Of a stretch of 64,000 bases of DNA, positions 1 through 64,000 are shown piece by piece. The notes beneath the pieces are model-generated. The model saw only the letters and a list, made by a program, of their open reading frames with translations. It did not search any database and was not told the origin of the DNA. Origin of the DNA: Eledone cirrhosa (Eukaryota); NCBI GenBank assembly GCA_964016885.1, contig OZ024740.1, forward strand, positions 176,886,001 through 176,950,000, written 5' to 3'. How positions within the stretch are numbered: the stretch's first letter is position 1; each line of letters starts with the position of its first letter. The translations under genes and the position numbers were made by a program.

Positions 1-2051
1 CATCATAGAGAGGGTTGGGAACCAACCCGGCTTTGGTGGGGCTCTGATCAACTTGGATCAATCTAAGGCGTTCGATAGGGTCGACCATGGTTACCTGGAT
101 GCGGTGCTAGCGGCGGCAGGCTTCGGACCCGTTTTCAGGGGCTGGATCACTGCTATGCACAGCAGCCGCATCTGCTCTAGGGTCAAGGTGAACGGCTACC
201 TCTCGGAGCCGTTCAAAATCGCGCGGTCCATCCGACAAGGGTACCCTCTCTCCTCCCTTCTGTATGTGTTGACTCTCGAGCCACTACTGCGGAAGTTGGA
301 GTTGTTGCAGGGCATCCCTTTGGAACCGGGATTGCGGAAAGCGGTGTCGGCCTACGCCGATGACGTGACAGTAATGGTGTCGACGGCCTCCGAAATCGAG
401 GCGGTCGGCACCTTACTGGAGGAGTACGAAAAGTTCACAGGGGCTAAGCTGAACCGGGACAAGTCGATCGGTTTGCAACTCGGCACGTGGAGGGGCAGAC
501 CGATGCCCTCCGATACCGTCGTCGGACGCTGGACGGAGGGCCCGGTGAAGTTGCTCGGGGTCTGGTTCGGACCGGACCTCCAGGTGGAGAAAAACTGGGC
601 GGAGGTTACGAACAGGGTGTTTGCACTGACCCAGAAGTGGGCCAGTTGCAAACTATCCCTGAAAGGTCGGGCGGAGGTGGCGAACACCTACATAGCGTCC
701 GTCATCTACTACCGCCTGACCGTAGTGCCCTGCCCAAGGGAAACCCTCACCAAGATGGAGCGCGCGCTCTTCCAATTCCTTTGGAAGAGGCGGGCTCCTA
801 TGGTGAGGAGATCCATCTGCTGTCAACACCCTTCGAAAAGAGGGCTGGGGTTGCCGTGGCTAATGATGCGTAAACACGCATTAAGGCTACGGCACCTCTA
901 CGTATTCCTCACCGGACAACCGGTGTGGGCCTCGTTTGTGAGACGAACCTTTCCCAGACTCGTCTCACTCACCGAGCTGCAATCCTGGGTCAAGCAAAGA
1001 CCGAGAAAACTGGGCGCCTGGCACACTGAGTGTGCCCAGGCGCTCACCGAACTCTGGCAGGCGGATCCGGTTATTAGTGGAGACTCCACCGCAACATTCT
1101 TTAGAGGGCTGGTACGCAGCAGGTGCGACGACGCCCTCGGAGAAGCCCTAGACATGGAGGAGGACGAACTGGCCAGCCTGTTCGGTAGGACATTCAGCCC
1201 GGGACCTATGGACAACTTCCAGAAGTCCCTGGCCTGGCAGTGCTACCGAGGAGCTTTACCCGTTCGAGAAAGGCTCTACAGACACGGGCGCCCGGGTAGG
1301 GCCCCCGCCAAAAAGATCTGTCCCAGATGCGTGTGCGACGAGGAAACCGTTGCACACGCATTGGTACACTGCTCGGGCGTAGCCGATCTGTGGGGCTATG
1401 TCGAACAACTGATGTCAAGGGTGGGACCGATCCGGTTGACCACCGAGTCTATTGTAATGATCAAGCCGCCTCCCCCCTTCAAAGATGAAGCAGAGGCGGT
1501 GTTTCTGTGCGTAATAGCCATGGCGAAAGAGGTTGTATTGTGGACGCGTCTGAAAGGACTGAGGTCAGGCACCTTTCTCTCTGGCCAACAACTGGTCCGT
1601 TTCTTCCGATATCATTTCGGAAGAAGGATCAGGATGGAGAGAGAGGTGCTGCACCCCAGTCGTTTTTATGAAAGGTGGGTGAAAGTGGCGAGAATGGCCC
1701 GTGTGAATGGGCCTTCTCTTTACATAAGCCTGTAGGCGGAAAAGAGGAAGGAACGAGGGAGCACCCCCTCTCTGTGCTCCTGAGGAAAAGGGTTGCACAC
1801 TTTTTTCGGGGGGGTGTGCGACCCCCCAAGGCGCCTCCTCTCTATTGAGGATTTTGTTATAAATTTTATTTTTTGTTATATTTTATAACAAAATTCTCTA
1901 TTGAGGATTTTGTTATAATTCTATTTTTTGTTATATTTTATTTTATTTTTATATATTGTTATTGCCTCCTCCCTATTGAGGACGCCTTGTTTTGTAAACT
2001 CCCCCCATTGTACTTGTCCCACTTTTGATGCCCTTGTGGCAAATAAAAGAA
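1..2051 (+). mobile_element. Tx1/L1-clade non-LTR retrotransposon, 3' part (runs off the window start)
   Basis: RT ORF followed by a 3' UTR ending aataaaagaaa, then a (CTAT)n-like tract. Confidence 0.9.
53..1735 (+). CDS. LINE ORF2 C-terminal part: reverse transcriptase and CCHC zinc finger
   Basis: DQSKAFDRVDH, IRQGYPLS, AYADD and CPRC..ETVAHALVHC motifs; the frame likely begins upstream of the window. Confidence 0.9.
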   Translation: MDQSKAFDRVDHGYLDAVLAAAGFGPVFRGWITAMHSSRICSRVKVNGYLSEPFKIARSIRQGYPLSSLLYVLTLEPLLRKLELLQGIPLEPGLRKAVSAYADDVTVMVSTASEIEAVGTLLEEYEKFTGAKLNRDKSIGLQLGTWRGRPMPSDTVVGRWTEGPVKLLGVWFGPDLQVEKNWAEVTNRVFALTQKWASCKLSLKGRAEVANTYIASVIYYRLTVVPCPRETLTKMERALFQFLWKRRAPMVRRSICCQHPSKRGLGLPWLMMRKHALRLRHLYVFLTGQPVWASFVRRTFPRLVSLTELQSWVKQRPRKLGAWHTECAQALTELWQADPVISGDSTATFFRGLVRSRCDDALGEALDMEEDELASLFGRTFSPGPMDNFQKSLAWQCYRGALPVRERLYRHGRPGRAPAKKICPRCVCDEETVAHALVHCSGVADLWGYVEQLMSRVGPIRLTTESIVMIKPPPPFKDEAEAVFLCVIAMAKEVVLWTRLKGLRSGTFLSGQQLVRFFRYHFGRRIRMEREVLHPSRFYERWVKVARMARVNGPSLYISL

Positions 2052-2089
2052 ACATATCTATCTATCTGTCTATATGTCTATCTATCTAT

Positions 2090-3212
2090 CTATGGCCGAC
2101 GACGTGACAGTAATGGTGTCGAGCACCTCGCAAATCGGGGAGGTCGGCACCTTACTGGAGGAATTCGAAAGGTTCACAGGAGCGAAGGTGAACCGCGACA
2201 ACTCCGTCGGTTTGCAACTCGGAACGTGGAGAAGTAACCGATGCCTTCCGATGGCGTCGTCGGACGCTGGACGGAAGGACCGGTAAAGCTGCTCGGGGTC
2301 TGGTTTGGTCCGGACCTCCAGGTGGAGAAGAACTGGAACGAGGTGACGGCCAAGGTGTTTGCGCTCACCCAGAAGTGGGCTGAGGGCAAACTATCCTTGA
2401 AACTTCGAGCGGAGGTGGCGAACACTTTTATAGCGTCCGTCATCTACTACCGCTTGACCGTCGGTCCTTGTCCAGTCAAAACGCTCACCAAAATGGAGTG
2501 CGCGCTCTTCCAATTCCTTTGGAAGAAACGGGCTCCTTTGGTGAGAAGATCCATCTGCTGCCAACACCCTTCAAACGAAGGGCTGGGGATGCCGTGGCTG
2601 ACGATACGCAAACATGCCCTCAGGCTGCAGCACCTCCACGTATTCCTCACCAGACAACCGGTGTGGGCCCGTTCGTGAGGCGAGCCTTCCCACGACTCGT
2701 CTCGCTGACAGAGCTGCAGTGCTGTGTCAAGCAAAGACCGAGGAAAATGGGCGATGGCACATCGAATGTGCTCAGGCGCTCACAGTCCTCTGAAAAACAG
2801 ACCCGGCGATCAGTGGAGGCTCCACTTCGACATTCTATAGAGTGTTGATCTGCAGCAAGTGCGACGACGCGCTCGGAGAAACTCTAGGCATAGAGGAGGA
2901 CGAACTGGCCAGTCTGTTCGGTAGGACCTTCCGCCTGGGACCAATGGACAACTTCCAAAAGTCCCTGGCCTGGCAGTGCTACCGACGAGCTCTACCAGTT
3001 CGAGACAAGCTCTACAGACACGGGCGCCAGGCAGGGACCCTTCGAAAAAGATCTGTCCGAGATGCGTGCGCGACGAGGAAACCGTCGCGCACGCATTTGT
3101 ACACTGCCCGGGCGTTACCGACCTGTGGGGCTATGTAGAACGACTATTGTCGCGGGTGGGACCAATCCAGTTGACCACCGAGTCCATTGTCCTGATCAAA
3201 CCGCCACCCAAA
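2090..3212 (+). pseudogene. Second, truncated and frameshifted copy of the same Tx1/L1 family
   Basis: Fragments ADDVTVMVS, WTEGPVKLLGVWFGP, DNFQKSLAWQCY and CPRC in shifting frames; homologous to about 352-1475. Confidence 0.9.
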
Positions 3213-3479
3213 CTTGATCTTATTCTGTTCTTCTAATGAGATCATTCTTACGGGAACTAATTAATAAAGTATAACTTTCTCATATTCTCCCAGTTTCAAA
3301 TGCGACTGCTGCTCTATATGCTGCATCTGTCCTTTCATCTCTAGATGTAAACTCATATTTCCTTCAAAAACCAAGTTTACCTTCACTTACTGATTCATTT
3401 AATTATTGAATGATATTAGCCGTAGAATATGTAGTAGCTTCCACGAGCAGCTATTCAGTGTTCTTACTCACACAAAAGT

Positions 3480-3685
3480 TTGAGTCCTGGAACGATTCTT
3501 TTTCATGTCGGCTGCAATCGAGACTTCAGGTATTCTAGGTCTCCGAACTGGCATTTTCTTTCGCAAAATCGGATAAATGACAGCCCGCCCAACTAAGGAA
3601 GGAGGCCCGTGAGTCAGTGAGGCTGTTGCAGCAGCTATCGCTGGCTGTGTTCCGTGGCAAAACTTTCGCCATTTTGTCTTTAGAA
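3480..3685 (+). pseudogene. Degraded C-terminus of a CRE-like (restriction-like endonuclease) non-LTR element
   Basis: Manual translation gives AIETSGILG...LLQQLSLAVFRGKTFAIL, matching the end of the 9286-9591 ORF. Confidence 0.6.
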
Positions 3686-3840
3686 CGCAGTTGAGAGAAA
3701 CCGCGCCGTTCTTCTTTTCCGTCCCTTTCACTGCTTAATTTCTTCTTTCCTTATATTTCTTTTCCTTTTCTTCTGTTTTTCATTTCCTTATTGCTTTATA
3801 TATTTTTTCTGTAAATTTTTGATAATAAAAATTCATATAC

Positions 3841-3977
<137 letters not shown>

Positions 3978-4059
3978 AATACACATATATATAGTGCAAA
4001 TTTATACCAGAATAAAACAGAGAGGCAGACAAATAAAGGTTTATTAGGTTCACACTTTT

Positions 4060-4926
4060 GACGTACATACATATATGTACATACATATACGTACAAAAAT
4101 ATATGTATACAGACGTACAGTAGTATGTATATATATACATACATGCGCACATATATATATGTACGTATGGGTTTATTATAGTGTTCGGTTTGTTTGTAAA
4201 CAAACATACGTATATATACTTACCTTTAAGCCGTACTAAGAGTGAGAAATTTCATTCAATTTCATTCTTTTCCATTTATCGTTTTCGGCGCCCGGCCGAC
4301 TAACTCACTCGATATGCAAATTAGGCTGCTCAGCCGTTAATATGCATAAGGAAAGTATATACTTTCAGACGTTCAACCATCTGGCAGGAAGGTATACGAT
4401 GCTGACGATAGCTAATAAGCTTGAAACTAGTTCATCGTTCCTTTGTCAGTGTTGAACAAAAGGGCGACGATGGTTGCCGAACACCGTATGGCTTAATTTC
4501 GGGCTGTTTGTTTACAAACAAACCGAACATTATAATAAATGTTCGGTAAACCCACACGTACATATATATATATGTGTGCATGTATGTATATATATACATA
4601 CTACTGTACGTCTATATACATATATGCATGTACGTATACATACTTACATTTAAGTATCAGCCGTACTAAGAGTGAGAAATTAAATTTCATTTCATTCTTT
4701 TCCATTTATCGTTTTCGGTACGCCCGGCCGACTAACTCACTCGATATGCAAATTAGGCTGCTCAGCCGTTAATATGCATAAGGAAAGTATATACTTTCAA
4801 ACGTTCAATCATCTGACAGGAAGGTATACGGTGGTGACGATAGGTAATAAACTTACATGTAAGTATACTTACATGTAAGTATCAGCCGTACTAAGAGTGA
4901 GAAATGAAATTTCATTTCATTCTTTT

Positions 4927-4930
<4 letters not shown>
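4060..4930 (+). mobile_element. Retrozyme-like HHR repeat, family B, locus 1 (about 430-bp unit; short inverted left arm 4060-4205)
   Basis: aagagtgagaaat recurs at 4238 and 4668; HHR at 4396; octamer at 4314-4321; homologous to 15312-16533. Confidence 0.8.
4396..4438 (+). ncRNA. Minimal type I hammerhead ribozyme (family B)
   Basis: acgatg-CTGACGA-t agct aata agct t-GAAA-ctag-TT-catcgt; palindromic stem III. Confidence 0.85.
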
Positions 4931-4971
<41 letters not shown>

Positions 4972-5018
4972 TGTATATATATAGAGAGAGAGATACTGTA
5001 TATATATATATATATATA

Positions 5019-5088
<70 letters not shown>

Positions 5089-5169
5089 ATACGTTATTCC
5101 GGGTTGTATCGGAGGTAACCACAGTAATTAAGGTACTCAATACATTGCAGAGTATAACAGTTTTAATAC

Positions 5170-5275
5170 AGATGAGATTCTACAGGACTAGAACTGTTTC
5201 ATTCTTTAGAAATCATCAGGGATTCCTGATGATTTCTAAAGAATGAAACAGTTCTAGTCCTGTAGAATCTCATCT
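5170..5275. repeat. Fold-back palindrome containing an HHR core truncated in stem I
   Basis: Perfect inverted repeat; right arm reads CTGATGA-t ttc taaa gaa t-GAAA-cag-TT. Confidence 0.7.
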
Positions 5276-5294
5276 ATATATATATATATATATA

Positions 5295-5330
<36 letters not shown>

Positions 5331-5754
5331 CATATATATATATATATTTATATATATACTGTATATATATATATATATATATATCTTACTGCTTCCCCGC
5401 TCTCTATGTTTCTCTCACCTTCTTTCGCCCCCTCTGTCAGTTACACTTTCTTTCGACTGGCCACGTCCACTCACTCACTCTCTGTTTCTCCCCGTCTCAC
5501 TTCCTCCCGTTTGGCCTGTGTGGGTTCTCTTCTTGCTCACATCTCACTCACGTCGGATGGTCTGTATTACGCTCGCTCATGAAATCCACCCAGTTTAAGC
5601 TGACCGGATAACCATGTTGCTTGTTTTTTCCTTTCTTTGCGTTGCTATCAATCCTTCTATGTTTGTTTACTTGTCTCGCCCGCTTTACGCGATTTACTTG
5701 TCCCAATAGCTTTACTTAGCTATTGCTCTCACCAACCGGAGGTATATGATTTTT

Positions 5755-5850
5755 AAAGCGATGAAATACCAATGAAGGTTGGAAAATCACTGACGAAGGA
5801 CTATTTTTATCATATGTAACCCATGTGCAACCACGCAGTATTCTTTCTGC
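5755..5850 (+). repeat. Dispersed repeat containing CTGAYGA (also about 14720-14815 and 38530-38625, minus strand)
   Basis: gcgatgaaataccaatga...atcactgacgaaggac is shared by three copies; no complete HHR fold could be built. Confidence 0.6.
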
Positions 5851-5876
5851 TCATGTTTTATATATATATATATATA

Positions 5877-5950
5877 TTAAAATAACAGATTAAAGTTTAA
5901 GCAAAGAATCGCTGCTTTCTTTGGATTTTAGTCTTCAATTTTATTATTAT

Positions 5951-5955
<5 letters not shown>
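5877..5955. mobile_element. Miniature remnant of the 49170-52828 PLE (inverted end fused to 3' tail)
   Basis: taaaataacagattaaagtttaagcaaagaatcgctgcttt joined to ctttggattttagtcttcaa...attattacta, flanked by (AT)n. Confidence 0.8.
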
Positions 5956-6030
<75 letters not shown>

Positions 6031-6174
6031 CTTTAGGTTTGTTGGTTCACCACTGGATAGAACTGGTCATTCCTTATGGTCAATCCTGGTGTAATATTGT
6101 GAAGAGTACTCAACGCAGTGCAGTTCACCCATCTTCGTTCGTGTAGTTGGTGGTGCGAATACGGAGTTAATTAT

Positions 6175-7075
6175 AAATAAAATAAAATAACAGGAGGCTG
6201 GACTGGTGTAAATCCTTGAAAAGTTTATTATACTATGATCATTTCAATCACCGGGTTCCATATGAATCCGGTGATATCATCAGGTATTGGAATATAACAA
6301 AGGAATATGTAAAAAACCATGGGTCCGAAAAATCAGAGACAGAGACAAAGAGGACGACTGACCAACTAGCCGCCCTCAAAGTGGTGGCAACTGAATTTAC
6401 TAATGAACATCTGGTGCGGGGGCGAAGGCTTATAATGCACTACCACCAAAGAAAAAGGGGAAGAAAGGGAGAAAGAAGTCAACGTGAGGGTCACACTACA
6501 TTCATGCTAGAAAATGCCGCGAAAAATGCTACTCCAAAGAATCTATAATGGGGGTCTGTATGGTCTAATGTGTGAACCGAAGATTGGAACGTTAAACTTA
6601 TGTTGTGAGTTATAGGATGAAATTAAATTAAATTAAAAATATTAAATTGCAAAATGATAAATTGAAAAATAAGTTATTAGAAAATTAAAGGTTAAGGTAG
6701 CGAGATTTATTTAATGAACTTACGGAGAGAGTCTTATATGAAAAAAATTATCTCGATAAGATATTAGGATGGGATATAGAGTAAAGATTTCGATTGCGAG
6801 TCCCAGCCAGATGTTCATTAGTAGATTCAGTTGCCACCACTTTGAGGGCGACTGGCCGAGATAAGGGCGGCTAGTTGGTCAGTCGTCCTCTTTGTCTCTG
6901 TCTCTGATTTTTCGGACCCATGGTGTTTTTTACATATTCCTTAGTTATATTCCAATACCTGATGATATCACCGGATTCATATGGAACCCGGTCATTGAAA
7001 TGATCATAGTATAATAAACCTTTCAAGGATTTACACCAGTCCAGCCTCCTGTCATTTTATTTTATTTTTTTTATT
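6175..7075. mobile_element. Inverted-repeat PLE-type terminal remnant with an HHR in each arm
   Basis: Arms about 6175-6412 and 6806-7075 are reverse complements; HHR at 6230-6287 (-) and 6955-7012 (+). Confidence 0.8.
6955..7012 (+). ncRNA. Type I hammerhead ribozyme
   Basis: atac-CTGATGA-tatcaccgg...ccggtcatt-GAAA-tgatca-TA-gtat. Confidence 0.8.
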
Positions 7076-7081
7076 TATATG

Positions 7082-7165
<84 letters not shown>

Positions 7166-7168
<3 letters not shown>

Positions 7169-7808
7169 ATTTTCGTTAATTCCTGAGCTGAAAACGATTC
7201 TCGCTAATTTATATTTGTATTAATCTCCAGAGTCTAGCTATTGAGCAGTTAATTTTATTGATTTTTTTCAGTTACATATATTGACTGTTGAATGGCTCTG
7301 TTATATTTAACCATTCTGTTGAGAGCTTTAATTCGATTTGTGATATTTTGCATTCTCGCAATAATACACAACTGAATCATTCGCTTAATAGAGGTGTTAC
7401 CTCCCTTGCTGAATCCCACGAGGAGTCAGTAATAGCTACACTATCTATAGCATATTGGAGCAAAACCCGTTGAAAACACGACTGCCTTGTTCATCATCTC
7501 ACCAGAAGCCCAACATTCTTTATGTAGGCGGACAGTACCTGATTTGGAGTCGCAGAAACCAATACTGGATTTTACCATCAGTCCAGGGTCCGGGAAAGTA
7601 TCAACACATATATTTTTATTGTTTGACCCGAATTACTTGGTCGTTTTGACTTTGGCTGTGCGGATGATATGTTTAACCATCATCTCAGTGTGTTTGGCCC
7701 TTAACGTATGTTGTAGCTCTGATTCATATGATTCATCGAGCGCTTGCCACACATATCGGACGTTGATTTTCGTTAATTCCTGAGCTGAAAACGATTCTCG
7801 CTAATTTA

Positions 7809-7813
<5 letters not shown>
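7166..7813. repeat. Element with about 50-bp direct terminal repeats, between (AT)n tracts
   Basis: ttgattttcgttaattcctgagctgaaaacgattctcgctaatttatattt at 7166 and 7763. Confidence 0.75.
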
Positions 7814-7857
<44 letters not shown>

Positions 7858-8312
7858 AGCTAAAACGATATACCTCTATACTATTGTTTATTTAGATTTT
7901 TCTTGTTTAGAAATTTTTCTTACGTTCTGAAGTCATGTGATACAAGATTGATTACAGGTGACATAAGGCAGCGTTTCTCGATAACTTGAGCCGAACGATT
8001 GCAGCCAGGTAAGGGTGTAAGGTAGCATGATGCAGAGGGATATGGTATTTGATAAGTGTAAATAGTGATAGGTTGATGCAATCTGATTCGTAAAGAGCCT
8101 GTTCGGCCGACTATGCCTGGCTTCGTTGTAGCAAATGTTAACATAGCATTTATGAATTATATCTCCCCACTTCTCTCTCTCTTCCTCCCTATCCCCCTCT
8201 ATATATATATATATATATATATGACAATGGACCTCCATCGGTTTCGACGATGTGTGTTCGAATTATATGATCAACGGAATAGCCTGCTCATAAAGAGTGA
8301 AATTTAAGTAGC

Positions 8313-8367
8313 TAAGCATTCGATAGACATGCGTCCCCGTCACACACACACACACAAACGCACATAC

Positions 8368-8398
<31 letters not shown>

Positions 8399-8426
8399 AC
8401 GGGGACGCATGTCTATCGAATGCTTA
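8313..8426. repeat. Short palindrome centred on a microsatellite
   Basis: taagcattcgatagacatgcgtccccgtcacac... and its reverse complement flank (AT)n. Confidence 0.85.
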
Positions 8427-9249
8427 TATATATATATATATGTATATATATAGAGAGAGAGAGAGGGGGAGGGGGAGAGAAAGAGAAAGTCATGTATATT
8501 AATGTAGCCGTAACTGTTGTAGCTCGAGAAAGATTTTTTGGCAAACAATAATTGCAATCATGCGCGAGTGCGCGTGTTTGTGCTCCCGCTTTTGTCCCGT
8601 GACTTTGAGAAATCGATAGATTGAAATAAGTACTGGTATATTCGTGATCTTCAAACTTCTTGTTGGCCTGCATGATCCTTTCCTGTAGAATCGACAGTAC
8701 ATGTTTGAGTCTGAACTGAAGAGGGAAGCAGAAAATGCTTCATTAGGGTTATGAATTATTTGAAAGAAAAACCGAATTTGACAGCAAAGAACAAATCCTC
8801 AGTCAGGAGTAAACAAAACGGTTCCTAAAGGATTGAAGGCTTGACAACTACCCCCAAGTTATTGGATGACGAAAGGAAAACGTGTGCTAACGTGTGTAGC
8901 AAACAACCCGGACATTCTCCAGTAGCATTATAGCTTCTTAGTATAGCTGGCGGCAGCTTTCCTGTCGGAAGATACAAAAATAGATGAGATTTCCAGCTGG
9001 CAACTGATGAATGGAATGTCCCGCTGTATAAACTGTATGTAGAATATTGAATGAGAATGAAAACATGTCTAGTTATTCAAAATATATAAATATATTTTAT
9101 GACGAGACAATATAAACATTTTTAACGTTTCCCCTTCAAAAAAGTGTTTTTCGTTTTGTCTTGTTTTCGTTCGTTGTTCTGTGTTTATTTTCCTAATCTG
9201 TGACATACGTGTTCTCCACCCTCCCCAATAATTTCAATAGAATACAGAT

Positions 9250-9591
9250 GCCACTTGCACCGACACTTTCTGCAGCCGAAACCTGGTGCAGTCTGCGACT
9301 GACCCAGATTCTGCTGCACGTCTGGCTGAGGGGGCCAAACTCCTCAAATACCGGTCGCTCTCCGACAGGTTTGCGGTCGTTCCCCTGGCAGTGGGAACTT
9401 CTGGTGTCCACGGCTCCAGGGCTACCTCCTTACTCACCACCATAGGCGCTGAGCTGGCCAGCCGTAGGTGTGAGCCCCGCGAATTGGAGTGGCTTTTCCG
9501 GCGCGTCTCCCTTGCCGTCCTCCGGGGAAACGCCTTCTCCATTCTGTCCGCCGGAGCAGTGGGTGGGCTCCATCGCGTACCAATACATTAG
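9250..9591 (+). pseudogene. 3' fragment of a CRE-like non-LTR retrotransposon (RLE domain)
   Basis: AARLAEGAKLLKY...PLAVGTSG...EPRELEWLFRRVSLAVLRGNA is typical of CRE-clade C-termini. Confidence 0.75.
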
Positions 9592-10066
9592 TTAATACCA
9601 TTCTTTCATCTCATACATATATACATGATTACCTGAATAAACTCGGTTTTAACAGGATATCTTACTTTCTTCTTGCCTTTTTTTCCTTTCTTTATTTTCT
9701 TTCTTTGTCTCTTTTTTTTCAGGAGTTTACCTTGCTACAAAAAGCACAATATCTTCTCCTAAGTCATCACATCAAATACTATGTGTACCTGTTATGACTT
9801 AAATGCTTTTAGTTTTCTGTTGTCTTTTCTTTTGCTCTACGGACTGCGGCGGTTTGGCGTGTGTCAGATACTGTGAACACGGATGGACCAGCAGTGCGGT
9901 CGGTAGGGCTTGAAACTACCACAAAGTCCATCTCGACAGCGGAAGACCTTGGAGTTCTGTGTCTTTCGCTTGTCATTTTGTTTTCAAAAGAATTCTTTAA
10001 GGTTTCCTCTTAATGGGCGTTAAAATGAAGGCAGGAAGGTGTATACATCTCTCTCTCTCTCTCTCC

Positions 10067-10105
<39 letters not shown>

Positions 10106-10213
10106 ATTTAATATATCTACTAACATAAGCGCACAGATGTACGCTAATGCCAGCAAATACACAGGTTATGTCATAGTACCTAGGTGGTTCAATGCAGGAG
10201 GATGCAGAACAAT

Positions 10214-10983
10214 AATATAAAAGACGTAAAATAAGAAAATTTTTTTAAAAGAATTTAAAAAAAAATTAACTTACTTACTTAAATTTTCACTCCAACTAAT
10301 TAGTTTCTGCAATGGGATAAAGACAGTTACGTAATGAACTGTTGAGAATTTCATTGCGTCATCAGGGAGGTCATTCTCAGCCAAGTCTCCAGGCAATGCG
10401 CGGACACTGGGGACTCATATAAAAATAATAATAATTCGGTAAATGGAACAGCTATCGAGGACTGGATTCCAGGTACTGAAAATTCTCACTGCCACTGGTC
10501 ATATGGCCGATTCTAAAGAATCAATCACGTGACACAGAGGCTAGTCAGTAGGAATGGGATGGTAAGATGACAGACGCCTACTAACACCCCCCAAAAAACC
10601 ACTTCTAAATTTTTTGGGGGGTGTTAGTAGGCGTCTGTCATCTTACCATCCCATTCCTACTGACTAGCCTCTGTGTCACGTGATTGATTCTTTAGAATCG
10701 GCCATATGACCAGTGGCAGTGAGAATTTTCAGTACCTGGAATCCAGTCCTCGATAGCTGTTCCATTTACCGAATTATTATTATTTTTATATGAGTCCCCA
10801 GTGTCCGCGCATTGCCTGGAGACTTGGCTGAGAATGACCTCCCTGATGACGCAATGAAATTCTCAACAGTTCATTACGTAACTGTCTTTATCCCATTGCA
10901 GAAACTAATTAGTTGGAGTGAAAATTTAAGTAAGTAAGTTAATTTTTAAAAAAATTTTTTTAGAAAAATGTTCTTATTTTACG

Positions 10984-10994
<11 letters not shown>
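10214..10994. mobile_element. About 780-bp palindrome, PLE-type terminal repeat with an HHR in each arm
   Basis: Near-perfect inverted arms with a centre near 10604. Confidence 0.85.
10839..10918 (+). ncRNA. Type I hammerhead ribozyme with enlarged stem II (mirror copy on the minus strand, about 10290-10369)
   Basis: ctcc-CTGATGA-c gcaatg...cattgc a-GAAA-ctaattag-TT-ggag. Confidence 0.8.
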
Positions 10995-11059
<65 letters not shown>

Positions 11060-11271
11060 AGAGAGAGAGGGAGAGAGAGAGAGAGGGATGTTGATCTTTT
11101 CTTCTTTTCGGGTTATAGCTACTGTCGCTCAGAGAGTGGGATTGGATCAGTGCACAGTCTTTCTTCACTTTAAAAAATATCTTCATGCACAGGCATTTCA
11201 CGATAGAATTAATTAATAATTATTAATAATGGTATATCGTGCAATGGCCATATTCGTTAACGAGGGGGCAT

Positions 11272-11317
<46 letters not shown>

Positions 11318-11320
<3 letters not shown>

Positions 11321-11560
11321 AACAAAGGAATTGTGGTAAGGAACCAGATGGACCATAACGCACCAGAATACTCAATACTTAGGGTAGTAGAGTGGGAAAT
11401 AGGAAAAAGTATGACCCCGACGGCAGAGCTCAAGCCGTTTCGACGGCTATTTCTGGACTCTATATTATGCTTTGTACATAATAGTGTCTATTATTGTAGT
11501 CCAGAAATAGCCGTCGAAACGGCTTGAGCTCTGCCGTCGGGGTCATACTTTTTCCTATAT
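11318..11560. mobile_element. Short fold-back element carrying the 3' half of an HHR (copies at 34877-35067, 36060-36180, 53308-53512)
   Basis: GAAA-cggc ttgagctct gccg-TC-ggggtc in both arms; four related copies next to microsatellites. Confidence 0.75.
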
Positions 11561-11583
11561 ATATATATATATATATATATATG

Positions 11584-11760
11584 TCAGGTCGATCTCGAGT
11601 GGTACTTGTAACATGTAACCCAGTGGTCGGCGACTAACCCGGCAACCCCACCAAGCAAAGCAGGCTTGGTGAGGAGGGTGATATTTGGACACCCTGCGGG
11701 ATGAAATACAAGACCCGGCACAGGCATTGCTTGTTCAGAATTTGTTACAGGTTCGTGTGG
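11584..11760 (+). repeat. Dispersed repeat, second copy about 60195-60390; possibly a LINE 5' UTR fragment
   Basis: gtcggcgactaa-ccggcaaccccaccaag...ttggtgaggagggtgat-tttggacaccctgc is shared. Confidence 0.6.
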
Positions 11761-11842
11761 CTGATCATAGCCTAAAAGTGCCCCGAAATCTATAATTTGA
11801 CAAGCGATTGCAATAGTCTTAGCAAAGTTTGCAGCCATCATA

Positions 11843-12583
11843 TCTGTATATATATAAAGACGAAGTTTTCTGTATGTGTGTGGACAATATTTAATGAGGG
11901 CTCATATATTCTAAACCATTCATGCGATTTCTTTAACATTTTTTACAGAGCTTCTCCTTGCACATGATCTACAAAGACTTTCAAAAATCGATATTGGGGC
12001 CTTTGCAGATATTAAAAAAGTTTCGGTTATCAGTGTCAATTTTCCTGATTAAGTAAGACAAGAGTTATATTTAAGTAAGACAAGAGTTATCTTTCGTAAT
12101 TCGGCTCATTCGGATTTTAATTTACTCTTTGTACTTGAAACAAAAGGTACGCTTCCTTGAGACTAACAATATCATTTTGTATATTTCACAACCAGCAATT
12201 TCTAACAGATTACTAAGTTAAGTTATAGATTTGACATTGTATAATTTATCGTTTCAAGTTTGATGTTCATACATTAAGTGATGTCATAACTTTTAAAATA
12301 TTATGCTTTGTACATAATAGTGTCTATTATTCACTTCACTTTCGTATTTCATGATGCGCTTTTACAGTTGTCAAAAAATGTATATCTAGACTGGATTTCT
12401 GTTGTTACATGGCATAACCGATAACACCGAGCTCATATTAATTATTTCGCTGTTAAAGTGCCTAAGGTTTTCATGTTTACATAAAGTACGTTTTTCTTCT
12501 ATGTATTCAAATTTACTTTGTTTAGTTTAATGAGCTACATCGAGAGCTACTTGAACCGTCCAAAGGACGGGTAGGTTAGCTAG
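11843..12583 (+). mobile_element. Non-autonomous Helitron
   Basis: A|TCTGTATATATATAAA 5' end; subterminal hairpin ccgtcc-aaa-ggacgg; CTAG|T 3' end. Confidence 0.8.
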
Positions 12584-12626
<43 letters not shown>

Positions 12627-12913
12627 ACATATATAGGGAGTGTAACGGGCAGTGACCGTAATTTCACTAAGGTGAGCACTCGATGCGTAGTTTCACGTCT
12701 GTAACGAGGTGTAGAGCTAAACAGAGTGTATATATAACAACAAAGGGACGATTTGTTATGTTTTCACGTTTATTGAGTAGTAACATATTTAACTGAGTAA
12801 TTGTATTTTGTGTGGTGTTTTTCGATTAGTTTAGGCTTGTATTTTCTTGTACAACATAGTTTCATATATACATATAGTGTTCATATGTGTGTGAGTGTGA
12901 GTGTGCGTGTGTT

Positions 12914-12964
<51 letters not shown>

Positions 12965-13171
12965 GAAGTATTTCCGTAGGAAAGGTAAAGGAAAAGAGAG
13001 TGCTCTATGTAGGCTACAGAGCTTTTTAGTTATGTAATAAACAACATAAGATAATTAATTCATTTACCAGTGGTTTCTTGAAGACAGATATTTATATCTG
13101 TCTTCAGTCGTCAGAATCAATAATATGGAATATTTATTAAATATGGATTTGAAAACAAAGTTTAGGATAAA

Positions 13172-14088
13172 CTAGCATTAAAGCCCGGCGTTGCTCGGGG
13201 TCATTAAGTTACCAAAGTTAGGTTGCAGCACTTTTTTGTCTGCCAGGCACTGGGTGAATGAATTGCAGACCTGGAAGCATGAGCTGCGCCAGTAGTGACA
13301 ATTGTAGTTTCGCCTATGGATATTATCTCTGTGCAAAAAAGTGTTGAAATTTATTGTTTCACAGTACTTGCGCAACACGCGAGTAGACGATGCCAGCCGA
13401 ACAACAGAGCTGCGATGGAGTTGTTCTGCATGGTTGTCTGTGTGTTTTCTAAATTTAAGACAGTAGGGAGTGGTGTGATATGAGGGAGAGTTAGCTGCTG
13501 TTTCTAGCAGGTTTAGTGACCTCATAGAGGATATGTGTTTTCTAAATTTAAGACAGTAGGGAGTGGTGTGATATGAGGGAGAGTTAGCTGCTGTTTCTAG
13601 CAGGTTTAGTGACCTCATAGAGGATATTATTGTTTATCATCTATATATATAAAACTGACTGCACGCCTAACGAAATTTACAGATACATATATTTTAAATA
13701 AACTTATATAATTTTTGCTTTTTTTTACGAAATATTTGCTTGTTTTACGTAGTCTTTAAATAGACTTGTTTTCAAGTAAAAATTATTGTGTTAATGTCAT
13801 TTTAAACGCTGAGAAAGCCAGCGTAATTTTTTTTATTTTTGCACGCAGACGCTCAATGTAAACAGAACAAAGGGAAATAACTGATCACTTACGCTCAAAA
13901 ATCGATACATTATATTCGATTTCGTCAGATAGGGCGGGTCAATTTGAAATTATTTTTTTTCCGATGTCTTCGCTAGGGCTCAATGTACAAGTATAGCAAT
14001 TTCGGTGCAATTCCGTGAGAGATTCTAAGAGGAGATGTGTGCCAAAAATCGATAGACAGACAGACAACCACAGTTTTATATATATAGA
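13172..14088 (-). mobile_element. Non-autonomous Helitron with an internal duplication of about 92 bp
   Basis: Minus strand starts A|TCTATATATATAAAACTG followed by (CTGT)n, and ends cccgagcaacgccggg hairpin + CTAG|T; duplication at about 13441-13624. Confidence 0.65.
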
Positions 14089-14658
14089 TGAAAGTGAGAC
14101 TGAAATCAAAAAAAGGGCAAAAATTGAGGGGAAAAAATATATAAATAAATATCCGGAACATAAACATACACATAATTATATAAATACACACATACACCCA
14201 CACATACATATATATATATGAACATTATATACATATATATAATATTCTTATATATATATATGCATATACATACACCCCCCCCCCCACACACACATATATA
14301 TATATATATATATACAATCGTATAATTGTAATGCATAGATAGAGTCAAATACAGACTCCATAACTACGACCACTTTTATCTTTGACTTGGATTACTATGG
14401 GTGTCATGGTAAGGTTATTTCAAAGGCTGGGGTATTTTTTGTGAGGTGTTTATCTCGTCTTTCCAGTGTCGCACGTGTGATTTATGACACCAGCAATGCT
14501 TCTTCTTTCTTTTGATGTTTTTCCCCGCCTTCATACGTCTCCTATTTGGTGGAAGTCAGTGACCACTATTACTATTACGAATGCGATACTACACGAGATT
14601 TCTGAATGCGTGTCTTGTGGCTCGTGTCTGTGCCTGTTTGTTCCCTTGCAGTTATGTT

Positions 14659-14709
<51 letters not shown>

Positions 14710-14938
14710 GAAAAAAATGGGGAGAAGAATACTGCATGTTTGCACATGGATTGCATGTTATAAAATGAGTCCCTCATCAGTGATTTGCCAACGATCATTG
14801 GTATTTCATCGCATTATATTTATATTTATATTTATATTTATATTTATATTTATATTTATATAATACAGGGTCGATAAAATAAAGTACCAGTAATACACTG
14901 TGTATTTGCTGGCCTTGTGCCAAAAGTAGAAACAATTA

Positions 14939-14967
<29 letters not shown>

Positions 14968-14974
<7 letters not shown>

Positions 14975-15255
14975 TATCAGATTAAAGTTTAAGCAAAGAA
15001 TCGCTGCTTTCACGCTTAACGGGATCGTCTTCCTGTCTTCCTCCGGTTGCAACGTTTTTTAAAATATCCACTTCTGCGTTTACAGATTGACTTTGTTAGT
15101 TTCAGAAGATCCCGTTAAGGGTGAAAGCAGCGATTCTTTGCTTAAACTTTAATCTGATATTTTAATAAATATTTGCTCTACGGTTCTTATATATTTGATA
15201 TATATTTATCCTTATCGAGCCCTCTTTGGATTTTAGTCTTCAAATTTATTATTAT

Positions 15256-15260
<5 letters not shown>
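14968..15260 (+). mobile_element. Solo terminal repeat of the 49170-52828 PLE with a short inverted 5' end
   Basis: Near-identical to 52592-52828; begins with inverted ttaaaatatcagattaaag; flanked by (AT)n. Confidence 0.85.
15083..15156 (+). ncRNA. Hammerhead-like motif with variant core CAGAAGA (also 49180-49253 -, 52651-52724 +)
   Basis: agttt-CAGAAGA-t ccc gttaa ggg t-GAAA-gca...tgc-TT-aaact, plus distal pairing cagattga/ttaatctg. Confidence 0.6.
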
Positions 15261-15311
<51 letters not shown>

Positions 15312-15316
<5 letters not shown>

Positions 15317-16528
15317 AGTATGTATGTATGTATACGTACATACATATATGTATACAGACGTACAGTAGTATGTATATATATACATACATGCACACACATA
15401 TATATATACGTATGGATTTACCGAACGTTTATTATAATGCTCGGTGTGTTTGTAAACAAACATCCCGAATTAAGCCGTACAGTGTTTAGCAACCATCGTT
15501 GCTCTTTTGTTCAACACTGACAGAGGAACGATGTACTAGTTTCAAGCTTATTAGCTATCGTCAGCATCGTATACCTTCCTGCCAGATGGTTGAACGTCTG
15601 AAAGTATATACTTTCCTTATGCATATTAACGGCTGAGCAGCCTAATTTGCATATCGAGTTAGTTCAGTCAGCCGGGCACACCGAAAACGATAAATGGAAT
15701 AGAATGAAACGAAATTTCATATCTCACTCTTAGGACGGCACTTACTTAAATGTAAGTATGTATGTATGTATATGTACATACATATATGTATACAGACGTA
15801 CAGTAGTTTGTATACATATATACATACATGCACACATATATATATATGCACGTATCGGTTTACCAAATATTTATTACAATGCTCGGTTTGTCCGTTTGTA
15901 AACAAACAAACAGCCCGAATTACGCCGTACAGTGTTTAGGCAAACACGTCAACTTTTTGTTCAACACTGACACATGAACGATGTACTAGTTTCATGCTTA
16001 TAACTATCGTCAGCATCGTGTACCTTCCTGCAAGATGGTTGAACGTCTGAAAGTATATATTTCCTTATGCATATTAACGGCTGAGCAGCCTAATTTGCAT
16101 ATCGAGTGAGTTCAGTCGGCCGGGCACACCGAAAACGATAAATGGAATAGAATGAAACGAAATTTCATTTCACACTCTTAGTGCGGCACTTACTTAAATG
16201 TAAGTATGTATGTATACGTACATACATATATGTATACAGACGTACAGTAGTATGTATATATATTCATACATGCACACATATATATATGCACGTATCGGTT
16301 TACCGAACATTTATTACGATGCTGACGATAGCTAATAAGCTTGAAATAGTGTAATAAATGTTCGGTAAACCGATACGTGCATATATATATATGTGCATGT
16401 ATGTATATATAGGCATACTACTGTACGTCTGTATACATATATGTATGTACGTATACATACATACATACTTACATTTAAGTAAGTGCCGTACTAAGAGTGA
16501 GAAATAAAATTTCGTTTCATTCTATTCC

Positions 16529-16533
<5 letters not shown>
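15312..16533. mobile_element. Retrozyme-like HHR repeat, family B, locus 2 (about 450-bp unit; minus arm to 16316, then plus arm)
   Basis: HHRs at 15528-15570 and 15978-16019 (-); partial HHR at about 16317-16350 (+) at the inversion; flanked by (AT)n. Confidence 0.85.
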
Positions 16534-16607
<74 letters not shown>

Positions 16608-16615
<8 letters not shown>

Positions 16616-16872
16616 TATAAAATAGATGTTCTTTTGATCAATTACATTTTATTATACATATTTCGGATGTACAACAGTACGTCCTCATCAGACAAAATAT
16701 AATGATACATGACATACCCTGAGATGTTAAATGGTTAAGATTTAATCACTTGACCATTTAACATCTCAGGGTATGTCATGTATCATTATATTTTGTCTGA
16801 TGAGGACGTACTGTTGTACATCCGAAATACGTATAATAAAATGTAATTGATCAAAAGAACATCTATTATATT
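16608..16872. mobile_element. Palindromic PLE-type terminal repeat with HHRs
   Basis: Inverted arms centred near 16745. Confidence 0.8.
16786..16846 (+). ncRNA. Type I hammerhead ribozyme
   Basis: ttatattttgt-CTGATGA-ggacgtac tgtt gtacatcc-GAAA-tacgta-TA-ataaaatgtaa. Confidence 0.85.
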
Positions 16873-17469
16873 AATACTTATGTTTTAATATTAATAACTC
16901 CTGAAAATTATTACCGTTGAGTGCTTCCAATCTACTGTAAAACTCATTCTTTGACATAATCATCGAATATTGTTTAACAACTTAATACTTGCGTTGAGCT
17001 AATTTTTAGTCCCATAAAACCGGCTGCTATTTTTAGCGACACGAGTATAGGACGTGCTAGACGCTGAGACACATGTGCGTTCAACAACACATTTCTCTCA
17101 GTCTTCTTAAGTATTTTGAAGTGAAACTTACCAATTTCTGGATACCTGCAGAAGAGCACAGGAATAGGAAATTTCACTTAATTGTTGCGAAACAAATTTA
17201 AAATTTAAAATTTAAAATTCGTCCAGGTATCACGGTCATTGCCAACATAGGTTTGTTTTTATTGATTTATTATTTTAATTCGAGACAGGCAAACCGTATT
17301 ATTTTAATTAGTATTTTTCAATCTAGCTAACTTGGTCATTTGCAATGCAAACACATGTATACTTGTATCAGTGTTTATCCCTATCATATATTCATCTGTA
17401 TTACACGGCTCAGAAATATTCCTTTCTTTGAGGTATTTAATTGTAAAAGACTATTTGAGTTTATAACTT

Positions 17470-17529
<60 letters not shown>

Positions 17530-17744
17530 GTTAAAAATGTACATCCACATATGTATACTGAAATACTAGTATGCATATGAATACACACACGTGTACATAT
17601 GTAGATGTACCGAGTTTTTCACTGGACACTTTACTGTGAGTGTCCAGCTATTCTGTATGTAAACACACAGACAAACCGGTTTTTAGAGTCATACTGGTTT
17701 TCGAGGAAACACCTTTCCTCTATTCTCCAGAAAGCCAGACAAGG

Positions 17745-17789
17745 AATATTGGACTAGTTTCGATGTTGTTACATCTCATCAGCAATATT
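17745..17789 (-). ncRNA. Minimal type I HHR, left arm (also 18211, 18677, 19143, 19609, 20075)
   Basis: Reverse complement of aatattg-CTGATGA-gatgt aaca acatc-GAAA-ctag-TC-caatatt. Confidence 0.92.
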
Positions 17790-20484
17790 TACCTATCTTC
17801 CGGCCTTTCTAGAGAATCGTAAAAGCACATATCGTTATATGCTTTTTCTATGAAAATTAGTAGTGGGCAGACTAATTTGCATAGAGCGTGAGTACGTACC
17901 GGTTCAGCGGAGACGATAAAAACAAATAACGAAACGAAATTAAATTTCGTTTCGTTTGTAACTCACTTTTGTATGACTGACGCTTAAACAATTAAGTTAA
18001 AAATGTACATCCACATATGTATACTGAAATACTAGTATGCATATGAATACACACACGTGTACATATGTAGATGTACCGAGTTTTTCACTGGACACTTTAC
18101 TGTGAGTGTCCAGCTATTCTGTATGTAAACACACAGACAAACCGGTTTTTAGAGTCATACTGGTTTTCGAGGAAACACCTTTCCTCTATTCTCCAGAAAG
18201 CCAGACAAGGAATATTGGACTAGTTTCGATGTTGTTACATCTCATCAGCAATATTTACCTATCTTCCGGCCTTTCTAGAGAATCGTAAAAGCACATATCG
18301 TTATATGATTTTTCTATGAAAATTAGTAGTGGGCAGACTAATTTGCATAGAGCGTGAGTACGTACCGGTTCAGCGGAGACGATAAAAACAAATAACGAAA
18401 CGAAATTAAATTTCGTTTCGTTTGTAACTCACTTTTGTATGACTGACGCTTAAACAATTAAGTTAAAAATGTACATCCACATATGTATACTGAAATACTA
18501 GTATGCATATGAATACACACACGTGTACATATGTAGATGTACCGAGTTTTTCACTGGACACTTTACTGTGAGTGTCCAGCTATTCTGTATGTAAACACAC
18601 AGACAAACCGGTTTTTAGAGTCATACTGGTTTTCGAGGAAACACCTTTCCTCTATTCTCCAGAAAGCCAGACAAGGAATATTGGACTAGTTTCGATGTTG
18701 TTACATCTCATCAGCAATATTTACCTATCTTCCGGCCTTTCTAGAGAATCGTAAAAGCACATATCGTTATATGCTTTTTCTATGAAAATTAGTAGTGGGC
18801 AGACTAATTTGCATAGAGCGTGAGTACGTACCGGTTCAGCGGAGACGATAAAAACAAATAACGAAACGAAATTAAATTTCGTTTCGTTTGTAACTCACTT
18901 TTGTATGACTGACGCTTAAACAATTAAGTTAAAAATGTACATCCACATATGTATACTGAAATACTAGTATGCATATGAATACACACACGTGTACATATGT
19001 AGATGTACCGAGTTTTTCACTGGACACTTTACTGTGAGTGTCCAGCTATTCTGTATGTAAACACACAGACAAACCGGTTTTTAGAGTCATACTGGTTTTC
19101 GAGGAAACACCTTTCCTCTATTATCCAGAAAGCCAGACAAGGAATATTGGACTAGTTTCGATGTTGTTACATCTCATCAGCAATATTTACCTATCTTCCG
19201 GCCTTTCTAGAGAATCGTAAAAGCACATATCGTTATATGCTTTTTCTATGAAAATTAGTAGTGGGCAGACTAATTTGCATAGAGCGTGAGTACGTACCGG
19301 TTCAGCGGAGACGATAAAAACAAATAACGAAACGAAATTAAATTTCGTTTCGTTTGTAACTCACTTTTGTATGACTGACGCTTAAACAATTAAGTTAAAA
19401 ATGTACATCCACATATGTATACTGAAATACTAGTATGCATATGAATACACACACGTGTACATATGTAGATGTACCGAGTTTTTCACTGGACACTTTACTG
19501 TGAGTGTCCAGCTATTCTGTATGTAAACACACAGACAAACCGGTTTTTAGAGTCATACTGGTTTTCGAGGAAACACCTTTCCTCTATTCTCCAGAAAGCC
19601 AGACAAGGAATATTGGACTAGTTTCGATGTTGTTACATCTCATCAGCAATATTTACCTATCTTCCGGCCTTTCTAGAGAATCGTAAAAGCACATATCGTT
19701 ATATGCTTTTTCTATGAAAATTAGTAGTGGGCAGACTAATTTGCATAGAGCGTGAGTACGTACCGGTTCAGCGGAGACGATAAAAACAAATAACGAAACG
19801 AAATTAAATTTCGTTTCGTTTGTAACTCACTTTTGTATGACTGACGCTTAAACAATTAAGTTAAAAATGTACATCCACATATGTATACTGAAATACTAGT
19901 ATGCATATGAATACACACACGTGTACATATGTAGATGTACCGAGTTTTTCTCTGGACACTTTACTGTGAGTGTCCAGCTATTCTGTATGTAAACACACAG
20001 ACAAACCGGTTTTTAGAGTCATACTGGTTTTCGAGGAAACACCTTTCCTCTATTCTCCAGAAAGCCAGACAAGGAATATTGGACTAGTTTCGATGTTGTT
20101 ACATCTCATCAGCAATATTTACCTATCTTCCGGCCTTTCTAGAGAATCGTAAAAGCACATATCGTTATATGCTTTTTCTATGAAAACCAGTTTTCCTCGA
20201 AAACCAGTATGACTCTAAAAACCGGTTTGTCTGTGTGTTTACATACAGAATAGCTGGACACTCACAGTAAAGTGTCCAGTGAAAAACTCGGTACATCTAC
20301 ATATGTACACGTGTGTGTATTCATATGCATACTAGAATTTCAGTATACATATGTGGATGTACATTTTTAACTTAATTGTTTAAGCGTCAGTCATACAAAA
20401 GTGAGTTACAAACGAAACGAAATTTAATTTCGTTTCGTTATTTGTATTTATCGTCTCCGCTGAACCGGTACGTACTCACGCTCT

Positions 20485-20492
20485 ATGCAAAT
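20485..20492 (+). promoter_or_regulatory. Octamer ATGCAAAT in each array unit, about 90 nt upstream of the HHR
   Basis: Exact octamer, also kept in family B (4314-4321); function is inferred only. Confidence 0.45.
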
Positions 20493-20577
20493 TAGTCTGC
20501 CCACTACTAATTTTCATAGAAAAAGCATATAACGATATGTGCTTTTACGATTCTCTAGAAAGGCCGGAAGATAGGTA

Positions 20578-20622
20578 AATATTGCTGATGAGATGTAACA
20601 ACATCGAAACTAGTCCAATATT
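20578..20622 (+). ncRNA. Minimal type I HHR, right arm (also 21044, 21510, 21978, 22444, 22910, 23376, 23844)
   Basis: aatattg-CTGATGA-gatgt aaca acatc-GAAA-ctag-TC-caatatt; GUC cleavage triplet; two copies read CTGACGA. Confidence 0.92.
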
Positions 20623-23600
20623 CCTTGTCTGGCTTTCTGGAGAATAGAGGAAAGGTGTTTCCTCGAAAACCAGTATGACTCTAAAAACCGGTTTGTCTGT
20701 GTTTTTACATTCAGAATAGCTGGACACTCACAGTAAAGTGTCCAGTGAAAAACTCGGTACATCTACATATGTACACGTGTGTGTATTCATATGCATACTA
20801 GTATTTCAGTATACATATGTGGATGTACATTTTTAACTTAATTGTTTAAGCGTCAGTCATACAAAAGTGAGTTACAAACGAAACGAAATTTAATTTCGTT
20901 TCGTTATTTGTTTTTATCGTCTCCGCTGAACCGGTACGTACTCACGCTCTATGCAAATTAGTCTGCCCACTACTAATTTTCATAGAAAAAGCATATAACG
21001 ATATGTGCTTTTACGATTCTCTAGAAAGGCCGGAAGATAGGTAAATATTGCTGATGAGATGTAACAACATCGAAACTAGTCCAATATTCCTTGTCTGGCT
21101 TTCTGGAGAATAGAGGAAAGGTGTTTCCTCGAAAGCCAGTATGACTCTAAAAACCGGTTTGTCTGTGTGTTTACATACAGAATAGCTGGACACTCACAGT
21201 AAAGTGTCCAGTGAAAAACTCGGTACATGTACATATGTACACGTGTGTGTATTCATATGCATACTAGTATTTCAGTATACATATGTGGATGTACATTTTT
21301 AACTTAATTGTTTAAGCGTCAGTCATACAAAAGTGAGTTACAAACGAAACGAAATTTAATTTCGTTTCGTTATTTGTTTTTATCGTCTCCGCTGAACCGG
21401 TACGTACTCACGCTCTATGCAAATTAGTCTGCCCACTACTAATTTTCATAGAAAAAGCATATAACGATATGTGCTTTTACGATTCTCTAGAAAGGCCGGA
21501 AGATAGGTAAATATTGCTGACGAGATGTAACAACATCGAAACTAGTCCAATATTCCTTGTCTGGCTTTCTGGAGAATAGAGGAAAGGTGTTTCCTCGAAA
21601 ACCAGTATGACTCTAAAAACCGGTTTGTCTGTGTGTTTACATACAGAATAGCTGGACACTCACAGTAAAGTGTCCACTGAAAAACTCGGTACATCTACAT
21701 ATGTACACGTGTGTGTATTCATATGCATACTAGTATTTCAGTATACATATGTGGATGTACACTTTTTTAACTTAATTGTTTAAGCGTCAGTCATACAAAA
21801 GTGAGTTACAAACGAAACGAAATTTAATTTCGTTTCGTTATTTGTTTTTATCGTCTCCGCTGAACCGGTACGTACTCACGCTCTATGCAAATTAGTCTGC
21901 CCACTACAAATTTTCATAGAAAAAGCATATAACGATATGTGCTTTTACGATTCTCTAGAAAGGCCGGAAGATAGGTAAATATTGCTGATGAGATGTAACA
22001 ACATCGAAACTAGTCCAATATTCCTTGTCTGGCTTTCTGGAGAATAGAGGAAAGGTGTTTCCTCGAAAACCAGTATGACTCTAAAAACCGGTTTGTCTGT
22101 GTGTTTACATTCAGAATAGCTGGACACTCACAGTAAAGTGTCCAGTGAAAAACTCGGTACATCTACATATGTACACGTGTGTGTATTCATATGCATACTA
22201 GTATTTCAGTATACATATGTGGATGTACATTTTTAACTTAATTGTTTAAGCGTCAGTCATACAAAAGTGAGTTACAAACGAAACGAAATTTAATTTCGTT
22301 TCGTTATTTGTTTTTATCGTCTCCGCTGAACCGGTACGTACTCACGCTCTATGCAAATTAGTCTGCCCACTACTAATTTTCATAGAAAAAGCATATAACG
22401 ATATGTGCTTTTACGATTCTCTAGAAAGGCCGGAAGATAGGTAAATATTGCTGATGAGATGTAACAACATCGAAACTAGTCCAATATTCCTTGTCTGGCT
22501 TTCTGGAGAATAGAGGAAAGGTGTTTCCTCGAAAACCAGTATGACTCTAAAAACCGGTTTGTCTGTGTGTTTACATTCAGAATAGCTGGACACTCACAGT
22601 AAAGTGTCCAGTGAAAAACTCGGTACATCTACATATGTACACGTGTGTGTATTCATATGCATACTAGTATTTCAGTATACATATGTGGATGTACATTTTT
22701 AACTTAATTGTTTAAGCGTCAGTCATACAAAAGTGAGTTACAAACGAAACGAAATTTAATTTCGTTTCGTTATTTGTTTTTATCGTCTCCGCTGAACCGG
22801 TACGTACTCACGCTCTATGCAAATTAGTCTGCCCACTACTAATTTTCATAGAAAAAGCATATAACGATATGTGCTTTTACGATTCTCTAGAAAGGCCGGA
22901 AGATAGGTAAATATTGCTGATGAGATGTAACAACATCGAAACTAGTCCAATATTCCTTGTCTGGCTTTCTGGAGAATAGAGGAAAGGTGTTTCCTCGAAA
23001 GCCAGTATGACTCTAAAAACCGGTTTGTCTGTGTGTTTACATACAGAATAGCTGGACACTCACAGTAAAGTGTCCAGTGAAAAACTCGGTACATCTACAT
23101 ATGTACACGTGTGTGTATTCATATGCATACTAGTATTTCAGTATACATATGTGGATGTACATTTTTAACTTAATTGTTTAAGCGTCAGTCATACAAAAGT
23201 GAGTTACAAACGAAACGAAATTTAATTTCGTTTCGTTATTTGTTTTTATCGTCTCCGCTGAACCGGTACGTACTCACGCTCTATGCAAATTAGTCTGCCC
23301 ACTACTAATTTTCATAGAAAAAGCATATAACGATATGTGCTTTTACGATTCTCTAGAAAGGCCGGAAGATAGGTAAATATTGCTGACGAGATGTAACAAC
23401 ATCGAAACTAGTCCAATATTCCTTGTCTGGCTTTCTGGAGAATAGAGGAAAGGTGTTTCCTCGAAAGCCAGTATGACTCTAAAAACCGGTTTGTCTGTGT
23501 GTTTACATACAGAATAGCTGGACACTCACAGTAAAGTGTCCAGTGAAAAACTCGGTACATCTACATATGTACACGTGTGTGTATTCATATGCATACTAGT

Positions 23601-24176
23601 ATTTCAGTATACATATGTGGATGTACACTTTTTTAACTTAATTGTTTAAGCGTCAGTCATACAAAAGTGAGTTACAAACGAAACGAAATTTAATTTCGTT
23701 TCGTTATTTGTTTTCATCGTCTCCGCTGAACCGGTACGTACTCACGCTCTATGCAAATTAGTCTGCCCACTACTAATTTTCATAGAAAAAGCATATAACG
23801 ATATGTGCTTTTACGATTCTCTAGAAAGGCCGGAAGATAGGTAAATATTGCTGATGAGATGTAACAACATCGAAACTAGTCCAATATTCCTTGTCTGGCT
23901 TTCTGAAGAATAGAGGAAAGGTGTTTCCTCGAAAACCAGTATGTCTCTAAAAACCGGTTTGTCTGTGTGTTTACATACAGAATAGCTGGACACTCACAGT
24001 AAAGTGTCCAGTGAAAAACTCGGTACATCTACATATGTACACGTGTGTGTATTCATATGCATACTAGTATTTCAGTATACATATGTGGATGTACATTTTT
24101 AACTTAATTGTTTAAGCGTCAGTCATACAAAAGTCAGTTACAAACGAAACGAAATTTAATTTCGTTTCGTTATTTG

Positions 24177-24238
<62 letters not shown>

Positions 24239-24649
24239 TATTAAGTTGTTAAACAATATTCGATGATTATGTCAAAGAATGAGTTTTACAGTAGATTGGA
24301 AGCACTCAACGAATAATAATAATAATATATATATATATATATATATATACACAGTTCAAGAGTAAGCAATCTTAAAGAGAGAGATGGAGATAGGAGAGGA
24401 GAGATTGGTGAATTTGTTAGAAGCCAAAGCGTAAAGGCATGTGCTCAATGTGCAATATGCTGTAGAAAGCAGCTAGGTGGTTGGGTTCATGCAGACGTTA
24501 GGCGCGCAGAGCTGGAAATATTCATTAGTTAAGCAAAACAAGACCATAAATTTCACAAGGAAGACATTATTAAAAGATTGTCAACATATTTTAGTTTGAT
24601 GTAAGGTATGTAGAGAATAATAATAATAATATTAATAATAATAATGTCC

Positions 24650-24968
24650 GTTTACAATTGTTCGCTACTCCATATAATATTTCTGGATCAAATGATTATA
24701 TATCATTATTGATCTGGTTCAGTTGAAAATAATTAACATATTTAAAAACAGAGCGGCTCATCGGAACTTCAAAGTAATCTAAATTAAGATAAGGAGAGAA
24801 TGTTACATAATGTAATGTTCCATATATTGGTATTTCACTATGGTATTTCACTATTGGTATTTCATTATGGTGTTAATATGTTAATTATTTTCAACTGAAC
24901 CAGATCAATAATGATATATAGTCATTTGATCCAGAAATATTATATGGAGTAGCCAGACTATTGTAAAC
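24650..24968. repeat. Inverted repeat with arms of about 90 bp
   Basis: gctactccatataatatttctggatcaaatg...aattaacata mirrored at 24877-24968. Confidence 0.8.
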
Positions 24969-25213
24969 TGTCAGCATGACTTGGCAAGCGATTTAGAACA
25001 CTGGTCTAACCGATTTACTTCCCTCCGAAGGAAATATATTATCTCGAAAATTAAGGACATTTAAATAAATCTAAGGTAAAAGACTAATTGTCAACAACAT
25101 CTTTTGCATTTGCATTCTTTATTCTATGTCCATACCTGCATTGTTTTGGCTTTATTATACATATACAAACATTTATACCTCTACACAATGCTTCAAGTGA
25201 ACTATAACTTCCT

Positions 25214-25275
<62 letters not shown>

Positions 25276-25369
25276 ATATATATATATATGTATGTATATA
25301 TAAATATATATATATATATATGTATACATATATATATATACACACATATATATATATTTATATATACAT

Positions 25370-25447
<78 letters not shown>

Positions 25448-25736
25448 GTATATATAAATATATATATATATGAATGTATATATAATGTATTTTGCAATAC
25501 ACTTTATGCTTAATTAAAAGCATTTTGAAGACCGTATGCTATTGATTTAGAGTAGTGACAGACTCACTTACTTTAATCTGAGCAAACAGGGGAAGATAAA
25601 GCCGACAAGGCCTTGTTTCTGCATTTGTTGATGCTTATCAAAGCTAACTACTCCCTCCCGTCTACTGAGATCACTGATGTTATATTCTTATAGAATTCTA
25701 GTAAATAATCAGGAACTGATTATACAGAGCGGTTAG

Positions 25737-25845
25737 ATATTTAGTTTAAAATTGAGATCAATATATTAAAAATTGGAATTTAAACATTATAAAATATATA
25801 AAATTCCAATTTTTAATATATTGAGCTCAATTTTAAACTAAATAT
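25737..25845. repeat. AT-rich hairpin
   Basis: atatttagtttaaaattgag-tcaatatattaaaaattggaattt and its reverse complement. Confidence 0.75.
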
Positions 25846-26277
25846 GTAATCATAATTAAACAATGTGTAATTTCTCATATTATATATCTATATTCCATTC
25901 ATGAATATTAATATTTCTAATTTTATTTATGCTTTTCATCCCAATTGTTAACTCAACTTAATATGACATAACTTAAGATTTTCGTTCTCTGCCCCCTCTC
26001 TCTATCTCTATATATCTCTCTCTGGATTTCTTCTCTGTCTGATGGTTTGATATCTCCCCCTTATTTTTCCTCTGTTCTCTTTTCTTTTTGCTTTCTTCTT
26101 TTTCTTTATCTATCTCTCCCTTTCTTTTCTCCACGTTTCTCTCTCTCCATCTTTTTACTTACTCTTAACACTATGACTTACTAAAGTAAACAAATCACTA
26201 TCCTGATGGCCTCCAAAAACAACGGTCAATTTTTAAAGGGGTACGTCAATGTCTACTTATAAACTGTTATATATTGT

Positions 26278-26340
26278 ATTTTGTCTGATGAAGGCATACC
26301 ATAATGTAACTTGGTATCCTTGAAATATATATAATGAAAT
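26278..26340 (+). ncRNA. Type I HHR in a dispersed repeat of about 240 bp (26230-26470; second copy 59930-60170)
   Basis: attttgt-CTGATGA-aggcatacca...tggtatcctt-GAAA-tatata-TA-atgaaat. Confidence 0.8.
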
Positions 26341-26468
26341 AAATGTGGTTTTATAAATATAGTTTCCATTTATTAATATCGTATATCTACTCCAAATATT
26401 TGTCGTGTGCTTTATATCACTTATAAAAATATTTGCTTGTTGTATCCCAACAATTTAAATAAAACTTT

Positions 26469-26504
<36 letters not shown>

Positions 26505-26512
<8 letters not shown>

Positions 26513-26935
26513 GACAGGGGGGAAGAAAAAATGGCTTCACTTGTGCTTTCAACAAATTTATTTTCTTCACAAAATCCAAAAAGAATTTTTTCCCGGATTA
26601 GAAAAAAAATTTTTTCTTAAAAAAAATTATTTTATAAATTAAGTTAGGAGTTCTTGGTTAACGTAGGAGGTATTGTTTCGTTTTTAGAACGACCTTTCAC
26701 GCTGAGGTGCGCTTGTCAAGTTTGACAAGCGCACCTCAGCGTGAAAGGTCGTTCTAAAAACGAAACAATACCTCCTACGTTAACCAAGAACTCCTAACTT
26801 AATTTATAAAATAATTTTTTTTAAGAAAAAATTTTTTTTCTAATCCGGGAAAAAATTCTTTTTGGATTTTGTGAAGAAAATAAATTTGTTGAAAGCACAA
26901 GTGAAGCCATTTTTTCTTCCCCCCTGTCTTAATAT
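26505..26935. mobile_element. Perfect palindrome of about 430 bp folding back at a hammerhead-like core
   Basis: Centre cttgtcaa-gt-ttgacaag near 26720; right arm TTGACAA-gcgc acctca gcgt-GAAA-ggt...acc-TC. Confidence 0.8.
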
Positions 26936-26967
26936 ACCTAACTGTACCAAGGATTACACACATTTTC

Positions 26968-27002
<35 letters not shown>

Positions 27003-27037
27003 CATACATATATATATTTATATATATATGGAAGAAG

Positions 27038-29550
<2,513 letters not shown>

Positions 29551-29574
29551 GCACTGTAATATTATGTATAGTGT

Positions 29575-29615
<41 letters not shown>

Positions 29616-29736
29616 TAGATAGATAGATAGATACATATATATACATATATATATATATATATATTTATATAGATAGATAGATAGATACATATATATACAT
29701 ATATATATATATTTATATATATAGATAGATAGATAC

Positions 29737-29769
<33 letters not shown>

Positions 29770-29790
29770 CATATATAGATAGATAGATAC

Positions 29791-29843
<53 letters not shown>

Positions 29844-29844
29844 C

Positions 29845-30018
<174 letters not shown>

Positions 30019-30114
30019 TTTTCATACATCTATATTATTATATATTTGAAAATTGACCGGTTAATACATTTTTCATACATCTATATTATTATATATTTGA
30101 AACCACGTGTTTTC

Positions 30115-30560
30115 GAACTTGTGAGTACATTTTCCTTTAACTACAAATTATTATTATATACTTTCGTCTTTTCATTAATTTCAAATAACCAGAATATACA
30201 TATATATATATATATATACTCATATTTATATATATACGCTTCTCACTCACACACAAGAAAAACAAAAAACAAAAATAAATTTAAAAAAAAAATATATATA
30301 TTGAAATACTTAACTAAAACACACACACACGAACTTGTGAGTACATTTTCCTTTAACTACAAATTATTATTATATACTTTCGTCTTTTCATTAACTTAAT
30401 TAATTTCAAATAACCAGAATATACATATATATATATACTCATATTTATATATATACGCTTCTCACTCACACACAAGAAAAACAAAAAACAAAAATAAATC
30501 AAAAATAAATTTAAAAAAAAAATATATATATATTGAAATACTTAACTAAAACACACACAC
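30115..30560 (+). repeat. Tandem duplication of about 216 bp in the LINE 5' UTR
   Basis: gaacttgtgagtacattttcctttaac at 30115 and 30331. Confidence 0.85.
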
Positions 30561-30573
30561 ACTCAAAACTAGA

Positions 30574-31752
30574 ATGGCTAACCAGCAAAAATCCAAACAG
30601 AACTGGTCTGATAATGAAATCGACATTCTAATAAACACATGGCATTGCCTTTCCCAAACAGAAGATATAGATGCTTCATCTCTGAACGACATTGCTAAAC
30701 GTACAGTTCAATTTTTGAAAACTCGATCTGAACAACAGATTCAAAATAAATTAAAGCAAATCGAAATTGCTTTTAAATTAATCAATAAACATTTGGATAA
30801 ACTACGGTGTGTTTTCTCTTCGAATGCTGTCCAGCAGCAGCAACAACAACAACAGCAGCTACAACAGCAACAACAACAACAACAGCAGCTACAACAGCAA
30901 CAACAACAACAGCTACAACAACAACATCAACAACAGCTACAACAACAACATCAACAACAGCAACAACAACAGTGTGAACCACTCCTTGATTCATCAACAA
31001 TGGCCGATCTACTAAATGAAACTATTGACCCCCCAGTAGCCTCTGTCTCACAGCATGAAACGCCACATACTTTCTCTGGCCCAGCAGTCCAATCATCACC
31101 ACTGCCAACATCTCTGCCTACTACTACTACTACTACTACAACATTTTTGTCTACTGCTATGTCAAGGAATTTACCTTCTAATACCAGAACAAGAACTCTC
31201 CCTCCCACAGTCCACAAAGGTCGTCAAATCCTACCCAAACCATCATCTACACCTCTCACAACACCCACACCCATATACCCACCCACTCGAAACCCCATCA
31301 TTTGCCGCTACTCTCTACGCTATAGAATATGTACGGATAGTGGCTGCAAATTCACCCATTTACCTAGGACAAAACGATCTATCCCCACAAACAGCCACCA
31401 CCATAATACATACTCTAATTTAACACCAACACAACCACCAATAACTCAAACAAGGAATCCACAAATCTGCCGTTTTTCCCTGCGAGACAGATTGTGTTTA
31501 GACCGGGATTGTCCCTTTACCCATCTCCCGGGGACCCGTCGGATAAATGAAAATAAAAGCAAAAACAAAAACCATAACCTACATAAAAATAACCACTACC
31601 ACAGTCACCAACAGTCTTCTAAACAGGAAACTTCTTCCTCTTTTTTAGCCATAATGAATCTGGCAAAAGAACTGGAAAAAAACATTCGAGCTATCACCCA
31701 GCACCACCCTCCACTATCACCCCACTGCACAAACTCCCATTGCTGCCATTAA
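30574..31752 (+). CDS. LINE ORF1: Myb/trihelix-like N-terminus, polyQ tract, two CCCH zinc fingers
   Basis: WSDNEIDILINTW...RSEQQIQNKLKQI; C-x8-C-x4-C-x3-H twice (CRYSLRYRICTDSGCKFTH, CRFSLRDRLCLDRDCPFTH). Confidence 0.8.
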   Translation: MANQQKSKQNWSDNEIDILINTWHCLSQTEDIDASSLNDIAKRTVQFLKTRSEQQIQNKLKQIEIAFKLINKHLDKLRCVFSSNAVQQQQQQQQQLQQQQQQQQQLQQQQQQQLQQQHQQQLQQQHQQQQQQQCEPLLDSSTMADLLNETIDPPVASVSQHETPHTFSGPAVQSSPLPTSLPTTTTTTTTFLSTAMSRNLPSNTRTRTLPPTVHKGRQILPKPSSTPLTTPTPIYPPTRNPIICRYSLRYRICTDSGCKFTHLPRTKRSIPTNSHHHNTYSNLTPTQPPITQTRNPQICRFSLRDRLCLDRDCPFTHLPGTRRINENKSKNKNHNLHKNNHYHSHQQSSKQETSSSFLAIMNLAKELEKNIRAITQHHPPLSPHCTNSHCCH

Positions 31753-34700
31753 CAAACAAACAAATTAACAACACACCAAAACAATTAAAACCATCCACTC
31801 TCGCCTCTACATTTTTGCTTAACGCCCAAGGCATCAGCCCTTCCACCAATACTCAAAAATGGAAGATCAAATTCCTGGAGGACTGGATTGATGTCCATCC
31901 AAACCACATCCCTTTCTTCGTCCTCACTGAAACCCATCTCAGTAACCTCCACTTGGAAGCCGAGGTGAAAGTGAAAAATTTCAAAGCCATCCGTGCTGAT
32001 CGCGCTGGCAGAAGAAAGGGCGGAACTGCCATTTATGTCCATAATTCTTTCTCAACAGAGGCTATGAACATATTCACTAATGGATACTGTGAGGCAGTCA
32101 CTGTATTCAGTCAAACCAACAACCTATTAGTAGTTGGGCTCTATAGGCCACCCCAAACGCCTGTACCATGCTTCAAGGAATGCCTCAACAGCATAAAGTG
32201 TTTCATCCAAGAGTGTCACCCTGACAACATCTTAATGATGGGGGACTTCAACCTCCCCGGAGTTGACTGGTCCACAAACACCCTGCCACCAGGTTCTTCT
32301 GCCTCAACCTCTGACAGGGAAGCTGTGGAATCGCTTCTTGACTTCATGGATGATTTCTTCCTATCCCAACTAGTGCTCGAACCAACGAGGTGCCACAAAA
32401 ACGTCCTAGACTTAATTTTCAGCAATCACACTGACAATATCCACAATATTGCAGTGGAGAAAACTCTACTCTCTGATCATGACATGGTTCTCTGTGATCT
32501 GAGATTCCACCGTCCAATATACAAACCCAATGTCATTTCTCCTGTCCATCCGTTTGACGCTATGGATTTCCACAATGCAAACTGGGAAGCGATCAGTCAT
32601 GATCTTGCACATGTCGACTGGTCCTTCACGCACACTCATACACCCACTAACATCAAAAAGTCCTGGCAGACATTTGTGGACACTGTTACAAACATATGTG
32701 CTAAACACACCCCATTAAGAACTATAAACAAATCTAAGAGCAGAATCCCTAGAAATAGAAAAACGCTCATCAGAAAAATTAAGAGAACGAACAAAAAAAT
32801 CAACAATCTGAAATACTGTCAGCAGCAACACATCAACTTGACTGCCATTTCATCACTAGAGATTAAAAAACATAACCTCCAAAACAACATAATGTCCCTC
32901 ATCAACAATCAGAGAAGAGCTGAAGAGGCCTGGGCCATTGAGAAGATCAAACTCAATCCCAAAGTGTTCTTTTCATTTGCAAAAAAACACAAAATCACTG
33001 GCTCTACTGTTGGCCCTCTAATTGATGAAAATGGCACTCTTCAAGACAATGCTAAAACCATGGGTGAGATACTGCAGAAACAATACTGCTCTGTTTTCAG
33101 CAATCCTGATATGGCCGATCTGGGCTGTATCGGCGATGTTACTCCCCATTACACCTTATCGGACATAACGTTTGGCGCCCCTGATGTCTTGGCGGCAATA
33201 AAGGAAATCAAGCATAATTCAGCAGTAGGTCCCGATAGGTTCCCTGCTTGTGTCTTGAAGGCGTGTCAACACCAACTTGCTTCTCCTCTTGCCAATCTGT
33301 GGCGGAACTCACTGGATGCTGGATATGTGCCAGAAAACCTTCTATCCCAGTCTGTTGTCCCAGTTTTCAAAAAGGGAAACAAATCCCTTGCCGTGAATTA
33401 CAGTCCAATCTCACTCACCTCTCATATCATTAAGGTATTTGAGCGAGTGGTGAGATCGCGAATGACCCACTTCCTTGAGAGTAACAATATGCTGAACTCC
33501 AACCAGCATGGATTCCGTAATGGAAGGGATTGCCTGACGCAACTACTGCATCACTTTGATGACATTTTGAGAGCCTTGGGAGAGGGTTCCAACACTGATG
33601 TTATCTACCTTGATTTCAGCAAGGCCTTTGACAGGGTTGATCATAACATTCTACTGAGAAAGCTGTCCAATATTGGTGTCACTGGAAAGCTGCTGCAGTG
33701 GATCAAGAGCTTCCTGTCAAACAGAACCCAACATGTTGTAGTTGAGGGAGTCAAATCAAGCCCAGCCAAAGTCAGTAGTGGAGTCCCACAAGGCACTGTG
33801 TTGGGCCCACTTCTCTTCATCATCTATATTAATGACATCACTGACATCATCAAACACAGCAACATTAAAATTTTCGCTGATGATTCCAAGCTCCAAAAGG
33901 TCATCAATGGCGTGGATGACCGGATAAGCCTTCAGTCAGACCTACTGGCTGTTACCCAATGGGCAGAAAAGAACAACATGTTACTGAACGAAGACAAATT
34001 CGAACTGATCCACTTTGGAAAAGAGGATGCTCTGAAACTCCCGTACTCCCTTCCCTCCGGGGAAACTCTCGTGGCATCTAACAACATCAGAGACTTGGGA
34101 GTAACCGTGGACAGCAACATAAGCTGGACCACGCATATAAGCAGCAAAGTTGACATGGCCCGCAGAATGTGTTCCTGGATCCTCAGAACCTTCCAGTCGA
34201 GAGATTCCCGCACCATTATCCTTCTCTTCTCTACTTTCGCCCGACCACACCTTGAATACTGTTGTCCACTGTGGTCTCCCCACACGAAACAAAGTATCAT
34301 GAAACTTGAAGCTCCTCAAAGGGCAATCACGAAAAAGATAGATGGCATGTCAGACCTTGACTACTGGGGTCGATTGGAAAACCTGAAACTTTACTCACTC
34401 CAACGTCGCCGTGAGCGTTATATTATCTGCATGATGTGGAAAATGTTCCATCATCACTGCCCAAATGATGTTGGCATCGCCTTCAAGATACACCCAAGGC
34501 TTGGGCCCCGTGCTATCCGTCCCATTCAAAAATCTAAATCGCAACTCATAACAACAATACGGCACAATTATTTCACCTCAATCGGCCCTGCTCTCTTCAA
34601 CATCACACCAGGACACGTCAAAACAGAAACTGACCACACAAAATTCAAGAAGTCTTTGGACAAATTCCTCCAAGTAATCCCGGACAAACCACCCACACCC

Positions 34701-34760
34701 GGATATGTCTCCGCAAACAGTAATTCTCTTCTCGAATGGGCCATGGTGCCCAAATCCTGA
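31740..34760 (+). CDS. LINE ORF2: apurinic-like endonuclease + reverse transcriptase
   Basis: LNAQG, LTETHL, GDFN, LDLIF, SDH; DFSKAFD, GVPQGTVLGP, FADD. No ATG before the endonuclease motifs; frame open from 31623. Confidence 0.95.
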   Translation: MLPLTNKQINNTPKQLKPSTLASTFLLNAQGISPSTNTQKWKIKFLEDWIDVHPNHIPFFVLTETHLSNLHLEAEVKVKNFKAIRADRAGRRKGGTAIYVHNSFSTEAMNIFTNGYCEAVTVFSQTNNLLVVGLYRPPQTPVPCFKECLNSIKCFIQECHPDNILMMGDFNLPGVDWSTNTLPPGSSASTSDREAVESLLDFMDDFFLSQLVLEPTRCHKNVLDLIFSNHTDNIHNIAVEKTLLSDHDMVLCDLRFHRPIYKPNVISPVHPFDAMDFHNANWEAISHDLAHVDWSFTHTHTPTNIKKSWQTFVDTVTNICAKHTPLRTINKSKSRIPRNRKTLIRKIKRTNKKINNLKYCQQQHINLTAISSLEIKKHNLQNNIMSLINNQRRAEEAWAIEKIKLNPKVFFSFAKKHKITGSTVGPLIDENGTLQDNAKTMGEILQKQYCSVFSNPDMADLGCIGDVTPHYTLSDITFGAPDVLAAIKEIKHNSAVGPDRFPACVLKACQHQLASPLANLWRNSLDAGYVPENLLSQSVVPVFKKGNKSLAVNYSPISLTSHIIKVFERVVRSRMTHFLESNNMLNSNQHGFRNGRDCLTQLLHHFDDILRALGEGSNTDVIYLDFSKAFDRVDHNILLRKLSNIGVTGKLLQWIKSFLSNRTQHVVVEGVKSSPAKVSSGVPQGTVLGPLLFIIYINDITDIIKHSNIKIFADDSKLQKVINGVDDRISLQSDLLAVTQWAEKNNMLLNEDKFELIHFGKEDALKLPYSLPSGETLVASNNIRDLGVTVDSNISWTTHISSKVDMARRMCSWILRTFQSRDSRTIILLFSTFARPHLEYCCPLWSPHTKQSIMKLEAPQRAITKKIDGMSDLDYWGRLENLKLYSLQRRRERYIICMMWKMFHHHCPNDVGIAFKIHPRLGPRAIRPIQKSKSQLITTIRHNYFTSIGPALFNITPGHVKTETDHTKFKKSLDKFLQVIPDKPPTPGYVSANSNSLLEWAMVPKS

Positions 34761-34844
34761 ATTGAAAGACTTCGCCAGGTGGTGCTATTAAGTTAGACAT
34801 GGCCTGGGCCAATACTGGCCAAAACATTTCAAAGTTATTCAAAG

Positions 34845-34878
<34 letters not shown>

Positions 34879-35086
34879 CGAAGTAGACGTGGTAAGGAAC
34901 CAGATGGACACACCAGAGTATTCAATACTTAGGGTTGTAGTGTGGGTAATAGGATAATGTTAGACCCCGACGTCAGAGCCCAAGCTGTTTCGACGGCTAT
35001 TTCTGGACTCCTGAAATAGCCGTCGAAACGGCTTGAGCTCTGCCGTCGGGGTCTAACATTTTCCTATAGATATAGATAGATATATT

Positions 35087-35184
<98 letters not shown>

Positions 35185-35998
35185 CATGCGTGGGCACACC
35201 CGTGTGTGTGTGTATGATAAGGATGCACCAATAGGCAATGTTGCCGATTGCCGGTTCCCGATTATCGGCTGCCGTTTACCTATGATATAAATATAAAGTG
35301 ATACGAAAATGCATATCATAATTAATTATGAGCTATATATTGTAATTAATCATAATTATGATGCAACTATTAAAGGGGACGTTGTGACTACATTAGTCCT
35401 ATTTCATCGTAGTTACATATTTGTATTGCCATTGAACTGTGTCATTCAACAGAGCCACCCTCCGTATACAATACTTCCAAAGTTTGTAACACTTTGTGTA
35501 ACCATAACACCAACAAATGTTGTCTGAGTATTTGTATATTGATATGAAGCCAGAAGTAATATAATATATATACAATTAACAAAATATGTATAGTAGCTAA
35601 ATCTAGCCTGTTTAATCTCATATACTCGTTTCTCTGTCCTTCACAAAATTGATTGTTAAATTCGATTCACCCACCAAGGATCCCAATGTGTGGTGTTATT
35701 CCTAGCCTGGTTTATTAGGGTTGCTGTTGATTGGTTGCTCTTTTTGAATAAACATGTAATCGGAATGTTTTAAATTTTAAAATTAATTCCTTTTTAAAAG
35801 AACAATTAAGTAGATATCCTATCAGGTGAGTTATATGCTTTCTCTTCTAATTGCACAGATCTGCATTTATAGTGACGAAGGAAACGTATATATATATACA
35901 TACATACAAACAAACACTCATATATAAATATACGCACACACACACACATATATATATATATATGGAGAGAGAGGGAGAGAGGGGGTGAGTCAGATAGT

Positions 35999-36064
<66 letters not shown>

Positions 36065-36178
36065 CAAAGGAAATGTGGTAAGGAACCAGATGGACCATAA
36101 CGCACCAGAGTACTCAATACTTAGAGCAGTCCAGAAATAGCCGTCAAAACGGCTTGAGCTCAGCCGTCGGGGTTAAAC

Positions 36179-36280
<102 letters not shown>

Positions 36281-37309
36281 GCACGTATATATATATGAAC
36301 GTGTCTTTCCGTGTCTGTCTTCATGTTTACATTGCTTTTGTTGCTTATCTCCTTTTACATGAATGTGACCACAAAGATAATAAAACAATATTATTAGAGG
36401 CCAATAGGTCTGAGGAAAGTGTTGTAGGTGATTCATTCACTTCCTGGCTGATACTTATTTCATTTTCTTTAAGCTAAACTGTTTATACAAAAACAAAACA
36501 CACTATTAAAGGAGAAAAAAAAGGAAGTGAAAAGATGAAAAAGAGAAAAAGAATTAAGTAATGAAAGAAAGGGAGAGGGTGTAACGAAACTTCACTCCAG
36601 TATTAGTGGTGTTTTCATCTGCGCTCTGCAGACAAAATGGCTAAGGCATTACCGCGAAGAATGGCCAGCGGAACCCGCTGCAACAGCCACCTTGAAGGAC
36701 AAAAACGAAGTCGACCTTGGCCTTATTTGAAATCTAAGAGAGACGCAATAAAATACTGCAATGAAGAAACTATAAGTCTGCTCGACCAGGATTGTTGAAA
36801 AACTAGACAACAACAAAAACAGCAACACCAACAACGACGATGACGCCGACCACAGATAAACTACTCAAACAAACTGACGACAAAACACATGATAAAGGTA
36901 ACAAAATAAGCTTTTGTCTGACCTGATTTAGATTATAGAGTCAATGGAAATTAAAAGAAAGAAAAATAAAGAAGTAAAAAAAGACAAAAACAAAAAAACA
37001 ACAACATAATAATATACAACTTGCGAAAATGCATAAATAAATAAGCAAAAAGAAATAGGATATCAAAATGAAGTAGCTATAAATTATACTTAATAAATAC
37101 AATGATTGTAGCTTCGAACGTAAGACGAGTCATTTTTTACAAAAATTATGTTGCAACTGTATATTTATGTCAAATATATAAATCTGAATTATTAATTATT
37201 ATTATTTTATATTTTGGTCTTTTATTTATTTATTCATCTATTTATTTATTTATGATATGGCTGATTTAAAAAAAATGACATTACAGCAAATAACAGTAAA
37301 ATGTCATTC

Positions 37310-37385
<76 letters not shown>

Positions 37386-37445
37386 TAGAACACTGGAAGG
37401 TAGTATCCGTAGTCGTAGAGCACTCAGTCCATGGGACAAGTTAGG

Positions 37446-37650
37446 TAGAAGTGGTTACACAACAGTTAGTTCACCATACCGAGAACAAATGTTTCACCTT
37501 AGCGGATCCTCAGCTCGTAATGGACATGGTTATACGGAACAGGAAGGACCTTTCTGTTCCGTATAACCATGTACATTACGAGCTGAGGATCCGCTAAGGT
37601 GAAACAATTGTTCTCGGTATGGTGAACTAACTGTTGTGTAACCACTTCTA
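37446..37650. mobile_element. Palindromic PLE-type terminal remnant with HHRs
   Basis: Inverted arms centred near 37548, followed by (AT)n. Confidence 0.8.
37579..37616 (+). ncRNA. Minimal type I hammerhead ribozyme
   Basis: cgag-CTGAGGA-t cc gctaa gg t-GAAA-caattg-TT-ctcg. Confidence 0.8.
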
Positions 37651-37899
37651 TATATATATATATATATACATACATGGCTAAGTCTGTCGAATATGAACTC
37701 AAAATAGCGGGTGTACAGGTCAAAGACAATGAAAAAGACAACGGAAAAACGGTCAGTCACATCTCCGTAGTCAACCTCTGAGAATCATTACAGTTTCGGT
37801 ATATTAAGGTTGATAGATATCCCAATTCCGTTAACTGACAGAGAAGAGAGAGAACGTTGAGCGAGGGCTTAGCCAACGGGAGAAGAACTATAGAAAAGA

Positions 37900-38090
37900 A
37901 TAATAATTGTTTCTCCTATTGGCACAAGGCCAGAAATTACCCAGTATATTACTGGTACTTTATTTTATCGACCCCGTAAGGATGAAAGGCAAAGTTAACC
38001 TTGGCGGGATTTGAACTCAGAATGGCAAGGGCCGTAACTCTATGCGTCAAAGCATGGCGTCCGAACCTCTACCGATACTGCCAATCAAAA
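37900..38090 (-). mobile_element. tRNA-derived SINE (Octopus-type)
   Basis: tttatcgaccccgtaaggatgaaaggcaaagttaaccttggcgggatttgaactcag; B-box GAGTTCAAATCC on the minus strand. Confidence 0.8.
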
Positions 38091-38932
38091 GAATAATAAT
38101 AACAGTATTCCACCATGCAAACAAAGGAAAATGACACTGAGGCCTACAAAAGATAAGAATAGAGGATAAGATAGATAAGAATAGAGGATAGCGGAAGACA
38201 GAGTGGTGTGATGCCCATTATATGACTAAATGGCTAATTCTTTAGAATATGAATTCAATACAGGGGGCGCACAGGGCAAGAAGAAGGGAAAAAAACATGG
38301 AAAAAGGGATAGTCCCACCTCTTCAGTCAACCGCTGCATATCACTACAGTTTTGATGCATTAAGGTTAAAAATGTATATGTACGTCAATACTCATCTGTT
38401 TGCATTTCTCTACTATCAGGCTAAAATTTCTTTAATAAAAAAAATACGGTGAAAGCTTCTATTATCTAATTTCAAACTTGCTCGCTGTTTCAAAACATAC
38501 TTATATATATATATATATGTGTAAATATGAGAATAAACGTGCTGCGGAGTAGCAAATGGGTTACATATGAATAAAGTGGTCCTTCATCAGTGATATTCCA
38601 ACCATCATCGGTATTTCTTCGCTTTAAAGACCATATACCTCCGGTTGGTGCGAGCAACGGCTAAAGAAAGTCGTTGGGACGTGTAAATAAAGGGAACAGC
38701 GAGAGTGTAAACAAACAAAGATGGTGAAGCAACGAAAAGTGAGGAACAACGAGTCAAGTCCCAAATTTCCATGAATATAAGTTCGGTGAAATCGTGAACG
38801 AGAGAGAATAAAGACCATCAAACCTGGTTGAAATGTGAGCAAGGAAGGAATTTCGCACAGGTCTAACGGGAGGAAGAAGGGGTATAGTCCGTGAATTCGG
38901 TAAACATAAGTTAGGTGAAATCGTAGACGAGA

Positions 38933-38987
<55 letters not shown>

Positions 38988-39220
38988 AATTCTGGTTGAA
39001 ATAACGTCCAGAAAATCGTTAGAATTAACCGGTGCTGTAGGAATCATGTATGATTGAAATAAATTATATATAAACAAAAATCGTATACGAAGCTAGAACA
39101 TTCTAACTTATCTAAAGTTTATAGAAAATGTAGTATGCGCAGGGGCAGAAGATCACTGCAATACAGTCAGTAAAAATAAAATAGGGTAAATACTCTTAGA
39201 GGTGGAAAAAGAAAATTGAT

Positions 39221-39294
39221 AGCGGCCTCTACAGATGATCGAACCTTGTATCTCTCAGACACCGACTGAGTGCTGAAGCCATGGAGCTAAAGGA
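39221..39294 (-). pseudogene. Degenerate tRNA-like sequence or SINE head
   Basis: Minus strand TAGCTCCATGG (A box) ... GGTTCGATC (B box) at tRNA spacing; stems imperfect. Confidence 0.45.
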
Positions 39295-39459
39295 CTTCTG
39301 ACAATATTTTCCGCCTGAATTAGGGAGCTAAATCAAACAGCTTTGAACATGTAAATAAACATCTTATGCAAAGCTCGAAATTTCAAACTTTCGAAAGCGC
39401 TGAGAGAATAAAATTTACAGAATATTGTGTCCTAAGTAGCAGAAAAAATATTCTATACT

Positions 39460-40138
39460 AAAAATGTGGTCGTTTTGGAAGCCTCAACAATGCAGATGGA
39501 TAAATCTCCGGGTAACAGAATCCGGTGGTGAAGAGAGAGATGTAAGAGGAAATGTTGAATGAGATGTATAGTGTGTAGAGGAACGTAGGAAAGAAAATAA
39601 TAACACGAGATAGAGTTACCTTGGGAAGAGATTTTTTTTTCCTAAAACGCTGCCTAAAAAATGATGTCATCCCCACCACCATCAGGAACATCCGCTTACC
39701 AGGATGCCTAACAAAGACTGAATATAGGTAGTATAATGGATTGACAGCTAGCACCATCCCACTCCCACAATAAAGAGGAGCTGCCTTGACCTTTGCTTGA
39801 CCTCACCTATTCCGCGCGCACCGCGCTCTACAGAATATCTCAGTTACACACAAACGGCAGACAACAGAGGCCACGTACCTCTTCGACAGATAACTTTTCC
39901 CCTCGGAAAATCCCCCAGATGATGGATGCGAAATCCAAAATATAGGGACAATTAAATCTCTCCCAAGGTAACTCTGTCTCGTGTTATTATTTTTATTTTA
40001 CGCTCTTTCCTACGTTCCTCTACACACTATACATCTCATTCTACATTTCCTATTACATCTCTCTCTTCACCACCGGATTCTGTTACCCGGAGATTTATCC
40101 ATCTGCATTGTTGAGGCTTCCAAAACAACCAAATTTTT
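39460..40138. repeat. Inverted repeat, arms of about 175 bp with a spacer of about 320 bp
   Basis: 39460-39635 is the reverse complement of 39954-40138. Confidence 0.85.
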
Positions 40139-40259
40139 TATTATTCTACAATGCTTCAAGCAAACTTCAATACTCTCCTATTCTATACTGTATTCATTTT
40201 TGTATTAAACAAAAACATTTCTTTAATAAGATAATAAATGAGTAACTACGTGAATATAA

Positions 40260-40672
40260 AATAATTGTTTCTACTTTTGGCACAAGGCCAGCAATTATCC
40301 AGTAAATTACTGGTACTTTATTTGATCGACCTCGTAACGATGAAAGGCAAAGTTAACCTCGGTGGGCTTTGAACCCAGAACGTAAAGGGTCGTAACTCTA
40401 TGCTGCAAAGCATGGTGTTCGACATTCTACCGTTACTGCCAATCCACCACCCTATGATTATATGAATGAATGTAAAATAATTGTTTCTACTTTTGGCACA
40501 AGGCCAGCAATTACCCAGTGCATTACTGGTACTTTATTTTATCGACCCCGTAAGGATGAAAGGCAAAGTTAACCTCGACTGGATTTGAACTCAAACCGTA
40601 AAGGGACGTAACTATGCTAGAAAGCATGGCGTCCGAGCCGCTACTGATACTGCCAATTCACCGCCCTTTGCC
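40260..40672 (-). mobile_element. Two tandem SINE copies
   Basis: Same family as 37900; starts at about 40260 and 40477. Confidence 0.8.
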
Positions 40673-40926
40673 AATGTAAAATAATGTCGGTTGCAAAGCC
40701 TTTTTAGTGACAAGCCGCGACATTTGAACTCAGAACAAACAGAGCTAGAGCTAGGTCGACCTGATACATTTTTTTTTATCAACCCTGGATGGATTATAAA
40801 CAAAATCTGAACTCAGAGTATCGTAACAAGTACCGAAGGATTTCATTCGTCTCACTAACGTTTCTGTCAATACTCGGCCTATTTACAACTGACATCATCG
40901 CTATGGTTATTATTTATCTTGTGTAG

Positions 40927-41140
40927 AGCGGTGGATTGGTAGTATCGGTAGAGAGTCGGACCCCATGCTTTGCAGCATAGAGTTACGGCCATTTGCGCTC
41001 TTAGTTCAAATCCCGCTGAGGTTAACTTTGCCTTTCATTCTTACGGGGTCGATAAAATAAAGCATCAGTAATTCACTGGGGTCGATTTAATCAACTTTCC
41101 CCTCCCCTTCAAATTACTGGCCTATACTAGAAATCATTAT
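40927..41140 (+). mobile_element. tRNA-derived SINE
   Basis: gcggtggattggtag...agttcaaatcccgctgaggttaactttgcctttcattcttacggggtcgataaa. Confidence 0.8.
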
Positions 41141-42959
41141 TTATCTTTTTCCAAATATTTTCGTATTTTTTCTTTTATAATGTTTGATTTAAAAGTTTTA
41201 TATTATGGGTTGCCGTGACCATGTTGGAGCTAAGCCAGAAATTATCTTTAAGGGTTATGGCATTTAAATGTTTATGTCAAGGAAAAACTGACTGTGTTGA
41301 GGGCTAAGGTGAGATTTACTTGAATTTTAAAACACCCCTTCCCAACCTCCAAAAAATAACTGTCCAGGTAAAGCTATCGAAACTGACATATTGTGTTTAT
41401 TTATCTTTTAATTTTTATATAGGTTTCTTTATGGTGGTGTTATGGAGGTGGTAGTAGTTGTGGTGGTGTTAGTGGTTGTGGTAGTGGTTGTGGTAGTGGT
41501 TGTGGTGGTGTTGTTCGTGGGGGGGGGGGGTCGTGGTGGAGGTGTTGTTGGTGCTTGTGGTGGTGTTCGTGAATGTAATCATGTATATTGGTTGGTTTTG
41601 TGTGTCTGTGTATGAATGTATATATGTGTATGTGTGTATACATGTGTGTATGTGTGTCCTTGTATGGATGTTTGCATGTTTGTACGTCAGCTTTGGGGAG
41701 GTATTATGTTGTGTAAAGACAATTAACATAATGTTTAGTAGAAAATAATGTATGTATGCACGCACACGGATTCACATACATACACACATATATGTATATA
41801 TATATATGATCATCATCATCATCATCATCATTTGATATCTGGTGTTCCACGCTTGCATGAGTTGGACTGATCTTTCTCAGCACAGCACCTCACCACCTCC
41901 ATCCAAGTATTCATTGGTCTTCTTCTGTGGTTTCCCTCCTCTTGCATTTCTAGGCACTTCTTATACCCATTTTCTCTCTCAGTTTATCTATGTTTTGTCC
42001 TTCTCGCACATTAACATTGCACAATATATAAATATATATTGTGTGGAGATTGGCTTTCAGGGAAGATGTGGGTTCACAAAATCTGTTGCAGGAATTGCTA
42101 CTACATATATATCATATAAATTGTAACGATATCTGTTATGTCATTTGCAATGAATATAATCTTAATTTTGAGTTATAGACGAATAATTTTATGAACAGAT
42201 TGCAAAGATGTTAGTCTAGAAGAAAAGCTGGAAAACATACGAGATCTTTCGAATGTTTTCATTGATCTAAAGTGATTAAAACATCCTTTGGAGCTAGAGT
42301 TAAAATGGGTGCTCTCTGTGATGGAACAAGTAGTGTGGTCGTGGTTGTAGAGGATAGATCTGTTGGCAAGTATACTGGTCTGTCTGGCACCGACAACTAA
42401 ACGAGTGCAGTCATTAATTAATGCCTGACCACTTTGCACAGTATATTTTACACTGCATTAAGCTGATAATGCACCCGAAATTTTCTGAGAAGCATCACTT
42501 GTTCACATCCTTCCTCAGAACAGCCTCTACTTTCTACAGACGTCTGATAATGTGTTACCCTTTTTCTGGCAGATTTGGTAGACATACACCTAGAAACACA
42601 CTGGCCTATTACAGTAAGGTTTCTACGGTAGACGAAACAATCTTGGTGATTTTCCCCTCGAATAACTTCTCATTAGTTATCTGTTTTCCAAATTTCTTTT
42701 CAATGTTGAAAAGAAAAGTGAATTTAAACTAATTGTTGCTTTGTACACAAACTAGATTTCATTAAAAAATTTCCCATACATGGTTTTGCTTAAGTTCATT
42801 TTGTAGTTTACAATTAAAATGCGGATATATATCCACACGGACACATAGGCACACGCACATATATACAAAACATATGTTTATATATAGATATATATATAGA
42901 GATAACAACATGAATTGAAAGAATGAAAAAAAAGAGTCTTTCACTCCACTCTACACAAG

Positions 42960-43098
42960 TACAGACGATACTTTTCGCCCAAACAGAAGACATGCTTCAC
43001 TCAGACAGACGACACCCTTCACTCAAACAGAAGACATGCTTCACTCAGACAGACGACACCCTTCACTGAAACAGAAGACACCCTTCACTTAGACAGAT
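42960..43098. repeat. Minisatellite with a unit of about 21 bp
   Basis: cttcactcaRacagaMgaca repeated about 6 times. Confidence 0.8.
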
Positions 43099-43434
43099 AA
43101 AAATGAACAATATAATATTTATACATTCAATATAAACTACTATAATTGAAAAGAAAACATTAACAACAAAACAAAAGTTGCATGAAAGAAAAAAAATGAA
43201 AAAGAATGATACCGATTTAGAGTGCAGTGATGCGCAGCCAGTGGAACAAATGAAATGAGAACAAGGTATAATCAATGAAACAAAAACAACAGTACCATCA
43301 TAACCAACAACAAAAATAACACCAGCACCACCGAGAGCAGCAGCAACAATAACTAGTGAGGTTTTATGTCGTTGCTAGAAGTCAACACTCCTTGCTGTCT
43401 TGAAAATAAACGTATTTTATGTGGACTTATATCT

Positions 43435-43466
<32 letters not shown>

Positions 43467-43865
43467 ATTAGTATGTGTCAGTGTGTGTATGTGTATTTAT
43501 ACTGGGTATTTGTTGTTGTTATTGTCTATCCGATTTGTAAATGTTGTTTATGCAATCTATATAAACCATTTTCAAAATCAATTTAGTATTTGCTACTAAA
43601 AAAAAAATGAATTCAATTCTGTTTATCATTTAGTGTTGATCGGGTTATTCTTGATATAGCGACTTCTGTTCCATTCTGAGAATGATGACGACAACAGATT
43701 CCTACTATATATACTCCTCTCTATTTAATTATTTTCTCAGTTTTACGAGTGCAAAGAAGCTATTTTTCAAACCGAGAAATGTATATGGAATTAGCTAGTA
43801 GGTTTGTTCCTAAGTAACAAAGTGACGACAAAAGTTGCTAAACTAATGAAGTAGCTGCAGTTAGT

Positions 43866-45010
43866 CCAGAATAAGTTTGACTGCGTCTAATATAAATGGC
43901 GCTGTGAGTCTGGTGGGAATCACTTCTCTATGTTTTTCCACCCAGTATTTAACCGTCTTTATTCCTAAATCATGCGTAATGTTGGTGTAAAAGCTTACCA
44001 CATCAAAACTAAGTAGAAGTGAACTCGTTTCCCTGGTTTTGGGAAGATGGGACAGGAAGTCGATATCATCCCGAATGAAACTGGGTATGTGAATACATAG
44101 TGGTTTCAAAATAATGTCAACAAAATTGCTTAGACGGTGGGTAGGGCATGTTGGACCAGCTATAATAGGTATAAGTTTTAAGTCTTTTGGGTGTAGTAAT
44201 TTAATGTACTCACCTTTTTATTCTTTTACTGCCAGTTGTATTTCTTTTGACTTATGAACTTTCGGTAGGCCATACAGGTTGCTGGGTTTGACTCAAAATT
44301 GGGGATGTAGTCTCTTTCCTTATCAGTAAGTGAGTTGTATTTTGAAGCCAGGTTGTTGATCTTCTTCATGATGTTGTGGTCTATATTTGACGGTATTTCA
44401 TGATAGAATGTTGTGTCTTTCAGTTGTTCCTCAACCAAATCTTTGTAGTATTCAGCATCCATTATAACAATTGTACCTCCTTTATCTGCTTGTTTAATTA
44501 TTATTGTTTTATCATTTTGTATGCGTTTAAGTGCAGACATTTCTGATTTGTTAATGTTTGGTCTAACATTAGTATTACGTCTAAGAGGAAATTTAGACAG
44601 GATGTCAATGTATTGGTCGAGATAGATATTTCTTCCTTTTGGCGGAGTGAAATTTGATTTATTCTTTACTAGTGATTCATCACTCTCATTACTTTTATCA
44701 GTGAAGAATTCTACAAGTCGTAATTTTCGACAGAATTCTTGGGTATCCTCCTTCAGTTCTTGGTGGTTGACTGTTGGAGTCGGTGTGAATTTCAGTCCTT
44801 TTGACAGAATTTGCATTTGATCATTGTCGGATATCTTTTGGATAAATTAATTATTTTAGGATCTACGTGTACAGTTGTTTTGGGTATGTTTTCTCCTGGA
44901 GTTTTTAACATTTAATATTCTACCATACTATTTCATTCTAATACCATTATAATTTTAAAGGATTATAAATAAAACGAGTAAATCAGACAAAGTTGGAATT
45001 CCTTTTATGA
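43866..45010 (-). pseudogene. Inverted duplicate of the 5' part of the PLE at 46155
   Basis: ORFs 44226-44816 and 43861-44109 are near-identical to 46259-46945 and 47062-47430. Confidence 0.92.
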
Positions 45011-45064
<54 letters not shown>

Positions 45065-45710
45065 ATATATATATTTAACCCGATTGTATTTTCGTTGTTT
45101 TGGCGAATTATGTGGATATGCCCCTTAGCCGCAGTTTTCAATTTGTCACTCTATCTAACGTATGTTAATTACTCTAAGGTGTAGCCTATCGGTTTATCGA
45201 TACGTTCTTATTGAGTGCTTTGCGCAATTCTAATTGTAGCTCGTTGGTCTGACCGCTGCTATAACATCGATTTTACTAACCTTCCACTTGTATATATATA
45301 TATATATATATATTTAGTATGTGTTGGTTGTATACCAACACCTCAGTATGCAGGCTGAAGCACTCGACGGAGTGCGCAGGTTGGTTTGGTTACTCCGGAG
45401 TAATGTAAAATAAAGTAAAATAAATAAGTCAAATGTTTAAAATTTAGCTTCGTTTATTACTGCTATATATATTTCAGTGACAGCCATCTTTGGCTGCGAC
45501 CTCTTCAGGCAGTCCGAATTAGTGTGGTATAGACAAGTACATATGTTGTTGAGGTGTATAATTTTGTCAATACTCTGATATGCACAGTTCCTGGTTGGGT
45601 TGTTATTTCACTGTGAAATAACAACCCAACCAGGAACTGTGCATATCAGAGTATTGACAAAATTATACACCTCAACAACATATGTACTTGTCTATACCAC
45701 ACTAATTCGG

Positions 45711-45765
45711 ACTGCCTGAAGAGGTCGCAGCCAAAGATGGCTGTCACTGAAATATAGATAGCAGT
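45711..45765 (+). ncRNA. Type I HHR in the central palindrome (mirror 45459-45513 -; related copy 57428-57482 +)
   Basis: actgc-CTGAAGA-ggtcgcagcca aaga tggctgtcact-GAAA-tataga-TA-gcagt. Confidence 0.85.
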
Positions 45766-46258
45766 AATAAACGAAGCTAAATTTTAAACATTTGACTTAT
45801 TTATTTTACTTTATTTTACATTACTCCGGAGTAACCAAACCAACCTGCGCAACTCGTCGAGTGCTCCAGCCTGCATACTGAGGTGTTGGTATACAACCAA
45901 CATATACTCAAAATCTACATATATATACAAGTGGAAGGTTAGTAAAATCGATGTTATAGCAGCGGTCAGACCAACGAGCTACAATTAGATTTGCGCAAAG
46001 CACTCAATAAGAACGTATCGATAAACCGATAGGCTACACCTTAGAGTAATTAACATACGTTAGATAGAGTGACAAATTGAAAACTGCGGCTAAGGGGCAT
46101 ATCCACATAATTCGCCAAAACAACGAAAATACAATCAGGTTAAATATATATATATATATTAATAAAAGGAATTCCAACTTTGTCTGATTTATTCGTTTTA
46201 TTTACAATCCTTTAAAATTATAATGGTATTAGAATGAAATAGTATGGTAGAATATTAA

Positions 46259-48539
46259 ATGTTAAAAACTCCAGGAGAAAACATACCCAAAACAACTGAA
46301 CACGTAGATCCTAAAATAATTAATTTATCCAAAAGAGATCTTGACAATGATGAAATGCAAATTCTGTCAAAAGGACTGAAATTCACACCGACACCAACAG
46401 TCAACCACCAAGAACTGAAGGAGGATACCCAAGAATTATGTCGAAAATTACGACTTGTAGAATTCTTCACTGATAAAAGTAATGAGAGTGATGTATCACT
46501 AGTAAAGAATAAATCAAATTTCACTCCGCCAAAAGGAAGAAAAATCTATCTCGACCAATACATTGACATCCTGTCTAAATTTCCTCTTAGGCGTAATACT
46601 AATGTTAGACCAAACATTAACAAATCAGAAATGTCTGCACTTGAACGCATACAAAATGATAAAACAATAATAATTAAACAAGCAGATAAAGGGGGTACAA
46701 TTGTTATAATGGATGCTGAATACTACAAAGATTTGGTTGAGGAACAACTGAAAGACACAACATTCTATCATGAAATACCGTCAAATATAGACCACAACAT
46801 CATGAAGAAGATCAACAACCTGGCTTCAAAATACAACTCACTTACTGATAAGGAAAGAGACTACATCCCCAATTTTGAGTCAAACCCAGCAACCTGTATG
46901 GCCTACCGAAAGTTCATAAGTCAAAAGAAATACAACTGGCAGTAAAAGAATAAAAAGGTGAGTACATTAAATTACTACACCCAAAAGACTTAAAACTTAT
47001 ACCTATTATAGCTGGTCCAACATGCCCTACCCACCGTCTAAGCAATTTTGTTGACATTATTTTGAAACCACTATGTATTCACATACCCAGTTTCATCCGG
47101 GATGATATCGACTTCCTGTCCCATCTTCCCAAAACCAGGGAAACGAGTTCACTTCTACTTAGTTTTGATGTGGTCAGCCTTTACACCAACATTACGCATG
47201 ATTTAGGAATAAAGGCGGTTAAATACTGGGTGGAAAAACATAGAGAAGTGATTCCCACCAGACTCACAGCGCCATTTATATTAGACGCAGTCAAACTTAT
47301 TCTGGAAAACAACACTTTCTTCTTCAATGGACAGAATTATATCCAAATTATAGGCACAGCGATGGGAGCGAAGTTTGCTCCCGTTTACGCGAACTCTGTA
47401 ATGGGATACTTAGAACAACAACTCGACTAAGAAATAGAGGAAAAATATAGCACTGACTTTAGAAAGTACATTGAAAAGTCTTGGAAGAGATACCTTGACG
47501 ACTGTTTCATCATCTGGACAGAATCTCTAGATACTCTGGATGAGTTCATATCCTCCTGAATAACCTACGCCCATCTCTCCAATTCACAAAAGAGATGAGT
47601 AGTACCAAATTACCATTCCTAGATATAATGGTAATCAAAAACGACACCGCCATTACCAAGGATATATATTATAAACACACAGACACCCATCAATATCTGA
47701 ATTTTAAGTCGTGCCATCCACCTCATACAAAACGCAACATCCCATACTGCCTAGCCAGAAGAATTTGTACCATTGTAGAAGATACGAATACCAGGAACAA
47801 ACGCCTAACAGAACTGAGACAATTTTTATTCAAACAAAAATACCATCTCGACTTATAGAAAATGGCATACAGCGGGCTATAAAAATACCTATACAACAAC
47901 TTAGGACAACCCAAGGACGACGAAACCAAGAACTGGTCATACCATTTATAATGACACACAACCCATGTCACCGGAATATCTTCAACACTGCCAACGCAAA
48001 CCCACCGATCATTGCTCAAAGTAATCAATTAAAAGGTTTAATCACAGACCGATCTTTGACTCTTAGTAAAAGACAGCCGAAAAATGTGAAGCAATTACTA
48101 ACAAAGGCAAAGTTTGACCTTAACAACAAAGACCAATCATTCACATGTATCTAAATGCAATGATAGTCGTTGTGGCACATGTCAGTTCATACATACTGGT
48201 CAATATATGAACACAAAAACTGGAAAAATATTCCCCAATGCAAATATGAACTGCAAAAGCAGAAATCTAATTTACTGCATTAAATGCCCGAATTGTGAAG
48301 AACTATATGTCGGTCAAACTGGAAATGCACTATCGGAACGTGCACGGGTGCACCGACAGCAAATAGGAGACCCAAATGTCCGTCAAATACCCCTGAGTAA
48401 CCATCTAACAACATGTGGTCAGAAAATATTTATAATATTTCCATTCTACAAATTACATCATAGCCCAAGTGAAATCAAGAGAAAAATTAAAGAAAAGAAT
48501 TTTATTGATAAATTCCAACCCAAGCTAAATGAACAATAA
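46259..48539 (+). pseudogene. PLE RT + GIY-YIG ORF, frameshifted
   Basis: LSKGLKFTP, KQADKGG, SFDVVSLYTNI, GTAMG, RYLDD, FLD, CNDSRCGTC, LIYCIKC..LYVGQTG. Confidence 0.92.
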
Positions 48540-48911
48540 TAATGCTTAGGGGGTATTACTCCTACTATGACTACGCCTATGACCAACAACAACAACAATA
48601 ATAATAATAATAAAAGTGATGTTGATGGTGATGATTACGGAAGACTAGAAAATGCTATTTTCATCATTTCTAAAAATAGCAAAACAATTGATGCTTTGGA
48701 TAGGTTCAAATAGAAGTCGTTAGACATGCTCAACCAACCGTGACGCCTAAACCAATCAGCTTTAATAATCCAGTGAAACTACACACTGATTGGTCGAAAT
48801 ACAGTTTGCAAAACTTAGCATTCTGTAGCTGCTTTTCATTGTATATAAGGCACAAAATTTACCCATCTCATTACAGTTGAAAATTGCAAACTTGACTGTC
48901 ACCACAGAATA

Positions 48912-48950
48912 TGAACCTGAAGATTGCGAAAGCATGAAAGTACTTGTTCA
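48912..48950 (+). ncRNA. Minimal type I HHR in the 3' repeat of PLE 1
   Basis: tgaac-CTGAAGA-t tgc gaaa gca t-GAAA-gtac-TT-gttca. Confidence 0.88.
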
Positions 48951-49107
48951 ATTAACACTTAACATTTAATATTCTACCATACTATTTCATTCTAATACCA
49001 TTATAAATTTTAAAGGATTGTAAATAAAACGAGTAAATCAGACAAAGTTGGAATTCCTTTTATTAATATAATCTTCTGTACACAATTATACACACCCGTG
49101 TATATTC

Positions 49108-49169
<62 letters not shown>

Positions 49170-49171
<2 letters not shown>

Positions 49172-52100
49172 TAAAATAACAGATTAAAGTTTAAACAAAG
49201 AATCGCTGCTTTCACCCTTAACGGGATCTTCTGAAACTAACAAAGTCAATCTGTAAACGCAGAAGTGGATATTTCAAAAAACGTTGCAACCGGAGGAAGA
49301 CAGGAAGACGATACTTTGGTTCGTGGACATGTTCGCTGGCAAAGAACGGGAAAAAAGGAATAAGATACGTCATTAATAGGAGCGGTGAAAAACAATTACG
49401 CGCAAAGACAGAATCACGTTTATGGTATAAAAGAGGTCGTAGACTAATGTTCTCTTAAGGGTGAAAGCACCGATTCTTTGCTTAAACTTTAATCTGTTAT
49501 TTTAATAAATATTTGCTCTACGGTTCTTATATATTTGATATATATTTATCCTTATCGAGCCCTCTTTGGATTTTAGTCTTGAAATTTATTATTATTACTA
49601 TTTGGCTCCCTCGGTTGAGCACTCTACTGACTTATATTCATCATGCAGAAACAACATCTGAATATTTCTACAAAGAACATACCCGTACCGAGCAGGAAAA
49701 CATACCTAAAACTCCTGATACAGAAAACAGACGCGTTCATTAAAAGGTTGCGTTGGCGTGCCTTTTACTTAGATAACCCGCGGAAAGCAGACAACAAACA
49801 GGATAAATTTGGATTTAAAACCTATAATAACCCCCCGTGTAACCCAGCATTGCTACCCTTCGAAAATGATGTCTTGGAACTCATTCGGAGTATCAAATTT
49901 CGGAATAGGGGCAATTCCTTACAGCATGACCTGAAGAATAGAATTCGTTCTATTAAGGATTCTAATGCCGTGCACGTCTATTCCGACAAAACTGGCAACC
50001 TATATCGAGTGGAGCGCAGTACTTATCATCAACTACTACATAATGCTGTAACTAAGGATTACCGTACAACTAATCGGTGCGTCATCAATGAAATCAACGA
50101 TGCTGGTTTTAAAATCACATCTGATCTCAACATCCTGGACCGGACCGAACCTCTGGACCCTATTTCTCCCCACTTTACCCTGAAGGATCACAAATCCAAT
50201 TTTCCGAACAACCCCTCTATTCGGCTTATTAACCCTACGAAGTCCGATTTAGGTAGACTTAGTAAAACAATTCTTGATAGAATTATACCTGAAATTAGAA
50301 GTTTGGCCCCTCTTGCACTGTGGAACAATTCTTTCGCGGTGATTGATTGGTTCAACGGCATATGTAACAAGGAACATTGCCGTTTTATCCAATTCGACAT
50401 CAACAATTACTACTCCTCCATCACTTTACCACTTCTCCTTAGAGCTATCAATTTCGCTAAAACACTCACAGTGGTTAAGGATTTCGAAGTTGATGTCATC
50501 CTCTATGCCCGAAAGTCGTGATTAATTTCGACGACTCTATTTGGATTAAACAATCCAATAGTACCCCATTCGACGTGAGCATGGGCGCCAGTGATTCTGC
50601 GGAGGTTACTGATCTTATCGGCCTTTTCCTTCTTTTCTCTATCAAGGACGAATTCCCCAACGCGGGCGGTGGTTTGTACCATGACGATGGTCTTTTGACC
50701 ATGACTAAGTGCGGACCTCGTGCTTGCGACAGGTTCAGAAAAGAACTCACAGCCTTCTTTAAAGGCTTCAACCTCTCTATACAGGTTGAGGCCAATCTCT
50801 CGGTCGTTAATTACCTTGACGTTGCCCTCAATTTATTGAATGGGTTGTATTACCCGTATAGAAAGCCGAACCTGGTAAGAAACGTTTCGTTGAGGCTTTC
50901 GCGTCTTTCGACCAACGAGCGTATTTTCAACGACCATTCCACTTATTACAATGAAGCTCTTGCTCGAAGTGGATTTGTGGATAAGGTAGCATATACAGAG
51001 TACGAAAATAGACCTAGAAGAAATAGATCCCGTCGCATTTTTTGGTATAACCCACCATATAATATGGAGGTGACCACACCATTAGCTAAGATCTTTCTTT
51101 CCCTTATTACGAAGCATTTTCCCCCTACACATAAATATAGTAAAATTTTTAATAGAAATACTATTAAAATTTCTTACTCTACGACTCCTAACCTTGCACA
51201 TAACATCACAGCTTCAAATTTAGCTAAACTACCTAGCTGTAGGAACACGTGCAACCCTGTAGTTAGTACTAACTGTAATTGTAGGAATCGGGTTGATTGC
51301 CCCCTATCCAGGAAATGCGTCTCTAGTAACATTGTCTACAAATGTAAGGTTGTAACACCCACGTCCCGTAGGGCCTACATAGGGTTAACCGCCAATAGAT
51401 TCAAGCAGCGTCTTTACACTCATACCCATTCTTTTCGTTACCCTCTAAGAAGGAATATGACGTCACTTTCAGCTTTTATCTGGAGTCTAAAAGACAACCA
51501 CGCCCAATATAAGTTACACTGGGAGATCCTAGCTAGGGCTAGATCGTATAACGGAAATAAAAGACCATGTGACCTCTGCGCCGCTGAGGCCCTGGAAATA
51601 CACTACGCCACAGACCACATCTTAAACAAAAAATCTGAGGCAATTTCGACTTGTAAACATAAATTGCACAAAACTTTCCTGTATTACAGCCCCACGTTAT
51701 ACCCTAATGGATAGTACGATCTATACGTGGATATTTTACGTCTTGATGTGGGAGCTAAGTATATGTTTTGTTTATACCATTACTTATTTGCATAGGTAAG
51801 TATATATTACCCGTATGTTTCGTGAAGGTACGTATACCTTCTCGTACGTATATTTGATTGTTTATGTTATGGCGTAAAAAGATTTTTTATTTTTTTTATT
51901 CTGGTACATATGGTTTGGCTATGTGTATACGGGAGTTTTGCGTCTGTGTGAGTATGCAGGTTCGTACGTATGTAGAGTGTGTGTATATGTTTACTTCATG
52001 TTTTGGTTGACTTACGTCTCCGAACTTTCGTGTATTTACATGTAGGTATGTGTGTGCGCTTGTTATATACGTATTTATTTATTTATATACGTTTATATAA

Positions 52101-52826
52101 TTATTTATTTATTTATTTGTATACACACATACACACACACACATATTTATATGTGCGTGGTTTTGTATACCTATGGTAAGTGTTTTGCGTATGCTCGTGA
52201 ATGTACGTATTTGTTTGCGTGTATGTATTTATTTATTTCTATTACTTCTATATTGTATTTATTTACTTTGTTCTTAACTCTGTAGCGGAGATTCATTCGG
52301 TCTCCTAGTTAGAATTTTAGTCTACGACTTCTGCTATACCATTTACGTGGTTTTGTCTTTGCGTGCTATTGTTCTCCACGCTCCACATATGACGTATTAT
52401 CTTCGTTTTTTTCGTTCATTGCCAGAAAACGTCTCTATGAACTACCTAAGAGAACATTAGTCTACGACCTCTTTTATACCATAAACGTGGTTCTGTCTTT
52501 GCGCGTAATTGTTTTTCACCGCTCCTATTAATGACGTATCTTATTCGTTTTTTCCCGTTCTTTGCCAGCGAACGTTTCCACGAACCAAAGTATCGTCTTC
52601 CTGTCTTCCTCCGGTTGCAACGTTTTTTGAAATATCCACTTCTGTGTTTACAGATTGACTTTGTTAGTTTCAGAAGATCCGGTTAAGGGTGAAAGCAGCG
52701 ATTCTTGGCTTAAAATTTAATCTGTTATTTTAATAAATATTTGCTCTACGGTTCTTATATATTTGATATATATTTATCCTTATCGAGCCCTCTTTGGATT
52801 TTAGTCTTGAAATTTATGATTATTAC

Positions 52827-52828
<2 letters not shown>
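49170..52828 (+). mobile_element. Penelope-like element 2 (distinct lineage) with inverted and direct terminal repeats
   Basis: 49170-49458 is the reverse complement of about 52447-52733; 49455-49600 directly repeats 52684-52828; (AT)n flanks. Confidence 0.92.
49643..51714 (+). pseudogene. PLE RT + GIY-YIG ORF with a frameshift near 50518
   Basis: SDKTGN, QFDINNYYSSI, DVSMG, YHDD, NYLDV, WYNPPY, CPL..KC..NIVYKC..YIGLT. Confidence 0.9.
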
Positions 52829-52865
<37 letters not shown>

Positions 52866-52950
52866 ATAAAATAACTAATGTATTAAGTACATTACTCACT
52901 GTGGTTACACCCGATTGAACTCGTGACTCTCTCTCTCTCTCTCTCTCCCT

Positions 52951-53055
<105 letters not shown>

Positions 53056-53507
53056 TCATTTATTTATATAAGGATGTACCGATAGGCAAATTAGCAGATT
53101 ACCAATTACTTATTCAGCCAATAATAATTAATCGATAGCCGATTGTCTAAAATGTAATTATGTATTGTGATATGAAGATATATATTATAATTAAATGTGA
53201 ATAATACATCATATTTCGTTATTAATAACGATTATAAAGCTACTATTTCATATCACTTGATAACATTGTGCTGGTTACACCTTATATATATATATATTTA
53301 TATATATATAACAAAGAAAGTGCGGTAAGAAATCAGGTGGATCATTACGCACCAGAGTACTTGATACTTAGGGTAGTAGAGTGGGTAATAGAAAAAGAAT
53401 CAGGACCCCGACGGCTGAGCTCCGGGCGTTTCGACAGCTAGATCCAAACAGTTCTGATCTAGATGTCGAACCGGCTGGATCTCAGCCGTCGGGGTCCTGA
53501 CTCTTTT

Positions 53508-53594
<87 letters not shown>

Positions 53595-53600
53595 TATATA

Positions 53601-54230
53601 TAATAACTAGAAATTGATAAACATGAATAATCACAGGAGATAATTTTTACAAGTGTGTAAGCACACATAGTTAGGTAGGTAACTAAATAAAGTTAACCAG
53701 AACTTCAAAAATAGATACCTTATAATATGATTAATCTTCCCTGTATATATTCCATTAAAGAAATATATTTCACCAATTAATCGAATGGTAAACCATGGAG
53801 TCCGGTACTTGAATTTTCAACAAGGAAGAAGTCCAGCGAGCTATGTTTACACTTCAAGTTCAAATCAGCGACTTGCCAGCAACACGTGCTGTATCTACTA
53901 GAAATACACACATCATACCAGCTTCGTCACAGTGGCGTGAATAGGGTTATCGACAACTAGAAACAGCAGTCAAATCCTTTCAACAGAGTTAGCTCTACAA
54001 TTAAGGAGCCGTATTTATATATCTATATCCACAATTAAGATAATCAAAATTATGGGTGTCATGCCAGACAGACATGCGCCATATCACCCGCAAAATAAGC
54101 TCTAAGATTCTAACGAATAGGTCCGAGCATTTTATAATAACTAGAAATTGATTAACATATAAATAAACATGAATAATCACAGGAGATCATTTTTACAAGT
54201 GTGTAAGCACACATACCTAGGTAGGTAACT
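53601..54230. repeat. Element with direct terminal repeats of about 85 bp
   Basis: ataataactagaaattgat...caagtgtgtaagcacacata...taggtaact at 53601 and 54135. Confidence 0.75.
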
Positions 54231-54879
54231 GAAATTGAAGAACAAAAGAGAGATTCGGGTGTTGGTTTTGCAATTATAAACTCAATCCTAGTTTGTATCC
54301 AAGAATTTCCAAGCGGTGTATCTGAACGCATGATATCCTTTCGGCTTGGTAACGAGTAGGAATGCTAAGTGGTGTGTGTGTGTGTATGTGTGTGTGTGTG
54401 TATTAGTATCGTTATAAGTGTGAGTGTAAGTGCACGTTTGAATGTGTGTGATTTAAAGGTGAAATGTTTAAAGGAACAAAGATAGTGACTGTATGCATAT
54501 ATCCATGTGTTAGTGGTCGTGGACATGTATGTGTGAGTGAATGTAGGTTTGGATGTGTGTACGGTATATGTGCGTTGAAGTAATTTTGTGTGTATGTTTA
54601 AAGTATCGTTAGTGTACTGTATGTCCGTGAGAACTCGTTGGATTAGTATATGTGAGCGTATGATAAATTATAACGTGTGTATGTATGTTGAAGTTTATAA
54701 TGTGTAGGTGAAAAGTATCTAACTGAGATATGTATGTAAGCGTATATGTATTACCCAGTGTTTGTCATAGGATAAAGGACGAATTGTAGTGTGTTATAGA
54801 GAGTATACGATAGAGCTCATTAAAGGAATATGGGTGGCACATTTTGGAGAAAGGTTTGTTGCTGGAGAAAATAAAGAGA

Positions 54880-55275
54880 AAATAAGTGCTGTCCTCTCCG
54901 CCAGCGCGAGTCAGAGGGTCCAGCACGATTTGCGAGCCCGAAGACACTGAGGGGGCGTGTGGAGTGGCCGGTGGTTTCAAAAAGGTCAGAAGAACGGAGT
55001 CGGGTTACCGACCCAGATACCCCGAAGGTGTTCAGCAAGTTTGTCAGCGAGACGACGGCCAAGGTAGGTAGCTCCGCACAGAGTACAACCAAGCCCATAG
55101 ACAAGGCTGGTGGAGGTTCAGCGAATGAGTCCTTAACCCGGAAGGACCGGTCATTGGAACAGAAAAGGGTAGTTGTGTGGGAGATAAAGGTCATGTATGG
55201 CAGGGTAGTCGAGAACAGGGGTGGGATCCAGGAGATGTGTTGGGTGGATTAAAGGCTCTGCGGACGAGAAGGTTC
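54880..55275 (-). pseudogene. GIY-YIG-coding 3' fragment of another PLE
   Basis: Manual minus-strand translation LGRRLADKLAEHLRGIWVGNPTP, then FETTGHS. Confidence 0.6.
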
Positions 55276-55289
55276 CCAATATATATATG

Positions 55290-56600
55290 TCATCAATTTA
55301 TATTCCAATATCCCACACAACCTAGGTATAGAGGCAATACAATTCTGGCTTGAACATTTCCCTAGTGAACTTCCACAGCGCATCCCTTGGAGGGACTTAA
55401 ATTCATCTTGGAAAACAATTTCTTCGAATTCAATGCCAAATACTACAGACAGAAATCTGCGACTGGTATGGGCACGAAAGTAGCCCCCTCATACGCCAAC
55501 CTTGTCATGGGATATTTGGAAACCATTCTCTACCGCAAAGTTCTAGACAAATGTGGCAACCACTTCTACCAATACATAGAAAAGAACTGGAAGAGATATC
55601 TGGACGACTGCTTCATCCTCTGGCATGAAAGTATAGATATACTGATTGAGTTTAAAACCCTTCTGAATGGACTCAACACAAACTTACAATTCACAATGGA
55701 TTACAGCCATGAACAACTCCCTTTCCTCGACATCCGCATCAAGAAAACAAACAACAAAATAGAAACAGACATATACTCCAAACCCAGAGACTCCAAACAA
55801 TACATTCCATTCAATTCGTGCCACCCTAGACACACCAAAAATGGCAATTCCTTATAACCTATCCAGAAGGATCTGCACAATAGTTTCAGATAAATACACA
55901 TGCTACACACGACCAGAAGAATTAAAAAACACACTTATCAGCAGAAACTACCCACCATCCCTAATCAACAATGGATTCCAACGTGCCCTAAAACTCGACA
56001 TCCAGGAACTCAGACACCCCAAACCCTGGAATGAACCGCAACTGAAAACTCTACCATACATCTCCACACACAACCCCCTCAACAATGAGGCATTCAACAC
56101 CATCCTCCAGAACATTCCTTTACTAAAAAGAGACCCAAGAATGAACAAAATCCTCCAAACACACAACATCATAAAGAGCAAAAGACAACCTAAATCCATA
56201 AAAAACATCCTCACACAAGGCAAAATACAACAAACCCTCACAATGATCCCTACAGTAACAAAATGCGGAAGGCCCAACTGTGGCATATGCATAAATCTAA
56301 TAGCAGGTTCAACATTCCATTTTAAACAAGGACAACATTTCACAGTTAAACACAACTTTACATGTGCATCTGAAAACCTAATCTATGTTTTGACCTGCTC
56401 AGGTTGTCAAGAGCACTACATAGGACAGACAAAAAACAGCCTCCGACAACGTATGTTCATAAATCACAAATCAAAATGCAGGAATACAGAAAGATTGCGT
56501 TTAGTGAACATATCGCCAATTGTGCACCCAACCAACATCCAAACTTTAAAATTTTCCCCATTTACAAATTCATAGACAACGTTACTTTCATCCATCGTAC
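55290..56600 (+). pseudogene. Degraded PLE (RT + GIY-YIG)
   Basis: MGTKVAPSYANLVMG, WKRYLDD, PFLD, CGRPNCGIC, LIYVLTC..HYIGQT. Confidence 0.9.
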
Positions 56601-57427
56601 CACTCTAAAACTCTCTAAAAAGGGAAATCATATGAAACCCCAGTCCACCATTTGCCTCCATCATGGATCAACTAAGCACTCTTGCTATATTAACACATTT
56701 TGATCTGCTTATCTTCAAGAACTATGCCTGTAAATAACATTATTTGTTCTTTCACATTGCCTTATTATGCTCCACATTACGCCCCTCTTTTTCTTTTTTC
56801 TTTTCACTTCATAAACCTTGTTTGTAAATAACATTATTCTTTCTGCACCATTTCTTTAACATGTCCAACACCACCATTCTACACCAATACATATTATTAT
56901 CATTTGATAATGCATAAAAATGCTGAAACAGGTAATAGACAATTATTAAATATATAAATAAATAAATGCCATTGTTAATTAATAAATAAATCAACTGGTA
57001 CCTTGACACTTCACACAAAGTAAAATATTTCGTTTTAATCATTTTCTAACCCAGAAAAAAGAAAGAGAAAAATAAAAAGGGAAAAAATTTTTTTTTTCTT
57101 CCTAATAATCGTCTTTTTCTCCCTGTTTTCATATATATACACACATATATATATATACACATATATATTATATACATATATATATACATACATACATATC
57201 CATCCCTCACTCTCAAGCGTGAACATAATACCAACACTGTTTGTACTGCACTCTTCGTTATTGTTTTTGTTTTTTGTTTTTTACTTCTATATATAAATAT
57301 ATATATATATATATGATTCCAGTTCCTCGAAGGAGTAACAACATACCCAGGAGCTGGACATATCGATGTACTGACAGAGTGAAACACTTCAACAACATGT
57401 GTACCTGTCTTTTCCACAGCAATTCGG

Positions 57428-57482
57428 ACTGCCTGAAGAGGTCACAGCCAATAATGGCTGTCACCGAAATATATATAGCAGT
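57428..57482 (+). ncRNA. Type I HHR in a solo terminal-repeat fragment
   Basis: actgc-CTGAAGA-ggtcacagcca ataa tggctgtcacc-GAAA-tatata-TA-gcagt. Confidence 0.85.
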
Positions 57483-59016
57483 AAATCTATAATTTATAAT
57501 AAACGAAGCCAAATTTTACATATGTGACTTACTTATTTTATTTTATATATATATATATATGTGAGATGTGAGTAAAACCACATACCCCCCATCTCAACTC
57601 TACTTTTGAAAAGCAGAAGAACTGCGAAACCGGTAAAGGAACCAAATAAATATATATATATTTAAAAAAAAAGACTCCAGTTGCATTTTCGATTTCATCT
57701 TTTTTCCTTATACTTTCACTCCTGTAGGACACCTCGGTTATTTTTCATTTTGTAAAAAAAACCTTACTTATATATATATATTAAACTTAAGCCAAAATCT
57801 CGATCTGTGGGGATATAAACTAGACCGACTAAAATAAGTCAGTTTTACTCATATAGTTCCCAACCATGGTTTTTGGAATAAAGTAACAATATTAATTATT
57901 TCAAAACATTGGAACAACCAATATTGGAAGAATTATTCTGTCTTTTAGGATAGAAGGTTTGGAACAAGAACAGATATTGAATATAAACTATACAGACCAT
58001 GTCGTTGCAGAAACTACACAGTGCTTAAGCTACTAAATGAACATATCTCTATATATTAGAATAGTGACGCTAGAAATAACAGCAAAAAACCTCTACATCT
58101 ACTCTACAATGAAGGAGTAGCTAATTTCTATTAAAATCTTATTTCTCTCTAATAATTAGACATCTCAATGAAAAGATAAAATATTCAGATAAATCATCAA
58201 ACTTTATATTCTATATCTCCCGTTGTTCTAAGAATTCTCCTAAAGACCGAATTAAATTCTTCTTATATTGGTTGTGACATGGTTAAAGAGACTTTATATC
58301 CTTATGCTTTTATAGAATAGGGTGGATTTCTTCATTTATCAAATAGTACTAATTTCTGAGTCTGTGATAGAGAAAATGTTTTGTGCAAAATTAAGAATGT
58401 CTAGGAGAAGAGATTCAAAGATGGAAGGATTATAGTATTTGTTGATAGTTTGAGTTGATTCTTTCACGGTAAACATCTCAAGCTGTTGATGACGGAATTC
58501 ATGTTGTTTTGAGGAACAAGTGGGAAAATACTTTTATTGTAGAAATGATTTTGTCTGGCATGTATATCTTTATTTATTCTTCCATTATCAAATTGGTAGT
58601 GTTAATAAGACTCGTACATTGAAGTGGTTTACAATATGAATTATATGGCCCTATATGCATATATATGCACGTTGCTCAGTAATTTTCTTGATTACTGGAG
58701 CTTGCGCGATTATCAGTATTTGATACTATAACAGAGTGTATACATTTGTTATAAATAAAGAAGTTTCATTTTAAAATGGCTTTATTACATATCAAACATT
58801 ACATTTGTTTCACAGATGATAGACACAAGGTCTTTGTCGATGTGATATACCTGACTCCAATATCGATCTGCTCATCAAAGACGACACTTCGGATATTTGA
58901 GTCAGGTCTATCACATACATTAAGACCTCGTGTCTATAATCCGTGTAACATGTGTAACACTCGATATGTAATAAAAAACATTTTAAAGTAAAACGTCGTT
59001 ATAACAAATATATATA

Positions 59017-59052
<36 letters not shown>

Positions 59053-59437
59053 CGCACATACATACATATATGTGTATGTGTGTGTGTGTGAGTGTGTGTG
59101 TGTCTGTGTGTGCGTCTGTCTGTGAATTAATGTAACAAGTAAATAGTATTTGATAAAATACATTAGTTTTACATGAAGACTTTACAAATGAACAGAGAAT
59201 AATTACACGCTTCATATAAAAACGTCAAACACGACATTGTATAGACAAGTACGAACACCCCAGCCCTTGCATAAATGGAGCCATATAGCATTATGGCATA
59301 TGCATGCATAACTTCATACATAGACACATTTACAAAATGAATATATATATGTATATATATATATATGTGTATGTGTGTGTGTGTGTGTGTGTGAGTGTGT
59401 GCTTGTATGTATGTTTGTGTGTGCATTGTTTGTATGT

Positions 59438-59472
<35 letters not shown>

Positions 59473-59976
59473 CATGCAAACATGCTTGCATACATACATA
59501 CATACATACTTACATATATACATACATACATACATTCATACATACATACATATATATACATACATACAAGAGTGAAACACCCCCATATCTATATCCACAT
59601 ACAGAACAATTAGAGCATGGTAAATAGATGTATATAGACACACTCCGAGGATATATATTTTCTATTTACTCTTCAGTTTCTTAACTATATTTTATGTCCC
59701 TAATTAGAATCGGTGCTGCTGCTGTTGTTGCTGCTGCTCTGCTGCTGCTGCTGCTGCTCTGCTGCTGCTGCTGCTGCTGCTGCTGTAGCTTTTAGTGAAG
59801 TACTTTTATGGCTTCTATAGAAAAAGAAAAGACATATCACGTTTTATTATCGCTAATGATTGAAATGATGATGTTAATGATCTTGCCTTTGTGTATATTT
59901 GTATATATATAATACAGTAATGGTTGCATTTTTTAAGGGTATGTCAATATTTATTTATAAAACTGCTCTATATTAT

Positions 59977-60039
59977 ATTTTATCTGATGAAAGCACACCA
60001 TAATTTAACTTGGTGTATTTGAAATATGTATAATGAAAT
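59977..60039 (+). ncRNA. Type I HHR (sister of 26278-26340)
   Basis: attttat-CTGATGA-aagcacacca...tggtgtattt-GAAA-tatgta-TA-atgaaat. Confidence 0.75.
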
Positions 60040-60571
60040 AAATATGGTTTTATAAATATAGTTTCCATTTGTTAATATCGTATTTTTACTCTAAATATTT
60101 GTTGAGTGCTTTATATCAGTTATAAAAATATTTGCTTGTTGTATCCCAACAATTTAAATAGAACTTTTACATATATATATATATGTATATATATTGTCGG
60201 GTCACTCTTGAGTGCTACTGGTAACATGTAACTCAATACAACCTGTCGCATGGTTGGGTCGTCGGCGACTAAACCGGCAACCCCACCAAGATTACTTGGT
60301 GAGGAGGGTGATTTTGGACACCCTGCAGGATAAAAAACAAAACCTGTCAAAGGGCGGAAGAACTCATAAGAGCCAACGGCCATCCGAAATTGTGTAAATA
60401 TGTATGTACATATGTATGTATATGTGTTAATACATGGGTGCATGTGTATGTATATGCGCGAGGACATAGAAATAGTCGGGCTGGACACCCGATCGCGTGG
60501 TTAAACCACTGGGAGTGAAGGACCCCTAGCCTTTGTCAGGGCATTCTTCTAGGAGAAGGCAACTCCACTTA

Positions 60572-60713
<142 letters not shown>

Positions 60714-60884
60714 ATGCTCCGAAATCATTAGACGTGTCCCCGTCGAACCTGCAGATCCACACAATGATGGTGTCTCGAGCTGTCTGCCGGCGAAACAATT
60801 GTAACACACAATAAATTGAGTTCAGATGCATCACTGATTTTTCGTGTTTTCTATTCTCTCTCTCTCTCTATATATATATATAAT

Positions 60885-60915
<31 letters not shown>

Positions 60916-61161
60916 ACGTATATATATATAAGCACTGATATAGACAGATGAACCCACACAAATATACACGTACATATGTAAAAGAACACATCGACATATG
61001 TGTTTGTCTATGGTGGTTAATAATAGATAACTAAAGATTCATATGAATATAAATTTATGCACATATACATACACACACACACAGATATATAAATATATAT
61101 ATAAATATATATATATATATATGTGTACATATATATATATATATATATGTATATTTATATT

Positions 61162-61201
<40 letters not shown>

Positions 61202-61206
61202 CACAC

Positions 61207-61237
<31 letters not shown>

Positions 61238-61272
61238 AATATATATATGTACATATATATATTTATATACAT

Positions 61273-61320
<48 letters not shown>

Positions 61321-61334
61321 ATATTTATATTTTA

Positions 61335-61397
<63 letters not shown>

Positions 61398-61496
61398 GTA
61401 TATATATATGTATATATGTATTTAAATATATATATACATAAATATAAATGTGTATATATATATTTAAATATATATATATATATATGTGCGCGCGCG

Positions 61497-61535
<39 letters not shown>

Positions 61536-62454
61536 GTTCGTATGTGTGCCTATATGTATTCTCAAATGAAATTGAATGTAATCAAACACGACAGGTGCAA
61601 GGAGCTTGTGTCAACTGAACTGTTTACCTCCGATAATAATGCTCTTTATTCGGCACTCACCTTCTCTCAATAGCCACACATTGTTGTTTTACAGGTGCGG
61701 TATACTAAGACACACGGCAAAAAAAGAAAACAGAAAAAAAAAAATATATATATATATGGACGCTCACTTACTCAATCTCTCCTTTACTCTCTCTTTCTCT
61801 ATGCCTTTTTCTCTTTCTTTTCTCTATCGTCTCTTATTTTCTCTGTTACAGCGCCTGCCCAGCGATCTGATGGCCTGGCCCGTTGCCTCTCTCTTATCTA
61901 ATCATATTTTATCATCTAAGGAATTAAATAATCTTGAGGTATACATCGGTATATATGTATGCATGTATGTATGTATGTATCTATCTATGTATGTACGTGC
62001 GTACGTATGTATGTATGTATGTATGTATGTATGTATGTATGTATGTATGTATGTATGTATGTACGCAGGTATGTATGCATGTATGTATGTATGTATGTAT
62101 ATACATCTGCATATAGAAACTGACATACACACATACACACAAGTATGTATATATATATATATATATATACATATGTGTGTGTGTGTGTGTGTGTGTATAT
62201 CTATATGTATATATATATGCATACACACAGACACATATACCCCCCACACACATATATATATGCACACATTTTTTATTATGACGCTGATTTCACTCATTGG
62301 GTTGCAGTTATGTTAGGGAACCGCCTTCAAGTGTTTATTCTATCACACCAACTCCAGTACTTATTTCAGTCTCAATACTTATTTCATCGCTAAGTTGCGG
62401 CATTCAAATTAAACAGCACTGGTTTATAGAACGGTATAATTACAGACTTCAACC

Positions 62455-62677
62455 CCCCCACACACACACACACAAACACACAAACACAAACACACAGGCG
62501 CGCCCCCCCCCTCCCACACACACACAAAAAACACACACACAAAAAAAACACACACACACACACAAACACACAGGCACCCACACAGAATCACACAGGCACA
62601 CACATACACACTCGCGCGCACACACACACACACTCTCAAACTCAATCATCCATAACAAAAATAAAAATCCACACACA

Positions 62678-62732
<55 letters not shown>

Positions 62733-62822
62733 AGTCACCCACACAGAAGCACACACATACACACTCGCGTGTACACACACACACACTCTCAAACTCAATC
62801 ATCCATACCAAATATAAAAATC

Positions 62823-62853
<31 letters not shown>

Positions 62854-63050
62854 ACGCACACACACACACACACACATACGGACACACACAAACACACATG
62901 CACCCCCCCCCCCACACAAACACACACACAAACACACAGGCAACCACACAGAAGCACACAGGCACACACATAAACAGTCGCGCAAGCACACACACACACT
63001 CTCAAACTCAATTATACATACCAAAAATAAAAATCTACAGACACACACAC
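62455..63050. repeat. CA-rich compound tandem repeat
   Basis: cactctcaaactcaat at about 62631, 62784 and 62997 amid (CA)n. Confidence 0.8.
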
Positions 63051-63099
63051 ATATCTTCTTTTTGGTCATTGATCTTATTTAACTGGAAAGTTTGTTCAA

Positions 63100-63800
63100 A
63101 CCGCTATCTGCAGCCTCAGATATTCAGGACGTATCGGAGGGCTCTTGCTGTTCTCAGCAAGTATGCCCTTTGAAGTTTTCCCCAAAAGGGCGCTAGACTA
63201 CTGTTCTTTAATCATTCTTGAAAACTCTTCGAGATAGTATCTAGTGCTTCTATCAGGCATGATCTATTTTCCTTGTCCAAAACCACCAGGTCAGGCCTAT
63301 TGTGTTCTAATTTCTTGTCTGTCTGTATCCTAAAATCCTGTAGCACCTTCACTCGATTGTTTTCTATCACCGTCTCTGGCTTATGCTCATACCACTTCTC
63401 AGAATGTGGTAAATTATTTAGTTTGCATCAATGGCAGTGAATCACCTTTTCTATTATATCATGCTTCCAACCTTTATAGTGAGTCTGGGTTAGATGTTTA
63501 CACTCGTATATAATGTGAACCACAGTCTCCTCTCCCCACAGATCCTACAGAGTGGACTAGCCTCCTCCTTGTCAATATTGTGCTTCACCCACTTCGTTCT
63601 GAGGGCTTACTCTTGTGCAGCCATTAACATTCCTTCTGTAGCTTTTTTAAGGTCTCTACTTTTTAACTAACTCCATGTCTGTGGATCTCTGAATTCCTTT
63701 TTCTTTAAAAAAAAAAGGTGCTACGAAGGGATTTTTCATGAAGGTTGCTCTTCCTCTTTGTTGTTACTTCCTCCTACAAGGAGGCATTCGGTATGGTTCC
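63100..63800 (-). pseudogene. Degraded R4-like (RLE) non-LTR retrotransposon, C-terminal region
   Basis: Manual translation: TEGMLMAAQE*ALRT, EETVVHIIYEC, KWYEHKPETVIEN, DFRIQTDKKLEHNRPDLVVLDK. Confidence 0.75.
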
Positions 63801-63899
63801 TCATTCTTGGATAACCAAGTGTTTGGAAATCTTTAAGGTGGCGGACAACATCACACTGCTATTAAGTAATAACTTAAGGACCTGAGAGACAGAGATAAC

Positions 63900-64000
63900 A
63901 TCAGATGAGGAATCCTTGGTAGGAGTGGAAATCAAGAGAGGTATCTTCGAAAGAGATAGTCTCCCCCCGTTATTATCTGTACTTACTCTCGTACAGTTTT
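63900..64000 (+). pseudogene. RT motif fragment in opposite orientation to the adjacent R4-like remnant
   Basis: VEIKRGIFERDSLPPLL resembles the IKRGIFQGDSLSPLL motif. Confidence 0.55.

Follow-up and report, generated by a model that had tools for sequence, protein, structure and literature searches.

The 466-bp repeat array described here represents a novel non-LTR retrozyme family; the supplementary lists of Cervera and de la Pena 2020 (PMC7229834) and of a 2026 survey (bioRxiv 10.64898/2026.07.22.740005) could hold a cephalopod family. We consider it probable that the enzyme which copies this family is that of a Penelope-like element (PLE), working mostly from RNA that has cleaved itself and been re-ligated into circles. 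Identity as a non-LTR retrozyme, proposed in the first-pass annotation, is supported by the tandem non-coding unit, the hammerhead ribozyme in each unit and the dispersal of the family. Insertion by a PLE enzyme, also proposed there, is supported by two fixed start sites, inverted arms and (TA)n targets. Support for a unit-length circular RNA is indirect. The implied novelty of kind was not supported: retrozymes and their link to PLEs are already in print (bioRxiv 10.64898/2026.07.22.740005; PMC7229834).

Architecture of the array and its ribozyme

The array lies in a window of 64,000 nucleotides, the whole stretch of DNA that was analysed, and has a period of 466 bp (99% matches). A 6.7-kb array is indeed present, but it is not the single tandem of 14 units that had been described: two inverted arms of 5.7 and 8.6 units stand head to head, and one transcript therefore cannot hold all 14 ribozymes in sense. 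Its parts are:

17470..17523, no strand: (TA)n target tract left of the array
17524..20186, minus strand: left arm, 5.7 units, ribozyme sense pointing leftwards
20187..20191, no strand: head-to-head junction, five extra letters between the arms
20192..24183, plus strand: right arm, 8.6 units, ribozyme sense pointing rightwards
20578..20622, plus strand: one type I hammerhead as an example, with cleavage predicted after 20615
24110..24183, plus strand: 'tail', ~70 nt from start site B to start site A
24184..24236, no strand: (TA)n target tract right of the array

With unit position 1 set at the first base past the cleavage site, the outer (3') end of the left arm is site B, at position 228, and the outer end of the right arm is site A, at position 301-302. 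The 'tail' is present at the right outer end only; the left end lacks it. Cleavage nucleotides fall at 17752, 18218, 18684, 19150, 19616 and 20082 in the left arm (n=6) and at eight positions spanning 20615-23881 in the right arm. The period and the 14 hammerhead copies reported earlier stand (14/14 cleavage junctions). Read on from the left arm's end, the five junction letters duplicate unit positions 50-59, and they may be a templated insert as in microhomology-type end joining. The right arm carries a later duplication of four units that is private to it: the variant sets 54G+440C and 215insCT recur four units apart there, and the left arm has neither.

The unit has a GC content of 0.36-0.37 and a predicted fold that is strongly self-paired (z = -9.85), with site B in the loop of a small hairpin and site A in an unpaired U-rich stretch after a 13-bp hairpin. 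As had been noted from the sequence, there is no credible protein ORF: across six frames of the repeated unit the longest stop-to-stop frame is 60 aa and the longest ATG frame 50 aa. The same six-frame check found no RT + GIY-YIG ORF in the unit, which is thus not an autonomous PLE, and none of the mapped loci of the family has an LTR-bounded body.

Every unit holds a type I hammerhead, as first described, with a 7-bp helix I, a 5-bp helix II, GAAA, ACUAGU and a GUC site (14/14); the core is CUGAUGA, replaced by CUGACGA in two of the 14. In the example copy, helix III amounts to a single A-U pair closed off by the palindromic CUAG, and a helix III this weak predicts slow cleavage of the monomer. 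Searching the window with the core pattern gives 17 matches (14 in the array, three in the sister family described below), and 100 shuffles give none. Pair probabilities predicted for helices I and II in a dimer context are 0.66-1.0. In the Rfam search of the window, which the first-pass annotation had proposed, no family reached its gathering score; Hammerhead_HH9 did align with the motif end to end (E 3e-8), at 38.9 bits against a gathering score of 52. Matches to miRNA families at the E-value threshold were discarded as hairpin noise. The Hammerhead_HH9 alignment runs the full length of the motif, bulged extension of helix I included, and the earlier term 'minimal' was not confirmed; a minimal PLE-type hammerhead is by definition one without helix III nucleotides or loop-loop contacts (PMC7761336). 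The ribozyme has a canonical appearance, and its helix III is weak and of amphibian type.

Conservation and helix covariation suggest that the ribozyme, whose cleavage is predicted, is under constraint. Pair 444/455 of helix II covaries, being A-U in 343/346 copies and U-A in 134/134, and only 16 of 3339 letters differ in CUGANGA, compared with 2.7% overall. Between the two families, three pairs are compensated in helix I and three in helix II, a covariation that mostly counts one divergence event. Helix I goes on past the bulge, loop 2 (UAAYAA) is kept across the families, and helix III is rudimentary. Each unit also contains the octamer ATGCAAAT (for instance 20485..20492, plus strand), which is exact in 521/562 context-matched copies and is kept in the alignment with the sister family. 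We tentatively take it to be a putative promoter element of snRNA type; this role is not established, as 12 identical nucleotides in a row, in a 450-nt alignment at 60% identity, come close to chance by our estimate.

Insertions and the two-site rule

The 466-nt family has at least 2,176 insertions, the number of exact junctions between site A and (TA) found genome-wide (control, 0). Arms range from less than one unit to 31 units, with a median of ~540 nt. Sites A and B, ~70 nt apart within the unit, occupy one outer end each, and the inner ends are randomly truncated. In a first set of 24 two-armed loci, length-biased and counted by eye, 22 had one A and one B end. A second sample of 97 loci was chosen solely by an A end and cannot show B-B ends; of the 86 that were resolved, 64 had A and B ends (an inverted arm ending at B in 56, a tiny B remnant in eight), seven had another end, 15 had no second arm, and none had a second A. 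The lengths of A and B arms are uncorrelated (rho -0.05, n=62), the B arm being the longer in 29/62. (TA)n adjoins nearly all outer ends in both sets; in the second sample, where TA next to the A end was a condition of selection, the B ends alone count for the target. The genome holds many families flanked by (TA)n. The outer-end pattern is the 'tail' of PLEs.

A sister retrozyme family, with a unit of ~450 nt that is ~60% identical to the 466-nt unit, is inserted twice in the window:

4191..4934, plus strand: second sister-family insertion; the plus arm stops at site A and (TA)n follows
15312..16532: sister-family insertion with both arms and (TA)n on either side
15312-16323, minus strand: minus arm of this insertion, ending at its own site B
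16350-16532, plus strand: plus arm of this insertion, ending at its own site A

The sister family follows the one-A-one-B rule in 12/20 loci, and two like ends occur in none. Two coding PLE families in the genome show the same end rule, which holds in eight loci where an element coding for RT + GIY-YIG has two arms, and intact-looking coding PLEs with this geometry coexist with the retrozymes. The tails of the sister family and of the local coding PLEs are ~58-60 nt long. Compared with these two coding families only, the 466-nt unit has no significant nucleotide similarity (best E 0.11), and none of 30 loci picked by the core motif, with 1.5-kb flanks, joins a coding PLE to such hammerheads. 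At one chimeric locus (L027) a coding PLE arm that ends at B stands head to head with a retrozyme arm that ends at A. Elsewhere a retrozyme arm replaces part of an older neighbour (L075), and a PLE piece is apparently joined to a retrozyme arm, giving two A ends (L124). Secondary insertion with target deletion can thus yield joins like L027, which we demoted from proof of a partner to a hint.

Template and route of insertion

The cleavage site is crossed by 128/163 arms, with 259 crossings in total. A pile-up of 5' ends at this site, suspected at first, was rejected on the full sample: 6/159 lie within 6 nt of it, compared with 4.1 expected (P=0.23), and the stop rate is below ~4.5% per crossing. 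Of the variants shared between the arms of 72 two-armed loci, 622 are fixed in every copy of both arms, against 21 that are mixed. Among rare variants, defined as present in at most 2/133 loci out of >2,000 and hence possibly marking small subfamilies from a homogeneous donor array, 20, found at 15 loci, are fixed in every one of 3-8 copies. The variants mixed across both arms comprise six rare and 21 common ones, many of the latter present in all copies but one. At four loci (L048, L058, L190 and L119) both arms have variant units in register, alongside units without the variants; the template there must have been a mixed multimer and cannot have been a monomer circle. Out-of-register shared variants occur at L144, L040, L049 and one site of L190. 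Taken together, the read-through of the cleavage site, the arm-wide fixed variants and the helix covariation favour a template that is circular and re-ligated, with mixed multimers copied at some loci. Later duplication has lengthened long arms as well, as nested, arm-private variant sets in the right arm of the window, L021_22 and a 31-unit arm show, and for this reason array length was rejected as proof of a rolling circle.

We propose that the array is transcribed and that the hammerheads then divide the RNA into units of 466 nt. Given the amphibian-type helix III, cutting would likely occur in ribozyme dimers formed via the ACUAGU palindrome, or with the help of protein; the units would then be ligated into circles. 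A PLE RT/GIY-YIG protein would cut both strands of (TA)n, the target seen at the insertions. One cut end would prime cDNA at A and the other at B, ~70 nt upstream, both on RNA of one sequence type; the end positions, the one-of-each rule and the shared variants are directly observed. Each cDNA would extend through cleavage junctions for an independent, random length, as the arms display, and the cDNA ends would be joined mid-element, often with the microhomology or short inserts visible at the junctions. Local duplication would later lengthen some arms, as seen in the repeated variant sets private to one arm. More tentatively, the arrays may be the genomic record of rolling-circle TPRT by an asymmetric PLE dimer on one ribozyme-made circle, with one start site per cut end and each active site rolling independently, written in ~40,000 ribozyme copies of two families.

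Twin priming by a PLE on an uncleaved linear multimer, with circles as a by-product and the hammerhead only freeing RNA from read-through transcripts, would account for the in-register mixed units at four loci, and fits the slow monomer cleavage predicted from the weak helix III. Linear dimers and trimers occur in axolotl tissues (PMC7229834), and unprocessed RNA is the main in vitro substrate of the anole PLE (PMC11167929). We nevertheless regard it as rather unlikely: arrays carry private rare singletons (191 in 72 loci), yet rare variants are seldom mixed across the arms of daughter insertions and 20 are fully fixed, which implies repeated passage through one unit. RNA ends made by cleavage would, moreover, gather 5' ends at the site, and no gathering is seen.

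In the model of Li, Clavereau and Pollet (bioRxiv 10.64898/2026.07.22.740005), pieces of about one unit mobilised by PLEs are inserted and arrays arise by later satellite expansion. The median arm of only ~540 nt and the duplicated variant sets described above agree with it. However, two young loci, L033 (16.4 units) and L034 (9.5 units), have many identical units in both arms and no variant, which would need fast and independent growth of each arm, and the variant units of L048 are in register at the penultimate positions of both arms, and so must already have been multimeric on insertion; we consider this model improbable for the 466-nt family. Still more improbable is an inverted structure due to fold-back, a MITE/foldback DNA transposon or an artefact of assembly. 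Assembly is difficult where long inverted arms lie in (TA)n, and some arrays of the family are on small contigs, but the arms differ in length and inner phase, carry private variants and have outer ends offset by a fixed distance, and both the sister family and the coding PLE copies show this geometry too. The randomly truncated inner ends are unlike terminal inverted repeats, and fold-back was rejected given the uncorrelated arm lengths.

Significance and relation to known systems

A 2020 review described animal non-LTR retrozymes as lacking a conserved motif that points to a mobilising element (PMC7761336), and the link to PLEs has so far consisted of co-occurrence and pLTR similarity (bioRxiv 10.64898/2026.07.22.740005). 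New here is genomic evidence for PLE mobilisation of retrozymes: the two-start-site footprint of a PLE in the insertions themselves, in thousands of copies, some very young. The in vitro assay already developed for PLEs can now be supplied with a defined RNA, two start sites, a target and candidate enzymes. The strictness of the one-A-one-B rule also limits how a PLE can work; the anole enzyme, assayed in vitro, does not differ in start site between strands (PMC11167929). If circles are the template, they offer a natural route for integrating multimers from circular RNA, and rolling-circle TPRT, if true, would decide which machinery mobilises retrozymes in animals and account for the in vivo tail of PLEs.

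Metazoan non-LTR retrozymes are known from coral, mussel, axolotl (Rtz_331/Rtz_353) and newt (satellite 2) (Cervera and de la Pena 2020, PMC7229834). The 466-nt family resembles them in its tandem non-coding unit with one type I hammerhead each, GC content of 36-37% and strongly self-paired fold, and its helix III is like that of HHR_Amex1, a single pair with a palindromic tetraloop cap (PMC7229834). The unit, known here from DNA alone, is longer than the RNAs of ~170-400 nt reported there, and lies inside the 51-972 bp range of the 2026 survey (bioRxiv 10.64898/2026.07.22.740005). Unlike metazoan retrozyme precedents, a weak helix III of amphibian type occurs here in an invertebrate, probably an octopod. 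A further difference from the retrozymes of PMC7229834, the main text of which does not contain the word 'inverted', is that the 466-nt family is dispersed as twin arrays that stand head to head in (TA)n and have two fixed ends.

PLEs with a C-terminal GIY-YIG domain include Poseidon PAc of Anolis (PMC11167929), Neptune/Naiad/Hydra (PMC8557442) and the Adineta Penelopes (PMC3846280). Like the 466-nt family, they have a hammerhead in the repeat, an arm that is both inverted and 5'-truncated, a tail confined to one of the two ends, targets that are AT-rich or (TA)n, and inner ends truncated at random. The family differs in that it has no ORF, each unit is a whole element, the tail is ~70 nt as opposed to 30-40 bp in published PLEs, and the hammerhead has a canonical rather than a minimal look. 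One purified PLE protein cleaves AT-rich DNA on both strands, extends each of them and begins reverse transcription at two internal sites, which define the tail; for the anole PLE, hammerhead cleavage is not needed in vitro (PMC11167929).

The non-autonomous PLEs of Chlamys (such as MRC1) are likewise non-coding PLE passengers with multicopy head-to-tail insertions, but have 3' sequence in common with an autonomous partner and no canonical hammerhead (PMC8557442), whereas no partner sequence link was found for the 466-nt family in the comparison with two coding PLE families. The pLTR-derived retrozymes of Xenopus also have a proposed dependence on PLEs and range from monomers to long multimers; only 1/9 of their dimers cleaved in vitro, and the word 'tail' is absent from the text (bioRxiv 10.64898/2026.07.22.740005). 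Their link to PLEs consists of pLTR similarity and co-occurrence (bioRxiv 10.64898/2026.07.22.740005), whereas that of the 466-nt family is the geometry of its insertions.

The inverted array and its predicted ribozyme

The array repeats with a period of 466 bp (99% matches) and carries 14 type I hammerheads, the core pattern of which had no match in 100 shuffles. No coding frame longer than 60 aa was found in the 466-bp unit. The repeat, the 14 hammerhead motifs and the lack of a credible protein ORF reported in the first-pass annotation are therefore confirmed, but the array is not a single tandem. It consists of two inverted arms, each bordered by (TA)n at its outer end:

17524-20186, ribozyme on the minus strand: left arm, 5.7 units
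20192-24183, ribozyme on the plus strand: right arm, 8.6 units

Unit positions are numbered from window 20616, the first base past the predicted cut.

The Rfam search that had been suggested for the ribozyme gave a divided answer: nothing in the window matched at gathering scores, but with an E-value threshold Hammerhead_HH9 aligned over its full model, including the stretch in which helix I carries on past a bulge (38.9 bits, E 3e-8; gathering score 52). Helix III has one A-U pair and a CUAG cap, in agreement with the description of axolotl HHR_Amex1, whose monomers cleave poorly and whose dimers cleave well (PMC7229834). In the energy model, a double hammerhead paired through ACUAGU reaches -16.4 kcal/mol, compared to +0.2 for one monomer. 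Because of the full-model alignment, the HHR_Amex1-like helix III and the dimer energy, we infer that the predicted ribozyme would be a canonical hammerhead whose helix III is weak, and not the minimal one initially proposed.

Pair 444/455 of helix II covaries across 133 loci (A/U in 343 and 346 copies, U/A in 134 and 134), nearly all variation at the cut nucleotide is between C and U, and the CUGANGA letters differ in 0.5% of cases versus 2.7% overall. Relative to a sister family, compensated pairs number three each in helix I and helix II, with few independent events behind them. The unit folds far better than its shuffles (z -9.85); folded as a circle it reaches -149.8, versus -93.3 +/- 5.4 for 40 shuffles.

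The window holds further elements. A perfect-looking inverted pair at 16617-16871, each arm of which bears a different hammerhead (predicted cuts 16653 minus and 16835 plus), with (TA)n on the left, is a small head-to-head PLE-type (Penelope-like element) insertion of another family. It has relatives at two other loci of the genome (L054, L097), and at 24237-24320, past the right-hand (TA)n tract, lies an inverted 84-bp piece of its family. Other hammerheads of type I, their helix III palindromic and AUAUAUAU-like, lie at 26333, 45464/45760, 57477 and 60032 near PLE ORF fragments, one inverted pair among them; they are probably ribozymes from the pLTRs of several PLE families. LINE-type ORFs occupy 31623-34757 (+; 1045 aa, endonuclease and RT domains) and 2-1732 (+; 577 aa, RT and zf-RVT).

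Ends and distribution of the insertions

Two sites mark the outer ends: B, at positions 226-234, where a small hairpin has its loop, and A, at positions 301-302 in an unpaired U-rich stretch; site A, site B and PLE-X are labels coined in this analysis. The first set, of 39 loci, is biased towards arrays that are long and young; of its 24 two-armed loci, 22 had one A and one B end (exceptions L032 and L044). The second sample comprised 97 of the first 100 places listed for an A end on contig C1, the other three being already among the loci analysed; two pairs were segmental duplicates, and 11 places extended past the retrieved sequence. Among the 86 resolved loci, the inverted arm ended at B in 56, while 8 showed a very small remnant of B, 7 had some other end and 15 a single arm. 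None had a second A end, in a sample picked by A ends where B-B pairs cannot show. Of 20 sister-family loci, 12 followed the A+B rule and none paired two like ends (counted by eye), and site B lies in or beside a short hairpin loop in the 466-bp unit, the sister unit and one further relative.

Inner ends are random, and arm lengths are uncorrelated. The 66 inner junctions comprise 33 overlaps, 9 blunt joints and 24 with extra letters (limits by BLAST). Where the arms meet head-to-head, four loci (L040, L033, L052, L055) carry short inserts, tandem or templated (for instance the repeated TCTAGAT in L040), which we take to resemble polymerase-theta-type end joining.

In the 3.0-Gb genome, a single-unit query gave 286 matches in the 40 of 375 candidates scored, and an exact pattern of one end plus TATA occurs 2,176 times, a lower bound on insertions. 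Subfamilies are 86 to 100% identical. The collinear sister family (unit about 440-540 nt, 56-62% identical to the 466-bp unit) has 3,050 candidate places, and a core pattern common to both families occurs 40,103 times (control, 4). Some sister units (484-538 nt; L231, L232 and L235-L238, at 5.04 and 5.54 Mb of G000 C1) contain an internal (TA)n within a long hairpin, variable in length between neighbours; the element therefore carries a copy of its own target. Among four public runs examined, with mostly low depths, X4 (organism B) contains the whole unit (95-99%) in a 495-nt contig closing on itself, as a tandem or circle would, and X10 and X14 contain the compensated helix II variant.

Template and mobilisation

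A cleaved linear monomer is ruled out as template, because 128 of 163 arms read through the cleavage site, where 5' ends do not pile up (6 of 159, versus 4.1 expected). No scars were seen in the cleavage-junction columns. In 72 two-armed loci (columns covered at least three times), 622 shared variants were fixed in all copies versus 21 mixed across arms; for rare variants, 20 were fixed throughout (15 loci; for example in 8/8 copies in L110 and L148 and 7/7 in L043 and L180) versus 6 mixed. Both arms of a locus derive from one sequence type. A re-ligated circle, probably the main template, is the best fit to the conservation of the ribozyme, the seamless read-through and the recurrent passage through a single unit. 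Against it, four loci have mixed units in register across both arms, and multimers were therefore sometimes copied. Further shared variants stand out of register; long arms, including the right arm in the window, are partly built by later duplication. L239-L240 (G000:C1:5738326-5752444) is a single insertion whose B arm has 31 units and whose A arm is shorter than one unit; its nested shared variants point to stepwise duplication.

The proposed re-insertion by a PLE is supported by the two-site ends, inverted arms and (TA)n flanks, and we consider PLE mobilisation very probable; that a circle is the template and a PLE the mobiliser together is somewhat less assured, yet favoured. Published hallmarks of PLEs are inverted arms that have, at one end, a tail of 30-40 bp (PMC8557442, PMC3846280), and a PLE in purified form cuts AT-rich DNA on both strands and extends both, starting at two internal sites whose spacing equals the genomic tail (PMC11167929).

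The 466-bp unit has no sequence similarity to coding PLEs in the two families compared, and many (TA)n-flanked families coexist in the genome. One local PLE protein has its nearest named relative in Octopus vulgaris (68%), which makes an octopod the probable host. A PLE/retrozyme chimera, L027, is suggestive of a partner and may be a secondary insertion; its PLE arm and the nearest copy of that arm are 99.1% alike. Near a retrozyme insertion, L027:6152-7273 (+) has a 374-aa frame ending in C2H2 zinc-finger-like repeats (by eye). One coding PLE (L158:3990-7193 (+), L163, L167, L170) has a long N-terminal insert rich in asparagine and invites comparison with the Adineta Penelopes (PMC3846280); in its tandem copies, outer site A lies at an ATG directly past the tail.

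Relation to known retrozymes

By sequence criteria, the 466-bp family would be classed as a non-LTR retrozyme. Each unit contains an octamer, which may be an element of snRNA-promoter type. The snRNA-type promoter of newt satellite 2, cited in PMC2220036, may by analogy offer a lead for this octamer. No publication on the 466-bp family or on tail-bearing inverted retrozyme insertions was found in the literature searched, which included few subscription papers; the novelty suggested at first pass holds for the family but not for its kind, since retrozymes and a proposed PLE link are already in print (bioRxiv 10.64898/2026.07.22.740005, PMC7229834). The 466-bp repeat is a real new family of a known kind, for which the evidence on movement is unusually clear.

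What the first reader, a model, noticed from the sequence alone, without database searches (positions are those of the whole stretch)
20170..20215. The array flips once, with both arms pointing outward and a template-switch junction
Seen: HHRs are on the minus strand left of about 20187 and on the plus strand to the right. The junction reads ctatGAAAAccagt-tttcctcGAAAAccagt, i.e. GAAAA microhomology plus a short duplicated segment. Inference: two concatemeric cDNAs (about 5.7 and 8.6 units) were primed from the two ends of a break in (AT)n and joined centrally, as expected for rolling-circle reverse transcription of a circular RNA. Unequal crossing-over alone does not explain this.
Basis: partly seen in the sequence, partly recalled or inferred. 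Interest (0 to 1): 0.8.

Follow-up and report, generated by a model that had tools for sequence, protein, structure and literature searches.

The report
Two-armed retrozyme with paired Penelope ends
This back-to-back flip in a repeat carrying a predicted self-cutting RNA motif is the normal shape of a family with thousands of copies, whose two arms nearly always end at two different fixed sites, one each, which suggests that a Penelope-type jumping-gene enzyme copied one, likely circular, RNA from both sides of a single DNA break.

Summary
Confirmed. The 466-bp hammerhead array flips once: 6 hammerhead motifs on minus, 8 on plus, junction GAAAA microhomology + 5 templated bases + restart. Short contigs of two public runs (one sample) cross it without differences. 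It is the family's rule: of 157 insertions examined, 101 are outward two-armed, none purely inward. Both arms share one haplotype (0.6% vs 6.3% apart). This is the known Penelope-like footprint (inverted arm, one-sided tail, (TA)n target, two RT starts), also seen on RT/GIY-YIG elements of this genome. Best reading: a non-LTR retrozyme inserted by dual priming on one RNA, arms joined by microhomology end joining. A circular template is favoured (no run-off at the cleavage site, fixed private alleles) but not shown; the right arm seems partly duplicated later. No partner element found. The scan noted this architecture before on other DNA of this genome; my paper searches did not find it described for retrozymes.

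The parts
17470..17523 (.). left (TA)n tract, half of the presumed target
17524..20186 (-). left arm, 5.71 units; outer (RNA 3') end at unit position 228 = short 'S' start site; inner end at position 362; only single-unit variants
17752..20112 (-). six minimal type I hammerhead motifs, 466 bp apart (17752-17782 ... 20082-20112)
20182..20186 (+). GAAAA microhomology shared by the left arm and unit positions 50-54 of the right-arm sequence
20187..20191 (+). 5-base templated insertion (unit 55-59); with the microhomology it forms a 10-bp repeat of 20199-20208
   Evidence: (period-17 row); crossed by contigs
20192..24183 (+). right arm, 8.57 units; inner end at unit position 43; outer (RNA 3') end at position 302 = tailed 'T' start site
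20585..23881 (+). eight minimal type I hammerhead motifs (20585-20615 ... 23851-23881)
20616..23881 (+). units with right-arm-only variants recurring four units apart (20616-22015 vs 22482-23881): likely later block duplication or conversion
   Evidence: lag 4: 3 shared substitutions, plus a shared 2-bp insertion
24110..24183 (+). one-sided 'tail' (unit 229-302), present at this end only; unit 241-300 is among the most conserved parts of the unit
24184..24236 (.). right (TA)n tract

Best explanation
The array is one insertion of a non-coding hammerhead repeat family whose copies face outward in two arms that end at two different fixed sites and share one sequence variant, and it was likely made when a Penelope-like reverse transcriptase/endonuclease cut both strands of a (TA)n tract and extended both 3' ends on one, probably circular, RNA, after which the two cDNAs were likely joined by microhomology end joining. 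Steps: (1) SHOWN: outward two-arm shape, one S (228-233) and one T (296-303) end, (TA)n flanks, shared haplotype, random inner ends, microhomology and templated bases at junctions. (2) INFERRED from structure covariation: the unit works as a folded RNA with a hammerhead. (3) INFERRED from Cervera 2020: transcripts self-cleave to monomers and are ligated to circles. (4) INFERRED from Frangieh 2024 and from the same footprint on RT/GIY-YIG elements here: a PLE protein dimer binds the RNA near the conserved tail and places one RT start at S and the other at T, one per target end. (5) INFERRED: both RTs run the same way round the circle with strand displacement, through cleavage and start sites, until they fall off at random. 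(6) INFERRED: the left cDNA end paired at GAAAA on the right cDNA, copied 5 bases, slipped and rejoined at the right cDNA end (polymerase theta-like, or the RT itself). (7) INFERRED: later unequal exchange duplicated about four units in the right arm.
For: Outward 101 vs purely inward 0 of 157 insertions; 52 vs 0 of 77 in the similarity-ascertained set, which was not chosen by its ends. One S + one T end: 56 of 57 two-ended insertions in the C1 0-79 Mb end scan (both end types listed) and 53 of 54 in the similarity set; 43 of 44 and 48 of 49 with only BLAST-defined arms; no T+T; p about 4e-16 and 3e-15 against a coin toss. Arms of one locus 0.59% apart vs 6.3% on re-pairing (39 loci; lowest of 2000 permutations 4.6%). 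Direct joins with microhomology >=3: 9 of 31 vs 6.1% expected, p 7e-5; 18 of 54 junctions have inserts >=5 bp, many copied from nearby unit sequence. Inner ends uniform (chi-square p 0.24) and not at the cleavage site (7 of 194, 8.3 expected): no run-off at a hammerhead-made 5' end. 11 of 62 two-armed loci with >=3 units carry an allele fixed in every unit of both arms and in no other sampled locus; L070 has 19.9 units without a variant. 7 double-sided compensatory pair types vs 1-2 in slid controls. Same inverted arm with a one-sided tail of 61 nt in GIY-YIG-bearing loci L145, L147, L151, of 36 nt in L159, of 86 nt in window 49164-52826; second hammerhead family at window 15309-16534 has the same shape with homologous ends. 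Literature.
Against: No expression or circle evidence for this family. No autonomous partner with a similar pLTR or tail among 32 GIY-YIG loci plus the window's PLE region, out of 10,596 candidates. Identical sister arrays exist (L070 type), so homogeneity could come from homogeneous source arrays read as linear multimers; only about 157 of thousands of loci were sampled, so 'private' alleles may have unsampled sources. Some loci have variants shared between arms but not in all units (16 patterns), which a monomer circle does not give; the register test is inconclusive (27 concordant vs 23.6 expected of 41). The RNA-editing test is weak (A>G 22 vs T>C 13, p 0.076; both-arm subset 12 vs 10), and the shifted spectrum of fixed alleles can come from mis-polarisation or GC-biased conversion. 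In Frangieh 2024 hammerhead cleavage was not needed and uncleaved linear RNA was the main substrate in vitro. Exceptions exist: S+S at L123 (compound), L185, and two loci picked as odd (L124, L125); 55 of 157 show one long arm only. The insertion class is inflated by nearby substitutions in about five rows. Arm lengths are not exponential (KS p 0.001).
Confidence: 0.6

Rival explanations
1. Same Penelope-type dual priming, but the template is an uncleaved linear multimer read from a homogeneous source array, or two sister RNAs held by one protein dimer, so no rolling circle is needed.
For: Uncleaved RNA was the dominant substrate for the anole PLE in vitro. Identical sister arrays exist. Non-fixed variants shared by both arms in 16 patterns, some in register (L038, L048, L171). 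Everything about ends, orientation and junctions fits equally.
Against: Inner ends are not enriched at the cleavage site; no daughter array repeating another locus's ordered run of variants was seen (19 locus pairs share >=2 polymorphic substitutions; most in different units, and the two clustered cases L017/L090 and L097/L185 lie in one edge or divergent unit); median arm is 442 bp, below one unit, so linear copying alone would shrink arrays; locus-private alleles fixed in both arms in 11 of 62.
Confidence: 0.25
2. One arm is reverse transcribed and the other is a DNA-level copy of it (fold-back self-priming as proposed for rotifer Penelope, or strand invasion), with the endonuclease trimming the tail from one end.
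For: Explains shared haplotype and a one-sided tail; proposed for PLEs (passages).
Against: Inner ends of the two arms are not near-symmetric (12 of 97 within 25 nt, 10.6 expected; KS p 0.27); arm lengths uncorrelated (rho -0.04, n 56); the S arm is the longer in 43 of 110, up to 30.7 vs 0.7 units (L054).
Confidence: 0.07
3. A satellite that grew by unequal crossing-over and was inverted afterwards by DNA repair, or a foldback/Helitron-like DNA element with fixed termini.
For: Block duplications inside long arms (window lag 4; L021 period 4; L164 period about 3). Li et al. 2026 favour unequal crossover for tandem growth.
Against: Inversion is the rule, always outward, with a different junction in every locus and two different fixed outer ends; arms under one unit are common; RNA-structure covariation; dispersed on many chromosomes. 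It accounts only for later changes in arm length.
Confidence: 0.05
4. Assembly or amplification chimera that creates inverted repeats.
For: Palindromic tandem arrays are hard to assemble; no long read was available; the confirming runs are one sample.
Against: Junction crossed without differences by contigs of two runs; a chimera would not give heterologous fixed outer ends in 109 of 111 loci.
Confidence: 0.02

Closest known systems
Metazoan non-LTR retrozymes (Cervera and de la Pena 2020, PMC7229834; Li, Clavereau and Pollet 2026, 10.64898/2026.07.22.740005)
   Same: Non-coding tandem units of a few hundred bp, low GC (36-37%), one type I hammerhead per unit, dimers to long multimers, dispersed, in a genome rich in PLEs; mobilisation by PLE RT on a circular RNA is proposed there.
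   Different: The passages and sections read describe no inverted two-arm structure, tail or fixed ends ('inverted' and 'orientation' 0 hits in PMC7229834; 'tail', 'head-to-head', 'orientation' 0 hits in the preprint). Unit 466 nt. No pLTR homology found here.
EN+ Penelope-like elements (Craig 2021, PMC8557442; Arkhipova 2013, PMC3846280; Frangieh 2024, PMC11167929)
   Same: Inverted 5'-truncated head-to-head copy, tail often at one end only, microsatellite/(TA)n bias, two adjacent internal RT starts bounding the tail, both target strands cut and extended, predicted dimer.
   Different: No ORF; both arms are multimers; tail about 72 nt (30-40 in the papers; 36-86 in this genome's elements); a near-strict one-each pairing is counted here, whereas the in vitro work saw no difference in start site between strands and did not test pairing.
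L1 twin priming (10.1101/2024.08.27.596794, passages)
   Same: Both target nicks prime on one RNA; inverted arm; microcomplementarity joins the cDNAs.
   Different: In L1 the second primer anneals at a variable internal site and the first cDNA stops near it; here both starts are fixed, both cDNAs cover the same sequence repeatedly, and inner ends are not enriched at the other start (11 of 106 vs 8.6; 9 of 96 vs 7.8).
Polymerase theta-mediated end joining (review PMC12426944, passages)
   Same: Short microhomologies and small insertions templated from flanking sequence, some iterative.
   Different: Substrate would be two cDNA flaps; the enzyme is not identified here and the RT could make the jump.

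Membership tests
Metazoan non-LTR retrozyme | Tandem units of 150-1000 bp each with a type I hammerhead motif | tested here: met
   about 9,300 motif copies in the genome; Rfam gathering scan empty
Metazoan non-LTR retrozyme | Non-coding; no LTRs | tested here: met
   no stop-free frame of 220 aa or more inside the array; ends abut (TA)n directly; PBS/PPT not searched separately
Metazoan non-LTR retrozyme | Structure conserved at RNA level | tested here: met
   fold z -9.6; 7 compensatory pair types vs 1-2 in slid controls, including hammerhead stem II; relatedness not corrected
Metazoan non-LTR retrozyme | Hammerhead self-cleavage | not testable with these tools
   stem III is minimal; only 1 of 9 Xenopus elements cleaved in Li 2026, so activity cannot be assumed
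Metazoan non-LTR retrozyme | Expressed as linear and circular RNA | not testable with these tools
   no RNA holder listed
PLE-mobilised insertion | Inverted head-to-head 5'-truncated arm | tested here: met
   101 outward, 0 purely inward of 157
PLE-mobilised insertion | Tail at one end only, bounded by two fixed internal ends | tested here: met
   109 of 111 two-ended insertions outside the picked set
PLE-mobilised insertion | (TA)n or AT-rich target | tested here: met
   the end scan was ascertained on ATATAT, the similarity sets were not
PLE-mobilised insertion | Target-site duplication where discernible | tested here: inconclusive
   17 of 89 loci share an interrupted motif in direct orientation, 8 inverted, 2% in controls; periodic tracts confound; none discernible at this locus
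PLE-mobilised insertion | Homology to the pLTR or tail of an autonomous partner | tested here: inconclusive
   none in 32 GIY-YIG loci and the window's PLE region, of 10,596 candidates
Autonomous PLE | RT plus GIY-YIG ORF | tested here: not met
   no ORF in the array
L1-type twin priming | First cDNA ends near the second priming site; second site variable | tested here: not met

The most novel reading that the evidence does not exclude
Each insertion records one protein dimer gripping a single 466-nt RNA circle at two sites 72 nt apart and running two reverse transcriptases round it at once, one from each side of a cut (TA)n: a double rolling-circle integration that would be the general Penelope mechanism, explain the one-sided tail and inverted arm, and show that animal hammerhead circles are written into genomes as concatemers in one step.
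Probability: 0.4. Interest if true: 0.8.

Novelty: new variant of a known kind. Interest (0 to 1): 0.55.

Why it matters
How animal retrozymes move, and how Penelope-like elements make their inverted arms and one-sided tails, are open questions: the papers read propose PLE mobilisation and a circular template, and call the mechanism unresolved. A young family with thousands of insertions gives a countable footprint: the two target ends use different fixed starts on RNA of one haplotype. That constrains the geometry of the PLE complex (one start per target end), names two exact sites to test in the existing in vitro system, and separates what insertion makes (orientation, ends, junction) from what later exchange adds (arm length). 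The single junction given in the finding is ordinary for its family; the value lies in the family rule.

Tried and rejected
Rfam scan of the window: 0 matches. Sequencing runs: no RNA holder listed; not evidence. Empty (AT)n allele: not tested, no reads were laid on the left flank; the question is open. Fold-back junctions: rejected. Continuity of the two arms as in L1 twin priming: not seen. Run-off at the hammerhead site: not seen. Exponential arm lengths: rejected. Register of shared variants: inconclusive (tie handling missed the L035 pattern seen). RNA-editing asymmetry: weak (145 loci used; L088, L123, L185, L163, L090, L017, L097 and L112 left out as duplicate, compound or mis-aligned at edges). 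Mutation spectrum of fixed alleles differs from singletons (p 5e-8) but is confounded, so not used as support. Autonomous partner: none in 32 loci. An apparent T+T pair (L067) proved to be two insertions; an apparent inward pair (L126) two insertions. L087/L088 are a segmental duplicate and were counted once. Junction analysis covered 54 of 101 two-armed loci (those with an arm long enough for a self-reference; this window's junction was analysed by hand). Papers: six searches listed no paper describing two-armed retrozyme insertions; most subscription papers, including Arkhipova 2006, are not in the library.

Full report
1. The observation. The window holds a 466-bp tandem array at 17524-24183 between two (TA)n tracts. 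Each unit has a minimal type I hammerhead motif: six on the minus strand (17752-20112) and eight on plus (20585-23881). Taking the hammerhead strand as RNA sense and numbering the unit from the base after the predicted cleavage site, the left arm (17524-20186, 5.71 units) has its outer end at position 228 and inner end at 362; the right arm (20192-24183, 8.57 units) has its inner end at 43 and outer end at 302. The junction is as described: GAAAA (20182-20186) is shared by the left arm and unit 50-54, CCAGT (20187-20191) continues unit 55-59, then the right arm restarts at 43. The junction 28-mer is unique in the genome. Contigs from runs X2 and X3 cross 20157-20220 with no difference; they are one sample and may be the assembled one, so this argues against an assembly error but is not population evidence.

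2. The family. The genome (3.0 Gb) has about 9,300 copies of the hammerhead motif, 1,239 forward matches to 'unit 296-302 followed by ATATAT' and 578 to 'unit 228-233 followed by ATATAT', controls 0 (reverse counts are inflated by overlapping matches). I fetched the loci read from three similarity searches (each scored only about 40 candidates; 37 other loci and a chosen 38 new ones, favouring multi-unit arrays), every end that both pattern lists gave on C1 0-79.4 Mb, and three odd-looking pairs beyond: 157 insertions after merging overlaps and dropping one segmental duplicate. 101 are (minus, plus), that is RNA 3' ends outward; one is compound; 55 have one long arm, some with a second arm of 8-24 bp; none is purely inward. 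In the similarity set, which is not chosen by its ends, the count is 52 to 0 of 77.

3. Outer ends fall at two sites about 72 nt apart, S (228-233) and T (296-303), and an insertion with both ends defined has one of each: 56 of 57 in the end scan (19 more had one end only or ran into an edge or gap) and 53 of 54 in the similarity set (23 more likewise); with BLAST-defined arms only, 43 of 44 and 48 of 49. No T+T was seen; S+S occurs at L123 (two subfamilies abutting), L185, and L124 and L125, which I picked for that reason. Either end can be on the left (63 S, 47 T). The two arms of a locus are 0.59% apart against 6.3% on random re-pairing (39 loci). Arm lengths are uncorrelated and neither arm is systematically longer. 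Inner ends are uniform over the unit, not at the cleavage site (7 of 194, 8.3 expected), not symmetric and not at the other arm's start. Of 54 junctions analysed, 21 have microhomology, 10 are blunt and 23 have inserts (about five of these are artefacts of nearby substitutions); microhomology of 3 or more occurs in 9 of 31 direct joins against 6.1% (p 7e-5), and many inserts repeat nearby unit sequence.

4. RNA-level signs. The unit folds far better than shuffles (z -9.6). Across 123 locus haplotypes, seven predicted pairs change on both sides, against 1-2 in slid controls; 19 single-sided keeping and 21 breaking types are also seen; unit 241-300, the tail, varies least along with 361-390. Hammerhead stem II swaps in a compensated way. 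Cleavage and expression are untested.

5. The footprint is Penelope's. Craig 2021 (passages) describes an inverted 5'-truncated copy, a 30-40 bp tail often at only one end and (TA)n bias; Arkhipova 2013 (passages) the same, with head-to-head geometry and a self-priming proposal; Frangieh 2024 (parts 1-2 of 4) shows two internal RT starts bounding the tail, cleavage and extension of both strands at AT-rich DNA, a predicted dimer, and no need for hammerhead cleavage. This genome has 10,596 GIY-YIG candidates. Of 14 PLE-type stretches checked for an inverted self-repeat, 13 gave one; five show an inverted arm with a one-sided tail at (TA)n: L145, L147, L151 (61 nt, one family), L159 (36 nt) and window 49164-52826 (86 nt); the others were not interpretable (domains; the window element matches a PLE profile only weakly). 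A second hammerhead family, collinear with this one (score 327 vs shuffle maximum 183), lies at window 15309-16534 with the same outward shape and ends at the homologous sites. No autonomous element with a similar pLTR or tail was found in 32 loci.

6. Mechanism. Shown: shape, ends, pairing, shared haplotype, junction types. Inferred: a PLE protein cuts both strands of (TA)n; each 3' end is extended on the RNA, one from S and one from T. The pairing and shared haplotype point to one complex and most simply one RNA unit. Since both cDNAs copy the same sequence in the same direction, the trailing one must displace the leading one, which is natural on a circle. For the circle: no run-off at the cleavage site, alleles fixed in all units of both arms and in no other sampled locus (11 of 62), a 19.9-unit locus without variants, a median arm under one unit so that multimers must be regenerated. 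Against or neutral: identical sister arrays, non-fixed variants shared by both arms with an inconclusive register test (27 vs 23.6 of 41), weak editing asymmetry (22 vs 13, p 0.076), and the in vitro preference for uncleaved RNA. I put dual PLE-type priming at about 0.85 and a circular template, given that, at about 0.7. At the junction the left cDNA continues in plus sense, so its template there was the other cDNA, not the RNA; anneal, copy five bases, release and rejoin is the model for polymerase theta templated insertions (review passages), but the enzyme is not identified. In this locus, variants found only in the right arm recur four units apart, so about four units were probably added after insertion; similar periodic blocks occur in L021 and L164.

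7. Comparison and novelty. As a sequence class it fits metazoan non-LTR retrozymes (Cervera 2020: Discussion and passages; Li 2026: parts 1-3 of 5 and a term search), with cleavage and circles untested. Those papers propose PLE mobilisation from co-occurrence and pLTR homology and do not mention inverted arms or tails in what I read; supplements were not read (Cervera's Figure S9 model and the preprint's closed files could bear on this). L1 twin priming (passages) gives an inverted arm from a linear RNA, so outward arms alone do not prove a circle, but its other predictions fail here. Six searches listed no description of two-armed retrozyme insertions. This scan's earlier notes report the same architecture for 310-, 422- and 467-470-nt families of this genome; they are unchecked AI notes and not counted as support.

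8. Verdict. Real, typical of its family, explained in outline by the known Penelope footprint on a retrozyme. The new part is the counted one-each coupling with multimeric arms of one haplotype. New variant of a known kind; interest 0.55.

Noticed in passing
window 15309-16534: Second hammerhead family (450-nt unit, collinear with the 466-nt unit): 2.3-unit minus arm, short plus arm, ends at the homologous S and T sites, junction with a templated piece of the hammerhead; another copy at 4074-4934.
   Followed up: partly
window 49164-52826: Broken RT element with a YIG-type C-terminal motif (label recalled; weak PLE profile match), direct terminal repeat, inverted 294-bp arm and an 86-nt tail at one end, in (TA)n.
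   Followed up: partly
window 46155-49070: Frameshifted PLE with GIY-YIG match at 48267-48530 and 112-bp inverted termini; close to L143/L144; further PLE fragments at 43765-44825 and 55289-56643.
   Followed up: no
window 30550-34757: LINE with a 400-aa ORF and a 1045-aa endonuclease-RT ORF that appears open.
   Followed up: no
unit positions 335-342 (e.g. window 20485-20492): ATGCAAAT is conserved between the two hammerhead families; recalled, not checked, as the octamer of snRNA-type promoters, which would make each unit self-transcribing.
   Followed up: no
all S+T loci: Very short arms (30 bp or less) are S arms in 14 and T arms in 4 of 110 loci; could reflect the T-primed RT displacing an early S-primed cDNA, or ascertainment.
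   Followed up: no
L054, L164, L070, L107: Longest arms: 30.7, 26.9, 13.0 and 15.6 units; L070 is invariant over 19.9 units, L164 has an insertion recurring about every third unit in one arm only.
   Followed up: partly
L086: Single arm of 7.0 units whose inner end lies at unit 297, next to the T site, and joins (TA)n directly.
   Followed up: no
L035, L038, L039, L096: Variants alternate between units in both arms, as a dimeric template would give.
   Followed up: partly
L123: Two subfamilies abut tail-to-tail at the hairpin 262-290, forming a four-armed compound.
   Followed up: no
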